Shown here: positions 1 through 64,000 of the stretch, one piece after another
How positions within the stretch are numbered: position 1 is the stretch's first letter
Layout of the letters: every line of letters begins with the position of its first letter
Assembly (NCBI RefSeq): GCF_006345805.1
Contig: NC_043007.1
Span: 31,620,001 to 31,684,000, forward strand
DNA length: 64,000 nucleotides
Source of the DNA: Octopus sinensis
Taxonomy: Eukaryota
Direction of reading: 5' to 3'
Program-made: the position numbers and the translations under genes
The notes under the pieces: model-generated
What the model saw: the letters and a program-made list of their open reading frames with translations, nothing else
The model's database searches: none
What the model was told of the DNA's origin: nothing

Positions 1-1978
1 AACAAACTGTGTTTTGCTCTTTAAAGTCTTTGAAATGTCGTTTTTAACTCAAAATATCAAGGCTAATTAAATATTTCTTGGGTGACATTTCAATAACTTT
101 GTCATTTTTTACATTTAATGTCGTATCTGCATTCCTATTTCTGTTTATAAATGCACAGATTTTCTACACAACTTCACAAATATTTCAAGCACGCTATAAC
201 ACTTCTAAGTTGTTTCAAAACAAGGCAGATAAGACACACACATGCACTGTGGTTGTAGTGTTAATTGTTGAACTATTTAACCACATGAGTTGCATACTCC
301 ATTGGTTTGATCACCATTCATTATTCTGCCTGCTTCAGGTTACCCGATAACTTATCCTCCTACCCTTCATTTGTAAACTCTAACATCCAGCAATAAAAGG
401 AATTGCACTGAGTAAAGCTGTCTCATTTATTTGAATGTTGAAAATAAATCCAAGCAGCATAGGACTGACTCATGGGAGTGTTTTTGGAAATATAACAGAA
501 ATGGAGAACCTTTTTATTTTCAAAAAGCCATTTGGGTTTCAGTATGGGTCAACATTTTAGAACTATTGAGTCCTCTAAAATTTGTGTTATTAAAATATAA
601 AAGATAATTTGAAGTTTATGTGGATATATTACCAAATTTCCATTTTGGTAGTTTGAAAATCTTTTCTGTATGATTTAATGTCAAAGAACTGTTGTGTAAA
701 GATGACCTACATTTCTCTATTGATTTAATAGGAAAATTGCTAGAGGTGTTTCAAACTAGACAGTAGTAGTAGTAGTATTTATAATGAATTTTGTGAAGGA
801 TAGTTGCAACACAATGTTTAAACCAAAAGAACAAGGTAGTTGGGTAGGTATTGTGGAGTTTGTGACTTCAGTTAGAAAACTGACTGGTCATATACTTGGG
901 GAGTTTGTATGGAAATAAATTAGGAAGTGTTGAATATAAGTTCCCAAAGTAAATGAATCTATCAATTAGTATAATGACGAAGTGAAGCTTCAGGCTGATA
1001 ACTGTTGCTTGAAGACCTGCTAATATATATATGTGCAATATATATACAACTGATAATGAATGTTAATTTAATGTGGTAGTCTTTCTATTTGATGTCATCT
1101 CTATTGAAGGGTTATAGATTAAGTGCATTATACGTAATAATATAATCAATGAGGTATAATGAAAATTGAGACGTTTATTTATGGACCGTTTGGGTTAGTA
1201 TTTCAGATCTACAGAACTTAGATTTAATGAAAACCATTCAAGTAGTCCTTGACTAATTAGCATTTTGTCAAACTTATCCAGCTGTTATAAAATTAACAGG
1301 TTTCTATGTGATGAAAATGCCTTGTTTGTCATTAAAGAAAACCTGGCATAGTTTTGGCAATTGATTATAATTCAGTTTGTTTGCCTAAAAATACTTTTTA
1401 CAGATTTTAAGTAAATGGGTGTGGATGTCTGCAATGAGGCTGTTAAGCGAAATTAATCATAAAGCCATTAGGCTCTTCACTGTCTTCTCTCCTTTTCCAA
1501 CTGGGGTAGCCATATGTCTCCTCTACTGCAAGACAATTGTTTCAGTCCTTTTATCATACTTTAACCTCTCTATACCTAGCATGAAGCCTTCTCCCTTGGT
1601 GCCACACCCCATCATTTGAGGGATCTTGTCTTAGTAACTACTTGGTGAGCTCACTAGCACCAGTACCATGCAAAAAAAAAAAAAAAGAAAAACCTTCAGC
1701 ATGTTGAAATGGTTGGCATTAGGAGGGGCATGAGAAATAGATGTTAAATGATGGTGAGAATGATAATGATATGAAAAAGAAGCTTTTGGATGAAACCATT
1801 TTATGAGGAATCTTTAAGTTTGTTTGCTTAATGAAATTCTTTGACAATGTAGATTCAAGAAGTCTGTTGCAAAATTGTATATACTAAAACTGTATTAAAG
1901 AATTATGAAGCATTGACAGATAACTTGTTCCTCTTTATGACTGCCTAATCCTAACAAGAACACAGAAGTGTCCAGACT

Positions 1979-2220
1979 TTAACCTTTTCGTTACTATATT
2001 TGTTTTGAGATGCTCTGTGTCTATTTCAATTAATTTTAAATATAACAAAGAATTTAGTAAAATAACTTTAGTAAATTTAGTAAAACACTTTAGATAGTGT
2101 TAGGAACATAAATTGTGACTAAGGTTTGGTGGAAGATTTCAATTCAAAACTTATGAAAACAAGACATTTGTACTACAGAGCCAGAGCCAGTCTCAGCCGG
2201 GTTGGTAATGAAAGGGTTAG
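1979..2220. mobile_element. MITE-like element with piggyBac-style TTAA/CCCT ends
   Basis: TTAA-CCTTTTCGTTAC ... GTAATGAAAGGG-TTAG; 10 of 12 inverted-repeat positions match. Confidence 0.6.
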
Positions 2221-3626
2221 GGGAATCCAACACATTGGTGCAATTAACTGAACTAGACTGTGCAAGTAAGGGCAATGACAGCTGATTAAAGTTCATGAAA
2301 GACCAGAGAACTTCTTTGTCAGCAGATAAAAGGGTTCCTTATTTGTATGAACAATGCAAGTGTTTACTATATAGAGGCGTGGTGAAGTAGTTGTTGACAG
2401 CAGTAATGAAAGATCTGGTGAAGGTTTGGAATCAAGATTGCCTGTTTAGTAGTGATATCATAATGAGATCATTCATATAAAATAGTCAGTGTATGAATGT
2501 GTATCTTGACATTTGATGAAAGATTTTCATCTTTGGCGTTCATGTTTCAAGAATGGCAGCGTTCAAAGGATTAGGAATTTAAGAACAAGAGTATTGTTAA
2601 TAATTAATGTTAAACGTATTTAGCTGAAATGGTATGTTGAATACATTTTGTCAAAAGATAGGTAAATACTTTTATAATGTCTTAAAAAGAAAAGAATTTT
2701 CTAAATTTATAAATAAAAATTGTCAGCTGGGACTTTGTTGAACGATTTGTGTGTGTATATTGTACTCAGTATGTTGTGGAGACTGCATGTCTGAAATTGA
2801 AAATACTTCAAAGGATGAGTTTGTAAAATGTTATATACATTATACACACTACCCAAGCCTGTTGAGTAGCTTTTGAAGTGGTTTCAATTTCAAAAACATC
2901 TGTGTGTCTGTGTGAATATTCAAATTAGAGAGAGATTGGGGGAAATATTCAACAGTTTTTCATTTACTTAAAATTGAACACAATCATTCGAGTTCCTCAT
3001 TTACTGCTTTTCACAGTAACTCTGTGTGTGTGTGTGTGTGTGTAATATACACACTAATCATATTAAGGCTATTTAGAATCCTGTTTAATCTCCCAAATTG
3101 TAAGATGTAGCTGGGGACAAGCCACTACCCAACTGTGTTAATTCATATTTGCAGATCTATCAAACACATGTGAAACAAGATTTATATATGTGATAGAAAA
3201 AAATAGTCAATGTTTATTTTTTTCAATACTTACATCTTTCATTCCTTCATATTGTAATTTATTATAATATTTTGATATTATGTTAATTGCTGGACATTAA
3301 AGGTGATTAATTTAATATTTCAGATCAAGTTGAATGGTTAAACAACTTGATAAATAGTGCCTTTAGTATTATATAAACATGAAAATATAACTATTTAGAC
3401 CTTTTCCTTTGTCATTTGACCTCTTCAGTTTTCTATGCTCAATAAATCATGTCAGACCATTCTCATTTTTGCTTTTAGGGCATAATAAATTAAGAGGCAT
3501 CGCTGGAATCAGCCATTGGTAGCCAATAAAACAATAGGCTTAAGTCTCCTCATGGTATAAATAGAACCTTTTCTTAGAAATTAATAATTTTAACTACTTC
3601 CTCCTGCAAAATATTTTCTAAATCTC

Positions 3627-3883
3627 CATCATCATTTAACATCCGTTTTCCATGCTGGCATGGGTTGTAAGGTTTGACCGGGGTGTGGGAAGCCAGGAGG
3701 CTGCACTAGGCTCCAGTATGATCTGGCAGTGTTTCTACGGCTGGATGCCCTTCCTAACACCAACCACTCTGAGAGTGTAGTGGATGCTTTTTACATGCCA
3801 CTGGCACAGGGGCCAGAGGAGGCTGGCAACAGCCATGATCGGTTGGTGCTTTTTACATGCTACCAGCACAGAAGCCAGTCAAG
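3627..3883 (-). mobile_element. SINE-like repeat family A (RTE-type tail; (CAT)n on + strand)
   Basis: catcat...ttccatgctggcatgggttg...ctggatgcccttcctaac, shared with more than 10 copies in the window. Confidence 0.85.
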
Positions 3884-4334
3884 AACCTTTTTTATTAAAT
3901 GACCTTCAGTAATACTTTATTCCATATCGTCTTGATCTGATCAAATAACCCACAGTTTATCACTTCATCCTCATCACATATTAAAATTGACAGTCTTTCT
4001 GCCATGTTTTCTCTCTCGAAATATGAATAGTCCTTTTTGAATTCATATTGTGAATCCAGTGCAGGTATTTCATTGCTATGTTGACTCGTTTATACATTTA
4101 CCACCAGTTCAACCTGACAGCACTCAAGCTGTTACGACTACAAATCTTTGGTTCCACCCTCTTGTGGTATCAAACTGATTCCATCATAAATTATTTCTTA
4201 TATTTGTCTGATGGGTGCATCATATTTTTTGTGGAAGCTTTTTGCCTGATTCTTAAAACTGACTGCCCCTTGCTTGACCATTATTGGCAAGGAACTTTTT
4301 TTCTACTTAAGTCTTCAACAGTCTCTTCTGAATG

Positions 4335-4545
4335 TTTGCAGCAAGTTGAGAGAATCCCTAGCACATTGGATAAAGTGCTTAGTGACATTTCTTTCAGCTC
4401 TTTGCATTCCAAGTTCAAATCCCACTAAGGTCAAGTTTGCTTTCTTCCTTTTGTGGTCAGTAAAATAAAGTAACAGTTAAGTACTATTGGGTTTATATAA
4501 TTGACTAAGCCCCTAAAACTTGTTGGCATTGTGCTTTGATTTATA
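4335..4545 (+). mobile_element. degraded tRNA-derived SINE family D
   Basis: Diverged colinear match to 50091-50322 (box B-like caagttcaaatccc). Confidence 0.55.
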
Positions 4546-4935
4546 ACCAATTTAGCCAACCTTACTTTGTGGCTACTCATCAAACAATTCTGTCCCAATA
4601 CTTGGAGGTCTTTGAGGGCTGTGCATCATCAAGTTGCATGTATTCTTGACTGAACTCTTTATTTGGTCAGTTCTTCAATGTCTTCCAGAATATTTGGAAA
4701 TGAAAATTCCTGTAGACAATCAGAATTTGTGGTTAGTTTCAAATAATTATATGAAAATTAAAAAAATCTAAGAACAGAAAGCAAGTAAAATTTAATTATC
4801 TTCAGAAAGCAGAACTGAATTGTAGACACCAGTCCAAATCTAGTGATATTTTAGTAATAATTCGACTCTACTGAACAAATTCTTCAAAATTAAAAGCAGT
4901 CTTTAATGAAAGCCATAATTTGAGTGAAAATAATT

Positions 4936-5104
4936 CATCATCATCTTCGTTTAATGTCCGTTTTCTATGCTAGCATGAGTTGGACGGTTCATCCGGGGTC
5001 TGGGAAGCCAGGAGGCTGCACCAGGCTCCAGTCTGATCTGGCAGTGTTTCTACAGCTGGATGCCCTTCCTAATGCCAACCACTCTGAGAGTGTAGTGGGT
5101 GCTT
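4936..5104 (-). mobile_element. SINE-like family A copy (truncated)
   Basis: Same conserved core as the other family A copies. Confidence 0.85.
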
Positions 5105-6280
5105 AATTGGTTCAGCATATCTTATTTGCATTGAAGCTATATTTATTTGCAAACGCACTTTGAAATGAAAGCCATTTTGATCTATTTAAATTTCTGAGCT
5201 CTCTGTCTAGCTTTCTTGACCAGAATTGTCGTTAATACCAATGATTGACTATTCTTCTCATTAGCAGAATATTTTCAAAAAATCCTTGCTTTATTAAGAA
5301 TGTTATCACTTATTTTTCTTTTTGCAATGCTAGAGGTATCCGTATCCATAGCAACTTTTTTCAAAGTCATCAGTACTATGTTCTTCAGGAGAATAGAATA
5401 CGAAGACTACATTTTGCAGCTGAGCATTTCAATGTCTGATTGCTGCAAATTCAGGTCTCTTCAGGATCAAATAAACCAGACGGAAGGTTTCGTTCAATAA
5501 GCCATACACACGGTCACCACCGAAATAGGCTTGGTGACTGACTATTCACAACAAATGTCACTGCAATCAATGCCACCAATTATCGTATGGCTACATCTGG
5601 TGTATTGCAGCAGCTTTATTAGATCAATGTAGCTTGTAATATATAACATTTAATGCACATAATTTTCCAAAACATATTTATCAATAATTAAGATTGATTT
5701 GTGTACAGTTTTCTCTTCAGTTCATACTTCATTGTGAAAGATATGTCAGACAACAAAGGGGTGTTAAAGAAACTAGAAAGCGTGTCTTGTTTGATTCAGC
5801 CTGACCTATTAGAAAGTAGTTGCTGGGTCTCTGTAATCAGTTCTACTTAAGAACTTAGTCATTAGGTAGCTGTTAAATGTTGGTGTGTGTGCTATCTATA
5901 AAGGTTGAAAGCTGACTAACTCCACAATAATTTGATCTTTGCTACTGTATAGCTGATATCTTTCTAACTCCTGATAGATAGTTGGTGACAGGACACAAAC
6001 AGTAGTGATAACAGCTAATGGCTCTAGAAATTCATTCAAATATAAGAAGTCGTCTGTTTTATGCTAATATAGGAACGCTGACAAATTAAAAAAAAAAAAC
6101 TATTTGTGAGTACTAGTTACAACTGTGTCAAAAGCAGATAAATCAGTCAAGTTCTGTACATATTAGAAATAACTATGTACTTAAGTTTGAACCTTAATAT
6201 ATTCAGTGCAAGACAAAAGGTTAATTTGGCAAAGGCCCAGAGAACAGGAACTCTGCATCGAAGAGACATCCTTATGTGAT

Positions 6281-6668
6281 CATCATCATCATCATCATCG
6301 TTTAACATCTGCTTTCCATGCTAGCATGGGTTGGACGATTTTGACTGAGGGCTGGCGAACCAGATGGCTGAACCAGGTTTCAATCTTGATCTGGCAGAGT
6401 TTCAACAGCTGGATGCCCTTCCTAATGCCAACCACTCCAAGATTGTAGTGGGTGCTTTTACGTGCCACCAGCACGGGGTCAGTCAGGCAGTACTGGTAAT
6501 GACCTTGCTCAAATCTTTTTACACATGCCACCGGCATAGGTGCCAGTAAGGTGACGCTGGTAACGACCACACTCGAATGGTGTCTTTTACGTACCACCGG
6601 CATGGAGGCCAGATAGCCACTCTGGCAACGATCACGCTCAGATGGTGCTCTTAATACCCTACAAGCCC
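6281..6668 (-). mobile_element. SINE-like family A copy (long form with internal subrepeats)
   Basis: (CAT)n, core, and repeated ttttacgtgccaccggcac units. Confidence 0.85.
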
Positions 6669-7374
6669 CGTGATATACTAGACAAGAGTTGGCAGAAACT
6701 CAAGCGTTATGTAACCAGCATTAAGTGGGCACACTCATGTTTGTGTGAGTTCTAGTACCCTAATAGCAAATTACATTTTCAAATAATCTGTGCTGAAACA
6801 ATTATTAACCATAAACCGCCTTAGGCTGGATAGTTGTGAACTTCTCAAATAACTTGCTAGCAGTCATAGGCAAATGCTGTTATTTAGGTTGTATGATCAA
6901 TGCTGTTATCATCAGACTCTGAATGTCTTCTTTTGGAAACAAAAAGCGTGTTTGTCTGGGCAAAAAGTAAGCTTTGTAATATCAAGTGTATGGATTATAT
7001 AGGGTAAATAGGGTGGGGGATTAGGCTGATTGGGGCCAAGAGGATATGAAATATAACTTTCTAGTCTGTTAACAGGCATCAAACATTAATCAGTGTTTTA
7101 ATAGCTACTGGTTTGGGCATGTAGTGTCACTGTCAGTGTTTAGGGTTAACTCAAGATTGTCATATGTATAAGGCTAGTCTATTATTAACAAATTCCTGCT
7201 TAACTCTTCATGGTTTAGACAGAAACTCACTTTGCATGCAACAGATTAAGGCAAGTTTTCTGATTGATATTACTTAGAAACAGCATGAAAACTTGTTTTA
7301 TGTGTTGAAACTTGATATAATTGCTCACAACAGTTGGTTTATCTTGGTCTGGCATTGGGCAGCACCCATACTAG

Positions 7375-7710
7375 GACCCTGCCTTGAAGGGTTTTAGTCA
7401 GACAGATCAACCCCAGTACTTATTTACTGTTTTTTGTCTTATTAAATTTTGGTACCTATTCTCTTTAGCTAATGCTACGTTACAAGGAGATGAGTAAACA
7501 AATACAAAGATACACACATACCTGTATGTATAATTGACAGGCTTCCATACAGTTTCTGTCTGTTCTGTCAATCAAATTCACTCACAAGGTAATGGTTGAC
7601 CTGGAACTATAGTAAAAGACACTTGCCCAAGGTGCCACACACTAAGACAGAACCTGGAACCCTGTGGTTGCAAAGTGAACTTCTGAACCACAACCATCCA
7701 TGTCTGTACC
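7375..7710 (-). mobile_element. tRNA-derived SINE family B
   Basis: gacacttgcccaaggtgcc core; reverse complement of the 9239 and 19120 copies. Confidence 0.7.
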
Positions 7711-8592
7711 TGTTGAATTACATTAATAAATAAATTTTTTAAAAAGTGAAATAATTGAAAATAGAAAGATTGCAAATGAAATTCATTAATTTTGATTTCT
7801 AAAATGTCTCTCTTCTTTGTGGAATTGGTTTTGTAATCTGATCATTGTTCGTCAGAATATTCATATTTCAAATACAAACTGTTTGTAATCACATGAAGCA
7901 CCTTACTAAATAGATGTAAACACATAAAACCTATTTTTTGTTACATCATTTTTTGCTTAAAAAAAGCAAGCTTTGGAGATGAATCGAAGGCCAGTCAATG
8001 TACTTCTTGATTCTGGAAATAGAAGGCAGCATCTTTAGAAGATGCAAATTCTAACACATACCATTTCAGATGATACATTTCTGAACAATTATATAGTGGG
8101 GGGAATTTCATTTGATTTTAGACATAAGGCAATTGGAAAATGTGTTCCTTATTTTTAGGAGTTCCGTATGAGGCTGAAGGAGCTACGTCTGTGATTTCTG
8201 TTTAATCCATACCTTTTCATCTAAATTGTTTTTACCTGGCGTTTTATGTGAATCTTAGGTAGCTGTCCTTTTATGCATTTTTAAGTATATTTTCAACTGG
8301 ATTATTACCAAATACCTTATTTAAAACTGTAGATAATAGTGGTAGGTTTGTGTTCTCCACTATTTAAACTAGTGATATGTCAAAATAATAGGTTGTAACC
8401 TATCTTATTAACCTTTTGTTTTATCATAAAGACGGACAATCTCAGGGGTGGAATTTACCTTTGTGTTTTTGTCATGCTTTCAAGTGATTTTACCTTTTGA
8501 TCTATGCCTAATCTTATTGATTTTGATTTTAGATTGTAATTTTTAAGATTTTCTTCTTTCTCTCTCTCTTCTTTTAGAGTTGATAAAGTGTC

Positions 8593-8728
8593 ATGACGGA
8601 GGTAGCGCAGATCCACACGGGGGTCCATTGGGAACCTGGGCAGGCCCCCCAATTGGTGGAAGAAGGTTTCGATAGCGGAAGTAATTCTTCCAAGCTGTTT
8701 GAGCGATCGAGGATCAAAGCTCTAGCAG
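8593..8728 (+). CDS. beta-Spec: beta-spectrin coding exon 1 (N-terminus, MTEVAQ...SRIKALA)
   Basis: Acceptor ttttag at 8577, ATG 8593, donor AG|gtaagt, phase 1. Confidence 0.93.
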
Positions 8729-11700
8729 GTAAGTTGTTTTTATTTTTTAGTTTTCTGTTAATTAGGTATATTTGTGTGTTGCGTGTTTGGTTGCAACATA
8801 TGGTTTTAATGCTCTCAAGATCCATATTTAGATCGTCTACACCTTATTGCTATTTTAGTATTAATGACATGGAATGAATTCCAGTTCTTGCTTATTACAA
8901 ATTCTCTCTGGAATGATTCATTAAATTACGTCATGTGACAGACAAATTAAAAAAAAAGTAAGTTTTGTCAGTCTATTATATTTAGGCAAAAGGTCCCTAT
9001 GTAAACTTTTCCTGTTATTAGGTATCAGTATAGCCTGTGAGGATGTGCACAAAATGATATATTTTAAGAAAATACATTTTTATATTGTAATAAACATGTT
9101 AAACAAGCAATTATGCAAAAAAATAAAAAATGTTTTCTATGGGTAGATTTTTTTTTACAGTTATCTCCTTCCCACAGAAGTGTCTGTTTTTAATTTCTTC
9201 TGTGTGTGTTTATGTCTGAAAAATATATAGAAGTTAATGGCTGTGTGGTTAGGGAGCTTGCTTCCTAGCTACATGGTTTCGGGTTCAGTCCCACTGTGTG
9301 GCACTTTGGGCAAGTGTCTTCTGCTATAGCCTCAAGCCGACCGAAGCTTTGTGATTGAATTTGGCAGGCGGAAGTTACTGCCGTGTGTGTAGGTGCTTGT
9401 GCCTCTCCGAGAGAGAGAGAGAATGTAGCCTTAAGGACACTAACAATCAGGAAATCTGGACCATATTGCATTCTAGCAGACACCTTGAAGGAAGTTCTAC
9501 TACATTGGAGTACTACCTTGCTACATAATGAAGGTGTGGTAGCAGGAGTGTATATGCTTTAAACATTGGAAGGATGCAGACATCATCATCGTCATATACA
9601 AACACAAGGGAAACAAATCCAGTGGATGTACTACGGCACTCTTGTCTATTGCTCATGAGGTTCTGGTCATGGCCAAACTCAAAAGACTGCTCCAAATCAA
9701 TATCAAGCATCACCTCAAGGTCAGAAAGCTGCTTCCATGGGGAGAGAGGAATCTTAATTGCAAACCAGTTTCAGAAGAAATGCAGGGTTCTGCATCCTTG
9801 CCTGTTCATTTGTTCAAAATTTGGTCACATGTTCAATCATTCTACACAGTGATGATGGCTTGAATCTTTTTTTGAGGATGAAGTCTTGTGTGTGAAAACT
9901 GTAGTTTGGCAAGGTTGTATACTGGCTCCTGTATTTTTTTATTGTCTTCACCCGATGGAAAAGTAGGCCAACAGTCACAATTCAGTAATTCAACAGGGAC
10001 CTTGTTTAACACCAGAAGGCTATAAAAAACCAAGCTCAGAGCTGAACAGCCAAGATCTACAATATATTGGTGCTTTTACTTGGATAGTTCATACGGCTCC
10101 CTCCTCTCAGCATATCAACCAAGTGTCATCATCATTACCATCCATTTTCCATTTTGACATGGGTCGGTCAGTTTTACAGGATCTGGCAAGCTCCGAGGTG
10201 GCATCAGACTCCAGTGTCAGCTTTGGTATGGTTTCTACACCTGGATGACATTCCTAACACCAAGCACTTTATACTGTCTACTGGATTGATTTTTATTTTT
10301 TGTTTTTTTTTTGTGATACTGCCACAAGTGAGGTTGCCAAGTAACTTACCAAAATCATATTCCCAGGTAGCAGCATCATTGCTAATGACTTTACATTTGA
10401 TAGTTTAATCCCAGCATCTGTATCAAGGTCGTTCCCCTGGGTAAGACGGATAAGAGATATTGGGTATTTACTGATGACATTAAGACCCAGGAAGTGTTTT
10501 AAAGAACACCAGCAGCCTAAAAATCTACACAAAACCGGCACTAGCTCGAAAATAAATTCAGACGTATGACTCTTGGATCCTTTATAGCCAAATATGTTTA
10601 ATATGGTCAACTGTTGTCTGGAGGACAAGAGACATGGTTCAAAGACTACTTTGGAGACGAACGACTTCAACCCATCAGATGTGATGAGACATGGCTACTT
10701 GCTGCCCAATTTAGTAGTTGCATTTTTGGTCATAAGGATGTTCAGAGATGTACAGGAAAGATGCATCAGGATGGGCAAGAAAAGGCTTACATGCATGTAC
10801 GTATCACATGCGATACCTGTAAGGAAATGTTTACATGTCCTGCAGGTGAGCCAAACTCTACATCAGTGATTGCATTGTGTTATCACCAAAAGAAGTGTGT
10901 GTGTGTGTGCATGTGTGTGTGTGTGCATGTGTGTATTTGTGTATTTACATACACATAGAGAAACATTTACATATACCTATAAATGCATATACTTATGCGC
11001 ATATATTTCTTTGTGTGTGTGTATGTATGTATATACACACACACACACATACATACATACATACATACACAGTTATGCTCCCACATACACTCTCGGAGTG
11101 GTAGGCGTTAGGAAGGGCCTCCGGCTGTAGAAACTCTGCCAGATCAAGATTGGAGCCTGGTGCAGCCAATTGGTTCACCAGCCTTCAGTCAAAATTGTCC
11201 AACCCATGCTAGCATGGAAAACGGTCATTAAACGATGATGATGATGATAGCCACAGCCTTGGGGGCTAAAACATGTAAAAGAATACATGCATATGTATAC
11301 ATGCTGGTGGATATACATCTACATGTTTGTAGGGACATGTGTGTGTGCATTAATGCTAAAGTATATATAAGAATAATTTAAACAATGAACCAAAGAATTA
11401 CTCATTTTTTAGTGGTGTTCCATCATCATCCTCATCATCACCAAGGTACCGGTGATGTCTTTTACATATCACCAGCACTGGCCACGATTTCACTTAAAGT
11501 ACAGCAAATCACCAGAAGTCTCACTCACCCCAAACCTGAAACTTGTATTGAGTAGAGGAGTGAGTGAGACTTCATTTTTGGCCTGCCAGTCTTTGTCAGA
11601 CTACACTAGGGTTCCTTTTGTGTTTGACAAGTTGTTTTTCTGGAGTAGGTGGCGCTGTGTGAAAGAATAACTAGGTCTGGGAAGTAGATGGGTAGGAAGG

Positions 11701-12077
11701 GGGGAATGCAGAGGCCAGGAGGGAAAGTATGTTTGTAGGGTACAGGTAGAAAGTTATTGTTGGAAGATTTTATTAGTTTAGAGTGGGTGTTATTGTTTGG
11801 AGTTCAGTCAAGCACAGAAATGACATATATTTAATATACATGCATGTGTGTGTATGTCTGTATTTAATTATATATATATTTATTTTTTGCCCACAACGGG
11901 CTAAACATAGAGGGGACAAAAAAAGACAGGCAAACGGATTAAGTTGATTACATCGACCCCAGTGCGAAATTGGTACTTTATTTAATGACCTCGGCAGAAT
12001 TTGAACTCAGAACGTAACGGCAGACGAAATACCGCTAGGCATTTCGCCCAGCACGCTAACGTGTCTGCCAGCTTATA

Positions 12078-12108
<31 letters not shown>

Positions 12109-15100
12109 GCGCGCGCATGTATTTATATATCATCATCATCATTTAATGTCTGTTGTCCATACTGGCATGGGTTGGACGGTTTGACTGGGTTGGTAAACCA
12201 GAAGGCTGCATGAGATTCCAGTCGGATTTGGCATAGTTTTATACAACTGGATGCCATTCCTAATGCCAACCACTCCAAGAGTGTAATGGGTGCTTATACG
12301 TGCCACCAGCATGGGTGCCTTTTGTGTGACACTGGGGTGCATTTAAGTGCCACCGACTTGGGTGTCAGTTTGCATGACACCAGTACCTGCCATGACTGCG
12401 ATTATTATACACACACACACACAGTGTATGTGGGTGTGGAAGTGTGTATTTATATACATGTCAAATGGTGAAGTCATCATTTACGTCTCAACTGTGCTGA
12501 GTCTTACTTTTCTACAACCATTGACATTTGTTGGCATTTCTTGTCGAAAGTCCTGCACTAGTTCTGGTCTTATGAATTCGTGAGGAATAAAAGATATCTC
12601 TTGCTTGAAAAGGGGTTAAGTGTTAATGACAGGAAGAGCGTCCCAATGTAAAATCTTACCCCAGTTACCTCCCATCTAGGCTATGTAGTCTTGAGTTTCT
12701 TAATAAGAGCCAATGCATTGAACATCATTTTTCAACAGTAGGAATGTGTGGTGGATTGATTATTTATCAAACATGAAAAATTGATTTTTCTTTTTTTTTT
12801 CCTTTTCCATGCCACTGTACTAGTGAGGTTGCCAAGAAGCTTGTTAGTTTCTTGGTGACCTCAATTAGTGCAAAGTACCCAGTACACATAGTAAATTGGT
12901 TGGTCTATGTATGGAAGGGCATCCAGTTGTAGGAATCCTACCAAAGCTAAAACTGAAGCTTGACACAGCCCTGTAGCTTGCCAGATCTTACTGAACCACC
13001 AACCCTGTACTAGTATGGAAATCAGATGTTGAATCAGGATTTTTCACATGGTCACTGGTGTGACATAAACTTCTTAGTGAAATACTATTGGGAATTGCTA
13101 CTGGAGTAATGAAGTTCGTTCCTGAATATTTTGGGATAGCACCCACTAAACTCTCGGAGTGGTTGGCATTAGGAAGGGCATCCAGCTGTAGAAACTCTGC
13201 CAGATCAAGATTGGAGCCTGGTGCAGCCATCTGGTTTGCCAGCCCTCAGTCAAAATCGTCCTACCCATGCTAGCATGGAAAGCGGACATTAAATGATGAT
13301 GATGATGTTGCTAGCAATAATTTTAATCTCCCCCTCCCCCACTAACGTTCCCTATATTTGTGATGTTGAAGTTTAGCTGTTTTTACCTGCTAATTAAAAG
13401 TGTACCACCATAGTAACAGTAATCTTAGGTTTCATTAGACTTGATCATCCTTTTTATTATAATAATAATGAAATTATTGTATACAGTGCTCAGGTGGTCT
13501 CTACCTGTCTTTATCATTTCTTTATGTTGTCCATGTGTTGTTACTTAGTAAAAATAATTTGGTCGAAAATAAAAATATGAAAGATAACTGCAGAACCATG
13601 CTTGTTAAAAATTATATTAATGGTGCAAAATTTATTTCCCTTTTTTAGATGAGAGAGAGGCAGTGCAAAAAAAGACCTTTACAAAATGGGTTAATTCACA
13701 CCTTGCCCGGGTTGGCTGTCGCATAAGTGACTTGTATTTGGATTTACGAGATGGGAAGATGTTGATAAAATTGCTAGAAGTCCTATCTGGTGAGCGCCTG
13801 GTAAGTAAAACTGCTTCAATCTCATACGACTTATTTAAGATGGTTGTCAATGTTGTGGAAGGTGTGTAGTTGGCTCTGACATGAGCTTCAGTCATTTTTA
13901 TGCTATAGACAGAGACAGTTAAAAATTATTTTTGGAGCATCGGATTATATTTCAGAGAAATATTGTTTTGACAGAGCTATTAGCAACGATTGAAATGCTG
14001 AAGAATAAATATTTTGATGTACATGTTAACCTATGTTGAGGAATTTGATTATATTTTAAAGCTTAAAGAAAAGAATTAATAAAATGAATAAATGTATTTC
14101 GGGGAGAAAGATTTTATAATAAAAGAAGGTAGCCAAATTTAAAACCTCGGACCTTGTGGGTTTCACATATTGTGATTGCTTTTCTTTATGGATTTTCAAG
14201 TGTCAGAGACTTCATAGATTAGAAATGGTTTGAATGATTGGACTTCTGACCATTATCTTATACCTCCAGCCAAATAATTCTACTTGGAAATAAGTATCAT
14301 GCTAATTGATCTCCTCTGGCAATCTAAGTAAAGATCTAAATTTGCAGAACTATCCAGCTTTTGTTCATTGAGAAAAAAATTAAAATTTTCATTTGTCACG
14401 GGTGTAGGATACATACAAGAAGACATTTTCAGGTCTCTGAATATTCCTTACCATTTCATCTGATTTTAAAGCCTGATATATTTGACCTTGGGTTTTTTGT
14501 TTTTTTTTTATCTATTCCTGTCTCTACTGCCATTTATTCTTTCTCATATTTATGTATATACATTGTATATTCACTACATATGCATCCTTATGATGCCTAG
14601 CTTTATTTTTCTTCAGTTAATTTCCACTTTGTCCTTCATATCTTGCATAACCAACACATCACACTCAGTCCATTCCATTGCTGTTACTATAATTCCACAA
14701 CACACCTTCGTCACTTATTTTACACAGGCAAAACTCGTTTGGATCAAAAACTAAATTGCTCCTCTTGTCTTGCAACAAAACACTTTGTATTCTGTGCTCT
14801 GCTTCCTCTCATCATGAACAGTAACTGTTTTAGCACTTACGATGATGATGATTGATGAGATAGTATTGTACTGGTCTTTACTATTGATTACACAGATTAA
14901 TGTAATTACACTGAAAAAGCGATTAATTTTTTTTCGTAAATAGATTGATCATAGTATATTTTGGCACTTGCATCTTGTCTCTTTGTGCCATAATCTCCTT
15001 TCTGACCACTAGTTTCTTTTTTAAATCTTGTGTAGCTTGGCTTTTTCTTCTTTTTTTGTTTCTGGAGAGATTAGGGTTGGTCACAACCAAGTAAATATTG

Positions 15101-18100
15101 CGAGAGGTATGATTTGAAGTATATGTTGTATTCTACATAAAATGGACAACTAAAGGGTATTATGAGAAAAAAAAAAAAAGGAATATCTTAAATGTGCTTT
15201 TAATAATTATTTTTTGATCCACAGTCTTTTAATAATGAAAATTCTCACTTTATATATTGTGCATTTGTAAGTATGCAGTTGATGTGTAAATGTTAGTGAC
15301 TGGACTGTGGTCTGAATTTGGTTCCTTGTTTCTTAGTTTCTAATCCCAGTCTTGCTGCATCACATTATCAATGATTTAAAATATATATATATATATCAGC
15401 CTTTGTAGATTAGGATGTTCTTTAATCTATACAAGAAATATTGAGCAGTCTGTGTAGTTTCAATGGTTGATGTAAATATACTGGATTCCTTGTGTATTTA
15501 GTGTAAATAGATAAAGTATTGAATGAATTGGTTTGATTGGTCAAAGGATATCCTTAATGTGCCAATGCAATCCAGAACATTTTTACCTTGACTTTGAATC
15601 ATCTACATTACTTTACTCTGTATGAAAATGTTGCGAGTGTGCAGTGTGCAAGAATTATTACCATAGAAAGAAATAATATATTTGTGCTTTTTATGTTTAA
15701 AATAGTTTAACTATTATGGTGCCTTTAAAATTTTGTGAATTTTATGGAAATGCTTTTCTGTCTGAGACTTTGGTATTACAGTTATACTAAAGCTCGTATG
15801 TTTGGTTATCCACAGTGTAACAAATTCTATTTTGTAAAATTTTGGTAATTTATAAAGGAGTTCCTTAGATTTACTTTTGATTAGAGAACAGAGTGAAATA
15901 GTTTAAAACAAGGCTGTTTCTGTTAATTTCATTATCTTGTTAGATATTTTTTAGTAATAATCCATTGAACAATCAGAAAACACAGCCAGGTATTACTGTC
16001 AATTTTTTCTTTTTAAATGAAAATAGGAAAATATGTGAGCATATGAAAGTACTTTTATTTCATGGCATATAAAATGCACTCTGCATTAAGACAAAAAGCC
16101 TTAAAAAAATTACCTGAATCCTTTGTGAAGTTGGGCCTATATTACATGCTTTAATGCATTAACAAGTTATTTTTCCTGAACATGTGTGCTCCTGAAATTT
16201 GGGTGCACCTGATATGTCTGAGCATCTTTTATGCCATCAAATATGGTATCTTGAAAGTTCTGGATTATATTTTGCACTTTATTTCAAAAATATTTAGCAA
16301 AGACATAAATGACTGAAAGAAAAAAAAAAAAGATAAGAAAGAAATGCTAAATGTTTCTGGATTACTATAGTTTAATTAAACATCTTTAAAAGTTGGTTAA
16401 TCTTTGTTCCATGTCAATTTGTATTAAGAAATAAAGAAATGCTTGAATTGAAATTGGATAAGTTCAAAGCATTTGTCTTCCTTCTATTCTCAAGTTTTCT
16501 AAAAGTATTAATATCTTGATTTTCAAATACAAAAGAATTTTCAAAAAAAAAAAAAGAAAGAAAATTTGTCATCAATATGTGAGAGTTTGGCGATTAATAA
16601 TGACTACCTCACACATGACATTTGATATTCACTGATAATGCAGGAATTGTTGTAAGACAGCATCAGGCAGAAGATAGTTTTAGATTTACTTCCATTGTCT
16701 TGAATGAATATTAACTCTTGGAATGTAGACACTTTGGAAAATTGTGCCATTTCAGTAATAAAAATATTAACATATTTCCTATTCAGAAAAGCTTAATGGA
16801 ACTTTTTTTCTTTTCACTTTTATTTTTTGAGTCATCTGTTTAATGTTGCCTGTTTGAAAAAAGGGAGTCAGTCACAATAAGTGATACACTTCTTTCTTAG
16901 TAACCCCATTCTAAATTACTTGCATTACTTTTTCATACAAATGACTACTCATCAGAATCTATTGCCGAGAGGTAGGACGACAGATTACCGATTCATTTGT
17001 GTTTTTGTTTTCATTAACGAGATGTTCTGCAAGCCAAGGAGGAAAAGATTTGAGTTTTACTGAATTAATAAATTCTCGAAAATGCTTTCACTGAGTGACG
17101 CAGTTTTAGCCACAGAAGATTTTATTAGACCTAGACTGAAACATTACCTTAGTATTTGAGGAATGGTAACTAAATCTGAGATTTATGCAAACTGTATAAA
17201 TGAGAAACTATTCTTTTGATGAATACATTGCTTTAAGTTCATCATCAGCCAAAGTGCCCTCCCTGTATCCAGGGGTCAGCTTATCAACACCCAGTCCCCT
17301 CTCTGTTGTGCTGTATGCATAGTCAGCCAGGCTTTTGTTTCTAATCCTTTCTTTGGATGTCCTCAATCCACAAACATCTTTGACGGTCACTTGCAGTCTT
17401 CCCCCTCAACAGTTCCTATCAGGATGGTCTTGGGCAACGACTGTTATTGCATTGCATGTCTAAAATCTGATATCTTTAAGGACTTGATTCTTGACACTAG
17501 GTGTCTTTGCATTCTCAGCTTTTGTAGTATCACAAACATTTGTCATCCCCCATCTTTGAGGCATCTATCATCCTTTCCATTGCTCTGTATATTGTCAAAA
17601 GTTTCTGCTCTGTAGAAGACAATAGACAAAAAATAAGTTTACTAGTTTGTCTTTTGAGGTGAAAATCTTTTTCACTCTTTTAAATGCAGTTTTAGCCTTA
17701 TTCTTAGAGTAACGTCTATGCTGTGAGCTACTTCAAATAAGTGATTTACAAATATTTTCTTCTGTGTGATAGGATAAAAATTTAGCTAAATTTTATATCA
17801 TAGCAATTTTTCCCTAAAATTGCCAAAGAAATAAATTTATGTAAATTACATTAATAGAAGTCATGTGCATGCTACCTGAACTGGATTATGAACTTGACCA
17901 TGAGAAGGAAGCAATTTAATAAAAAAAAGTTAGTTTTTTATAAGCCTCTCAGGAAAACGGAAGCAGTGCTACCATTTTAATCATTTTCTTATTGCTCAGT
18001 AGATCTTATAGTTATTCATTTTTAATTATTATCACTAATAATAATGATAATAATAATAGTAATAAATGCCCTGATGCAGTACCAGGCAGTGGCTCTCATG

Positions 18101-21100
18101 GCTTCTCATCTGAACTGATTGGAAGTGTTATTATATACATTGTTTTGTTTTGGTATGGGCTACAGTAAATATTCTGCTCAGTACCACAGATTTGCATGTC
18201 CGTTGTTTGACCGTAACTAGCTGAGCATGTCTCTTGGTGGCTGATGATATATGCATCTCTGATCACGAGCAGGAGTAGTGGGGGAGCATCATAGCCATGT
18301 GTTTGAATAATTCATCTCCAGAAACATGGGTGTTTTGTTCAACATCTTTAAGCGACCATTATTCAGAGACCATTTGAGTGGGATGGGTTACTCGACCTGA
18401 AGAAAACTCTGAGCCCCCACCTGCAAGGTCATGCGCTGTTTGTCTTGATATGAGATCACCATGTCACAACACGTTGTGATGCATGTGCCTAATGTATACC
18501 CTTATCAAAAAGGTAGCCATGATGGTTATACTGGGTTTCATATATTTTACCCCAGTGTCACTTTGATGGCATGCACTACTCTCTCACCAAATAATAATAA
18601 TAGCCAATATAAATGTTTGTTGGTTGGTTGGTTGGTTGGTTGGTTGGTGAATGCTTCAGTCATGTTCTACATGATACTGAGAAGAGAGGAAGTAAAAAAA
18701 AAAAGCAACAGTTAATATAAAAGGTGCAATGTGAGTGCACATACAAACTTGATGGCAGGCAATGATAACTTTGTGAAAAGGACAATAGTTCTTATTGAAA
18801 TTTTGCAGAGATGGGTTTTCTATGGAATAGATTGTGATTATCTTAATAAAATTTAGAAAAATAACATCTATTAATTGCAAATATACAAATGAGAAATTTG
18901 TTTTATTTAATTTGAAGGTAATTGTGTTTTTTTGGGTGGGGGGACTTATTCATTTTGTATAAGACCAAGATATTTGATAGAAGTTAATTTACTTTGGTGT
19001 TATTGCCATAGTTCCTGATATTAGCTTTGGTGGCAGAAATATACTACTTGTAGGGCTACTCATCATATATAACATTCTAGTTTCAAAATATTGCTTCCAC
19101 TAATGCTGAAATGGTTAGGTATAGCTGTGTGGTTAAGAGGTTTACTTTGTAAGCATATGGTTTCAAGTTCACTCCCACTCTTGGGCAAGTGTCTTCTATA
19201 GCCTTGGGCCAACCAGTACTTTGTGAGTGAACTTGGTCGATGGACACTGGAAACCCATTGTGTGTGTGTTGGTCTGACAACTAGTGTTGGTTGGTTTATG
19301 TCCTCTCAGTAGCTCAACAAAGGAGACTAATAGAATGGGTACCAGACTTTACAAAGAAAAGATTGTACTGGGGCTGATCGATTTGCTCAACTAAACACAT
19401 CAAGATAGTGCTCCAGCATGGCCACAGTGCAGTAACTGAAACAAATAAAAGATAAAAAGAACAGCCTTGCGAGGCCATTTCCCTGATACTTCCATGTTGT
19501 TGCTGCTTAGTACTTCAGTGTTGGCCACGTCTATGTTTCATCCAAACTTCCTCTTCAGAGTTTCGATCCTCTACAATTCTTCTGAACCAAGACTTCTTGC
19601 TGGCTTCATAAACAGATCTGTTAGCTTTTGACTCATCTTATTTTCCTTGATGTTCGTGTTCTTTGTACCACTTGTAAACCTTGCAAATAACCTTATATAT
19701 CTTTACAGTTAAACTGCTAGCTTAGCCCATGGTTGAGAATAGTATTTTTGCATGCATATACTATTGAACTGTCGGTCCAATCATATTACCTTTGTAAAAA
19801 TGCTGTGATATCTTGTAAAGTTATAAATGGCTATTTCTATATGAGGTATTTTATTGGCTAATAAAAAAGAAAAAAATTTAATTAGAAAAATTATTTTTAG
19901 AGTGCTTTCTCCTTATTTTTCAAGATTTTATCAATACTTTCTTGTCCCCTTTTTGAAGGTACATAGTTTTTTCCCCCTAACAAACAGTATTGTATTGTAG
20001 CAGGTAGTATTGTAATGTTGGAAACTTCCATTTTGTTTGAAGTATTTGTAATGAAAGTTAGTTTGTATTTGGTAGCTTACATTTTGTGTTAGATGTTCTA
20101 ATGTAATATATTAATTTCATGGCCAATGTTGTATTACAAAAAGGTTTCTTGTATGAAGGATATTTATAAAGGTATCTGTGCATTTGTGTTTTAATTCCTT
20201 TATTTTTAAACTATGTTGACAAATGCACTTTGTATACTTTCTTGTCAATAACATAAAAAAAAAATATTGCTTAACAATTTCTTTTATACAAGGGCAGAAA
20301 GCTAATTTCGTTTAAGCGAGTCTATATTTGGTGAGCATTTATTTTCCGACTTGTCAATAGGATGAATCAAGATAAATCAAGATGAATCTCCGGCATGCTT
20401 GGAGATTTACTTCAAGTAAAGTCCAGAAATGACTCTACCAATTTGTTTCAAGTCAGCAATTTTACACTTTTCAATAGAATATATGAAATATGTTTAGATT
20501 TCAAAGCTGAAGTAAGCTTTTTGTTCTCGAGTCTGATTGATTTGGGTATTTTGTCATAGTGTTGTGTATCAGATGTTGTCCCTAAAACTATTTGCTCAGG
20601 GTCTTCTTCAAATATTGCAAAATTCTAGACTGCAATTGTCTCTGCTCAAATTTTCCTACAGAAGTTACAAGTCACCAACTAATTTGTTAGTCATGATTTA
20701 ACAAGAGGACTTCTGCATAGTCACCTGACCAGCTAGAATCAACAAATAAATCTGTAAATAATATTTTACAGTATCATAAAAAAAAAAATTATACATTGGT
20801 TATTATAGTTTTACAAGAAAGTCAGGGTGGCCACAGCTGAAATGTCTATAGTCAATTGTTCTGATCCGAGCTGACATGGCACACAACAGCAACCTCATCA
20901 GTTGGTGAGAACCTACAAAGGCCATGTGTTATTATTGCCCCACATGATGGGACAAAAAAAAAAGGTGCTTGGTGTATAACGTCAGCATCTTCCACTCAGT
21001 TTGCTTCTACATCAATGTTTGTATTTTCCATTTTTGTTTATTATAGGATGTTAGCAATTTAAGGCAGTCTGAAGCCTAAGTTCAGCCCAGGGAGTTGTTT

Positions 21101-23590
21101 TAACCCCCACCCTCTCTTGCACACGCACAACACTTAACTATTCTTGCCTGTTGACGTGTTACTTAGCAGAAGAAATAATTTCTTAATTGTTTTCCAACAA
21201 GTTTTAGCTCCTAGGTATATAGGGTAGAAATTCACATTTAAAAAGAAGTTAGACTTTTGTTATCATTATTAAGTAGGAGTGTCAATTATTGCTGAACTTT
21301 AACACTTTATAGCATGAAAAATACACATTTGTGCTGTAACACTTCTTAAAAGGAACACATTCATATCTCCAGTCTCTGAGGGCATATTTACATTTACTTA
21401 ATACCACATAAAATATATGAAACATTTAACATTTAGTTGGGTGAGTGAAATGTCACTAAGGCCCATCCCTTAGCAAATGACAGATTTACCTCACACAACT
21501 ATGTATTTTTTTTTCTTTAACTCCTTAGGGACACTGTTTTTCTCTTCAATATATTATCTCATCACAGTTTCCCCTTTTAGTAACCAGCTAATTCCAGATG
21601 TCAGCCAGTTGTGTCAACTTCAGAACATCCCTCAAATTAAACCTCAAACCACAAAATTGGGTCTGACCTGACAATTTCATGTTTATGTACTTTATTGGGC
21701 TTACGAATAACAATTTGGCTGGTAGTGAGGCTGAAGCAGTGTATACACATATATACAAAATATTTGTTCTTAATAATATTGAATGCTATTTTTAACTGTT
21801 TTCTTAATTAAAATTAATCTTATTCAAACAATTGTAGACTTTAATTTACAGAACCAACACTTCTTATACAACTCATAACAATGTTAACAAATTCTTAGTT
21901 TGATATTTGCAGTCTTTATACATTGACTTCCTAATCTCATTCATTTGTATTAAAATCTTGGCTGTTTTCTCTGCATTGGCATCCTTTTAACCATTATTAG
22001 GTATTATGAAATTGGTATCTTGATTAAGAAATTACTTCCTCTTCTAGTTTTATTGTTCTTAAGCCAATTTTGAGGTGGTGATGTAAAACTGATTGAAGCC
22101 ACCTTAACTATTATATGTTACTAATCCATGAGAGTTCCTGTGTAGTTGCTTCCTTGCTACAAATAACAGCCAAATCACCCTCAAATCATATCAGATAATA
22201 ACTGGCACTCCATAAGTTATGATGAGGGTTTCAGTTGATCCCATCAATGCAATGGCCAGCTCTTGACATTATTGTGCAAGTGGTTTGGCACTCCACAGAC
22301 ACACATACCCTTAATGTAATTCTCAGGAAGATTCAGCATGACACAGAATGTGACATGGCTGCCCCCTTTGAATTACTGGTACTCACTCTTGCCAGCCGAG
22401 TGGACTGGAGTAAAATGAAATAAAGTGTCTTGCTCAAGGTCACCATGTGATGCCAGGAATCAAACTCCCAACCTTATGATCATGAGCCAAATATCCTTAC
22501 CACTCAGCCATGAACCTTCACACTATTAGATAATGTCCTGAATACTTATAAAAAGACAAGATGGCCACAGCTGGATTGCTTTTGATCATAGATCAGCTTG
22601 ATCAGGACTGACCTTGGTCTAAACAATAAACTAATTGTTTCAATTATATTAATCTAGAAGTTGAAAATGCCAGTCCTGCAAACATTTTCTTGCTAAACCA
22701 AAAAAGAACTAAATAGTATAAATGTTCTATTAGTTAACCTTCCTCCTTTCTATAGCTCCAGTTACTAATCTATTCTATACAACCCAACCTCAGCAGGCAT
22801 TTTAGACCAATACTTAAGCAAGCGATTGGGGATCTAGAAATGGCATTTGGCAGTTCACTTTTTGGTCAGTTACATTCCTCTGTGAAATTAACTGACTTTT
22901 TTGTCTTCTGCTCATATTGTGTTCTTAGCCTCTTTATCAACTGAGAGCCAAGGATCACAGATCTCAACTATGCAGTTTCTGTCTCATACTTGAGCCGATC
23001 TTTTGCACACCTCTTAGAGAGGTGTGACAAGGTTTTGGATGCATTTACCTCAGTTTGACCGCTAAGTTAATGCAGCCAAAACAAAAGTCAGCTTTCTGGG
23101 AGTTTATTTTTTGTTCTTACAACACTAGCAACAGGTAAATGGCCATGGGGTATAAACATTTGATTAGTTTTAGCAGTAGTGTACCTGTCAAAATTATATG
23201 AAAATGGACCATTCAGTAATGAATCATTTTGAGTCCTGGTCTTGAAGTTGCTATTTCGATTAAATGACTCTAGTCATTGGGTCAACCTTGAAGGGTTTTG
23301 TGGCACAGATTAACTCCAGAGCTTTTTTTTTTTATCTTGTGCTATCTATCAGGGTCTCTTTTGTCAAACTGCTAACTTAGAGGACATAAACAAACCAACA
23401 CTGGTTGTCAAGTTGTGGGGCAAACAGACACACACACGTAGGTGGACCGCGTGTGTACCGTTGGTGATTTTTTTTTTCCCTCTGTCTTCCCTTCTCTGGA
23501 TCTTTCCTTCTTTTCTGAGCGTCCAATAATACTATATTTGTTCCACGTCCTCGCGTTGTTGTGTTTTTTTGTGCTTTCTTGTTTGGATTA

Positions 23591-23647
<57 letters not shown>

Positions 23648-26600
23648 CCTGCTGACCTAGCCAGTAGGGTGACATCATTTGAAAGCTAAGCCCAATGCAA
23701 AAAAATGTGCATTGTGACCAGTGATGTATAACATCTAATAACGCGATACACACACACAGTCATCCACACAGTTTCTATCTACAAAGTTCACCCACAAGGC
23801 ATTGGTCAGTACAAGGCTTTATAGTACAAGACACTTGCCAAAGATGCTCTGCAGTGGCATTGAACCCAAAACACACGGTTGTAATGTAAGCTTTCTTAAC
23901 TACACAGCCATATTGATATTTTTTTCATAACTTTACGAGATAATGATGGGATTGAGGCGCCAATGCACTTCTATCGTTGAATCTGAAGGTTTGTCACTTG
24001 CACTGGATAGTTGATTGACTTCAGAAATACCCTTTCTGGCTCAGAAAGAGTATTGAATCCGTATTTGAAGTTCCAAATGGTTCGACACTGAAACGGCTGT
24101 TGGACCACGATTGGTTGTGCATTTCTTTTTACTTCCCTGCTACTGGAGGGAGGTTAAAATGTTCATTAGAGATGATGATTGATTGAGCTTTATCAAATAA
24201 GGTGCAAGTCATTGTGGATCAGAAAGTTTCTAAGATAAATGCACTCCTTTTTACTAATTTAGACAGACTTATGTCAAAGGAATTTTTTTGCTCTTTATAT
24301 GAGAGAGAGAGAGAGAGAGAGAGTGGGGACAAGATAAGTTAGGACCTCCCAGATATCAGTGAGATTGATTTAGCCCATGCTCGTTCTGAACATACCTTGC
24401 TCAATGCATATCTGCATAATTTTATTTATGTAAAAATAGAGTTAACAAGAACTTGAAGGAATGGATTTTCTGTCTGGATTTTGTAGCTTAAAGAGTGTAG
24501 CTGATGCTTTTTATAGGCCATTTGCGTGCGTAATATATATTAGTTTTTTGATGATTAATTTTATTTGCTTTTAGTTCTATTTCAATTTCAATACAATGTA
24601 ATCTCTTCCATATTTATAATTTTATTTACGAACAATATTCAATAGAAATTTGTTGGCAAAATTCTTTACAGCAGACTAATTTCAATTTACAATCATATCC
24701 ACAATTGAATTACGTTCACTATGCCAGTGTTTATGGCAAATTCTTTAGATTATGACAAAGATTATTATATAATAATAATAATAATAGTTTATACAAATTG
24801 AGTTTTTCAACATCTGTTCACTATTATTTGTCTTTTTTCCTTTAGATTACCCATAGTTGATTTTAATGATTTGTTTTCAGTTTGTAAATAGGTTAAATAG
24901 GTTCGTGTATAACACAGCTACAATTTTTATTCTAGAAATTTGGCAAAATTGATTTGGAAACATTTTTAGTATTTGAGGTGAATTCAGAAAGTTGTTTGTT
25001 TAACATTGACTTGAATTGTGTTGTAAATTTAGTTTCATTCAATCTCTTTCCATTTCAAATGAATGATAAGGCTTCATTCTAATTAATCATTGAGTTACGA
25101 AGTGGTATCTCTCTTTAAACAAGATCTACTGGAAAGGAGCAATATAACCGTTTCCAAGAGCCTAATTGTAATAATGAGAATTTCACTCTTCATGTTTACA
25201 TTTCCCGTATTATTGTAACGAAATTAAATACCAACATCTGAAGTATGCAATACAGTATTTGTGCAAAACACTATACATAATTACACTCTTATCTATGCAC
25301 TTATGTGCAGGCTCACATACGCATTCTCAAAGTAATTAGTCAATATTGGTCTGAGGATGCAAACAGGAAAATAAATCTCAAAACATGAGTATAAAGTTTC
25401 ATTGTTTGTGATTATAATTTGTATGATATACAGTAAAATCTGCAGTCCTTTAAAATTGTTTTAACAATGTTTAAAAACAGCTAATGGAAACTGAAAATAT
25501 TCAACCACTCTACTTTTAAAATATGGTTTTTAAGGCAGCGAACTGGCAGAAACGTTAGCACGCCGGGCTAAATGCTTAGCAGTATTTCATCTGCCTTTAC
25601 GTTCTGAGTTCAAATTCCACAGAGTTGACTTTGTCTTTCAGCCTTTCAGGGTCGATAAATTAAGTACCAGTTGCACACTGGGATCGATCTAATTGACTGC
25701 CTCCCCACCAAACAAAAATTGGGGGCCTTGTGCCTTGAATAAAAAAGAATACCATTTAAAAAACTAAAAAAAAATTAGATGTTAAGCTTTTAAATAAGAT
25801 ATAATTTACTAATTTTCCTGGTTATAAGAATTACAATAGCAGGCATGAGTTGAAGGTAATGTATGGTTGACCATTCAATGAAGCAATAAATATTGTAGGG
25901 TTAATGAATTATCTATACAATTTAGTTCATCATTTAACATGTGTTCTTCATGCTGGCATGGGTTAGACGGTTTGACAAGCGCTAGCAAACCTGAGAGCTG
26001 CACCAGGCTCCAATTGTCTGTTTTCTACATCTGGATGCCCTTCCTAAAAGCAATCACTTTACAATGCGTACTGGGTTTTTTTTTTTTACATGGTGCCAGA
26101 TATATATATATAGGGAGAGTTTACGAAAAAAACAAAAGACGAAGACAGGTGGTGTAGAAAACAAACAGATGTATTAGTATAACGCTCAGGAATAGAAAAA
26201 GTCTTTTACGTTTCGAGCCTACGCTCTTCCACAGAAAGGGACACAGAAAAAAAACAAGGAGAGAAAAAAATGTGTGTCGTAGCTAACGATCTATCATGGT
26301 TTTCTATTTCTTTACAATTTTAGCTATTAGTCTATAGTGATGATGCATTGCCATTAAACCTCGACTCTTTCAAGGTGACTTTACTACATTGGTTGGTCTC
26401 ATTTTGTATATATATATATATATGCTTTTAATTTACTGAAGGAAATATTCAACTTTCTTATTTCTTGGAAAGATGCTAAAATCTTTTAGCATGCAAAATT
26501 ATTTTGCATTAAATATATTTCTAGCATAAATTAAAATCTTTCAAAAATTAACAAAAACAAATGTGGACGAAACATTACTATTCGTCACTCAACCGCTTCT

Positions 26601-29600
26601 CCATTCAGACATAATTAAGTTCCTATTGATCTAATTTTCTTCTGGCTTCAGTCTTTTTGGATTGTGACCATTTTGGGAGACTGTCTTCAAGGTTGATTAT
26701 ATTGAGAGACCAGTACTCTGTATGGTACTTACTCTATTACATAAGGAACAAATGGTTAAGTCCACTTATTCAAAATACTAATTAGATATTCTTTATATAT
26801 AATCCTTATGGCTGTGTCTATAGTTATGATACATTGCCATTAAACCTTGACTCTTACAAGGTGACTTTACTACATTGGTTGGTCTCATTTTGTATTTAAC
26901 CAAATGGCTTTAAGCTTACTTGTTTTTGTTGCTATGTGAAGATGTTCTCATCCATTCAGTGGAAGTCTTTTGTTGTTTTTAACCTCCAGGAATTCAACAT
27001 AATTTTGGTTTTGCATTTCTTTGCAATTTTAGCTATTAGACATTTTTAACCTTGAATTTACCAAGACCTTTTCGTTTGTTATCATTTTACTACATTTGGG
27101 TAATAATGCTTAATTATATTTTTTCTCTGTTTTTTTCAGCCTCGGCCAACAAAAGGGAAAATGAGGATTCATTGCCTGGAAAATGTAGATAAAGCATTGA
27201 CATTCCTGCATGAACAAAAAGTCCATCTTGAAAACATGGGTGCTCATGACATAGTTGATGGCAGTGCTAGACTTACTCTTGGTCTTATATGGACCATTAT
27301 TCTTCGCTTCCAGGTTGGTAAACCTACATCTTTTATGTATCTATTTTAATTACAAAGTATTCTTTTTCTATTTTGTAATTTTTAATTGTTGACTTATATA
27401 AAAGTAATTATTTTTTGACTTTGTTTGATTAACGCCTTTTTGGTTTCCTGTTTTTCAGATCCAAGATATCATTGAAGAGACAGAAAATAGTGAAACCAAA
27501 TCTGCTAAAGACGCACTCTTGCTTTGGTGCCAGATGAAAACTGCTGGCTACCCTAATGTCAATGTCAGAAATTTCACTACCAGCTGGAGAGATGGTTTAG
27601 CTTTTAATGCCATCATTCACAAACACAGGTAACTAGAAGTTTGAACTCCTAAATGTTAAAGAAAATAGGTTCAGTTCTTTTTGCTAAGTTGTTGATGGGT
27701 GTCCCTCTGGAAATGAATGTTATTTATGCCAAGTAAAAGTAATGTTTAAAAAACAAAAAGTGTAACAGTGGTCGTTGAGTGGCTGAGGGGGAGAGAAAGG
27801 ATGTCAGAAAGCTCAGGGAGAGGGGGAAGGAGGACGAGTGGTGCAGCAACATTGACCATCAAGGGTGACAGAAACATCAGGCCCAGAGTCACAACGTTTG
27901 ACTCAACAAAGTTCATACTGTTGTGCAAGACTACCTACATCAGTGCATAGCGGCCCACTCCCCTGAAAGCTTTAGTGTAAGTGAAAGGGGCTGAAGCAGC
28001 TAAAGAGCAGCTTCTCCTGCATTCAGAGACGGAGTACCCTCAGCAAAACAAGCGTCCATCCTAAATAGCAGATAAATTGCTAGTTCAAATCATTAGCATA
28101 AATGACTAAGTCTCTGCATACTTTTCTCTATCAAAAGTTTTACTATCTACAAAACACTGCTTATAAATATCTTATTTTTCTGTTTCTCTACGAGACCTTC
28201 TCTAATGTTTCTCTGTATTGTTCTTTCTTCCAGATCTGACCTTATCCAATATGACAGACTTCAGAAATCTAATGCCATGCATAATCTCAACAATGCGTTT
28301 ACTGTCGCTGAAGAAAAGCTTGGCATCACTAAGCTTTTGGATCCTGAAGGTTTGTTCTTCTAATGTCTTGTGCACCAAATCAAACTGAGCCCCTAAATGA
28401 TTTCATGACTACTTACAATAGTAATGGATAATTTACAAAGATTTTATAAGTATAAAATCGATTAAATAAGATTATGAATGCATATATTATTCATAATGAG
28501 ATATCTGAGGTTGATCGTGAATATCACGTACGAAGGCAGTCAGTAACAATCTTGTAGACAAAGCCTAATAATGGAAGTAATACTGGTGCCGTGAAACCTG
28601 AAAGGTTGGGCCTGGCCGGAGAATGGGGGAAGCTTTATTGCTATGTATTGTTTGTCCTAATAGAAGCATAACTAGGGTACATTAATTTCATTGGGCCTAG
28701 TATTTTTTTTGTTTCAATGTTGCACTGGTTGTAATATTTCATTAAATAATAAATACTCTGTGTAACTTTGATTTTTGTTATCCAAATTAAATGCTACAAA
28801 TTATATTGAAAACGACACAAAGTAAACATAGAAACATAATCAACTGATGTGGTTGAGCAGTTAAGCTGTTAAAATCAATACCAGCATTATTATACTGCAG
28901 TGGTATTTAGAGTATCATCCTACAAAAAACTAATCCAATTATATTTGTTTATATATTTTCACTTATATAGAATGTATATAGATACATTTATTGATTCCTG
29001 TTTTTAAATAAAATTTATTCTATAAAAGTTTTATGTAGAAATTTTAGAAGCTCAAAATAAAAATAATTCCATATTTGAGCATTTTTTTTTTTTGTCTTTT
29101 TAAGAATTGAGATATGTTAAGTGGTCTGAGTTAATTAAATATTTGAGATAATATATCATTACATATTTATATTGATTTATTTTGGCTAGTATGCTTATCT
29201 TCATTGTTATAGCCATGTTTCCTACCATTGTACCCTCTGACTTTTCTTTGAGAGAATCAGCAATGCTGGACTCAAAGAACTTCTTCAGTAGACCTAGCAT
29301 AGATATGAAACGCTATATGGAAGCATTTAAGAAAGAATTTTGAGCCAAAGACAAGGGGTTTAATACGAGGATTAAAAGACTAAAAAAATTCTTGAAATCT
29401 GTTTAATACATGTAACCTGAAAAACTGACTGTAAATTTTAATTTACAATATTTACTCATGAATAAGTTGCACTGTTCTGTACTTGATTTTAACTGAAAAA
29501 TCTGGATTGTTAACGTATACACAGGGCAAAGCTAAAACTATGAAGAGGGAAAATTTTGTACTAAGATTTAACTCTAAAATTAGGGGTGCCACATGAGGAA

Positions 29601-32600
29601 ATGTTTTGTAGGGGTTTTTTCCCCCCTTTTTTTTGTAGAATGTGTGCCTACTCATTGAAAATCCTCCGATTTTTGAGGTGCAGCATTTTAGTATTCCAAA
29701 TATTTTAGCCATGAATTATTTTCTTAAATGCTACTGCTACTGATGATGATGATGATGATCTTATTGTCTACAGTGCTCAGGTGCATTATAGCTGACTTCA
29801 GTAATGAAACTGACCAGGACTTTTCATTACAAAATTGAATCCTTGTAAACATTACTTTAAAACATACATACATATATAGTAATCTGTGTTGACTTTTGAA
29901 CAGATATATTTTTTCCTGTTAGTAATTTTCTTTCTTTTCTTCACTTTCAGATGTCAATGTTGAGATTCCTGATGAGAAGTCCATCATTACATACGTAGTC
30001 ACCTACTACCATTACTTCTCGAAAATGAAGGCTGAATCTGTTCAAGGCAAGAGAATTGGCAGAGTAAGTAGAAGCATGGAACACAAACATTCATATTGAC
30101 TATTTATGATACACAAAGTAAAGCACTCTGTAACTATGTTGGTCTTTAATGGAACAGTCACTGTAGATAATAAAGTAATAAAGCTGTAGCATTTTGTTTT
30201 TCAAAACAAAACAGGAGGATTTTAACTTTTGCTGGTTCAATCAGCTTAGATGTCACCAGGAGCAGCTCACATTAAATCAGTCCACAAACACTGATTAAGG
30301 CTTCTTTAGTTAGTTAGCAGTCCTGGGTTCAAGTCCCTTGAAGTACCCCCTGGAAAGCATTCAATATTTGGCTTCAGATCAATCTCCAAAGCTCTTTATT
30401 AATGTTACCAGTGGCTCTGGTTCTAATTTGTATTGCATGTAATGGCTAAATAATAATATTCCACAGTATGTCTATCCTACATCAAATTCTATGGGCACAC
30501 CACAATGTAGCTACATTCAGTAATTGAGAAATTTCACATCAACTGGGATTTCTCTTTCATAACGATACCAGTTTCTGTAAAAAGGCAAAATGTGGATCAA
30601 TAATACATCACCGAAACCTACTTGATTTAAACTAGATGTAATCTCTTTCATTTCCCAGTTTACACCATTTATTTCTGATTTGTTCAATGGAACCTTCCAG
30701 TTTTTAAACCTAACTGTGAATTTAAATTCCATGGTCATTCCAGTAATGTTAAATATGTGCTAAAAAAAAAATAGAATTAATTTTTCTGCAAGTCATGTTG
30801 CCTCAAGAAATTTTGAGATATCTTTAAAAAATGGATGGTTACGGATATAGAACTGCTTTCCATGTTTAAGAGTAATGGAATTTGGGATAGATGTATCTGA
30901 TTTCCACAGTAAAGTAGTTAAAAAGATAATTGAAACATACACACAATTATTATTGTTATTATTATACAGATGATTCTCAACTTGACATTATATACGCATA
31001 TAAATATAAAATTTTACTTTCAGGTCATTGACAATGCCATTGATACAGAAAAAATGATTGAAGAATATGAAACCTTAACATCTGACCTCTTGGAATGGAT
31101 TGAACAGACAATAGTTATTTTGAATGACCGAAAATTCGCCAACTCTTTAACTGGCGTGCAGGAGCAATTGACAGGCTTTAACACCTACAGAACTGTCGAA
31201 AAACCACCAAAGTAAGTCCCCAGACTACAATGTACATAGTTATACAGTTGTATATTTTGATTTTTTTTAAAGTTATCTTTTATTTCATTTAGTTAAATAT
31301 TTCCATTTTTTACTTCTATTATTTATTCACACTTATACCATGGAAGATACTTACATATTAATTATTCAGAAACGCACAAAAACTGCAATCTGCATTTGAG
31401 CTGGTATGTCTTTGAATGGCTACGTGTATCTTCCACACTAATTATTTTAGTTTCAACACAGATCAAATCGTTTGTCAGACAAGTACGTCTCTGAAATATT
31501 ATTCCACTTCAGAAGTTTCATATTCCATTTCAATTTGTCCTGTCCTTCATTTAACCATCAATATTTATAGAGAAATTATTGCACAAAAAATATATCAACT
31601 CTTAGAGTCAAAACTATTGAAAAGGTTGCAAGACGCAACGAAAATTTTAGGACAATAAAAATAGGAAATAAGTGGAAATTTCACCGGTGATTGTGTTACA
31701 TAAGGCGGCACAAAAAGAAAATGACTCTCCTCAGACACGACAGAAAATGCTTCAACACACGAACTCATATAAAGAATCTTGCAAACCAAATCCAAAAACA
31801 AAATGTATATCAATTGTTATATTTTTCCCCTTTAAGAATGATTAGAAGTACAGGGAGATAACTGCTGCTATTAGAATTTTCATATGAGGTTTTTTTTGGT
31901 GTGGTGGTGGTGGGGGAATCTATATTATCTTTTAAGTTTTTAAACTCAGTATTTTAGTGAGAATCAGTCCATTGCATCATTAGGTTGCTACTCGGTTCTC
32001 AATGATTTAAGATCAATGAAAGAATAATTTCTGCCCCAACTTTCATGAAACCTGATTCTCAACTTGGCTGTGAAAACTACATTTCTTTCTTATTTATTGT
32101 TTTTGGTTGATTTTTAATGGAAAAGTTTTTAATTTTTAATAATGGATTTTAATTATAGATACCTAGTAAACTTAATTTAAATTTCATGAGTAATTTATTT
32201 ATTTTTTGTTGGTGGTGGTTGAGGGGCAGTGCTTTTTGAGATAAATAAATAACAAAAAAATTTTGCTCTTTTTCAGATTTGTGGAGAAAGGAAACCTTGA
32301 GGTCCTCCTATTCACACTCCAAAGTAAGATGAGGGCAAACAACCAAAGACCCTATTTACCCAGAGAAGGAAAACTGATATCTGACATCAACAAAGCTTGG
32401 GACAAACTTGAGAAAGCTGAACATGAACGAGAACTGGCTCTGCGTGAAGAACTGATCCGGTGAGTCGACCTTTTTTTTTTACCTGCTTAATGGGAAATAA
32501 TTTTGGAATTAGGCATTTAGAGACCAGTCTCGTCAAATTACAAATTCTTGGAACATTTGGTTTCACCACTGAATGCACTTTTAATTGCTCACCATCGTAA

Positions 32601-35600
32601 GGAATAATGATGGCCAATGAGTTTGCGATGGTGAAATAGTCAGAATATTGACCGTTGTCTAAGGAGTAAAATTAATGGTTTTCTTAGACCAATCTTGGCA
32701 CATTAATACTGTAGCTTCATCTTATAGCATCTGTTATGTAATTTCTTTTCTGTCTGCAACAAATATTTCAAAACAAAGTTTAAAAACAAAAATAGAGAAT
32801 TGTAAAAATTTCACTTATTATATCATCAATTGGGGATTTATATTTATGTGGATGACGCATGAAGCAGTGGTGTAAAATATGTTTGGGACAAGGAAGTCAG
32901 TCCTTCCAGTCAGTTTAGAGTTGCCCCACTGGGTATCTGATACTGAAGAGAGCAGAAATGCTTGCAGTGCACCCACCACTCCATATTCTGAACTGACTTC
33001 AGTGTGTTTGCACACTTAAAACAAGAATTTTTCTCCATAGCAGACCAATCAAAAAGCCTTTTTACAAGTCAGCTATGTCCCGAATATATTCAGTCTGTTC
33101 CAAAGTTTGTTTAATTTGAATTTATTTTAAATCAGATATTTATTTCCAATATTTCTTTATATTGTTAAAACGTAAAATTTATTGTTGTTGTTATTGTACT
33201 TAAACAGTTATATTCTCATTTTGTAATTGTTTTACAGACAAGAAAAACTTGAGCAATTGGCTGCCCGATTCAATCGTAAGGCTGGCATGCGAGAAGTTTG
33301 GCTCAGTGAGAACCAACGGTTGGTATCTCAGGACAATTTCGGCCATGACCTTGCTGCTGTCGAGGCTGCTACCAAGAAACATGAAGCAATTGAGACTGAC
33401 ATTAACGCATATGAAGAACGCGTCCAAGCAGTTATTGCTGTGTCAAATGAATTGCAACAGGAAAATTACCATGACATCAATAGAATTGCGGCAAGGTAAT
33501 TCATGATTTTTTATTGGGACTTTACTTTCCTAGAGAATTTTAAAGGTTTCTATCTTGTTAAGACAATAGTCTGAAATTATAATTCAATAAGATTTATCTA
33601 GAATGTGTACAATTAAATATAGCTAAAACCTAATTTGTTATTTGTTTTTCAGAAAAGACAATGTTCTGAGTCTGTGGAACTATCTTTTGGAATTACTACG
33701 AGCACGTCGTATGAGACTTGAACTTTCTCTGAACTTACAGAAGATCTTCCAAGAGATGCTTTACATTCTTGATTGGATGGAAGAAATTAAGGTAAATACA
33801 CTCACGAAATCCAATCAACACTACATTATCTTTTAAAGGCTTCAAGAGTTTCATTGAAAACTATAAATTGTAGGTTGACAGTAAGGTGCCATCTCGTATT
33901 TTGCTTCTTGGTTATTGGGCCAGTATTTATTGCTTTAGTTCCGTTATCCATTTTCAATCCACTGCTGGTTGTAGGCCAGCCTATCCCCCACTGGCCAATT
34001 GTAAGTTGGATAGTGTGTTCATGTGGTCAAGTGATTATCATTAGCCATCAGCACGTAACTGGAATGTGAACTCATGATGCAAGGAATCGTAATATGTACC
34101 ACAAAGCATTTCATCCAAACCAACAATTTCGTTAATTTTCCACCTTGGGGTGCTCCTGCGTTCATCAATCTTGAATGGGTGAAAGGAAAAGTTGACTAAA
34201 GTGGGATTTGAACAAATACCACAAGGTATTTTCTGTTTTGATATTCTAACAACTTGGCCGACTCACTGACTTATTTATATTAGTTATGTCATGAGCCCCA
34301 GGACTCATAAAGCCAGAGCTTAACTCAGTTTCCATGGAATATGTTACTGAGATTATACCAAGCCAAACAGGATACCAGTCCATTTAAGTTCTCAGCTATT
34401 GTTGGAGTGAACTGGAGTAATGTGAAATGAAGTGTTTTGCACTGGGAATCGAAACCACAATCTTAGGATCACAAGTACAAGACCCTTACCACTAAACCAC
34501 ATACTATCCTATTTATAATTAGTATTTTATTTTGATTCTTAGTTTGGAAATGTTTTTTTTTATCCGTTTTCACTTGAAAATGATTTTTGCTAATTTATTA
34601 CTGATTTCTTTTGCTAGGCCCGACTTATGTCTTCAGACTATGGTAAACATCTGATGGGAGTCGAAGACTTGTTGCAAAAGCACAGTTTGTTGGAGGCTGA
34701 CATTAATGTAGTCGGAGACAGAGTCAAGACTGTAAATTCCCAGGCTCAGAGATTTGCTGAAGGTGACTTCGTAGATGTTGGAGGTAGGAACATAACCTTT
34801 GTAAATAAAGTACCCTCATCATCATCACTATTTAACATTCACTTTTCCATGCTTGCATGAGTCATACAAAACGTTGTTGAGGCAGATTTTCTATGGCCAG
34901 GGGCCCTTCCTCTGACCAGACAAGCTTTTTTACAGAAGACTGGAAAATAAGAATGTCGCATCTCTTATGACATTGATGCTTGTTTACAACTAAAAGAGTA
35001 CTCACACATACACACACACACACAACAGGCTTTTTCTAGTTTCTACCAAATCCACTCAGGGCTTTGGTTCCATTATTTAATTGATCTTTATGAATTATAC
35101 TAGAAAATATTTGCCTGAAGTTCCATATAAGGGGATTGAACCTGAGGCCACATGGTTAGGAAGCAAACTTCTCAACCACACGATCATGGCTTTACCTTAC
35201 GTGCATAAAATTAATCTTCCTGTATTTTCATTTTTAATAGTGTCTGTAGAGTCATAAGAGTTTCTACCCCTAAAGTGGGATTCAAATTTTTCCCTTAAAC
35301 ATTGAACTCAAAACTATTCTTCATTTGTTTTGACAGATTTCAATTATACTTCTTTAGAAATAATTATTTATAAAATGAAGAAAATTCTACCTGAGAATTA
35401 ATCCAAATTTAACTTATATAAAGCCAAATAGTTTGATGAAGGGAGAACCCAAAAGACATCAATTCAGACCCTGAAAAAAGCATCATACGTCTCTGAAAAA
35501 ATACACCATTTGAATGAAGTAGTATTTTTTTTTTCCACATTGAATATCTGTCTGTAAATAGAACCCTTAAATAAATCTGCGAAAACCTTATTTGCATTTC

Positions 35601-38600
35601 TTCTGAATGCATAGGTATGGATTAGTGAATAAAAAAACTGTTCACTAGAAAAACAAAAAGAAATGAAGCATTTTGTAACCTCAAATTTATTATTAAGGAA
35701 GGTTGCCAAGTCAGACAAGAGAGAAATAGGTTTGCATTACATTTGGTCATGGGCTGCTAGTTTTGTAATCAACTTTACCTGAGTGAGGGAATAAGTACCT
35801 GTAATACAACAGAAACTACGATCAAACCAAAACCATGGTTATACCAAACATTCTATAAAAAAAAATGTTGAAGGCAAAATTAAAATTGAATATGGATAAA
35901 ATTTAAGCATAAAATTTGTTAGCATTTTATTAAAAATTTTATTGTAAAAATATTTAATAATAGGACAATAGATTAGAGGTAGTCTGTCAGTTAATGTTTT
36001 GCAGTTGATTCTTTGTTTCTTTATTGAAAAAGTTGTAAAGTTTTATATTAGAAAGGTAATTTATGATTTGTTTTTTCTTTGTGATTTCAGCGGAGTACAG
36101 GCCCTGCAAACCAGAAGTTATTGTGGAAAGAATGTCAACACTTGAGACAGCTTTCACTGAACTTAAACAACTATCAGCTGAACGCAGGGCTCGCCTTGAA
36201 GAGTCACGTAAATTATGGCAGTTCTACTGGGATATGGCAGACGAGGAAGGTTGGGTGAAAGAGAAAGAGCAGTTGATGTCATCTCCTGATCTGGGACATG
36301 ATTTAACTAGTGTACACCTCCTACTGAACAAACATAAAGTAAGTCTAGAAGATCATATATATATAATAGTATTTATTTGTATATATATATGTACACACAC
36401 ACACTAACAATTCGGGATTTGAGATTTTATCTTTTTCATTGAATTTAAAAAGAATATTTTCTTAATGTTTCTTTACCGTTTCTTTAAGGCACTGGAAGAT
36501 GAAATGACAGCCAGACACTCACACTTGCAGTCAGTCATCCAAGTTGGCAATGATCTCATTTCTGCCGGAAATTTCGGTGCAGACAAGATCCAAGAACGCA
36601 TAGATGAGATTAACCAGCAGTGGGAGAGTTTGATTGACCTGGCAGCATATCGCAAACGCAGACTCAATGAGGCTGTTGATTACTATCAGGTAAATACATC
36701 AAAGCATTCGTAATATTTTACCTTTGTAATCAAATTACCTTTTCACAGCTTTATACAGCTCAGTTCTCTATGAAATCTTGTTTTACCTTAGTACAACAAT
36801 AGGGATTCATAGATATCATTCATTAAACTTAATTATTTTTCTCTTGTTGTTGTTGTTAGCATTAAGTTGGTAATTAGATATTAGAGAAACGTTAATGAAG
36901 CAGTAAGATGTAATAATTGTATAAGAAGTTTTAAAAAGCGGAGATGCAGCTGGACAAATTTCTGCAGATAGACTCTTTGTTTGGAAGCAAATTTAGTGTT
37001 AAGTCCAAAATATATTCTTTGGTTCCATTATTTAATTGATCTTTATGAATTATAGTTTTACAATATTTAATAAAATATAGGTCTCTGTTCTAAAATGCTT
37101 AGTTACAACTTAGTCACTAAATGCAATTCACCTGTTGTAATCCAAATGTTTTAATGAGATAAAATCATACTTGCCTGAATTAATATATTGTAACTTTCAC
37201 TGTGATGTTTATATGTTCAATGTTCTCTGAAGAATGGAGATTTTTAAAAACTCTTTTTCTTTCTCTTTCTCTACTCAGTTCTTTGCTGATGCTGATGACA
37301 TTGACATCTGGATGTTGGATACTTTCCGTATCGTGTCCAGTGAAGATGTCGGACGTGATGAGGCCAGCGTACAATCTCTGCTTAAGAAACACAAGGTAAA
37401 AATTGAACCTCCTCGTTATATCTCTCTCTTCCTCTCTACTTAATCATTTAATGTTACGTAGATATATTTGGTGCTACAGCTTACAAGTTAAACTTATATT
37501 TTTTGGTAACTAATGGAAGATTTAGTACAGAACATCTGTCAATAGTTTTAAATGAAGTGTGAATGCAAATTGAAATTACTCTTACAATAGAGAATCAAAG
37601 AATGAGTAATTAGTGGAACCCAAATTAAAACACCCTAATTAAGGTCTTGGTTCATTGCACTTCTTATGATAGATATTTCAGTTTTGATTTATTTCGTCTA
37701 AACACCTATGTTGTCAATATAATTCATACTAATTAATTGTTACCGTTTGTTTGCAGGATGTTACAGATGAGCTCAAAAACTACCAGAGTGTCATTGAAAG
37801 TCTCCATGAGCAAGCAACTAACCTTGGAGAACAAGTAAGTATCCAGAATATACCAGAAACTACATCACTTTTCCTGTTCATGTCTTGAATAATTATAAAT
37901 CAGAATTGGGAAACACAACCAGTATAGTATATTGGGCAGCTTGTTCCACAGCACCAACTGTGTCTGGATTTAATATACCTCACTCAGTTCATACTATATA
38001 TACTGAAACTCTGAAGGTATGATCAGGGTGGGTTGGTATCATGCGATGCAGCAAATGCAAACACAATCCCTTAAAAACCTGAAATTTGATATTTTATTGA
38101 AATGGAAAACTTAATTCTGTTGTCATCAATGAAATTAAATTCTCACATCACTTGTTCAGTTTTCCTCGTATTTATGTATAACTCTCTACATCTTATCCCT
38201 TCTACATCTACAAGCCTACCCATGTGTAGATCCTTTGTAGTATAGAGGCTTAGAATATGATTCCGTTGTCAAAATCTGGAACTTCTAAAGTCATCCAACC
38301 CATTCTAGCATAGAAATGTGACATAAAATAATAATTATGTAAAATTATGTTTGTAAAATTTATTAAAATTCTAAAAATAGTTTTAAAAATAAAAATTTCA
38401 AGTGTGACTTTTTGAAGTAGCCTGTACCAGTTAAATGTGTATTTTGAAGTTTTTTTTTCTTCTTTTACAACTTTGTCTCTTCTAATTAACAGGACCGAGA
38501 GTCTGATGACGTACAGAGTCGATTAGGTAGCATTGATCGCCGTTACCAAGAACTATTGGAGCTTGCCAAACTTCGCAAGCAACGGTTGCTTGATGCCCTC

Positions 38601-41600
38601 TCTCTCTATAAACTTTTCAATGAAGCAGATGGTGTGCAGACTTGGATTGATGAGAAGGTAAGTTCTTCTTTTTACTGAGCTATTAATTTCAAATGTTGTT
38701 TAAAAATATCTCTTGAATGAGAAAATATGTTACATCCCTAACATATAGTTACATTTTTGTAATAAATTGTCAAGGAGAATCTAGGAATTGTGATGCACCA
38801 CTTTAGTATTGCAAGACAGTAATAGTTTTATATGGTAGGAGAAATACTTGGGATAAATATTTTAATTTAGACCTTATAAGGTTGACCTTCACAGAATCTT
38901 TAGAACAGAATTGCTAAGATATTCTATTCCATATTCATTTAAACAGTAGCATCCTGTACTTTTTTTTCACCCAGTAAGAGACTTTAATTCATGGTTTACA
39001 AAAAGATGCTTCCTTATTCAAAGTGGTCATATAATTTAGAAATTTAGGTTAACATTTTTATTAGTTGTAATTCAGAAAATCTATTTCCCTTACAATTATT
39101 AGATATTTTCTTTTTTAGCATATTTTTAAATTAACTTTTAAAAGAAATGACTTGGTGACTAATTTTATATTGTAGTTTTGGTTGCAGTTAATTCTAGGGA
39201 ATATAACGATTATATTTTATTTTACAGGAGAAATTCCTTGCAACAATTGTTATTACGGATGATATCGAAGAACTTGCTATTGTTAAACATCGCTTTGAAA
39301 GTTTCGAACATGAAATGAACTCTACGGCATCCAAGGTTGCAGTGGTGAACCAGCTGGCTCGGCAGTTGCTCCAAGTTGAACATCCTAATGCTGCTGATGT
39401 CATTGCTCGACAGAATCAGCTGAACCAAGAATGGAACACCTTGAGGTCGCTGGTTGACCAGAAGAGGGAAGAAATACATTTAGCTCATGGGCTGCAGAAC
39501 TTCCACATTGAATGCAATGAGACGATTGTAAGTAACTTGACCCTCTCCACCAATTTTTATGATTATTTTTTGCATCTTTCATTTGCTGGATTAAAATGTA
39601 ATTCTTTTTTTAAATCTAAGACATTATCAAAAAACCAATATCTCAGACATTCTTAAAAGCAACCATTAAACCTTTGAACTTTCTGTTAAAGAAAAAGATT
39701 GATTTTTTTTCTATGTAATGTGCTACTTAGTTGCAAAATATATTATGGAATTTTTATTTTGTTTATTATTCTAGGGCTGGATAAACGAAAAGGTGAAAAT
39801 TATCGAATCAACTGAAGAACTTGGCAATGATTTAGCTGGTGTTATGACACTACAGAGACGGCTCAGTGGTATGGAACGAGACCTTGCTGCCATACAAGCC
39901 AAGGTAACTTATCTCTTTGACACTTTGTTTTCCATCTTTTGTCTTTTGTTTTGTGTATTTTATGGTGTGTTTTTTTCTCTTAACTGTTGCTGTTCATGTT
40001 AAATTTCTTTATGCTTCCAGGTTGAATCGTTGCAAGTGGAAGCAGATAGACTACAAGAAACCAAACCTGAAGAAGCCCAGGCTATTCGTGAAAAGATCAA
40101 TGACATCAACAATGTATGGATGGATCTCAAAGAAATGGTAATTATATATTTTGAGCCTAAGTTACATTTTTCTTTACAAGATCCCAAAAAGAAAGTATTT
40201 TTACCTCAAGCTATTGCTAAATTCAGATTCCATTTAAATGGAATTCAAATAACCTCCTCCCCCCACTTACATGCTTCTAACATTTATTATGGTAAATTAA
40301 TAAAAAAAAATGTAATGAGGTTTACTCAAATGTTTGGATATTAATTTAAGAAAATATCATATAAATTGTTTATAAATTTTTATAAATTGTTTATTTAACA
40401 GCTCAAAGATAGGGATGAAAAACTTGGTGAGGCCGGCGAATTGCAACGCTTCCTTGGTAACCTCGACCATTTCCAGCAATGGTTATCTCGTACTCAGACA
40501 ACTGTGGCATCAGAAGACATTCCCAACAATCTGGCTGATGCTGAGAAATTATTAAATCAACACCAACAGCTTAAAGATGAAATTGATGCTTATGCCCCAG
40601 AATATGCTAAGATGAAAGAGTTTGGTGATAAAGTCACTGAGGGCCAGGATGATCCCCAGTATATGTTTCTGCGACAGGTGCGTCTTCGGTTTTGCTTTGT
40701 TTTGTAAGAAATTCTTAATTGGCATAGATTTTTTTTTTCTTTTTTAACTAAGTAAGAAGGAGTTGGAAATTGTGATGTTTGTGTCTTTGAAGATATTGTT
40801 GGTGGGTATGAAACTAAAGCTTAATCATAGAATCAATTAGTTGATTAGCTTGCTAAAAGCATTGTTTTTGTTAAATAGGTTAAATAAAGAATACTTTCAA
40901 AATATATTGCAAATTGGTAAATTCAGTGAGGAATTTTAGCAAATTATTCTACTTAATATAGAAACAAGTTTTTGCTTCAATGTCAATACTAAATTTTGTT
41001 AACTTTGTTTTCTTTATAGCGTCTTCAAGCACTTGATGGCGGCTGGCAGGAATTGTTACAGATGTGGGAGAATAGACAGCAGCTTCTTTCTCAGAGTCTC
41101 AACTTGCAAGTAAGAATTCTGTTTATCTCATTGATCTTCAGGAACAGGGAATATTTGAATAGGAACTCTTTAATGCTCAAATACAAAAACTCATCAAAGA
41201 GGGCCTACCTTATCATGCTTATCTCGATTTCAAATGGAGATAAACATGACAGGGGAGCCTTAAGTATTGCATTGCATTTGTAGAAGTTCCATTAAATCAA
41301 TATCCAAAGCTGTAAAAACCATTTTATTTGATGGCAATTCTCTTCTCTCCAAAATAATTGTTGCAAAAAAAAAAAAAACCATCCTTGGTCCTATGTGCAA
41401 AACTAGACTTCCCATCAGCTTTAATGCACTTTAAACCTTTTTCTTTGAATATGCACTCCTGCAATTGGGGTGCATCAAACAAGCCTGTGTTCCTTTTCTT
41501 TCATCAAATACAGTAACTCTGATGAACCACATGCGTCCCCCCCCCCCCAATATGAAAGTCTGAATTTTTATGGCTTGAACTGATAAGGAAACGGGCTTCA

Positions 41601-44600
41601 ATAGTTTTATGCCCTTTAGGTAAGAAACCAACCGTATTGTTCTGTAGAATCATCCAGTTGTGATATTTTTAAAAGAAACATTATAGTTCACATAATTGTG
41701 ATACGAGAAGCAAATACTGTGTGATTAGTAAGCCATATTTATTGCTGATAGTACACTGCATATTGTTATAGTGTGGTATTAAGTATTATATTGTATTTAG
41801 TTTACTGTTCATCTTACTTTTGTACCTATGGTAAACTTGGTGGATGATTCGTTCACATTTAAGAAAAGTATAAGACCCATTTAATTGAAGAACTGGCTTG
41901 AAAATCTGTAAACTTCATTCTAGTAAATTTGTGGTTTGATCATTGAAAAAGTAATTAATACTAAAGCTACTCTGTATGGTAGTAGGTATTGCTGTGTGAG
42001 CTTACAAGTGAATTTGGTAGATGGAAACCGTAAGAAGCCTCTTGTGCTCATGTGTAAATTTGCATGAATGGTCACATCCCACAGCTTCACTTGTCGCTGC
42101 ACCTATCGCTTTAGGACTAGTTACTCTATGCTTTCTTTCAAAGGTGTGGAATTAAAAAATCCCTTGCTTGAAAAACCTGTAACAATTTGCAATAGAAAGA
42201 GCAAATTGCCATAAGATCCTGTCTCGGATATTTCCCCACCCATCCTATACTAGAAATGGATAAATGAACGTTAATCCAACAAATGGGTGTTTATCTTTAA
42301 AGAAAGGTCAAAAGTCCAAAAAAATTATAATCTGAAATAAATAAAAAAGTGGGTATTTTAAATTCCTCTTGATAATTGACCCTGTTCCTTCCATTGCCAT
42401 TTTTATTATTCTGCTCCCATTCAGCAGTAGTAAAGCAATTATTGTGCTCTCTCTTTATCATTAACAATCATAATTAACTGTTACATTATTGGTTTATATA
42501 TCATTACTCATGAGTAATTTTCTATTTAAATTAGTTGTGTTTCTTCATTTGATAGTTAAGAATTCTAAGGAATGCACTTCACAAAAAAAAAACTTTAGCA
42601 TTCTGCTTTAAGCATCAATCGCTGCCAATTTGGTAGCCAGCTGTTCTTTAATAACCCTTGCCTGAAGTCTTACATGTTTTGTAATTATTACAGCCTCGTT
42701 TTCATTACCAAGTCTTGGAGTCTTTGATAAGCGTTTCATTCCATCACTTGTTTTATTCATAGCATGTATTCTGGTTAAGTATTCTGTATTCATTATGGGG
42801 CGTCAAAGAAAAAGCAAGATTGGCAAGGAATTTAAGGTATTTTTACCTGTATGAGTTACAATTTTTATAGATTTATTTCATCTCACTGGATTTTGTTTTT
42901 TTAACCGATTGCACACCTTTTTTTGTTTTTTTAATGATAGATGTTCCTCAGGGATGCCAAACAAGCTGAGGTACTCCTCAACCAACAAGAGAACTTCCTA
43001 TCAAAAGAAGAAGTACCTGTAAGTATTATTCTTACCTTTAATTCTAAATGGTTTCTATTTCTCTTTTTTTACTTTTTACACACATAGTTCCTCCCATTGT
43101 GTCCACAGCTATTATAGTTTCTCTCATTGTGTATCGGGCTGTATGTGTGTGTGTGTATGGCAACCGATGGAATTTACATTTTTATGGAATTGGATTTGGA
43201 AACTCGATGACAATTTGTGTTCTTGAAAAAAAAGAGAAAAGGCACCCAATTTCTTAATTGACATCAATTTTGATTTTGTTGAAGGCATACGATTAAGATA
43301 TACAAAATAGATTCAAAAACTTAAATTTTAAAATGTTGGCTGCGAAACGAATAACAAATGGATAGATACATCGTGTTTATAGACACATTATTAATTATTA
43401 ATTGTGCAGTCACCAGTCTATGGTAGTAAATGTCTGGAATACAAGTCTATAATGCAGATTGGTAGTTGAACTTGTTTACTTAGTGTCTGTATTTATTTGT
43501 TTTTCTTTTCTTTTTCTATTTTTGTTTTTACTCGAATGCCTGAAGTGGGGGGTGGGTGACACAGTTAGATTGTTCAACTCTTTCAGCAAGTGATTTCAAA
43601 AGACTCCTTTATGGACTTTAAATGTTTAGGTTCAGAAATATGTTAGAAGCAACCCAAATAATTCTTCATACATTTGTAGCTCTACGAGAATTATCGCATT
43701 AAAATATTAATATATTCTACAAAAAATAAATTATGAAATAAGTTTTTAGATTATATTGTATGTAGGTTTTGGGGTGGGTGGATTGCTGCAAGTGGTTGTG
43801 GGATAATATCATGTATTTATTAGTAAAATGACCTACTGTAATTTCAGTTTAGTTACCTCAAGCTGTCCCTAGGTATTTTATATTCTGTCCTGTTCTTCTC
43901 CTATTGCCGTCTACAAACTAGTGGCGTTAGAAGCAGTCAATAGTAATAATATTCTAATAATATCTTCAAGAGCCTAAATTGAAATGTGAGTACATTGTTT
44001 CAAACTGATTTGTACCATTTCCATCTCGTCAACATAAAACTAATGAAAATTCCATGCTGAGAATTCTAAAAGTAATTTGCTGTGTGTAACCTTAATTATA
44101 TTTTAGTTTACTGTGCTCACACTGCTGTTGAATATCACTTGAACTAGTGTAGTTTTTTTTTCCTTTTTCTTTTTTCTTTTACTCTATTGAAAATTGCACA
44201 ACTCTTGTTCAATTTTGTTTTTATGTACATGAAAGATTATGACAATTTTTCTACCATATATTTTTGTTTTTGTTTATATCCTAGTTTTATTTTCACACTG
44301 GCTAAAATGATTACACTTTAATGCTTTCATTAAACAGCTTTAGACATTATGAACAGATTTTTGTTTTCATTTTTAAAGAATTTTTTCTTTATCTTATTAA
44401 AGACAAAATGTGATGGAACCAGTAGAGCACTGAACTAAATGCTTTGTGGTATTTAATAACATGTCTCTACTGTCTCCCGCTAGTGGAGAGTTGTGACCTT
44501 GTGCCTTATGTTAAAAACTTTAAACAAAATATCTCGATAACTTAAAAACAGCACAGGTTATCTTGAAAGTTTTATTATAGTTTATATGAATTCTCAGTTC

Positions 44601-47600
44601 TACAAATCTGAGAATATAGTGATTCCATGTAACGAAACACTACTGTTCTGTTGGTCACATTGCCAATACAAAGATGGCTGGTTCACCAAAATTCTTCATG
44701 ATTTGTACTGGGACAGTCACATACCATTGTCTCTATGTATGTTGTATCCATTTAACCATGACATTGTCCAACAGTATTGTCACTACACAGAACAATCTGA
44801 CTTAATTATGTATTAACATTTTAAAATATCTATTAAATTGTTGATAGTTTTATAAGATGTTGATTTATAGACTAAATATTTATGTGTCCATTTGTGTATC
44901 AATATTTTCTTTGCCCACCTGTATAATTTGTAGGACATATACATACATACATATATATATATGCTTTTATCTTTTCTGATATTTTAAAACAAATGATTGC
45001 ATTGTCGTTGGAGCTCTGATTCAAATTACGAATCATCCTCGTTCCAATTTTAAGACCTTATCTCAGCCCTGCACAAGTAATAGAATTAAAATGTTATTTC
45101 TAAAATTATATTAGCCAGTATGATATATTTAAGGTTTTCAAACTGTTTTATTGCTTGTTTAGTAAGTCCTACTTGGTGCTACCACTTTATTTGCTGTCTC
45201 TGCAGTAAGTCAGTGTATAACTAGTGTCTTTTGTTACACAGAGTGCCATTGGACTTGACAAGCAGGTAACTTGGTGTCTGCTGCTGCTGTGTTAATGGAT
45301 GTAGATAGCATGCTAACTTAGCTTGGTGCCACACAAAAAAAAAATACCATTCAGTTGGCTTGCCATTGTTTTTCCTTCTATAGAAAATTACTGAATAATT
45401 TACGGAATCTATCAATTTGCTTTATTTCCAGAATATTTAGGTAAAACTTAATCTGTTAAATACAATGTAAAACTAGAATTTTAAATTTCATTAATTAAAA
45501 AAAAATGGTTGTAGCTCTCAAAAACATTAAAAAAACTAATGGTTTGGCTTTATTTCTTCATAAAAATATATTTTTAAATGTGTTATGGTCATAAAAAAAA
45601 GAAGTTATGCTGCTTGCTTTATTTTGGAAAATAGTCTTTAAATTTAAACCAGTTTTCTGTTGACACTATAAAACGACACCAAATAATTCATTTAGCAGAA
45701 ATATCTAATGTAATTTTTGAATTATTAGTGTTAATTAATAAGCCCCATAGAAGAAGCATTGGACAATTAAGTAACCCTCTGTCCATATCAGTAAATGAAA
45801 ATTAGTTTTTGTTATTTTTATATATAATATATTTGTTCAGATATATTTCATTACTAAACTAAAAAAATATAACCATAAAATATTATAAAATCATTCTTTT
45901 TTCAATCCAATACTTTTAGTTTGGGATTGAAAAGAGAATGATTTTATAATATTTAAAATTTTATTCACAAAAATGGGGGAAAACCCTATTTTTAAAATTT
46001 TTAAATGTACCCATCTCCTTTGTAAGAATCTGTCCAGAAATTAGGATCATAGAAATCATAAACTAGTGCTATCTCTGTAGCTATGCTTCATATATTTAAA
46101 TTAAAAATTCCAAGCAGCAATTTTCATTGCATCCAAATTCCTCAGACCACTTGATATTAAAAAGCAAAACAACAGTTTAGCATATTTTCCCAAGCTTTCT
46201 AGTTTGCAGTAAAAGCAATGGCACCAGACTAGGAATGGCTCAATAACATGTTGTCATTGTTGAGATGTCAAATGTTCATTGTTTTGTTGTTCTAAATTTT
46301 TATTTTATTTTTTTTTCTCTTTAGTTTTATATATTATATATACTGAGTGTGTTTATATATATTATATATTATATATATATACATATATATATATATATAC
46401 TGAGTGTGTTGATATCTGCTCACAGTTCTTCATTTTTTTTTTTTCCTCTTCTATCTCTTTCAGATTTTTCTTATGCACATTGAGTATATTGTCTTCAACC
46501 TATTCAGATAAATATGCAATTTTGCTAAAATCTAGACCAATATTATTAATTTTTCTTCGTTTCTAAACCATTCTACTTCAGTACTTCTTTCTTGAAGTGT
46601 TCTAACTTTGATTCACTCATTTTCATATTCCTTGGCATTTTGCTCTATAAGTGTGAATTGGTGTGTTGTTGGAATTACTTAATACCATTCTTTCAGTGGG
46701 ATTTTTTGTTCTCTTTTACTCATGTCAGTATTAACAGAATTTTGGTGTTGGATCATATGTCACTAAATAGTCTTAAAGTTTAAGAAAATTATTAACTATT
46801 AATTATAGATTTAAAACAGATAAGGATCTGGTATTAATTATAATAATTTACAAAAGAATACAAAATGTTGTTTATATGTTCAGTTTTTGCTTTAATCTCT
46901 AACCTTTATTTCCCCCCACCCCCTCTAAATCATTGTTTCACAAGTTCTAGATCTAAGTTGTGAAATCAAGTTTAGCAGAATTAACTTGTCTTATTGTTCC
47001 TGTGACTAATAAATGTCCTGCCAATTCTATTATGCTAAGAGAAATTAATTGATGGATAAAAACTAACAAAAATTGTTTTAAATTCCTTTTGGGTCTAAAA
47101 GAGAGAGAAAAAAAAAACAAACAAAAAACATTCAGTTTGTGTTTCTTAAATTTTGTTATTGAAACAATTGTTCTTCATTCTTTTCTTTCTTTCTTTTTTC
47201 TGCTCCAATTTCCTCTTTCTCTAAAACTCTTTAATTGCTTCGGTTACTCTTCAAACTAAATTTGTTTCTCATACCTCCTACATGTATAGACTTTATAACT
47301 GGTGGTTGTGTTACGGTTCTTCCAGTTCAGTTTCTCTCATTAAACTTTGAATACTAATGTTACAAGTGTATTCACTAACTTTATAATTTGTTCTTCCTAA
47401 AAGTGTTCTGCTTGGATGAAAGGAGAATTATCTTGTTCATCTTCTTGCCAACTTCTCTCTATTAATTGCTATAAAACTATTCTTCACTGACAATATCTTC
47501 GTTCTGTTGCTATCAGTAATTATTACAGCTAAACTTTGTGTGTAAATTGTATGCATTTAAAACAAACGTTATATTAATTTCTGGTTTCTCAAGTCTTCTC

Positions 47601-50600
47601 AAGCTCCTGCCATCTTCTATGGCATGTCCTGTCCTCATCTCTATATTCCTGGCACATATATTTCTGCAGTGTGTTGTAATCTGTGCCTAGCATTAAAAAA
47701 ACTGTTTCAATTTGTTCTCTGTTAGCTCAATATTGTTTTTCTTTTTTTTTTTTTATTGAACATTGTTGTTGTGCTTTTCAGCAAACTTGTACTGTGTGAT
47801 GGGTGTGGACTTGTTTTTTTTTTTTTTCCTTTTTTTTTTTTTTTTTGTGTTGCTGTTCCGGAAAGGTAATTGGGAGGGTCATAATTGCTTGTGTGTAATT
47901 TTAAAAGTTATTCTTTCCAATAGTTTATTGAAATAATTAATCATTAAAGGGGAAGAAAAGATCCTTTTTTTTTTTTTTTTTTTTTGTGCCTCATATGTAA
48001 ATAATCTGAGGATTTTGGCAAAAGGATTGCCATTATTATTTTGAAATAAACTTCATGCATGAGAGAGAATGAAATTGTCTTTTTGTAGTTACGTATTTTA
48101 GATGAATTTGCTACTCTCTAGCTTTCATATAACCTCCTTTCTATACCTCACTAATCCTGTATAATGACACTTAATCTTGTCCATTTGGTTAATTATGCTG
48201 TCGAGAAAGATTTAGTCAGTATTTTCACATTTATGATTAGAACTATTCTATACTTCAATCACTGCTTGGTTTTTTAATGACTTTGTGGAGTATTGTATAG
48301 AAACCACTTTCCAGTGACTTGATTGCTTAGCACAAGATTAGAATGATCTTTATTATATAATCCAATTGTTTGATTATAAAATACGATGATTCAAGTCAAA
48401 ATTTTTATTTCAAATCTTTGCAAAACTGTTGCTGAAGGAACTCATTTCCAGCTTGATGACTTGAAAAGTCCTGGTTAAATTGCTAAGGAGTTGCTAATAC
48501 TCTTAAAATAGCAAATTGGTTCTTATTGTCTCTGACAGGAGTCCTATTTACCTCCAGGGTACTTCATTCTAGTTTCACTGGTTATGTTTTAGATTTTTGG
48601 TCATTTGCTTTATTAGCATCTCAATATTTTATATAATGTATAATTTGGATTATTAGTGGTAACGGCACTAATTAAGAATGGTTTCGGAGGCAACTGTGAA
48701 AAGGAGATTAATTTTCACCTCATTGTGACTTTTTTTTAAGAATTAAAGTTTCTTTGATTTTTAAATTAGCTTCTTGTAACAGACATTAATAATTTGATTT
48801 TTAAATGATTGAATAGTTAAACATTTTTTTTCTCATTTTTTCCCCCCTCCTTTTCTAGTGGTAGTAACATTCTTCAGGAAATAAACTCTATTTGCATGAA
48901 GGGGGTGGGAATCTTTCTTTCTGACAGCTTTATTGATGTTTGATGGTTTTTATTAAAACATGTTTTTATATTGTACTTGATTCCTACATGTTCTTAGATC
49001 TCTATTTCTTTTAATATTAATTCAATTAAAATATCTTTAATCTTAGACAATAATGATATCCTATGTGCACATAACTGAACTACAATTCTTACCTCTTGTA
49101 AGAATTTCTTTTGGTGCTTACAAGTAAAAGAAAAGAAAAATATGTCAAGTCTATTTGTCTAATATAGAGCCATAGCTTTTTCATTTAAAATTCCTGTCAC
49201 CACTTAAATGTTAACATCTGTTTTTAAGATTAAAAAAAAAATCCAAGCAGATCAAGTTGCCAATTTTCTCCTTCGGCTGGCGGCTAATTAATACTGCTGC
49301 TGGTTAAAACCCAGTTCAAACTGCCTTGCTTCTAAACATGGTTAATTATTTCCTTAAATCTGGATGAAATTAAAAATGAATTTTAACACCTCATTCCCAT
49401 GAGCTGTTAAAATTTACTTTTATCAATATTTTGGTTCTTATATGGCATACATTTACATATTTTATTTAAAAAAAGAAAAAAAATTTGTTAGAAAATTCAT
49501 GTTATTAAATTAACAATAAGTATTATTAAAACTGTTCCAGAACCAGTTTTAATGTTGTATACTGCAATTACAATTGTTCTAAATACTACTGCTACTACTA
49601 ATAATAATAGTAATTAAGATGTTGATAAATACTAGTTTAATCTGTTTGACTTGTTAGTGTTGGCTAATGTTTTTTTTTTTTATGCTTTTTTTTTTTTCGT
49701 TTTTCCTTACTTATTATAACCAACTTTTTTCCTTCAGAACTCGTTGGAAGCTGCTGAAAATATCATTAAAAAACATGAAGCATTTATCACCACAATGGAT
49801 GCAAATGATGAGAAAATTAACAACGTCTTGCAATTTGGACAAAGACTCATCGAAGACAACAACCATGCTGCTGACAAAATCAGCAAAAAAGCAGAAAACA
49901 TCAACGAAAGGTAAGGACAACATCTGTGAGGTGAAATTGCAAAATTCTGCAGACCACATGAGTAGTCAGCATTGGTCGAAATTAGGTTATGGGAGGCCCA
50001 AGGGAATTTCTCTTGCTCTCTCTCCCCCCAGCTTCCCTTATGGAAAGATCATGCACTTTATGTGATCGAATATGGTATTTACAGTTGTTAAGGCGGCGAG
50101 CTGGCAGAATCGTTAGTACGTCAGGCGAAATACTTAGCGGTATTTCGTCTGTCGCTATGTTCTGAGTTCAAATTCCGCCATGGTCAACTTTGCCTTTCAT
50201 CCCTTCGGGGTCGATTAAAGAAGTACCAGTTACGCACTGGGGTCGATATAATCGACTTAATCCGCTTGTCTGTCCTTGTTTGTCCTCTCTGGGTTTAGCC
50301 CCTCATGGGTAGTAAAGAAATAGGTATTTACAGTTGTTATTTAGACCCAGGTTAGTCCTGCTTAAGCTGACCTGCAATAAATGACTTTTTGAGTTAGTCT
50401 TTTAGTCCTTTGCTTGTTTCAGTCATTTGATTGTGGCCATGCTGGAGCACCGCATTTAGTCAAGCAAATCGACCCCAGGACTTATTGTTTGTAAGCCTAG
50501 TACATATTCTATCGGTTTCTTTTGCCGAACCGCTAAGTTATGGGGACGTAAACACACCAGCATCGGTTGTCAAACGATGTTGGGGGACTGGCACTTTAAA

Positions 50601-53600
50601 AGCACCCACTACATTCTCGGAGTGGTTGGCATTAGGAAGGGCATCCGGCTGTAGAAACTCTACCAGATCAGATTGGAGTCTGGTTCGCCAGTCCTCAGTC
50701 AAATCGTCCAACCCATGCTAGCATGGAAAGCAGACGTTAAACGATGATGATGAAGTCAGTCAGCTTTCTCCAATTACTATTTCCAGCAATTTCAGTTCAG
50801 GGTTTTATTAAAAGATGCTTACCCAAGGTCCTGCACCTGGGATCCAAAACCCCACACAGCCATATTTGTGTGTTCATTGATTTAAATGTATACTGTTGTT
50901 GTTTAGCCCCAGGTCAGCTTTTTTCGAGCAGATCTGTTTATGAAAAGCATTGAAACCACAAACCACCTTCCTGTAATTTAAAGACAAAAAATCTTCTTGC
51001 CATTTACAGGCGTAATGCAAACAGGCAGCGTGCATATGAACAACTGGAACGCCTTAAAGACCAGAGAATGCTACAACAGTTCTTCCAAGACTGTGAAGAA
51101 GTAAATATTATTTAATATTTTTCCTTTGAATTTCGTATTTTCCCTCGTATCGTTTGGGAGAGTTTTAATATACAAAATACTTTATTTTCTTTTTAGTTAC
51201 GAGACTGGCTTCAAGATAAAATGTCAGCTGCTCAAGATGAGACTTATCGTGATGCTAAAAACCTGCACAGCAAATATATGCGACATCAAGCATTTGAATC
51301 TGAAATTGCAGCTAATAAAGATCGTCTTTTGAAACTTCGTGAGGTACATTTTTTTCTTTTTTCCTTTTTTTTTGTTTCTTCTCTATCTTGTCCAATTAAA
51401 GTGCAATTTTGTCATATAAACCCTAATTAATTTGATAGGTGCAGACATGGCTGTGTGGTTGAGAAGTTTGCTTCCTAAACATATGGTCTTGGGTTCAGTT
51501 CCACTGCACAGCACTTTTTTTTCCCCCCTCTTCATTTTGAAACTTTCAAACCAAAGTTCTAGGAAATATACAACATAAAAAAGAAAAAGTTCGTGTTTTG
51601 TGTGTAAGAGAAATGATTATAAAATTATAGACAATAGTTGAGGTAAAAGCTTTTAGTGCTGAGGGTAAACAAGATGGGCTGTGAAGACTTGAAAGATGTC
51701 TGTTAAATATGTGGGGTTTATAGATCAGTGACTTAATTGAATATTTTCCCCATTAGAAAAACGGGTTTCCAATTATTAAAAAACTAAAATGTTTTCTCTT
51801 TTAGGCTGGTGAAGGTTTGTTGAAAGATAAACCCGAAGCTGCTGAGCAGGTTGGTCCCGTTCTTGAGGGTCTCAGCAATCAATGGGAAGAGCTCGAGAAC
51901 ACCACGAAGGACAAGGGTGAGCGGTTGTTTGATGCCAATCGCTCGGTCCTCTATGAACAGAGCTGTGATGACATTGATGGTTGGATTCAACAGCTGGAAT
52001 CCCAAGTTGTTACTGAAGAATTTGGTAGAGATTTAACCACTGTCAATATTCAAATGCAGAGGCAAAATGTAAGTATTGTTTAATTTAATCATGTTAATTA
52101 ATATGTTCAATTAGAAATTCTTTTCTTTTTTTTTTCTTCTTGCTTATTCATATCTTTAATTTGTGTTTCTGTTAAATAGCAATTGGAAAGCCAGATGAAG
52201 TGTAAAGAGAACCAAGTGCAAGAGCTTGATAAACAAGCTAATTACCTGAAAACTATGGATCCTAATAAGGAGGCTGAAATAGAAGCTCGCAAAGTGGCGG
52301 TTGCTGAGCGGTAAGCCATCAGTTTTTTTGTAACTTTTGAAAAATTCTGTTATCAGAATGCTAATTAGTAATTCATAAATAAACACACATCATCATCATC
52401 ATGTATTCAATAGTAATTTACTTGGATTGTTTTATGTTGCAGGTTCATGAAAATTCAGGCGCCTTTGTTAGTACGACGATCTCAACTTGAGAGAGTCAAA
52501 CGAATTCATCAGTTTCAGCGTGATATTGAAGATGAAAAAATGTGGGTTGAAGAAAAGATGCCCCTGGCAACCTCTGGCAACTATGGCAACAGCCTTCTTA
52601 GTGTTCAGTTACTAATGAAGAAAACACACGTAAGTAGTTCATCACCACCATTTAATGTCTGTTTCTCATGATAGTTTGACCAGCGGCACCAGGCTCCGGT
52701 TGTCTGTTTTGGCAGGGTTTCTATGGCTGGATGCCCTTCTTCGTAACACCAACCACTTTACAAAGTGTACTGGCTGCTTTTTACTTGGCACCAGCATTGT
52801 TACTTTAACCCTGGTACTAGAACTGTTGCTTTATACTTGGCACCATCACCCATGAGCTTCCAAGACAAGGATCTCTCCTCGATTAAAACTTTCCTAAAAC
52901 TAAAAGCATGGTTCAAAATGTGTTAACTGAGAGCTGCTTTCACTTTATAGCAGAAGTGGGGAAAGTTTTTGCCAAATAACCAAATTAGCTTGTAAAGTCA
53001 CAATATTTTATACTTGATTTTAGCTGAAAAAACTGGGTTGTGATTTCTACATGGGAAAGCTTAAACAATGAAGGGAAAAAAATCACGTACCAAGATTTAA
53101 CACAAAATTTGAGGTGCAACTTGTACATGGATAAATACGCCCATTATTATATTTGGTTGTTAGGAACCTTATTTTAAAAATTGTACTTAAAAAGAAATTA
53201 TTTTAATACTTTCTTCTCATTCATTCTCTTGTGTTTCTCTGTGCATTAGATTTGCAGATATTGTGAAGAAGTGTGTTTATTATGTTGTGTATTAAGGACA
53301 CAGGCAAGGCTGTGTGGTTAAGAAGTTTGCTTCTCAAAACATAGCTTTGGGTTCAGTCCCACTGCCCCGGGCAGATCAAAGCCTTGTAAATGGATTTGGC
53401 TGATGGGAATATAAAGTAGCCCATTGTGTGTGTGTCTCTACTTCTCTTGACCTTGCATGAAAGTTGTAAATGAGTGCCACTGTTATACAAGCAGTGTCAT
53501 TAATATCCAATATTGTATGAAAATGTGTCTGACTATGGAGAGAAAATTTTACTTTGCTAGGAAACCTGTGAGGTTTTGCAACAAGAAATACACCTGATCA

Positions 53601-56600
53601 TAGAAAATCTACCTCAGTAAACTCCATCCATCCCATACAAACATGGGAAGGTGGACATAAAAATAATGACAACAATTTGAAAATAATAATGATTTGCTAG
53701 TTGGTCTATCTGATAATCAGTTTTAAAGAATAATTTTGATGGGACCCAATAGTGTAGACTAAATTTAACAGTAGTTGTAAAATGTCATCTGGAATAGTGA
53801 GGGTCTTCTCTTCCCAATTCAGTGCAATTACATATTTTATATGCATTTTCCATTTTGTTTCCATTACTTTAGTCATTGCAAACAGAAATTGAAAACCACG
53901 AACCCCGTATTGATTCTGTTATTGCTGTTGGCCAAGAATTGGTTAATGAACAACATCCACAAGCTGACGAATTCCAACAACACATTGATGACCTTAGCAC
54001 TAAGTGGAAAACTCTAAAGGATGCTGTGGACGCAAGGAAAGCTCGCCTACAGCTCTCAGATATTGCCCAACAGGTATGGGAGAACCATTGGTAACATTTT
54101 ATTAAAATGTGATTTGCTGCTTTTTGCTTTTAATTTTTTATATTTTTTAAGAATTTTTTTGAGCCCTTTGCCTGACCGGAGCATCATCATCATCGTTTAA
54201 TGTCCGCTTTCCATGCTAGCATGGGTTGGACTATTTTGACTGAGGACTGGCGAACCAGACTCCAATCTGATCTGGCAGATTTTCTACAGCTGGATGCCCT
54301 TCCTAACGCCAACCACTCCTAGCGTGTAGTGGGTGCTTTTTACGTGCCACCAGCACAGGGGCCAGTCAGGCGGTACTGGCAACAACCTCGCTCGAATCTT
54401 TTTTGCTATGCCACCGGCACAGGTGCCAGTAAGGCGACATTGGTAACGATCACACTCGAATGGTGCCCTTTTACGTGCCATGGCACGGGGGCCAGTCAGG
54501 CAGTACTGGCAATGTGACATGCAGGACCTATTTCCCTGGTAACCATGCATCATATATGATATGCTTTTCTAACTTTTCCAACTGACAAAGTAACTCGGGA
54601 CTCTAGAAAGGAAAGTTTTATTTTCCTTTGAACATATCAAACAAGGGCTAACTAAAATTTTTGAAAACAAGCTTCTGCGTTTGAGACGAAACTTATGAAA
54701 ATGCTTTGGACAGGCAAAAGGGTTTTTTTTTTTCTCTTAATTTAAAAAAAAAAAAAACTGCTTTTTCAAATAATTTGTGTATTATTGGAAGCCTCTGTTG
54801 TCTTTTTTTAGTACTATCAAGATACTTCTGAGGCAGAATCTTGGATGAGTGAACAAGAACTTTACATGATGGGTGAGGAACGGGCCAAAGATGAAATTGG
54901 TGCACAGAATATGCTTAAGAAACACCAGAATCTCGAATCCGCTGTTGAGGACTATGCAGATGTTGTCCGCCAGTTGGGTGAGAGAAGCAGAAATTTGATT
55001 GAACAAGAACACCCAGAAAGGTGAGATTATCTCTTTGGTTATTTTTTTCATTCTAAGGTAAAAATAAGGAAAATATTTACAACATAGAAGACATATTAGC
55101 TGTTCAAAAAATACACAAAGACCGTTGATTTCCCTTAAAAGTTTCTTTGGTGTCAAGATATTTTGTCACACCAACTGCCACCTGGTGACTGATACAGTTC
55201 CATTTGCATTCAAAGGATGTTTGGCTGCCACTTTTCAATTTCTTCAATTTTGTCCCAATTGATTTCAAATTTGGTGTACTGATGTAGATTTGTACACTCA
55301 TTATTGACATGAAATTCATTTTTGCCATGAATCAATAAAGAGTTAACAGCTTTTAAAGTTTGTTAATTTTGAGTTATTTTAGCCAATCAAAAGTCACCGA
55401 CATATAGGTGCCTGTTTCCATAGTAACAATCAAAGTGTTGACATCAAACACGTTTACAAGAAACAAAAAACGTGTTTGAAATATTTCATTTGTTTAGTGT
55501 CTTTTCTGCTCTTAAAACTACAGAATTTGCTGTTTACTCTTTTTCTTCCCTCATTAAATGCATATTGAATGCTTAAAACTACAAAAGCATGTGTTTACAC
55601 GTTTTTTGGGGTGTCATTTTCCAAATCCTGTTTTCTGGCTGGGTAAAAATGATCAAACTTTAAACCTCTAATTTTTTAAAAACCTTTTTCTGGAACGAGT
55701 GAATTCTCTCTTGAGATTCAGCATGAAAAATTACATCGATACACCAAATTTTGAAAATTTTCACTCTAAATTTTAACATTTCAAAAAGTGCTGCCAAACT
55801 GAAAAAGTTCCATTCGCACTGTGTCAATGACCAGATGGGGCAACAAAAGGTTTGACACCCAATAAATTTGAGTGAAATTGTGTGTTTTTGAATGGCTTGG
55901 CTACAATTGTTTTAATTTCAATGCATGGTCACAGATCTAATCACTTACTTGGCAAGCACACCTATGAAGCATAGATATTAGTTTTAATTTATCCTTGGTT
56001 TACTTTTGTCAAATAAATGCAAATAAATATTTAAAAAAATTTTTTTGCTGCCTCTGTATTTATCGTATTTATTTCATTTTATTTATTAGTGAACAAATTG
56101 CTGTTCGCCAAGCACAAGTGGACAAGCTCTATGCTGGTCTGAAAGATTTGGCCCAAGAACGTCGTGGCAAGCTTGAAGAGGTGCTGAAATTATATATGCT
56201 AAGTAGAGAAATTGAAGACTTATTACAATGGATTGCAGAAAGAGAAGTTGTAGCAAAATCTCAAGAACTTGGTCAAGAATACGAGCATGTAACTGTAAGT
56301 TGGGTTTGACCGTTTTAATCTGATTGAAAATTATAACCATTTTGTAGGAATTAATATATTTTTCATAATGGACCCCAACTGAGATGCTTTTATAGTTATT
56401 TAAATATTGAGCCTTATTTTGTGACTACATAAATACATGTCTACATGGTTGTATGGTTACAAAGTTCACATCACAACCATGTAATTTGGATTATGTGGTA
56501 TTGTGGGTGGGCAAGTGTCTTCTACCATAAACTGGAGCTGACAAATGATTTGTGAATAGAGATATTGGATGGAAATCAAAAAGATGTGTTTGTGTGTATG

Positions 56601-59600
56601 TGGAAATATCAATCCAGCATGTTGTCCTTAGTCCTGGCTGAGCAAAAAGACTGTGACATCGGATTACTTTCTCCGACATCGGATTACTTTCTCCGACACC
56701 GGATTACTTTCTCCGACACCAGATTACTTTCTCCAGTGAGGTAATTCAGCAGCCATCTAGGACCAGTTGGAGGAAAAATTACCTTACTTGAAAAACAAAG
56801 CTGGCAACAAAAAGACCATCAGGCTGTAGAAAATCTTTCTCAAGTTGCATCTAATTCATGTTCATGCCAGCATTGGAAAATGGTGACAAGAGAAAACTTT
56901 ACTGGTTTTTCATCTGAAATGTGGAATTAATATTTATTTTAATGTCCTTTGAAACAAAGTAGATTTCTTACCATTGTTCTTATTCTGTGAAAAATAGCCA
57001 TAAATAGTGATTTGATATTTTCAATTTGTCTTGAAAGATCACACATAATTGAGTTTTTATTTATTTATTTTTTTTTTCCTTTTTCTTTTACAATCTTATC
57101 AGACTCTTAAAGAAAGATTTAAAGAATTTGCTAGAGACACTGAAAACTTTGGACAAGATCGTGTGGCCTCAGCAAATGAAATCTGTGATAGTTTGATTGT
57201 AGCTGAGCACTCTGATGCTCCAATTATTGCTCAATGGAAAGATAATTTGAACGAAGCCTGGACCGATTTGCTAGAGTTAATAGACACCCGCACACAGATG
57301 TTGCAAGCTTCATGGGAATTATGGAAGTTTAACCACGATTGCAAAGAAACTCTGGAAAGAATCCAAGTAAGTTTGAAAGACTTTTCTACTGGAGTATTGA
57401 GTTGGTAAAGTTATTGACTGCAAGTCATTTCCTGCATTAAACATGTTTGAGAAATTTCAAAATTTGGTTAATGAGCAATTTACTTAAAAAAAACCCAAAG
57501 TGATTTGTTTCATAACAAATTTCATAATCTTATTTCCCATATTCTAAATTTACATAATTTGTAATATTTAAAAAATTTTTATTTTTATCTAATTGCATTT
57601 TCTATTACAGGAAAAGAAGAATTACATACCTGAAGAAGTTGGAAGAGATGCTCAAAGTGTTGCTGTTCTTCAAAGAAAGAATGCTAACTTTGAACACGAT
57701 TTAGTTACTCTTGGAAATCAAGTAAGTTTCTTTGGCTGCTTCGGTTTGACTTTACTATTTTCAGCTGCCATCATCATCATCATCAAATGTCTGTGTTCCA
57801 TGATAACATGAGTGGGACAGTTGGTACCACAAGAGCCGGCCAGGCTGAAGCCTGAACCGGACTTCTGTTGTATCTTGTAAATAGCTTGATTTTCATTGCA
57901 CTAAATATTTAGCACCAGTTCAAAGAAGCAGCCATGTTCCCTAAATATATCAGTCTTTGGTGTAACATGCACTTGACTTTGCTTGCATTTTAGAGGTTGC
58001 ATCTTGTCAGAAACTGATGCATTTTCAAATCAAACCATTGACTAAATTATTAAACATTCCATTGTAAATATAACTAATTAATTATGTAGTATCAGTAACA
58101 TGAAGAGAATTACTCAACACCGTTTTCCTACGGAGACCAGAAAAGATTGTTTGCCAAGTGTTGTTTATAATTTTAGGATGCTTCTTTGAAATAGGAAATT
58201 TCCTCGTGGCTCTTGTTTTTCTGTTTGATTAATTTATATTTTGAAATATATTTTTCAAGGTTCATTTAATTCAAGAGGAATCAGCTTGCCTTCAAATTGG
58301 ATATGCCGGAGAGAAGGCGCGAGAGATTCAGAATTGGGAATCTGATGTGGTTAATGCCTGGCGTAATTTGCAATTAATGGTTGAGAGCCGACGAATGAGA
58401 CTTGCTGATGCCAGTGACCTTTATAGATTCTTTAATATGGTCAGAGACCTGATGTTATGGATTGATGACATCAGGCGGCAAATGAGCACTCAAGAAAAAC
58501 CAAGGTAAGTCGGTCGCTTCCATCATAAAACAGGACCAGATTTAAGGCAGCCGTTGAGGAAAATGAAATTTTCAGCTCTTTTTATCAAATATATTGCTTT
58601 AGCAAGTCTTCCATGCTGCAATAGATACTTCTACATCCTCTAAAAGTTCTAAAAAGGCTGGATAGCAATTTGCATGTGGTAAAAATTCCTAGAAAGAAAC
58701 TGACTCAATCCTTTTTTTGACAGTTTGTTTTACCAGTTTTTCCATTTCTTTTGAGGGTACGACTTTTCACGATTGTGTATACAGTTTGCATCGGTCACTG
58801 ATATCCTCCAGATGTTCTTGTAGTTGATACATAGCATTCATAGAGCTGGAGAAAACCTTTGGCAGTTTGCTACAGTCTGGTGGCTGCTAAGAAAACTAGG
58901 TCTACCTGAATGAATAAGTGAGAGCCATGTAAACCATACACAAAAATGTCAGCAAAGAGTCCAGCAAAGAATTTAGCCCATTGAGGTTCTGTTCTCAGCC
59001 ACATCCTGTTTATTGTAGCTCTTCAGGACATAACAAATTTAAGATCAGTTCATCATCATCATCATTTAACATCCGTTTTCCATGCTAGCATGGGTTGGAC
59101 GGTGATTGTTAAATAGGAATTCTTGTGTCTTGATGGCCTAGTTTTTGGAACAGAATCTCAGTAGTTTCAACAAATTCCAAACATGGACTCAAGCCATAGA
59201 CTTAAGAAGCCTCAAAGTAAATTTTGCGAAGACAAGAGTTTTAACAGGAAACAGGACTTTACCATCATGTGTTTCTGTTCAAAAGGAAAAGTTTAGGATT
59301 CACTAGCAGACAAATGGATAACTTTGTATGTAGCAGGATACATAGTAAGAGTTCTCACAAAATAAATTCTTTCAAATGATTGGAAGCCTTCTTGAAAATA
59401 GTTTACCTTGGTGATTTAATTAGCAGTGGAGGAGGGTGGTCTGAAAGTATGACAACCAGAATAGGAATGGAAGGAGTTCGGAATGTTATTACTTTGGCTG
59501 ACAACAGTGATTCTTGTTTCTCAATGAAAGGCAAATTGTATGATGGTTGTTTAGAAAGTGTGATGTTGCATGATAAACAAATGTGGGCATTGAACATGGG

Positions 59601-62600
59601 GGTGGGTCTGCAAAGATTGAAAAAGAAATGAAGCAAGGATTGCTCCGCTGGATGTGTAAATGTTTGTGTGTTGTGAACAAAGGAACACAAATGAGGTAGG
59701 AGCAAAACGGGATGAGGAGAATCAGATGTAATGAGCAAAGGAAAGAAAAAAAGACGTAGTTGATATGGACATACAATTTCTTTGGAAGAGGAATGTTGGA
59801 TATAGAAATGCCAAACAATCCAAAAAAACGATTAAATTTTATTAGAGGGAAGACGGGATGAAGTGGTGGAAGCTGGTTTCAGGAGGCTGAACTCCATGAA
59901 AGAGATGAGAAAGGGAATGCAACATGTGGTGAGACACTGCTGTCCAACCCATGCAAGTGTGGAAAAGCAGACAGAATGGGGATATGATGTATAATGAATG
60001 TAGGGTCCAGTTTGAATATCGCTAAGCTTGTGTGTGTGTGTGTTGCCCTTCAAAATCAAATCTGTTATTTTAATGGTCACTCATTTGTTGATTTTCCTTT
60101 CCTTTGCAGAGATGTGTCGGGTGTAGAGTTGTTAATGAACAACCATCAAAGTTTGAAGGCTGAAATCGATGCTAGAGAAGAAAACTTTGCCATTTGTATA
60201 AACTTAGGAAGAGATCTTATAACTCGCAAACATTACCGATCCAGTGAAGTGAGTGTCTTCGTTATTAATCAAAGTGGCTACTTTCTAATAATTCCCAATG
60301 AAATATTTTCCCAAGATTCTATTCATTTATTTTAATTTATTTGCTTGCTCACTACTTGTCTTATGATTATGTAATGAGAATTTATCTCGTTACCCAAAGT
60401 TTCCTGTGTAAATTTGGATATATATATATATAACAGAATTTCCACCAATCAGTGATTAGGAATAAACAAAATTTAGATTACTTAAAAAATGTTTGTGACA
60501 TGCTTTAACTTTTAAGGGTTTATTCACTGCAGTTACCAGGGGTGGGGTCTCCCTTAGGGTAAACTGTGTAAAAAACCACCATATTTGCCCAGTGTTTCCT
60601 TCTAGTGGATTCTCAGATGCGCGTTTCTAGCTCTTTAGCCTGTCTCAATGGAAAATACTGAAGAGAGATAACTCTGAACAGGTTGAAAGCTGTGTAGTTT
60701 TAACAAACAAGCAGTGAACATCAGTGACTGAGTTGTGCCAGTGGACTGCCTGGTGGAGTTTCAAATAGTGTTAGTGCTAGGTAGGGATTAGGAATGAATG
60801 AACTTGAGCTTAGCCATAAGAATTTTTACGGCACATTTTAACTTCTAATAACGAATTCATTGCATTACAACAGAGAGAAAATTCTCTCTCATGGTAAAAC
60901 ATACAAAAACACCTTTGTAACTTGGTGTATGTATGAATGATAGATAGAAAGATAAGAATCTTATGTTTATGAGCAAATTTTCATTGTTATTTTATAACTT
61001 AAACTTTTCCTCTAATTCTTTGTTTCTACGTTTTTTAGGTGAGAGAAAAATTAATACAGTTAACATCTCAAAGGCATTCCATGAATGAGCAATGGGATGA
61101 GAGATGGGAATACCTGCAGCTCAGTAAGTAACGATTTGTGTATCACTCGTATATTATTAGATAACTTGATTCCATTGTTAAACATAATCTATGGAGCATT
61201 GAGTAAGAATTTGTCCTTGGACGTATGTGGCTCTGTTAGAAATCAATATTATCTAGAATTATTTGGTAAAAGTCTTTGTGGTATCTAATTTCAGCCTTTT
61301 CATTGTAAGTTCTAGTCTTGTACCCATTAAAATACAGACACACACACATGATCTGTTCCTACATTAAATGACAAGCATTAAAGTATATTTTCATTGCTTA
61401 AACTTTTTCTGGCTAAGAACAAAAGTTGTCCGCTCTTCAGCAGTAACGGACCTTTCCAAATATCGTAATGGGAGTGAAAAAAAAAAAAAGAAAACTTTAA
61501 AAGTTTGTTAGAGCAAAAATATAATAAAGTAATTGGCTAGCTCAGATAACGAATCAATCACAGTTGACTGTACTAAGATGTGATTAAAATATTTGAATTT
61601 AGTTGTACATGGTATCACTCTTGATATTCACATGTGGCTTTGGAGAATGCCAGTGCCACATAAAATGCACATGTGTCAGTACCATGTATAAAACACCTAT
61701 GCTGGTGAGGCATAAGAAGCACTCAATACACTCTGTAAAGTGATTGGCATTAGAAGGGACATCCAACCATAGAAACCATGCCACAACGGATGACTTGGGG
61801 GCTGGTGCAACCCTCTGGCTTGCCATCTCTTGTCAAACTGTCCAACCCAGAGGAAATGGACATTAAATGAGGATGATGAGGATAAATATCACTAACTTAG
61901 CAGATCAACTGCATCTGCTCCTTATATTTAGCAACATTGTAACTGTGGATTTAATTAATCATCCTCATTGCATTCCCATTTTCCATATTGGCATAATTAA
62001 CACACAGGTAAATTGAAAAACGAATTTATAGACCATTGTTAGAACACAAATTGGGGTTATTTTTTTTCCCCCCTGTTTATTAATTATCCGTTGTGTAAGT
62101 TTTACTGAATTATAATAGACAGTGACTAACGATGAATCAACTCTGTTCCGTTTCCAGTTTTGGAAGTCTATCAGTTTGCTCGTGATGCTGCTGTTGCTGA
62201 ATCTTGGCTTATTGCTCAAGAGCCATACCTTCAAAACCAAGATCTTGGTGTACGTATTTCACTTATTTTTCTTAATGATTTTCAACTACGATCGTCACGC
62301 TAATTAATTTATTTACAATGATATTCAGTTGTACAATTTGCTTTTAAGAATTGGAAGTGATATTTAATATTTTTAATGTTTCTTTTCTTTGTGTTCTGCA
62401 GGACACACTTGATGCAGTTGAAAATCTTATTAAGAAACACGAGGCCTTTGAAAAATCTGCAGCAACTCAAGAAGAACGATTTGCTGCCCTCGAAAAACTT
62501 ACAACAGTAAGTGGGGGTTTATTTATTTCTCTTTTTTTTTTGTTTTTTTTACTAGCCTAATTGCTTCTGGAGGTCAAGTCTAAAACGACAGACAAAAAAG

Positions 62601-63515
62601 TTCTCTGATCCACTTCAAATATAACCTACAAAGTAATGGAGCAACTGTACCTGTAGATGTCAGTGTTTTTATATGCGTGTGTGTATAATATATACACAAA
62701 CTCAAACACAACTTATGACATGTAAACTCTTAACATTTCTCTATAATGTACTCTTACCGTTTTGTACAACAACATATGCAAAAACTCCAAGGTACAGCAG
62801 CTCATTTCTCAGCACTTTGATGGGATAAAAATCAAAAAATCTTGATAATTAAACTCTGTAAACACTCATTGCACACATATGCACACATACATAATTTCAA
62901 TTTATTTTACAATGTTGACATTTAGAGAATATTGTTCCCTCCTCTTATATGTGTGTGTATGTATATAATATGAGTGTGTTTTGTTAATTTAGTTTGAACT
63001 TAAAGAAATTCAAAGAAGGCAAGAAGAAGAATATCGACAACAACATCCTGAAGAAGTAGAAAAATCTAAAGAAGAGAAGAGACGAAAATATATTGCAGAA
63101 TTTGTACCTCCAGAAGAGCCGTGAGTATTTGCATCTACAAAGTTTTTATCATTTATACAAAGATAACATTGGGGAGTGAGTTGATAAGTCTTAGCATCAG
63201 CTGGTAATAGACAAAAGGGGTGGGGCTGAAAAGTTCCTGGCTTTGGGTAAAAGAAAATCCAAGAGCACATGGGTGAGAAGCAAACTTCTTTAACCTCACA
63301 GCCAGGTTTCTGCCTATTTATATGTTAGAAGATTTCCTTCTGTAAGTGCTGACTGATTCTGTGAATTCTAATTAACTGACATTGTTTTTGTCACAGACCC
63401 GAGCCAGAACCAGAAGAAGTTGTATCAACTGAACCAGAAGATGGTGAGGCAACATCAGACGATCAAGGACCAGCTGCTATGACCAATGGAGAGAAAGAAG
63501 TAACTGATGAATCAG
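8593..63515 (+). CDS. beta-Spec: Beta-spectrin (conventional non-erythroid beta chain; SPTB/SPTBN1-like), spliced CDS of 40 exons, 3'-incomplete in this window
   Basis: Joined exons read open for 6490 nt. They match recalled beta-spectrin sequence: [29 protein letters not shown], two CH domains, 17 spectrin repeats ending [20 protein letters not shown]. In-frame TGA TAA at 8581-8586 lies just upstream of the ATG. All introns are GT-AG with matching phases. Confidence 0.97.
9239..9400 (+). mobile_element. tRNA-derived SINE family B (head plus core)
   Basis: ggctgtgtggttag...gggttcagtccc (box A/B-like), then gggcaagtgtctt. Confidence 0.8.
10420..10850 (+). mobile_element. decayed RTE-clade LINE, C-terminal ORF fragment
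   Basis: Frameshifted YGQL..SGGQ..WFKD and a C-terminal Cys/His segment (TCDTC...YHQKK) resemble the end of RTE ORF2. Confidence 0.55.
11077..11248 (+). mobile_element. SINE-like family A copy
   Basis: Core followed by a (GAT)n tail. Confidence 0.85.
11890..12074 (-). mobile_element. tRNA-derived SINE family D (internally deleted)
   Basis: Reverse complement of ctggcagaatcgttag...gttctgagttcaaattc. Confidence 0.8.
12131..12395 (-). mobile_element. SINE-like family A copy
   Basis: (CAT)n plus core. Confidence 0.8.
13139..13307 (+). mobile_element. SINE-like family A copy
   Basis: Core followed by a (GAT)n tail; a degraded copy also lies near 12880-13030. Confidence 0.85.
13649..13800 (+). 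CDS. beta-Spec: exon 2 (CH1, [16 protein letters not shown]...SGERL)
   Basis: ttttag|AT acceptor, CTG|gtaagt donor, phase 1 to 0. Confidence 0.96.
17250..17620 (-). mobile_element. decayed RTE/BovB-like LINE fragment
   Basis: Minus strand reads [10 protein letters not shown]..(frameshift)..[11 protein letters not shown], like the RTE motif KTI..G..EG.R.RGRQR..W.D.I. Confidence 0.6.
18062..18600. repeat. interspersed repeat of unknown class flanked by (TAA)n tracts
   Basis: GC-richer block bounded by TAA microsatellites on both sides; class not determinable here. Confidence 0.45.
19120..19460 (+). mobile_element. tRNA-derived SINE family B, full length
   Basis: Head, gggcaagtgtctt core, (GT)n middle and gctccagcatggcc 3' part. 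Confidence 0.75.
22200..22522 (-). mobile_element. tRNA-derived SINE (aagtgtcttgctcaagg core) nested in an older repeat spanning about 22140-22625
   Basis: The ggaatcaaactccc box B reverse complement is present. Flanks resemble the repeat at 20720-20880 and 50895-50990. Confidence 0.6.
23270..23911 (-). mobile_element. SINE family B interrupted by a roughly 300-nt nested insertion (about 23438-23737)
   Basis: 3' part at 23270-23437 and head at 23738-23911, split within the (CA)n tract. Confidence 0.7.
23596..23646. repeat. (TA)n microsatellite
   Basis: About 50 nt of pure TA. Confidence 0.95.
25533..25750 (+). mobile_element. tRNA-derived SINE family D (alternative 3' tail)
   Basis: ggcagcgaactggcagaaacgttag...gttctgagttcaaattcc. 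Confidence 0.85.
25927..26099 (-). mobile_element. SINE-like family A copy (degraded)
   Basis: catcatttaac...catgctggcatgggtt...ggatgcccttcctaa. Confidence 0.7.
26101..26300 (-). mobile_element. Penelope-like element remnant carrying a hammerhead-like motif
   Basis: Minus strand GAAGAGCGTAGGCTCGAAACGT in a pyrimidine-rich block ending in (TA)n. Confidence 0.55.
26201..26243 (-). ncRNA. candidate minimal type I hammerhead ribozyme (variant core)
   Basis: CUUU-CUGUGGA-A-GAGC-GUAG-GCUC-GAA-ACGU-A-AAAG; stems I and II pair and stem III is the palindrome ACGU. Confidence 0.5.
27140..27313 (+). CDS. beta-Spec: exon 3 (CH1, [16 protein letters not shown]...ILRFQ)
   Basis: tttcag acceptor, CAG|gttggt donor, 174 nt. 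Confidence 0.96.
27459..27628 (+). CDS. beta-Spec: exon 4 (CH2 start, IQDII...[17 protein letters not shown]...IHKHR)
   Basis: tttcag acceptor, AG|gtaact donor, phase 0 to 2. Confidence 0.96.
28234..28349 (+). CDS. beta-Spec: exon 5 (CH2, SDLIQYDRL...TKLLDPE)
   Basis: ttccag acceptor, G|gtttgt donor, phase 2 to 1. Confidence 0.95.
29951..30063 (+). CDS. beta-Spec: exon 6 (CH2 end, [27 protein letters not shown]...RIGR)
   Basis: tttcag acceptor, gtaagt donor. Confidence 0.96.
31024..31211 (+). CDS. beta-Spec: exon 7 (repeat 1, [10 protein letters not shown]...EKPPK)
   Basis: tttcag acceptor, gtaagt donor, phase 0 to 2. Confidence 0.96.
32277..32459 (+). CDS. beta-Spec: exon 8 (repeat 1, [12 protein letters not shown]...EELIR)
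   Basis: tttcag acceptor, gtgagt donor. Confidence 0.96.
33238..33495 (+). CDS. beta-Spec: exon 9 (repeat 2, [11 protein letters not shown]...RIAAR)
   Basis: ttacag acceptor, AG|gtaatt donor. Confidence 0.96.
33653..33791 (+). CDS. beta-Spec: exon 10 (repeats 2/3, KDNVLSLW...WMEEIK)
   Basis: tttcag acceptor, AAG|gtaaat donor. Confidence 0.95.
34310..34500 (-). mobile_element. degraded tRNA-derived SINE
   Basis: gggaatcgaaacc (box B reverse complement); similar to 22400-22520. Confidence 0.55.
34618..34783 (+). CDS. beta-Spec: exon 11 (repeat 3, [12 protein letters not shown]...DFVDVG)
   Basis: tgctag acceptor, G|gtagga donor, phase 0 to 1. Confidence 0.93.
35000..35190 (-). mobile_element. 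SINE family B (head plus core) containing a foreign 38-nt segment
   Basis: tttctaccaaatccact...ggattgaacctgag...aagcaaacttctcaaccacac. Confidence 0.7.
36091..36338 (+). CDS. beta-Spec: exon 12 (repeats 3/4, [10 protein letters not shown]...LLNKHK)
   Basis: tttcag acceptor, gtaagt donor. Confidence 0.95.
36489..36689 (+). CDS. beta-Spec: exon 13 (repeat 4, ALEDEMTAR...VDYYQ)
   Basis: tttaag acceptor, CAG|gtaaat donor. Confidence 0.95.
37279..37395 (+). CDS. beta-Spec: exon 14 (repeat 5, [11 protein letters not shown]...LLKKHK)
   Basis: actcag acceptor, AAG|gtaaaa donor. Confidence 0.95.
37757..37834 (+). CDS. beta-Spec: exon 15 (repeat 5, DVTDELKNY...NLGEQ)
   Basis: ttgcag acceptor, gtaagt donor; too short for the ORF track. 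Confidence 0.93.
38493..38657 (+). CDS. beta-Spec: exon 16 (repeats 5/6, [11 protein letters not shown]...TWIDEK)
   Basis: taacag acceptor, AAG|gtaagt donor. Confidence 0.95.
39228..39527 (+). CDS. beta-Spec: exon 17 (repeats 6/7, EKFLATIV...ECNETI)
   Basis: ttacag acceptor, gtaagt donor, 300 nt. Confidence 0.95.
39775..39903 (+). CDS. beta-Spec: exon 18 (repeat 7, GWINEKVK...AIQAK)
   Basis: ttctag acceptor, AAG|gtaact donor. Confidence 0.95.
40021..40137 (+). CDS. beta-Spec: exon 19 (repeat 7, [11 protein letters not shown]...DLKEM)
   Basis: ttccag acceptor, ATG|gtaatt donor. Confidence 0.95.
40402..40677 (+). CDS. beta-Spec: exon 20 (repeats 7/8, [17 protein letters not shown]...YMFLRQ)
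   Basis: taacag acceptor, CAG|gtgcgt donor. Confidence 0.95.
41020..41109 (+). CDS. beta-Spec: exon 21 (repeat 8, RLQALDGGW...SLNLQ)
   Basis: ttatag acceptor, gtaaga donor. Confidence 0.95.
42941..43018 (+). CDS. beta-Spec: exon 22 (repeat 9 helix [12 protein letters not shown]...KEEVP)
   Basis: tgatag acceptor, gtaagt donor, phase 0/0. Confidence 0.94.
45242..45265 (+). CDS. candidate alternative 24-nt microexon (SAIGLDKQ) between exons 22 and 23
   Basis: tgtcttttgttacacAG | AGTGCCATTGGACTTGACAAGCAG | GTAACT; in frame, phase 0/0, no stop. Predicted from splice signals only. Confidence 0.55.
49738..49910 (+). CDS. beta-Spec: exon 23 (repeat 9, [16 protein letters not shown]...NINER)
   Basis: cttcag acceptor, AG|gtaagg donor. 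Confidence 0.95.
50091..50322 (+). mobile_element. young tRNA-derived SINE family D with 17-bp target-site duplication
   Basis: GGTATTTACAGTTGTTA at 50074-50090 and 50323-50339; CpGs retained. Confidence 0.9.
50405..50590 (-). mobile_element. SINE family B 3' part
   Basis: ggccatgctggagcacc...ttttgccgaaccgctaagtt; reverse complement of 19280-19460. Confidence 0.8.
50591..50753 (+). mobile_element. SINE-like family A copy
   Basis: Core followed by a (GAT)n tail. Confidence 0.88.
51010..51100 (+). CDS. beta-Spec: exon 24 (repeats 9/10, RNANRQR...QDCEE)
   Basis: ttacag acceptor, gtaaat donor. Confidence 0.94.
51197..51343 (+). CDS. beta-Spec: exon 25 (repeat 10, LRDWLQDKM...LKLRE)
   Basis: ttttag acceptor, GAG|gtacat donor. 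Confidence 0.94.
51805..52068 (+). CDS. beta-Spec: exon 26 (repeats 10/11, AGEGLLKDK...MQRQN)
   Basis: ttttag acceptor, gtaagt donor. Confidence 0.95.
52180..52310 (+). CDS. beta-Spec: exon 27 (repeat 11, QLESQMK...AVAER)
   Basis: aaatag acceptor, gtaagc donor. Confidence 0.94.
52443..52629 (+). CDS. beta-Spec: exon 28 (repeats 11/12, FMKIQAPL...MKKTH)
   Basis: ttgcag acceptor, gtaagt donor. Confidence 0.95.
52641..52860 (-). mobile_element. SINE-like family A copy (degraded)
   Basis: catcaccaccatttaatgtc...ggctggatgcccttc. Confidence 0.65.
53305..53670 (+). mobile_element. tRNA-head SINE (family B head) with an RTE-like 3' tail
   Basis: ggctgtgtggttaagaag...gggttcagtccc head; tail catcccatacaaacatgggaaggtggacata. 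Confidence 0.65.
53873..54073 (+). CDS. beta-Spec: exon 29 (repeat 12, [13 protein letters not shown]...IAQQ)
   Basis: ctttag acceptor, CAG|gtatgg donor. Confidence 0.95.
54182..54515 (-). mobile_element. SINE-like family A copy (long form)
   Basis: (CAT)n, core and subrepeats. Confidence 0.88.
54812..55020 (+). CDS. beta-Spec: exon 30 (repeat 13, [19 protein letters not shown]...EHPES)
   Basis: ttttag acceptor, AG|gtgaga donor; missed by the + strand ORF track. Confidence 0.95.
55097..55903. mobile_element. non-autonomous foldback/MITE-like element with long imperfect terminal inverted repeats
   Basis: The left arm from about 55097 (ttcaaaaa.acac...ggtgtcaa...ctggt.a.tga.acagt...gtttggc.gc.actttt) aligns to the reverse complement of about 55780-55903. 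Confidence 0.65.
56090..56294 (+). CDS. beta-Spec: exon 31 (repeats 13/14, [14 protein letters not shown]...YEHVT)
   Basis: tattag acceptor, gtaagt donor. Confidence 0.95.
56655..56734. repeat. tandem repeat, 4 x 20 bp (GACAYCRGATTACTTTCTCC), inside a degraded SINE at about 56440-56890
   Basis: Directly visible; 1-2 differences between units. Confidence 0.95.
57103..57366 (+). CDS. beta-Spec: exon 32 (repeats 14/15, ankyrin-binding region, [13 protein letters not shown]...ERIQ)
   Basis: tatcag acceptor, gtaagt donor; ARDT and HSDA motifs as in beta-spectrins. Confidence 0.95.
57611..57721 (+). CDS. beta-Spec: exon 33 (repeat 15, [13 protein letters not shown]...LGNQ)
   Basis: ttacag acceptor, gtaagt donor. 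Confidence 0.95.
58260..58504 (+). CDS. beta-Spec: exon 34 (repeats 15/16, VHLIQEES...[12 protein letters not shown]...EKPR)
   Basis: ttcaag acceptor, AG|gtaagt donor. Confidence 0.94.
59390..59990 (+). mobile_element. 5'-truncated, decayed RTE-clade LINE (end of RT plus 3' tail)
   Basis: [24 protein letters not shown]...MLH...WAL and LRWMC/GH motifs; ends gtccaacccatgcaagtgtggaaaagc. Confidence 0.8.
60110..60248 (+). CDS. beta-Spec: exon 35 (repeat 16, [13 protein letters not shown]...YRSSE)
   Basis: ttgcag acceptor, gtgagt donor. Confidence 0.95.
61039..61123 (+). CDS. beta-Spec: exon 36 (repeat 16, VREKLIQL...WEYLQL)
   Basis: ttttag acceptor, gtaagt donor, phase 0 to 1. Confidence 0.94.
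61680..61882 (+). mobile_element. SINE-like family A copy (diverged)
   Basis: ttggcattagaaggg.catcc...gtccaaccc...ggacattaaatgaggatgatg. Confidence 0.7.
62158..62249 (+). CDS. beta-Spec: exon 37 (repeat 17, [17 protein letters not shown]...QDLG)
   Basis: Branch-like GACTAAC at 62124-62130, ttccag acceptor, gtacgt donor. Confidence 0.94.
62402..62506 (+). CDS. beta-Spec: exon 38 (repeat 17, tetramerisation end, [16 protein letters not shown]...KLTT)
   Basis: ctgcag acceptor, gtaagt donor. Confidence 0.95.
62993..63120 (+). CDS. beta-Spec: exon 39 (post-repeat charged segment, [13 protein letters not shown]...PPEEP)
   Basis: atttag acceptor, gtgagt donor; resembles vertebrate LELLEVRRQQEEE. 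Confidence 0.9.
63397..63515 (+). CDS. beta-Spec: exon 40 (acidic/proline linker, PEPEPEEVV...[11 protein letters not shown])
   Basis: tcacag acceptor, CAG|gtaagg donor, phase 2 to 1, open frame. Confidence 0.85.
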
Positions 63516-64000
63516 GTAAGGAGAGAAGAAACTACACCTTCACTTTGATTCTCGTCTTACCGAATATTTTCTTTCCCATAATGACAACCTTCATCCGAAT
63601 GAAGGCATAATGGTATTTTCAACTTTGCAGCATCTCACTTGATTTCCAGTGAATTCTTATCAAATTATTTTTAACATGCATGCTTCTCAGTTCCACAGAT
63701 TACTTCTGGTTGTCTGACCGCAACCTGGTCTACCATCATCACCAGATTTCCAGCAGCAGCGAGAAGACGGCAGTACTTGTGTTAGTCTAACCTGAGTGGC
63801 TTTACTGGTTGGGATTTATAATTATAATTAAGATTGCAGTGTCGAAGTCTGTTAATTGTTCATTACTAAATAGTCTCGGTTAAATATAGGAAATTTATTT
63901 TATAAAATAACGTTCAAGTTTACTCTTGTATTCAATATGTGTGTAACACCTAAACTGCTCCTCCAGTTTTCTAGTAGACAGCAGGAGTTCTGCAGAATAG

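What the first reader, a model, noticed from the sequence alone, without database searches (positions are those of the whole stretch)
45242..45265. Hidden in-frame 24-nt microexon (SAIGLDKQ) in beta-spectrin repeat 9
Seen: a polypyrimidine acceptor (tgtcttttgttacacAG), 24 stop-free nt in the phase 0/0 frame of exons 22 and 23, and donor CAG|GTAACT (GTAACT is also used by exons 4 and 18). Downstream lie (CTG)4 at 45278-45289 and GCATG at 45308-45312. Known: YGCY clusters bind MBNL and (U)GCAUG binds RBFOX, and both usually promote inclusion from downstream. The insertion point EEVP|NSLE maps to the helix A-B loop of repeat 9, where an insert is tolerable. Inference: a tissue-regulated, possibly neural or muscle, microexon that would explain this long intron.
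Basis: partly seen in the sequence, partly recalled or inferred. Interest (0 to 1): 0.75.

Follow-up and report, generated by a model that had tools for sequence, protein, structure and literature searches.

The report
Conserved beta-spectrin microexon, already annotated
The 24-base stretch is a real, alternatively used mini-exon of the octopus beta-spectrin gene. It adds eight amino acids to a loop of the protein, is already in public gene models, and has counterparts in other molluscs, brachiopods, ribbon worms and amphioxus.

Summary
The 24 nt at 45242-45265 (SAIGLDKQ) are a genuine cassette microexon, not a chance ORF.

- **Annotation:** The RefSeq protein XP_029642320.1 (Octopus sinensis beta-spectrin X1) maps exactly onto the window as 40 exons. 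One of those exons is 45242-45265.
- **Alternative use:** The exon is included in O. sinensis X1/X2, two O. bimaculoides models and an Argonauta hians model. It is skipped in an O. vulgaris model, an older O. bimaculoides model and three mRNA-length transcript contigs.
- **Octopod conservation:** The 24 nt are 100% identical in O. bimaculoides and Argonauta. They sit in a ~260-nt conserved island inside an intron that mostly does not align.
- **Wider conservation:** A 21-27-nt cassette lies in the same phase-0 intron in oyster, Aplysia, Lingula, Lineus and Branchiostoma. Protein models add scallops and other gastropods. Plus and minus isoforms are both annotated in several of these species.
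- **Protein position:** The insert lies in the A-B loop of repeat 9.
- **Regulation:** The downstream GCAUG is conserved in octopods and recurs at +37 to +51 in Lingula and Lineus, giving moderate support for Rbfox-type control. The CUG cluster is octopod-specific. Tissue specificity could not be tested.

The exon is not "hidden", because it is in public annotation. I found no paper describing it.

The parts
42941..43018 (+). It encodes [26 protein letters not shown], helix A of spectrin repeat 9, and has donor CCT|gtaagt.
   Evidence: Exact mapping of XP_029642320.1.
45129..45241 (+). Conserved upstream intronic flank. It holds UGC at 45192-45194 and 45201-45203 with UCUCU between them, and CTTGGTG at 45172-45178. 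A branch-point-like uauaAcu has its A at 45220 (-22). The short pyrimidine tract plus AG acceptor is tgtcttttgttacacag.
   Evidence: alignment; 99% identity to O. bimaculoides and 86% to Argonauta over -113..-1, rising to 95% over -60..-1. Motif positions were read.
45242..45265 (+). 24-nt cassette microexon, phase 0/0, encoding SAIGLDKQ.
   Evidence: it is an exon of XP_029642320.1; 24/24 nt identical in O. bimaculoides (L002 34635-34658) and Argonauta hians (L001 20853-20876); best of 137 pseudo-exon candidates; present or absent in different models and transcripts.
45266..45271 (+). 5' splice site GTAACT (CAG|GTAACT).
   Evidence: 10.2 bits, above the mean of the gene's real donors. ..CAG|GTAA is shared by the orthologous cassettes in Aplysia, Lingula, Lineus and Magallana; amphioxus has CAG|GTAT.
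45278..45289 (+). (CTG)4 YGCY cluster, a candidate MBNL-type site or a microsatellite.
   Evidence: in Argonauta it is a longer (CCG)4(CTG)4 tract; 6 YGCY in +1..+100, and no sampled window in the locus reaches that density. The cluster is absent in Aplysia, Lingula, Lineus and Magallana.
45308..45312 (+). GCATG at +43, a candidate Rbfox-type intronic splicing enhancer.
   Evidence: invariant block TGTAGATAGCATGCTAAC in all three octopods. GCATG at +37 in Lingula and +42 in Lineus.
45360..45383 (+). Conserved pyrimidine-rich, 3'ss-like element ttgccattgtttttccttctatag. Octopod conservation ends just after it. Its role is unknown; it could be a PTB/U2AF-type site or a decoy acceptor.
   Evidence: alignment: identical in Argonauta.
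49738..49910 (+). It encodes [16 protein letters not shown]..., the start of helix B of repeat 9.

Best explanation
Window 45242-45265 is a genuine, evolutionarily old, alternatively spliced cassette microexon of the conventional beta-spectrin gene. The species is Octopus sinensis/vulgaris.

When the exon is included, eight residues (SAIGLDKQ) are inserted between ...KEEVP and NSLE.... This lengthens the loop between helices A and B of spectrin repeat 9. When it is skipped, the protein has the short loop found in arthropod, nematode, echinoderm and vertebrate-like beta-spectrins.

Shown:
- the exon is used in annotated models;
- plus and minus forms both exist;
- exon and flanks are under strong purifying selection in octopods;
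- homologous cassettes exist in other phyla.

Inferred mechanism: the exon combines a strong donor with a below-average acceptor. Its inclusion is therefore set by conserved intronic elements within about 120 nt on each side. The best-supported of these is the downstream GCAUG at +43, read by an Rbfox-family protein as a downstream enhancer. The octopod-specific CUG/CCG tract at +13 is a possible second input. Tissue-restricted inclusion in neurons or muscle is a reasonable expectation but is not demonstrated.

The protein-level consequence is also inferred. The conserved consensus S/T-S/T-[IVLM]-G-x-L-D-K/R-Q suggests a specific contact or loop geometry rather than a mere spacer.

My sub-probabilities:
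- real alternative microexon, 0.95;
- homologous across Lophotrochozoa, 0.9;
- Rbfox-type control, about 0.5;
- neural or muscle enrichment, about 0.5.

The overall confidence given (0.85) refers to the core claim, a real, conserved, alternatively spliced microexon in the repeat-9 A-B loop.
For: **Annotation and mapping**
- XP_029642320.1 maps exactly, with 45242-45265 as a separate exon.
- SAIGLDKQ is present in O. sinensis X1/X2, O. bimaculoides XP_014781448.1 and XP_052827461.1, and Argonauta hians GAB1601256.1.
- it is absent from O. vulgaris CAI9730732.1, O. bimaculoides A0A0L8GFI1 and the transcript contigs P0129, P0003 and P0130. Those contigs are 7.2-8.0 kb and encode 2,183-2,430 aa, so they cannot contain introns.
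- the O. vulgaris model equals O. sinensis X1 minus this exon and one other cassette.

**Octopod conservation**
- the exon is 100% identical and the -60..-1 flank 95% identical in Argonauta. The neighbouring coding exons are 89-91% identical, and most of the intron does not align.
- best of 137 candidate pseudo-exons.

**Other phyla**
- separate 21-27-nt cassettes lie in the same phase-0 intron in Aplysia, Magallana, Lingula, Lineus and Branchiostoma. All end ...CAG|GT.
- plus and minus isoforms are annotated in oysters, scallops, Lineus and Branchiostoma.
- blastn of the octopus island hits only the microexons in the Lingula and Lineus loci.

**Regulation and structure**
- GCATG lies within +60 in 3 of 6 independent lineages (P about 3e-3 from locus-specific frequencies).
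- the site lies in the A-B loop of the second repeat aligned to PDB 1s35.
Against: - I obtained no direct junction reads or tissue-resolved expression. Inclusion in Octopus rests on gene models (RefSeq Gnomon and a GenBank annotation), whose RNA support I could not inspect.
- The short-fragment protein search found no octopus peptide spanning both junctions.
- GCAUG is absent downstream in Aplysia and Magallana. The 60-nt window used for the test was chosen after seeing the data.
- The CUG cluster is lineage-specific and sits in a length-variable microsatellite.
- The amphioxus insert (RRSGMDQ) shares only G-[LM]-D-...-Q with the lophotrochozoan consensus, so it could be convergent.
- The starfish Asterias has the same intron but no comparable candidate exon.
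Confidence: 0.85

Rival explanations
1. It is a constitutive exon in Octopus. The models and contigs that lack it would then be annotation or assembly omissions of a very short exon.
For: Microexons are often missed by aligners and gene predictors. Both O. sinensis RefSeq isoforms and both O. bimaculoides RefSeq models include the exon.
Against: Three independent mRNA-length assembled transcripts (P0129, P0003, P0130) join EEVP directly to NSLE. De novo transcript assembly does not drop 24 nt from the middle of reads. Plus and minus isoforms are annotated side by side in oysters, scallops, Lineus and Branchiostoma.
Confidence: 0.05
2. It is a chance pseudo-exon that homology-guided gene prediction has propagated between databases, and it has no biological use.
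For: Gnomon can use protein similarity, and I could not inspect the RNA evidence behind the models.
Against: - The exon is 100% identical at the nucleotide level, and about 110-120 nt of flanking intron on each side aligns at 75-86% (95% over -60..-1), across Octopus and Argonauta, while the rest of the intron has diverged beyond alignment.
- It is the unique top-scoring candidate in the intron.
- Orthologous cassettes with canonical splice sites exist in four phyla.
- A transcript contig from an unnamed species (P0014, 7.8 kb) contains an insert at the same site.
Confidence: 0.02
3. Inclusion is driven mainly by the SRRM (eMIC-domain) neural microexon machinery, as for most vertebrate and fly neuronal microexons, rather than by Rbfox.
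For: - The exon is at most 27 nt, frame-preserving, deeply conserved and has a strong 5' splice site.
- The upstream intron contains UGCUGUCUCUGC, that is UGC plus UCUC motifs, at -50..-39.
- The published cis-code is a UCUC...UGC enhancer near the 3' splice site (bioRxiv 10.1101/2024.09.17.613571; PMC8797185).
Against: - The UGC motifs lie upstream of the likely branch point (uauaAcu, A at -22), not between branch point and AG.
- Three AG dinucleotides (-38, -30, -19) separate them from the acceptor, so there is no long AG-exclusion zone.
- The UGC position is not shared among the other phyla: -52 in Lingula, -7 in Lineus, -48 in amphioxus, and none in Aplysia or Magallana.
Confidence: 0.2
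4. The strong conservation of exon and flanks reflects a double-stranded RNA structure, for example an ADAR editing substrate or a splice-site-masking stem, rather than protein-binding motifs.
For: - In the minimum-energy fold of 45180-45325, intron bases of about -62..-43 pair with the last 9 exon bases plus GUAACUUGGUG. That is about 17 bp covering the 5' splice site.
- From my own knowledge, cephalopod transcripts are heavily edited and sequence around editing sites is conserved.
Against: - Folding energies are not better than dinucleotide shuffles (z = +0.1 to +1.3).
- Both arms are invariant in the three octopods, so there is no covariation to test.
- No comparable pairing was apparent in the other phyla.
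Confidence: 0.1

Closest known systems
Deeply conserved, frame-preserving alternative microexons of bilaterians (for example the 6-nt APBB and 9-nt MADD neural microexons, bioRxiv 10.64898/2026.09.05.749416; vertebrate neuronal microexon programme, Irimia et al. 2014, as cited)
   Same: - The exon is at most 27 nt, symmetric (phase 0/0), and inserts a few residues into a surface loop of a structural or signalling protein.
- Exon and flanking introns are highly conserved.
- Included and skipped isoforms both exist.
- Conservation spans phyla.
   Different: - Tissue specificity is unknown here.
- The upstream motif architecture does not look like the SRRM3/4 (eMIC) code.
- The exon was not seen in the arthropod, nematode, echinoderm or vertebrate-like sequences I sampled. 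It would therefore fail that study's criteria for 'bilaterian-ancestral'.
- 'Spectrin' does not occur in that paper's text.
Rbfox-activated cassette exons with a downstream (U)GCAUG
   Same: GCAUG lies 43 nt downstream of the 5' splice site inside an invariant block in octopods. A similar position holds in a brachiopod and a nemertean. Downstream position means activation, by general knowledge of Rbfox RNA maps.
   Different: The octopus motif is AGCAUG, not UGCAUG. The motif is missing in Aplysia and oyster. No binding or dependence data exist.
Known alternative inserts in spectrins (alpha-II spectrin repeat inserts; C-terminal beta-spectrin isoforms), recalled from my own knowledge and not tested here
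   Same: Small alternatively spliced inserts modulate a spectrin chain without changing the repeat framework.
   Different: Those are in other chains or positions. The vertebrate-like beta-spectrin sequences sampled (PDB 1s35 and 8iah_M; representatives) show no insert at this A-B loop.

Membership tests
Alternatively spliced cassette microexon | Length of about 27 nt or less, a multiple of 3, with no stop codon in the reading frame set by the flanking exons | tested here: met
   24 nt, phase 0/0, SAIGLDKQ.
Alternatively spliced cassette microexon | Functional AG acceptor and GT donor of a quality comparable to real exons of the gene | tested here: met
   Donor 10.2 bits (real mean 9.3). Acceptor 7.4 bits (real mean 10.0, minimum 3.4). 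Best of 137 candidates.
Alternatively spliced cassette microexon | Both included and skipped mRNAs exist | tested here: met
   Included in five octopod models. Skipped in two models and three mRNA-length contigs. Both forms are also annotated in oysters, scallops, Lineus and Branchiostoma. I did not see read-level evidence.
Alternatively spliced cassette microexon | Evolutionary conservation of the exon and its proximal introns | tested here: met
   24/24 nt identical in O. bimaculoides and Argonauta; flank -60..-1 is 95% identical. Orthologous cassettes in four phyla.
Rbfox-regulated exon | (U)GCAUG within a few hundred nt downstream, conserved | tested here: met
   GCATG at +43 in Octopus, +51 in Argonauta, +37 in Lingula and +42 in Lineus. 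3 of 6 independent lineages have one within +60, P about 3e-3. Absent in Aplysia and Magallana.
Rbfox-regulated exon | Inclusion depends on Rbfox and is enriched in Rbfox-expressing tissues (neurons, muscle) | not testable with these tools
   No RNA-seq, CLIP or perturbation data were accessible.
MBNL-regulated exon | Cluster of YGCY motifs near the exon | tested here: met
   6 YGCY in +1..+100 in Octopus and 11 in Argonauta. Both are at or beyond the top 0.1% of windows in the locus.
MBNL-regulated exon | The YGCY cluster is conserved in orthologous exons of other lineages | tested here: not met
   0-2 YGCY in Aplysia, Lingula, Lineus and Magallana; 4 in amphioxus. The tract varies in length between octopods.
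SRRM3/4 (eMIC)-dependent neural microexon | UGC motif between branch point and AG; long BP-AG distance or AG-exclusion zone with UCUC-rich tract (bioRxiv 10.1101/2024.09.17.613571; PMC8797185) | tested here: not met
   The nearest UGC motifs are at -41 and -50, upstream of the likely branch point (-22). AG dinucleotides occur at -19, -30 and -38. The position is inconsistent in other phyla.
SRRM3/4 (eMIC)-dependent neural microexon | Neural-specific inclusion dependent on SRRM | not testable with these tools
   No expression data.
Conventional beta-spectrin, repeat 9 A-B loop | The host gene is a conventional beta-spectrin: two CH domains, spectrin repeats and a PH domain | tested here: met
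   Precomputed Pfam families PF00307, PF00435, PF00169 and PF15410 on P0001/P0121 relatives. The window's exons equal XP_029642320.1.
Conventional beta-spectrin, repeat 9 A-B loop | The insertion site lies between helix A and helix B of repeat 9 | tested here: met
   The fragment aligns to PDB 1s35_A (query 7-223 to chain 3-211) with the insert falling in the second repeat. That 1s35 holds repeats 8-9 is my own knowledge. The AF2 model has its non-helical, low-pLDDT segment at fragment residues 136-145, which is KEEVPSAIGL (mean pLDDT 70, single sequence).

The most novel reading that the evidence does not exclude
The cassette is a bilaterian-ancestral alternative microexon, that is, one exon inherited by lophotrochozoans and cephalochordates. 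It would have been retained in Mollusca, Brachiopoda, Nemertea and amphioxus and lost in ecdysozoans, echinoderms and vertebrates. An Rbfox-type GCAUG about 40 nt downstream would be part of its ancestral control. That would add a cytoskeletal gene to the very short list of alternative microexons traceable to the bilaterian ancestor; a 2026 preprint confidently lists only two.
Probability: 0.4. Interest if true: 0.6.

Novelty: new member of a known kind. Interest (0 to 1): 0.38.

Why it matters
The exon is already in RefSeq models, so this is not a discovery of unannotated coding sequence. It is, however, missing from at least two octopus annotations.

What may be worth a specialist's attention is the comparative picture. 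The same 7-9-residue insert sits in the same loop of beta-spectrin repeat 9 and is alternatively spliced in at least three lophotrochozoan phyla, and probably in amphioxus. In octopods the exon and its intronic flanks are more strongly conserved than the neighbouring coding exons.

Very few alternative microexons are known to be this old. Beta-spectrin is central to the axonal and sub-membrane skeleton. The conserved G-x-L-D-K-Q motif therefore marks a testable, isoform-specific function of repeat 9. I found no paper describing it.

Tried and rejected
- **Short-fragment protein search** (92-aa spliced peptide). I was looking for transcript fragments spanning both junctions. It returned only genomic read-through ORFs and nematode/arthropod fragments, with no octopus junction peptide.
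- **Failed locus look-ups.** P0002, P0039 and P0117 are not on record because only the longest isoform is indexed. For P0030 the gene range was too long. I solved this by using the X1 isoforms found.
- **RNA structure around the exon**. Energies were no better than shuffled sequence, so I dropped structure as the main explanation.
- **Rfam scan of the whole intron**. Only two sub-threshold miRNA-like hits at 45876-45956, unrelated to the exon.
- **Repeat or transposon origin**. The island is unique in the window.
- **Whole-library representative search**. It was dominated by multi-repeat proteins. It gave only one further insert-bearing fragment, P0341 (TTPGAAAR...), which has no taxon name. 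Vertebrate-like representatives show no insert, but isoforms are collapsed in that library.
- **Asterias rubens locus**. The homologous 481-nt intron is present, but none of its 6 in-frame candidates resembles the cassette.
- **Literature searches** for the peptide, and for microexon plus spectrin, octopus or cephalopod. No description of this exon was found.
Full report
**1. What is in the sequence**

The window carries a conventional beta-spectrin gene on the + strand. Its ATG exon is at 8593, the first CH-domain exon is at 13651, and coding exons continue to at least 63517.

- acceptor tgtcttttgttacacAG;
- 24 stop-free nt AGTGCCATTGGACTTGACAAGCAG at 45242-45265, encoding SAIGLDKQ;
- donor CAG|GTAACT;
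- (CTG)4 at 45278-45289;
- GCATG at 45308-45312.

The flanking exons end at 43018 (...KEEVP|gtaagt) and start at 49738 (cag|NSLEAAEN). Both boundaries are phase 0.

**2. Is it more than chance?**

I built donor and acceptor weight matrices from the gene's other 38 donors and 39 acceptors.
- The candidate's donor scores 10.2 bits, against a real mean of 9.3.
- Its acceptor scores 7.4 bits, against a real mean of 10.0. That is low-average: eight real acceptors score lower.
- Of the 137 in-frame, stop-free AG...GT intervals of 9-60 nt in the 6.7-kb intron, it has the highest combined score. It is also the only one that reaches its own two scores.

The surrounding 320 nt are unique in the window, so this is not a repeat.

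**3. It is an annotated exon**

I searched with the spliced protein, restricted to the 100 residues around the insert. The search returned Octopus bimaculoides XP_014781448.1, which contains ...[21 protein letters not shown]... exactly.

The members of that protein cluster split as follows.
- Insert present: O. sinensis X1 (XP_029642320.1) and X2 (XP_036363212.1), O. bimaculoides XP_052827461.1, and Argonauta hians GAB1601256.1.
- Insert absent: O. vulgaris CAI9730732.1, O. bimaculoides A0A0L8GFI1, and the assembled contigs P0129 (7,177 nt, 2,183 aa), P0003 (7,952 nt, 2,323 aa) and P0130 (7,986 nt, 2,430 aa).

Those contigs are too short to hold introns of a gene longer than 50 kb, so they are mRNAs.

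An exact-match spliced mapping places 2,126 consecutive residues (47-2172) of XP_029642320.1 on the window as 40 exons. One of them is 45242-45265; the first 46 residues lie in the ATG exon at 8593. The O. vulgaris model equals O. sinensis X1 minus this exon and one 85-aa C-terminal cassette.

So the window comes from the O. sinensis/vulgaris complex. The exon is real in public models, and both splice forms are on record. 'Hidden' holds only relative to some annotations.

**4. Conservation in octopods**

I fetched the O. bimaculoides locus (L002) and the Argonauta hians locus (L001).
- The 24 nt are identical in both.
- Against Argonauta the intron does not align except for a few islands. One island is 45129-45387, at 82% over 274 nt.
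- Identity to Argonauta is 95% for -60..-1 and 100% for the exon. It is 76% for +1..+60, where the losses are due to expansion of the CNG tract.
- The neighbouring coding exons are 89% and 91% identical.

Several elements are invariant in all three octopods:
- the block TGTAGATAGCATGCTAAC, which contains the GCAUG;
- three copies of CTTGGTG;
- a pyrimidine-rich, 3'ss-like element at 45360-45383.

The (CTG)4 tract is (CCG)4(CTG)4 in Argonauta.

**5. Conservation beyond cephalopods**

At the same position, between ...[ED][EDV]xP and [NTGH][ST][LV][EQ]..., isoforms from many species carry a 7-9-residue insert:

| Taxon | Insert |
|---|---|
| Oysters | SSLGLLDKQ |
| Scallops | STVGHLDKQ |
| Dreissena | TSLGLIDTK |
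| Potamilus | TTLGLLDKQ |
| Haliotis | STVGLVDRQ |
| Gigantopelta | STVGLIDRQ |
| Patella | SSVGFADKQ |
| Aplysia, Physella | IAPLDKQ |
| Lingula (brachiopod) | TTIGTLDKQ |
| Lineus (nemertean) | STMVGLDKQ |
| Tubulanus (nemertean) | STQVGRDKQ |
| Branchiostoma | RRSGMDQ |

Sibling isoforms without the insert are annotated in Ostrea, Crassostrea, Pecten, Argopecten, Lineus and Branchiostoma.

Genomic loci for Lingula, Aplysia, B. lanceolatum, Magallana gigas and Lineus show a separate 21-27-nt cassette in the homologous phase-0 intron in each case. Each cassette ends ...CAG|GT.

Blastn of the octopus island against the Lingula and Lineus loci hits only their microexons, at 82-84% over 37-44 nt.

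I saw no insert in three groups:
- the arthropod isoforms listed;
- nematode genomic fragments, which read straight through the junction with no intron;
- the echinoderm representatives.

The Asterias rubens genome has the intron (481 nt), but none of its six in-frame candidates resembles the cassette. Vertebrate-like sequences (PDB chains, representatives) also lack an insert. Isoforms are collapsed in those sources, so this is weak negative evidence.

**6. Position in the protein**

A 258-residue fragment around the site aligns to PDB 1s35_A over query 7-223 and chain 3-211. It also aligns to residues 1068-1317 of the beta chain in 8iah.

By my own knowledge, 1s35 is repeats 8-9 of erythroid beta-spectrin. 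The insert falls in the second of the two repeats, after helix A ([23 protein letters not shown]) and before helix B ([14 protein letters not shown]...).

A single-sequence AlphaFold model has mean pLDDT 70. Its only non-helical, low-confidence segment in that repeat is at fragment residues 136-145, which read KEEVPSAIGL.

**7. How inclusion is probably controlled**

*GCAUG (Rbfox-type).* GCATG lies at +43 in Octopus and +51 in Argonauta, inside an invariant block. It also lies at +37 in Lingula and +42 in Lineus. In amphioxus it is at +141 and +211, and it is absent downstream in Aplysia and Magallana. Using each locus's own GCATG frequency, the probability of finding one within +60 in at least 3 of 6 independent lineages is about 3e-3. 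I chose that window after seeing the data, so I treat this as moderate support for an Rbfox-type downstream enhancer.

*YGCY cluster (MBNL-type).* YGCY density downstream is extreme in octopods (6 and 11 per 100 nt, against a locus mean of about 1) and ordinary elsewhere. MBNL-type control is possible, but it would be lineage-specific.

*SRRM/eMIC code.* The published code places UGC between branch point and AG and has a long AG-free zone. It is not evident here. UGC sits at -41 and -50, upstream of a likely branch point at -22. Three AG dinucleotides lie between those motifs and the acceptor.

*RNA structure.* Predicted RNA structures are no more stable than shuffled sequence.

Tissue specificity could not be examined with these tools.

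**8. Literature**

Full-text searches found no description of this exon. The terms covered microexon with spectrin, octopus or cephalopod, and the insert peptides themselves.

A 2026 preprint on tissue-specific splicing across 20 bilaterians, octopus and amphioxus included, reports only two confidently bilaterian-ancestral neural microexons, in APBB and MADD. It does not mention spectrin.

**9. Verdict**

- The core interpretation, an in-frame alternative microexon in the repeat-9 A-B loop, is supported.
- The Rbfox idea gains some comparative support.
- The MBNL idea is plausible only for octopods.
- Neural or muscle specificity is untested.

The exon is already present in public gene models, so it is an ordinary kind of feature. 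Its conservation across Lophotrochozoa, and probably to amphioxus, is the only part that goes beyond what is on record. That is the basis for the moderate interest score.

Noticed in passing
window 46192-46757: A second conserved island in the same intron aligns to Argonauta L001 21581-22121 at 74.5% identity over 592 nt. Apart from a TA-rich microsatellite it is unique in the window. It has no Rfam match and no obvious exon. Its function is unknown.
   Followed up: partly
window 45360-45383: A pyrimidine-rich, acceptor-like element (ttgccattgtttttccttctatag) lies 95-118 nt downstream of the microexon donor and is identical in Argonauta. Conservation stops just after its AG (within four bases). 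An exon starting there would hit a stop within 5 codons. It could be a decoy 3' splice site or a PTB/U2AF-type site.
   Followed up: no
window 45172-45178, 45270-45276, 45322-45328: The heptamer CTTGGTG occurs three times around the microexon. One copy is upstream, one lies immediately after GTAA of the donor, and one follows the GCATG. All three are conserved in Argonauta. I recognised no known factor motif.
   Followed up: no
window 57611-57721 + 58260-58504 (protein P0125): GenBank MBK3499508.1 is named 'hypothetical protein JJB27_10640, partial [Campylobacter fetus subsp. venerealis]' and sits on a 328-nt contig. It is 100% identical to spliced Octopus beta-spectrin across an exon junction. 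This is octopus cDNA contamination in a bacterial assembly.
   Followed up: partly
P0121 residues 2172-2256; the cassette starts where the window mapping stops, at 63517: O. vulgaris CAI9730732.1 differs from O. sinensis X1 only by lacking the microexon and an 85-aa C-terminal cassette. O. sinensis X1 and X2 differ in their C-terminal/PH region. The gene therefore has further alternative regions.
   Followed up: no
window ~6300-6450, 12005-12180, 52634-52850, 54176-54320, 57694-57850: A dispersed intronic repeat gives stop-free translations such as HHHH(L/R)MS(V/A)FHASMGWT.... It recurs in several introns and upstream of the gene and is probably a SINE-like element.
   Followed up: no
window 45876-45956 (- strand): Weak, sub-threshold miRNA-precursor-like hairpin hits (mir-4650 at 25.5 bits against a gathering score of 80.7, and mir-2242). 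An inverted-repeat BLAST hit falls in the same region against O. bimaculoides. These are probably chance matches.
   Followed up: no
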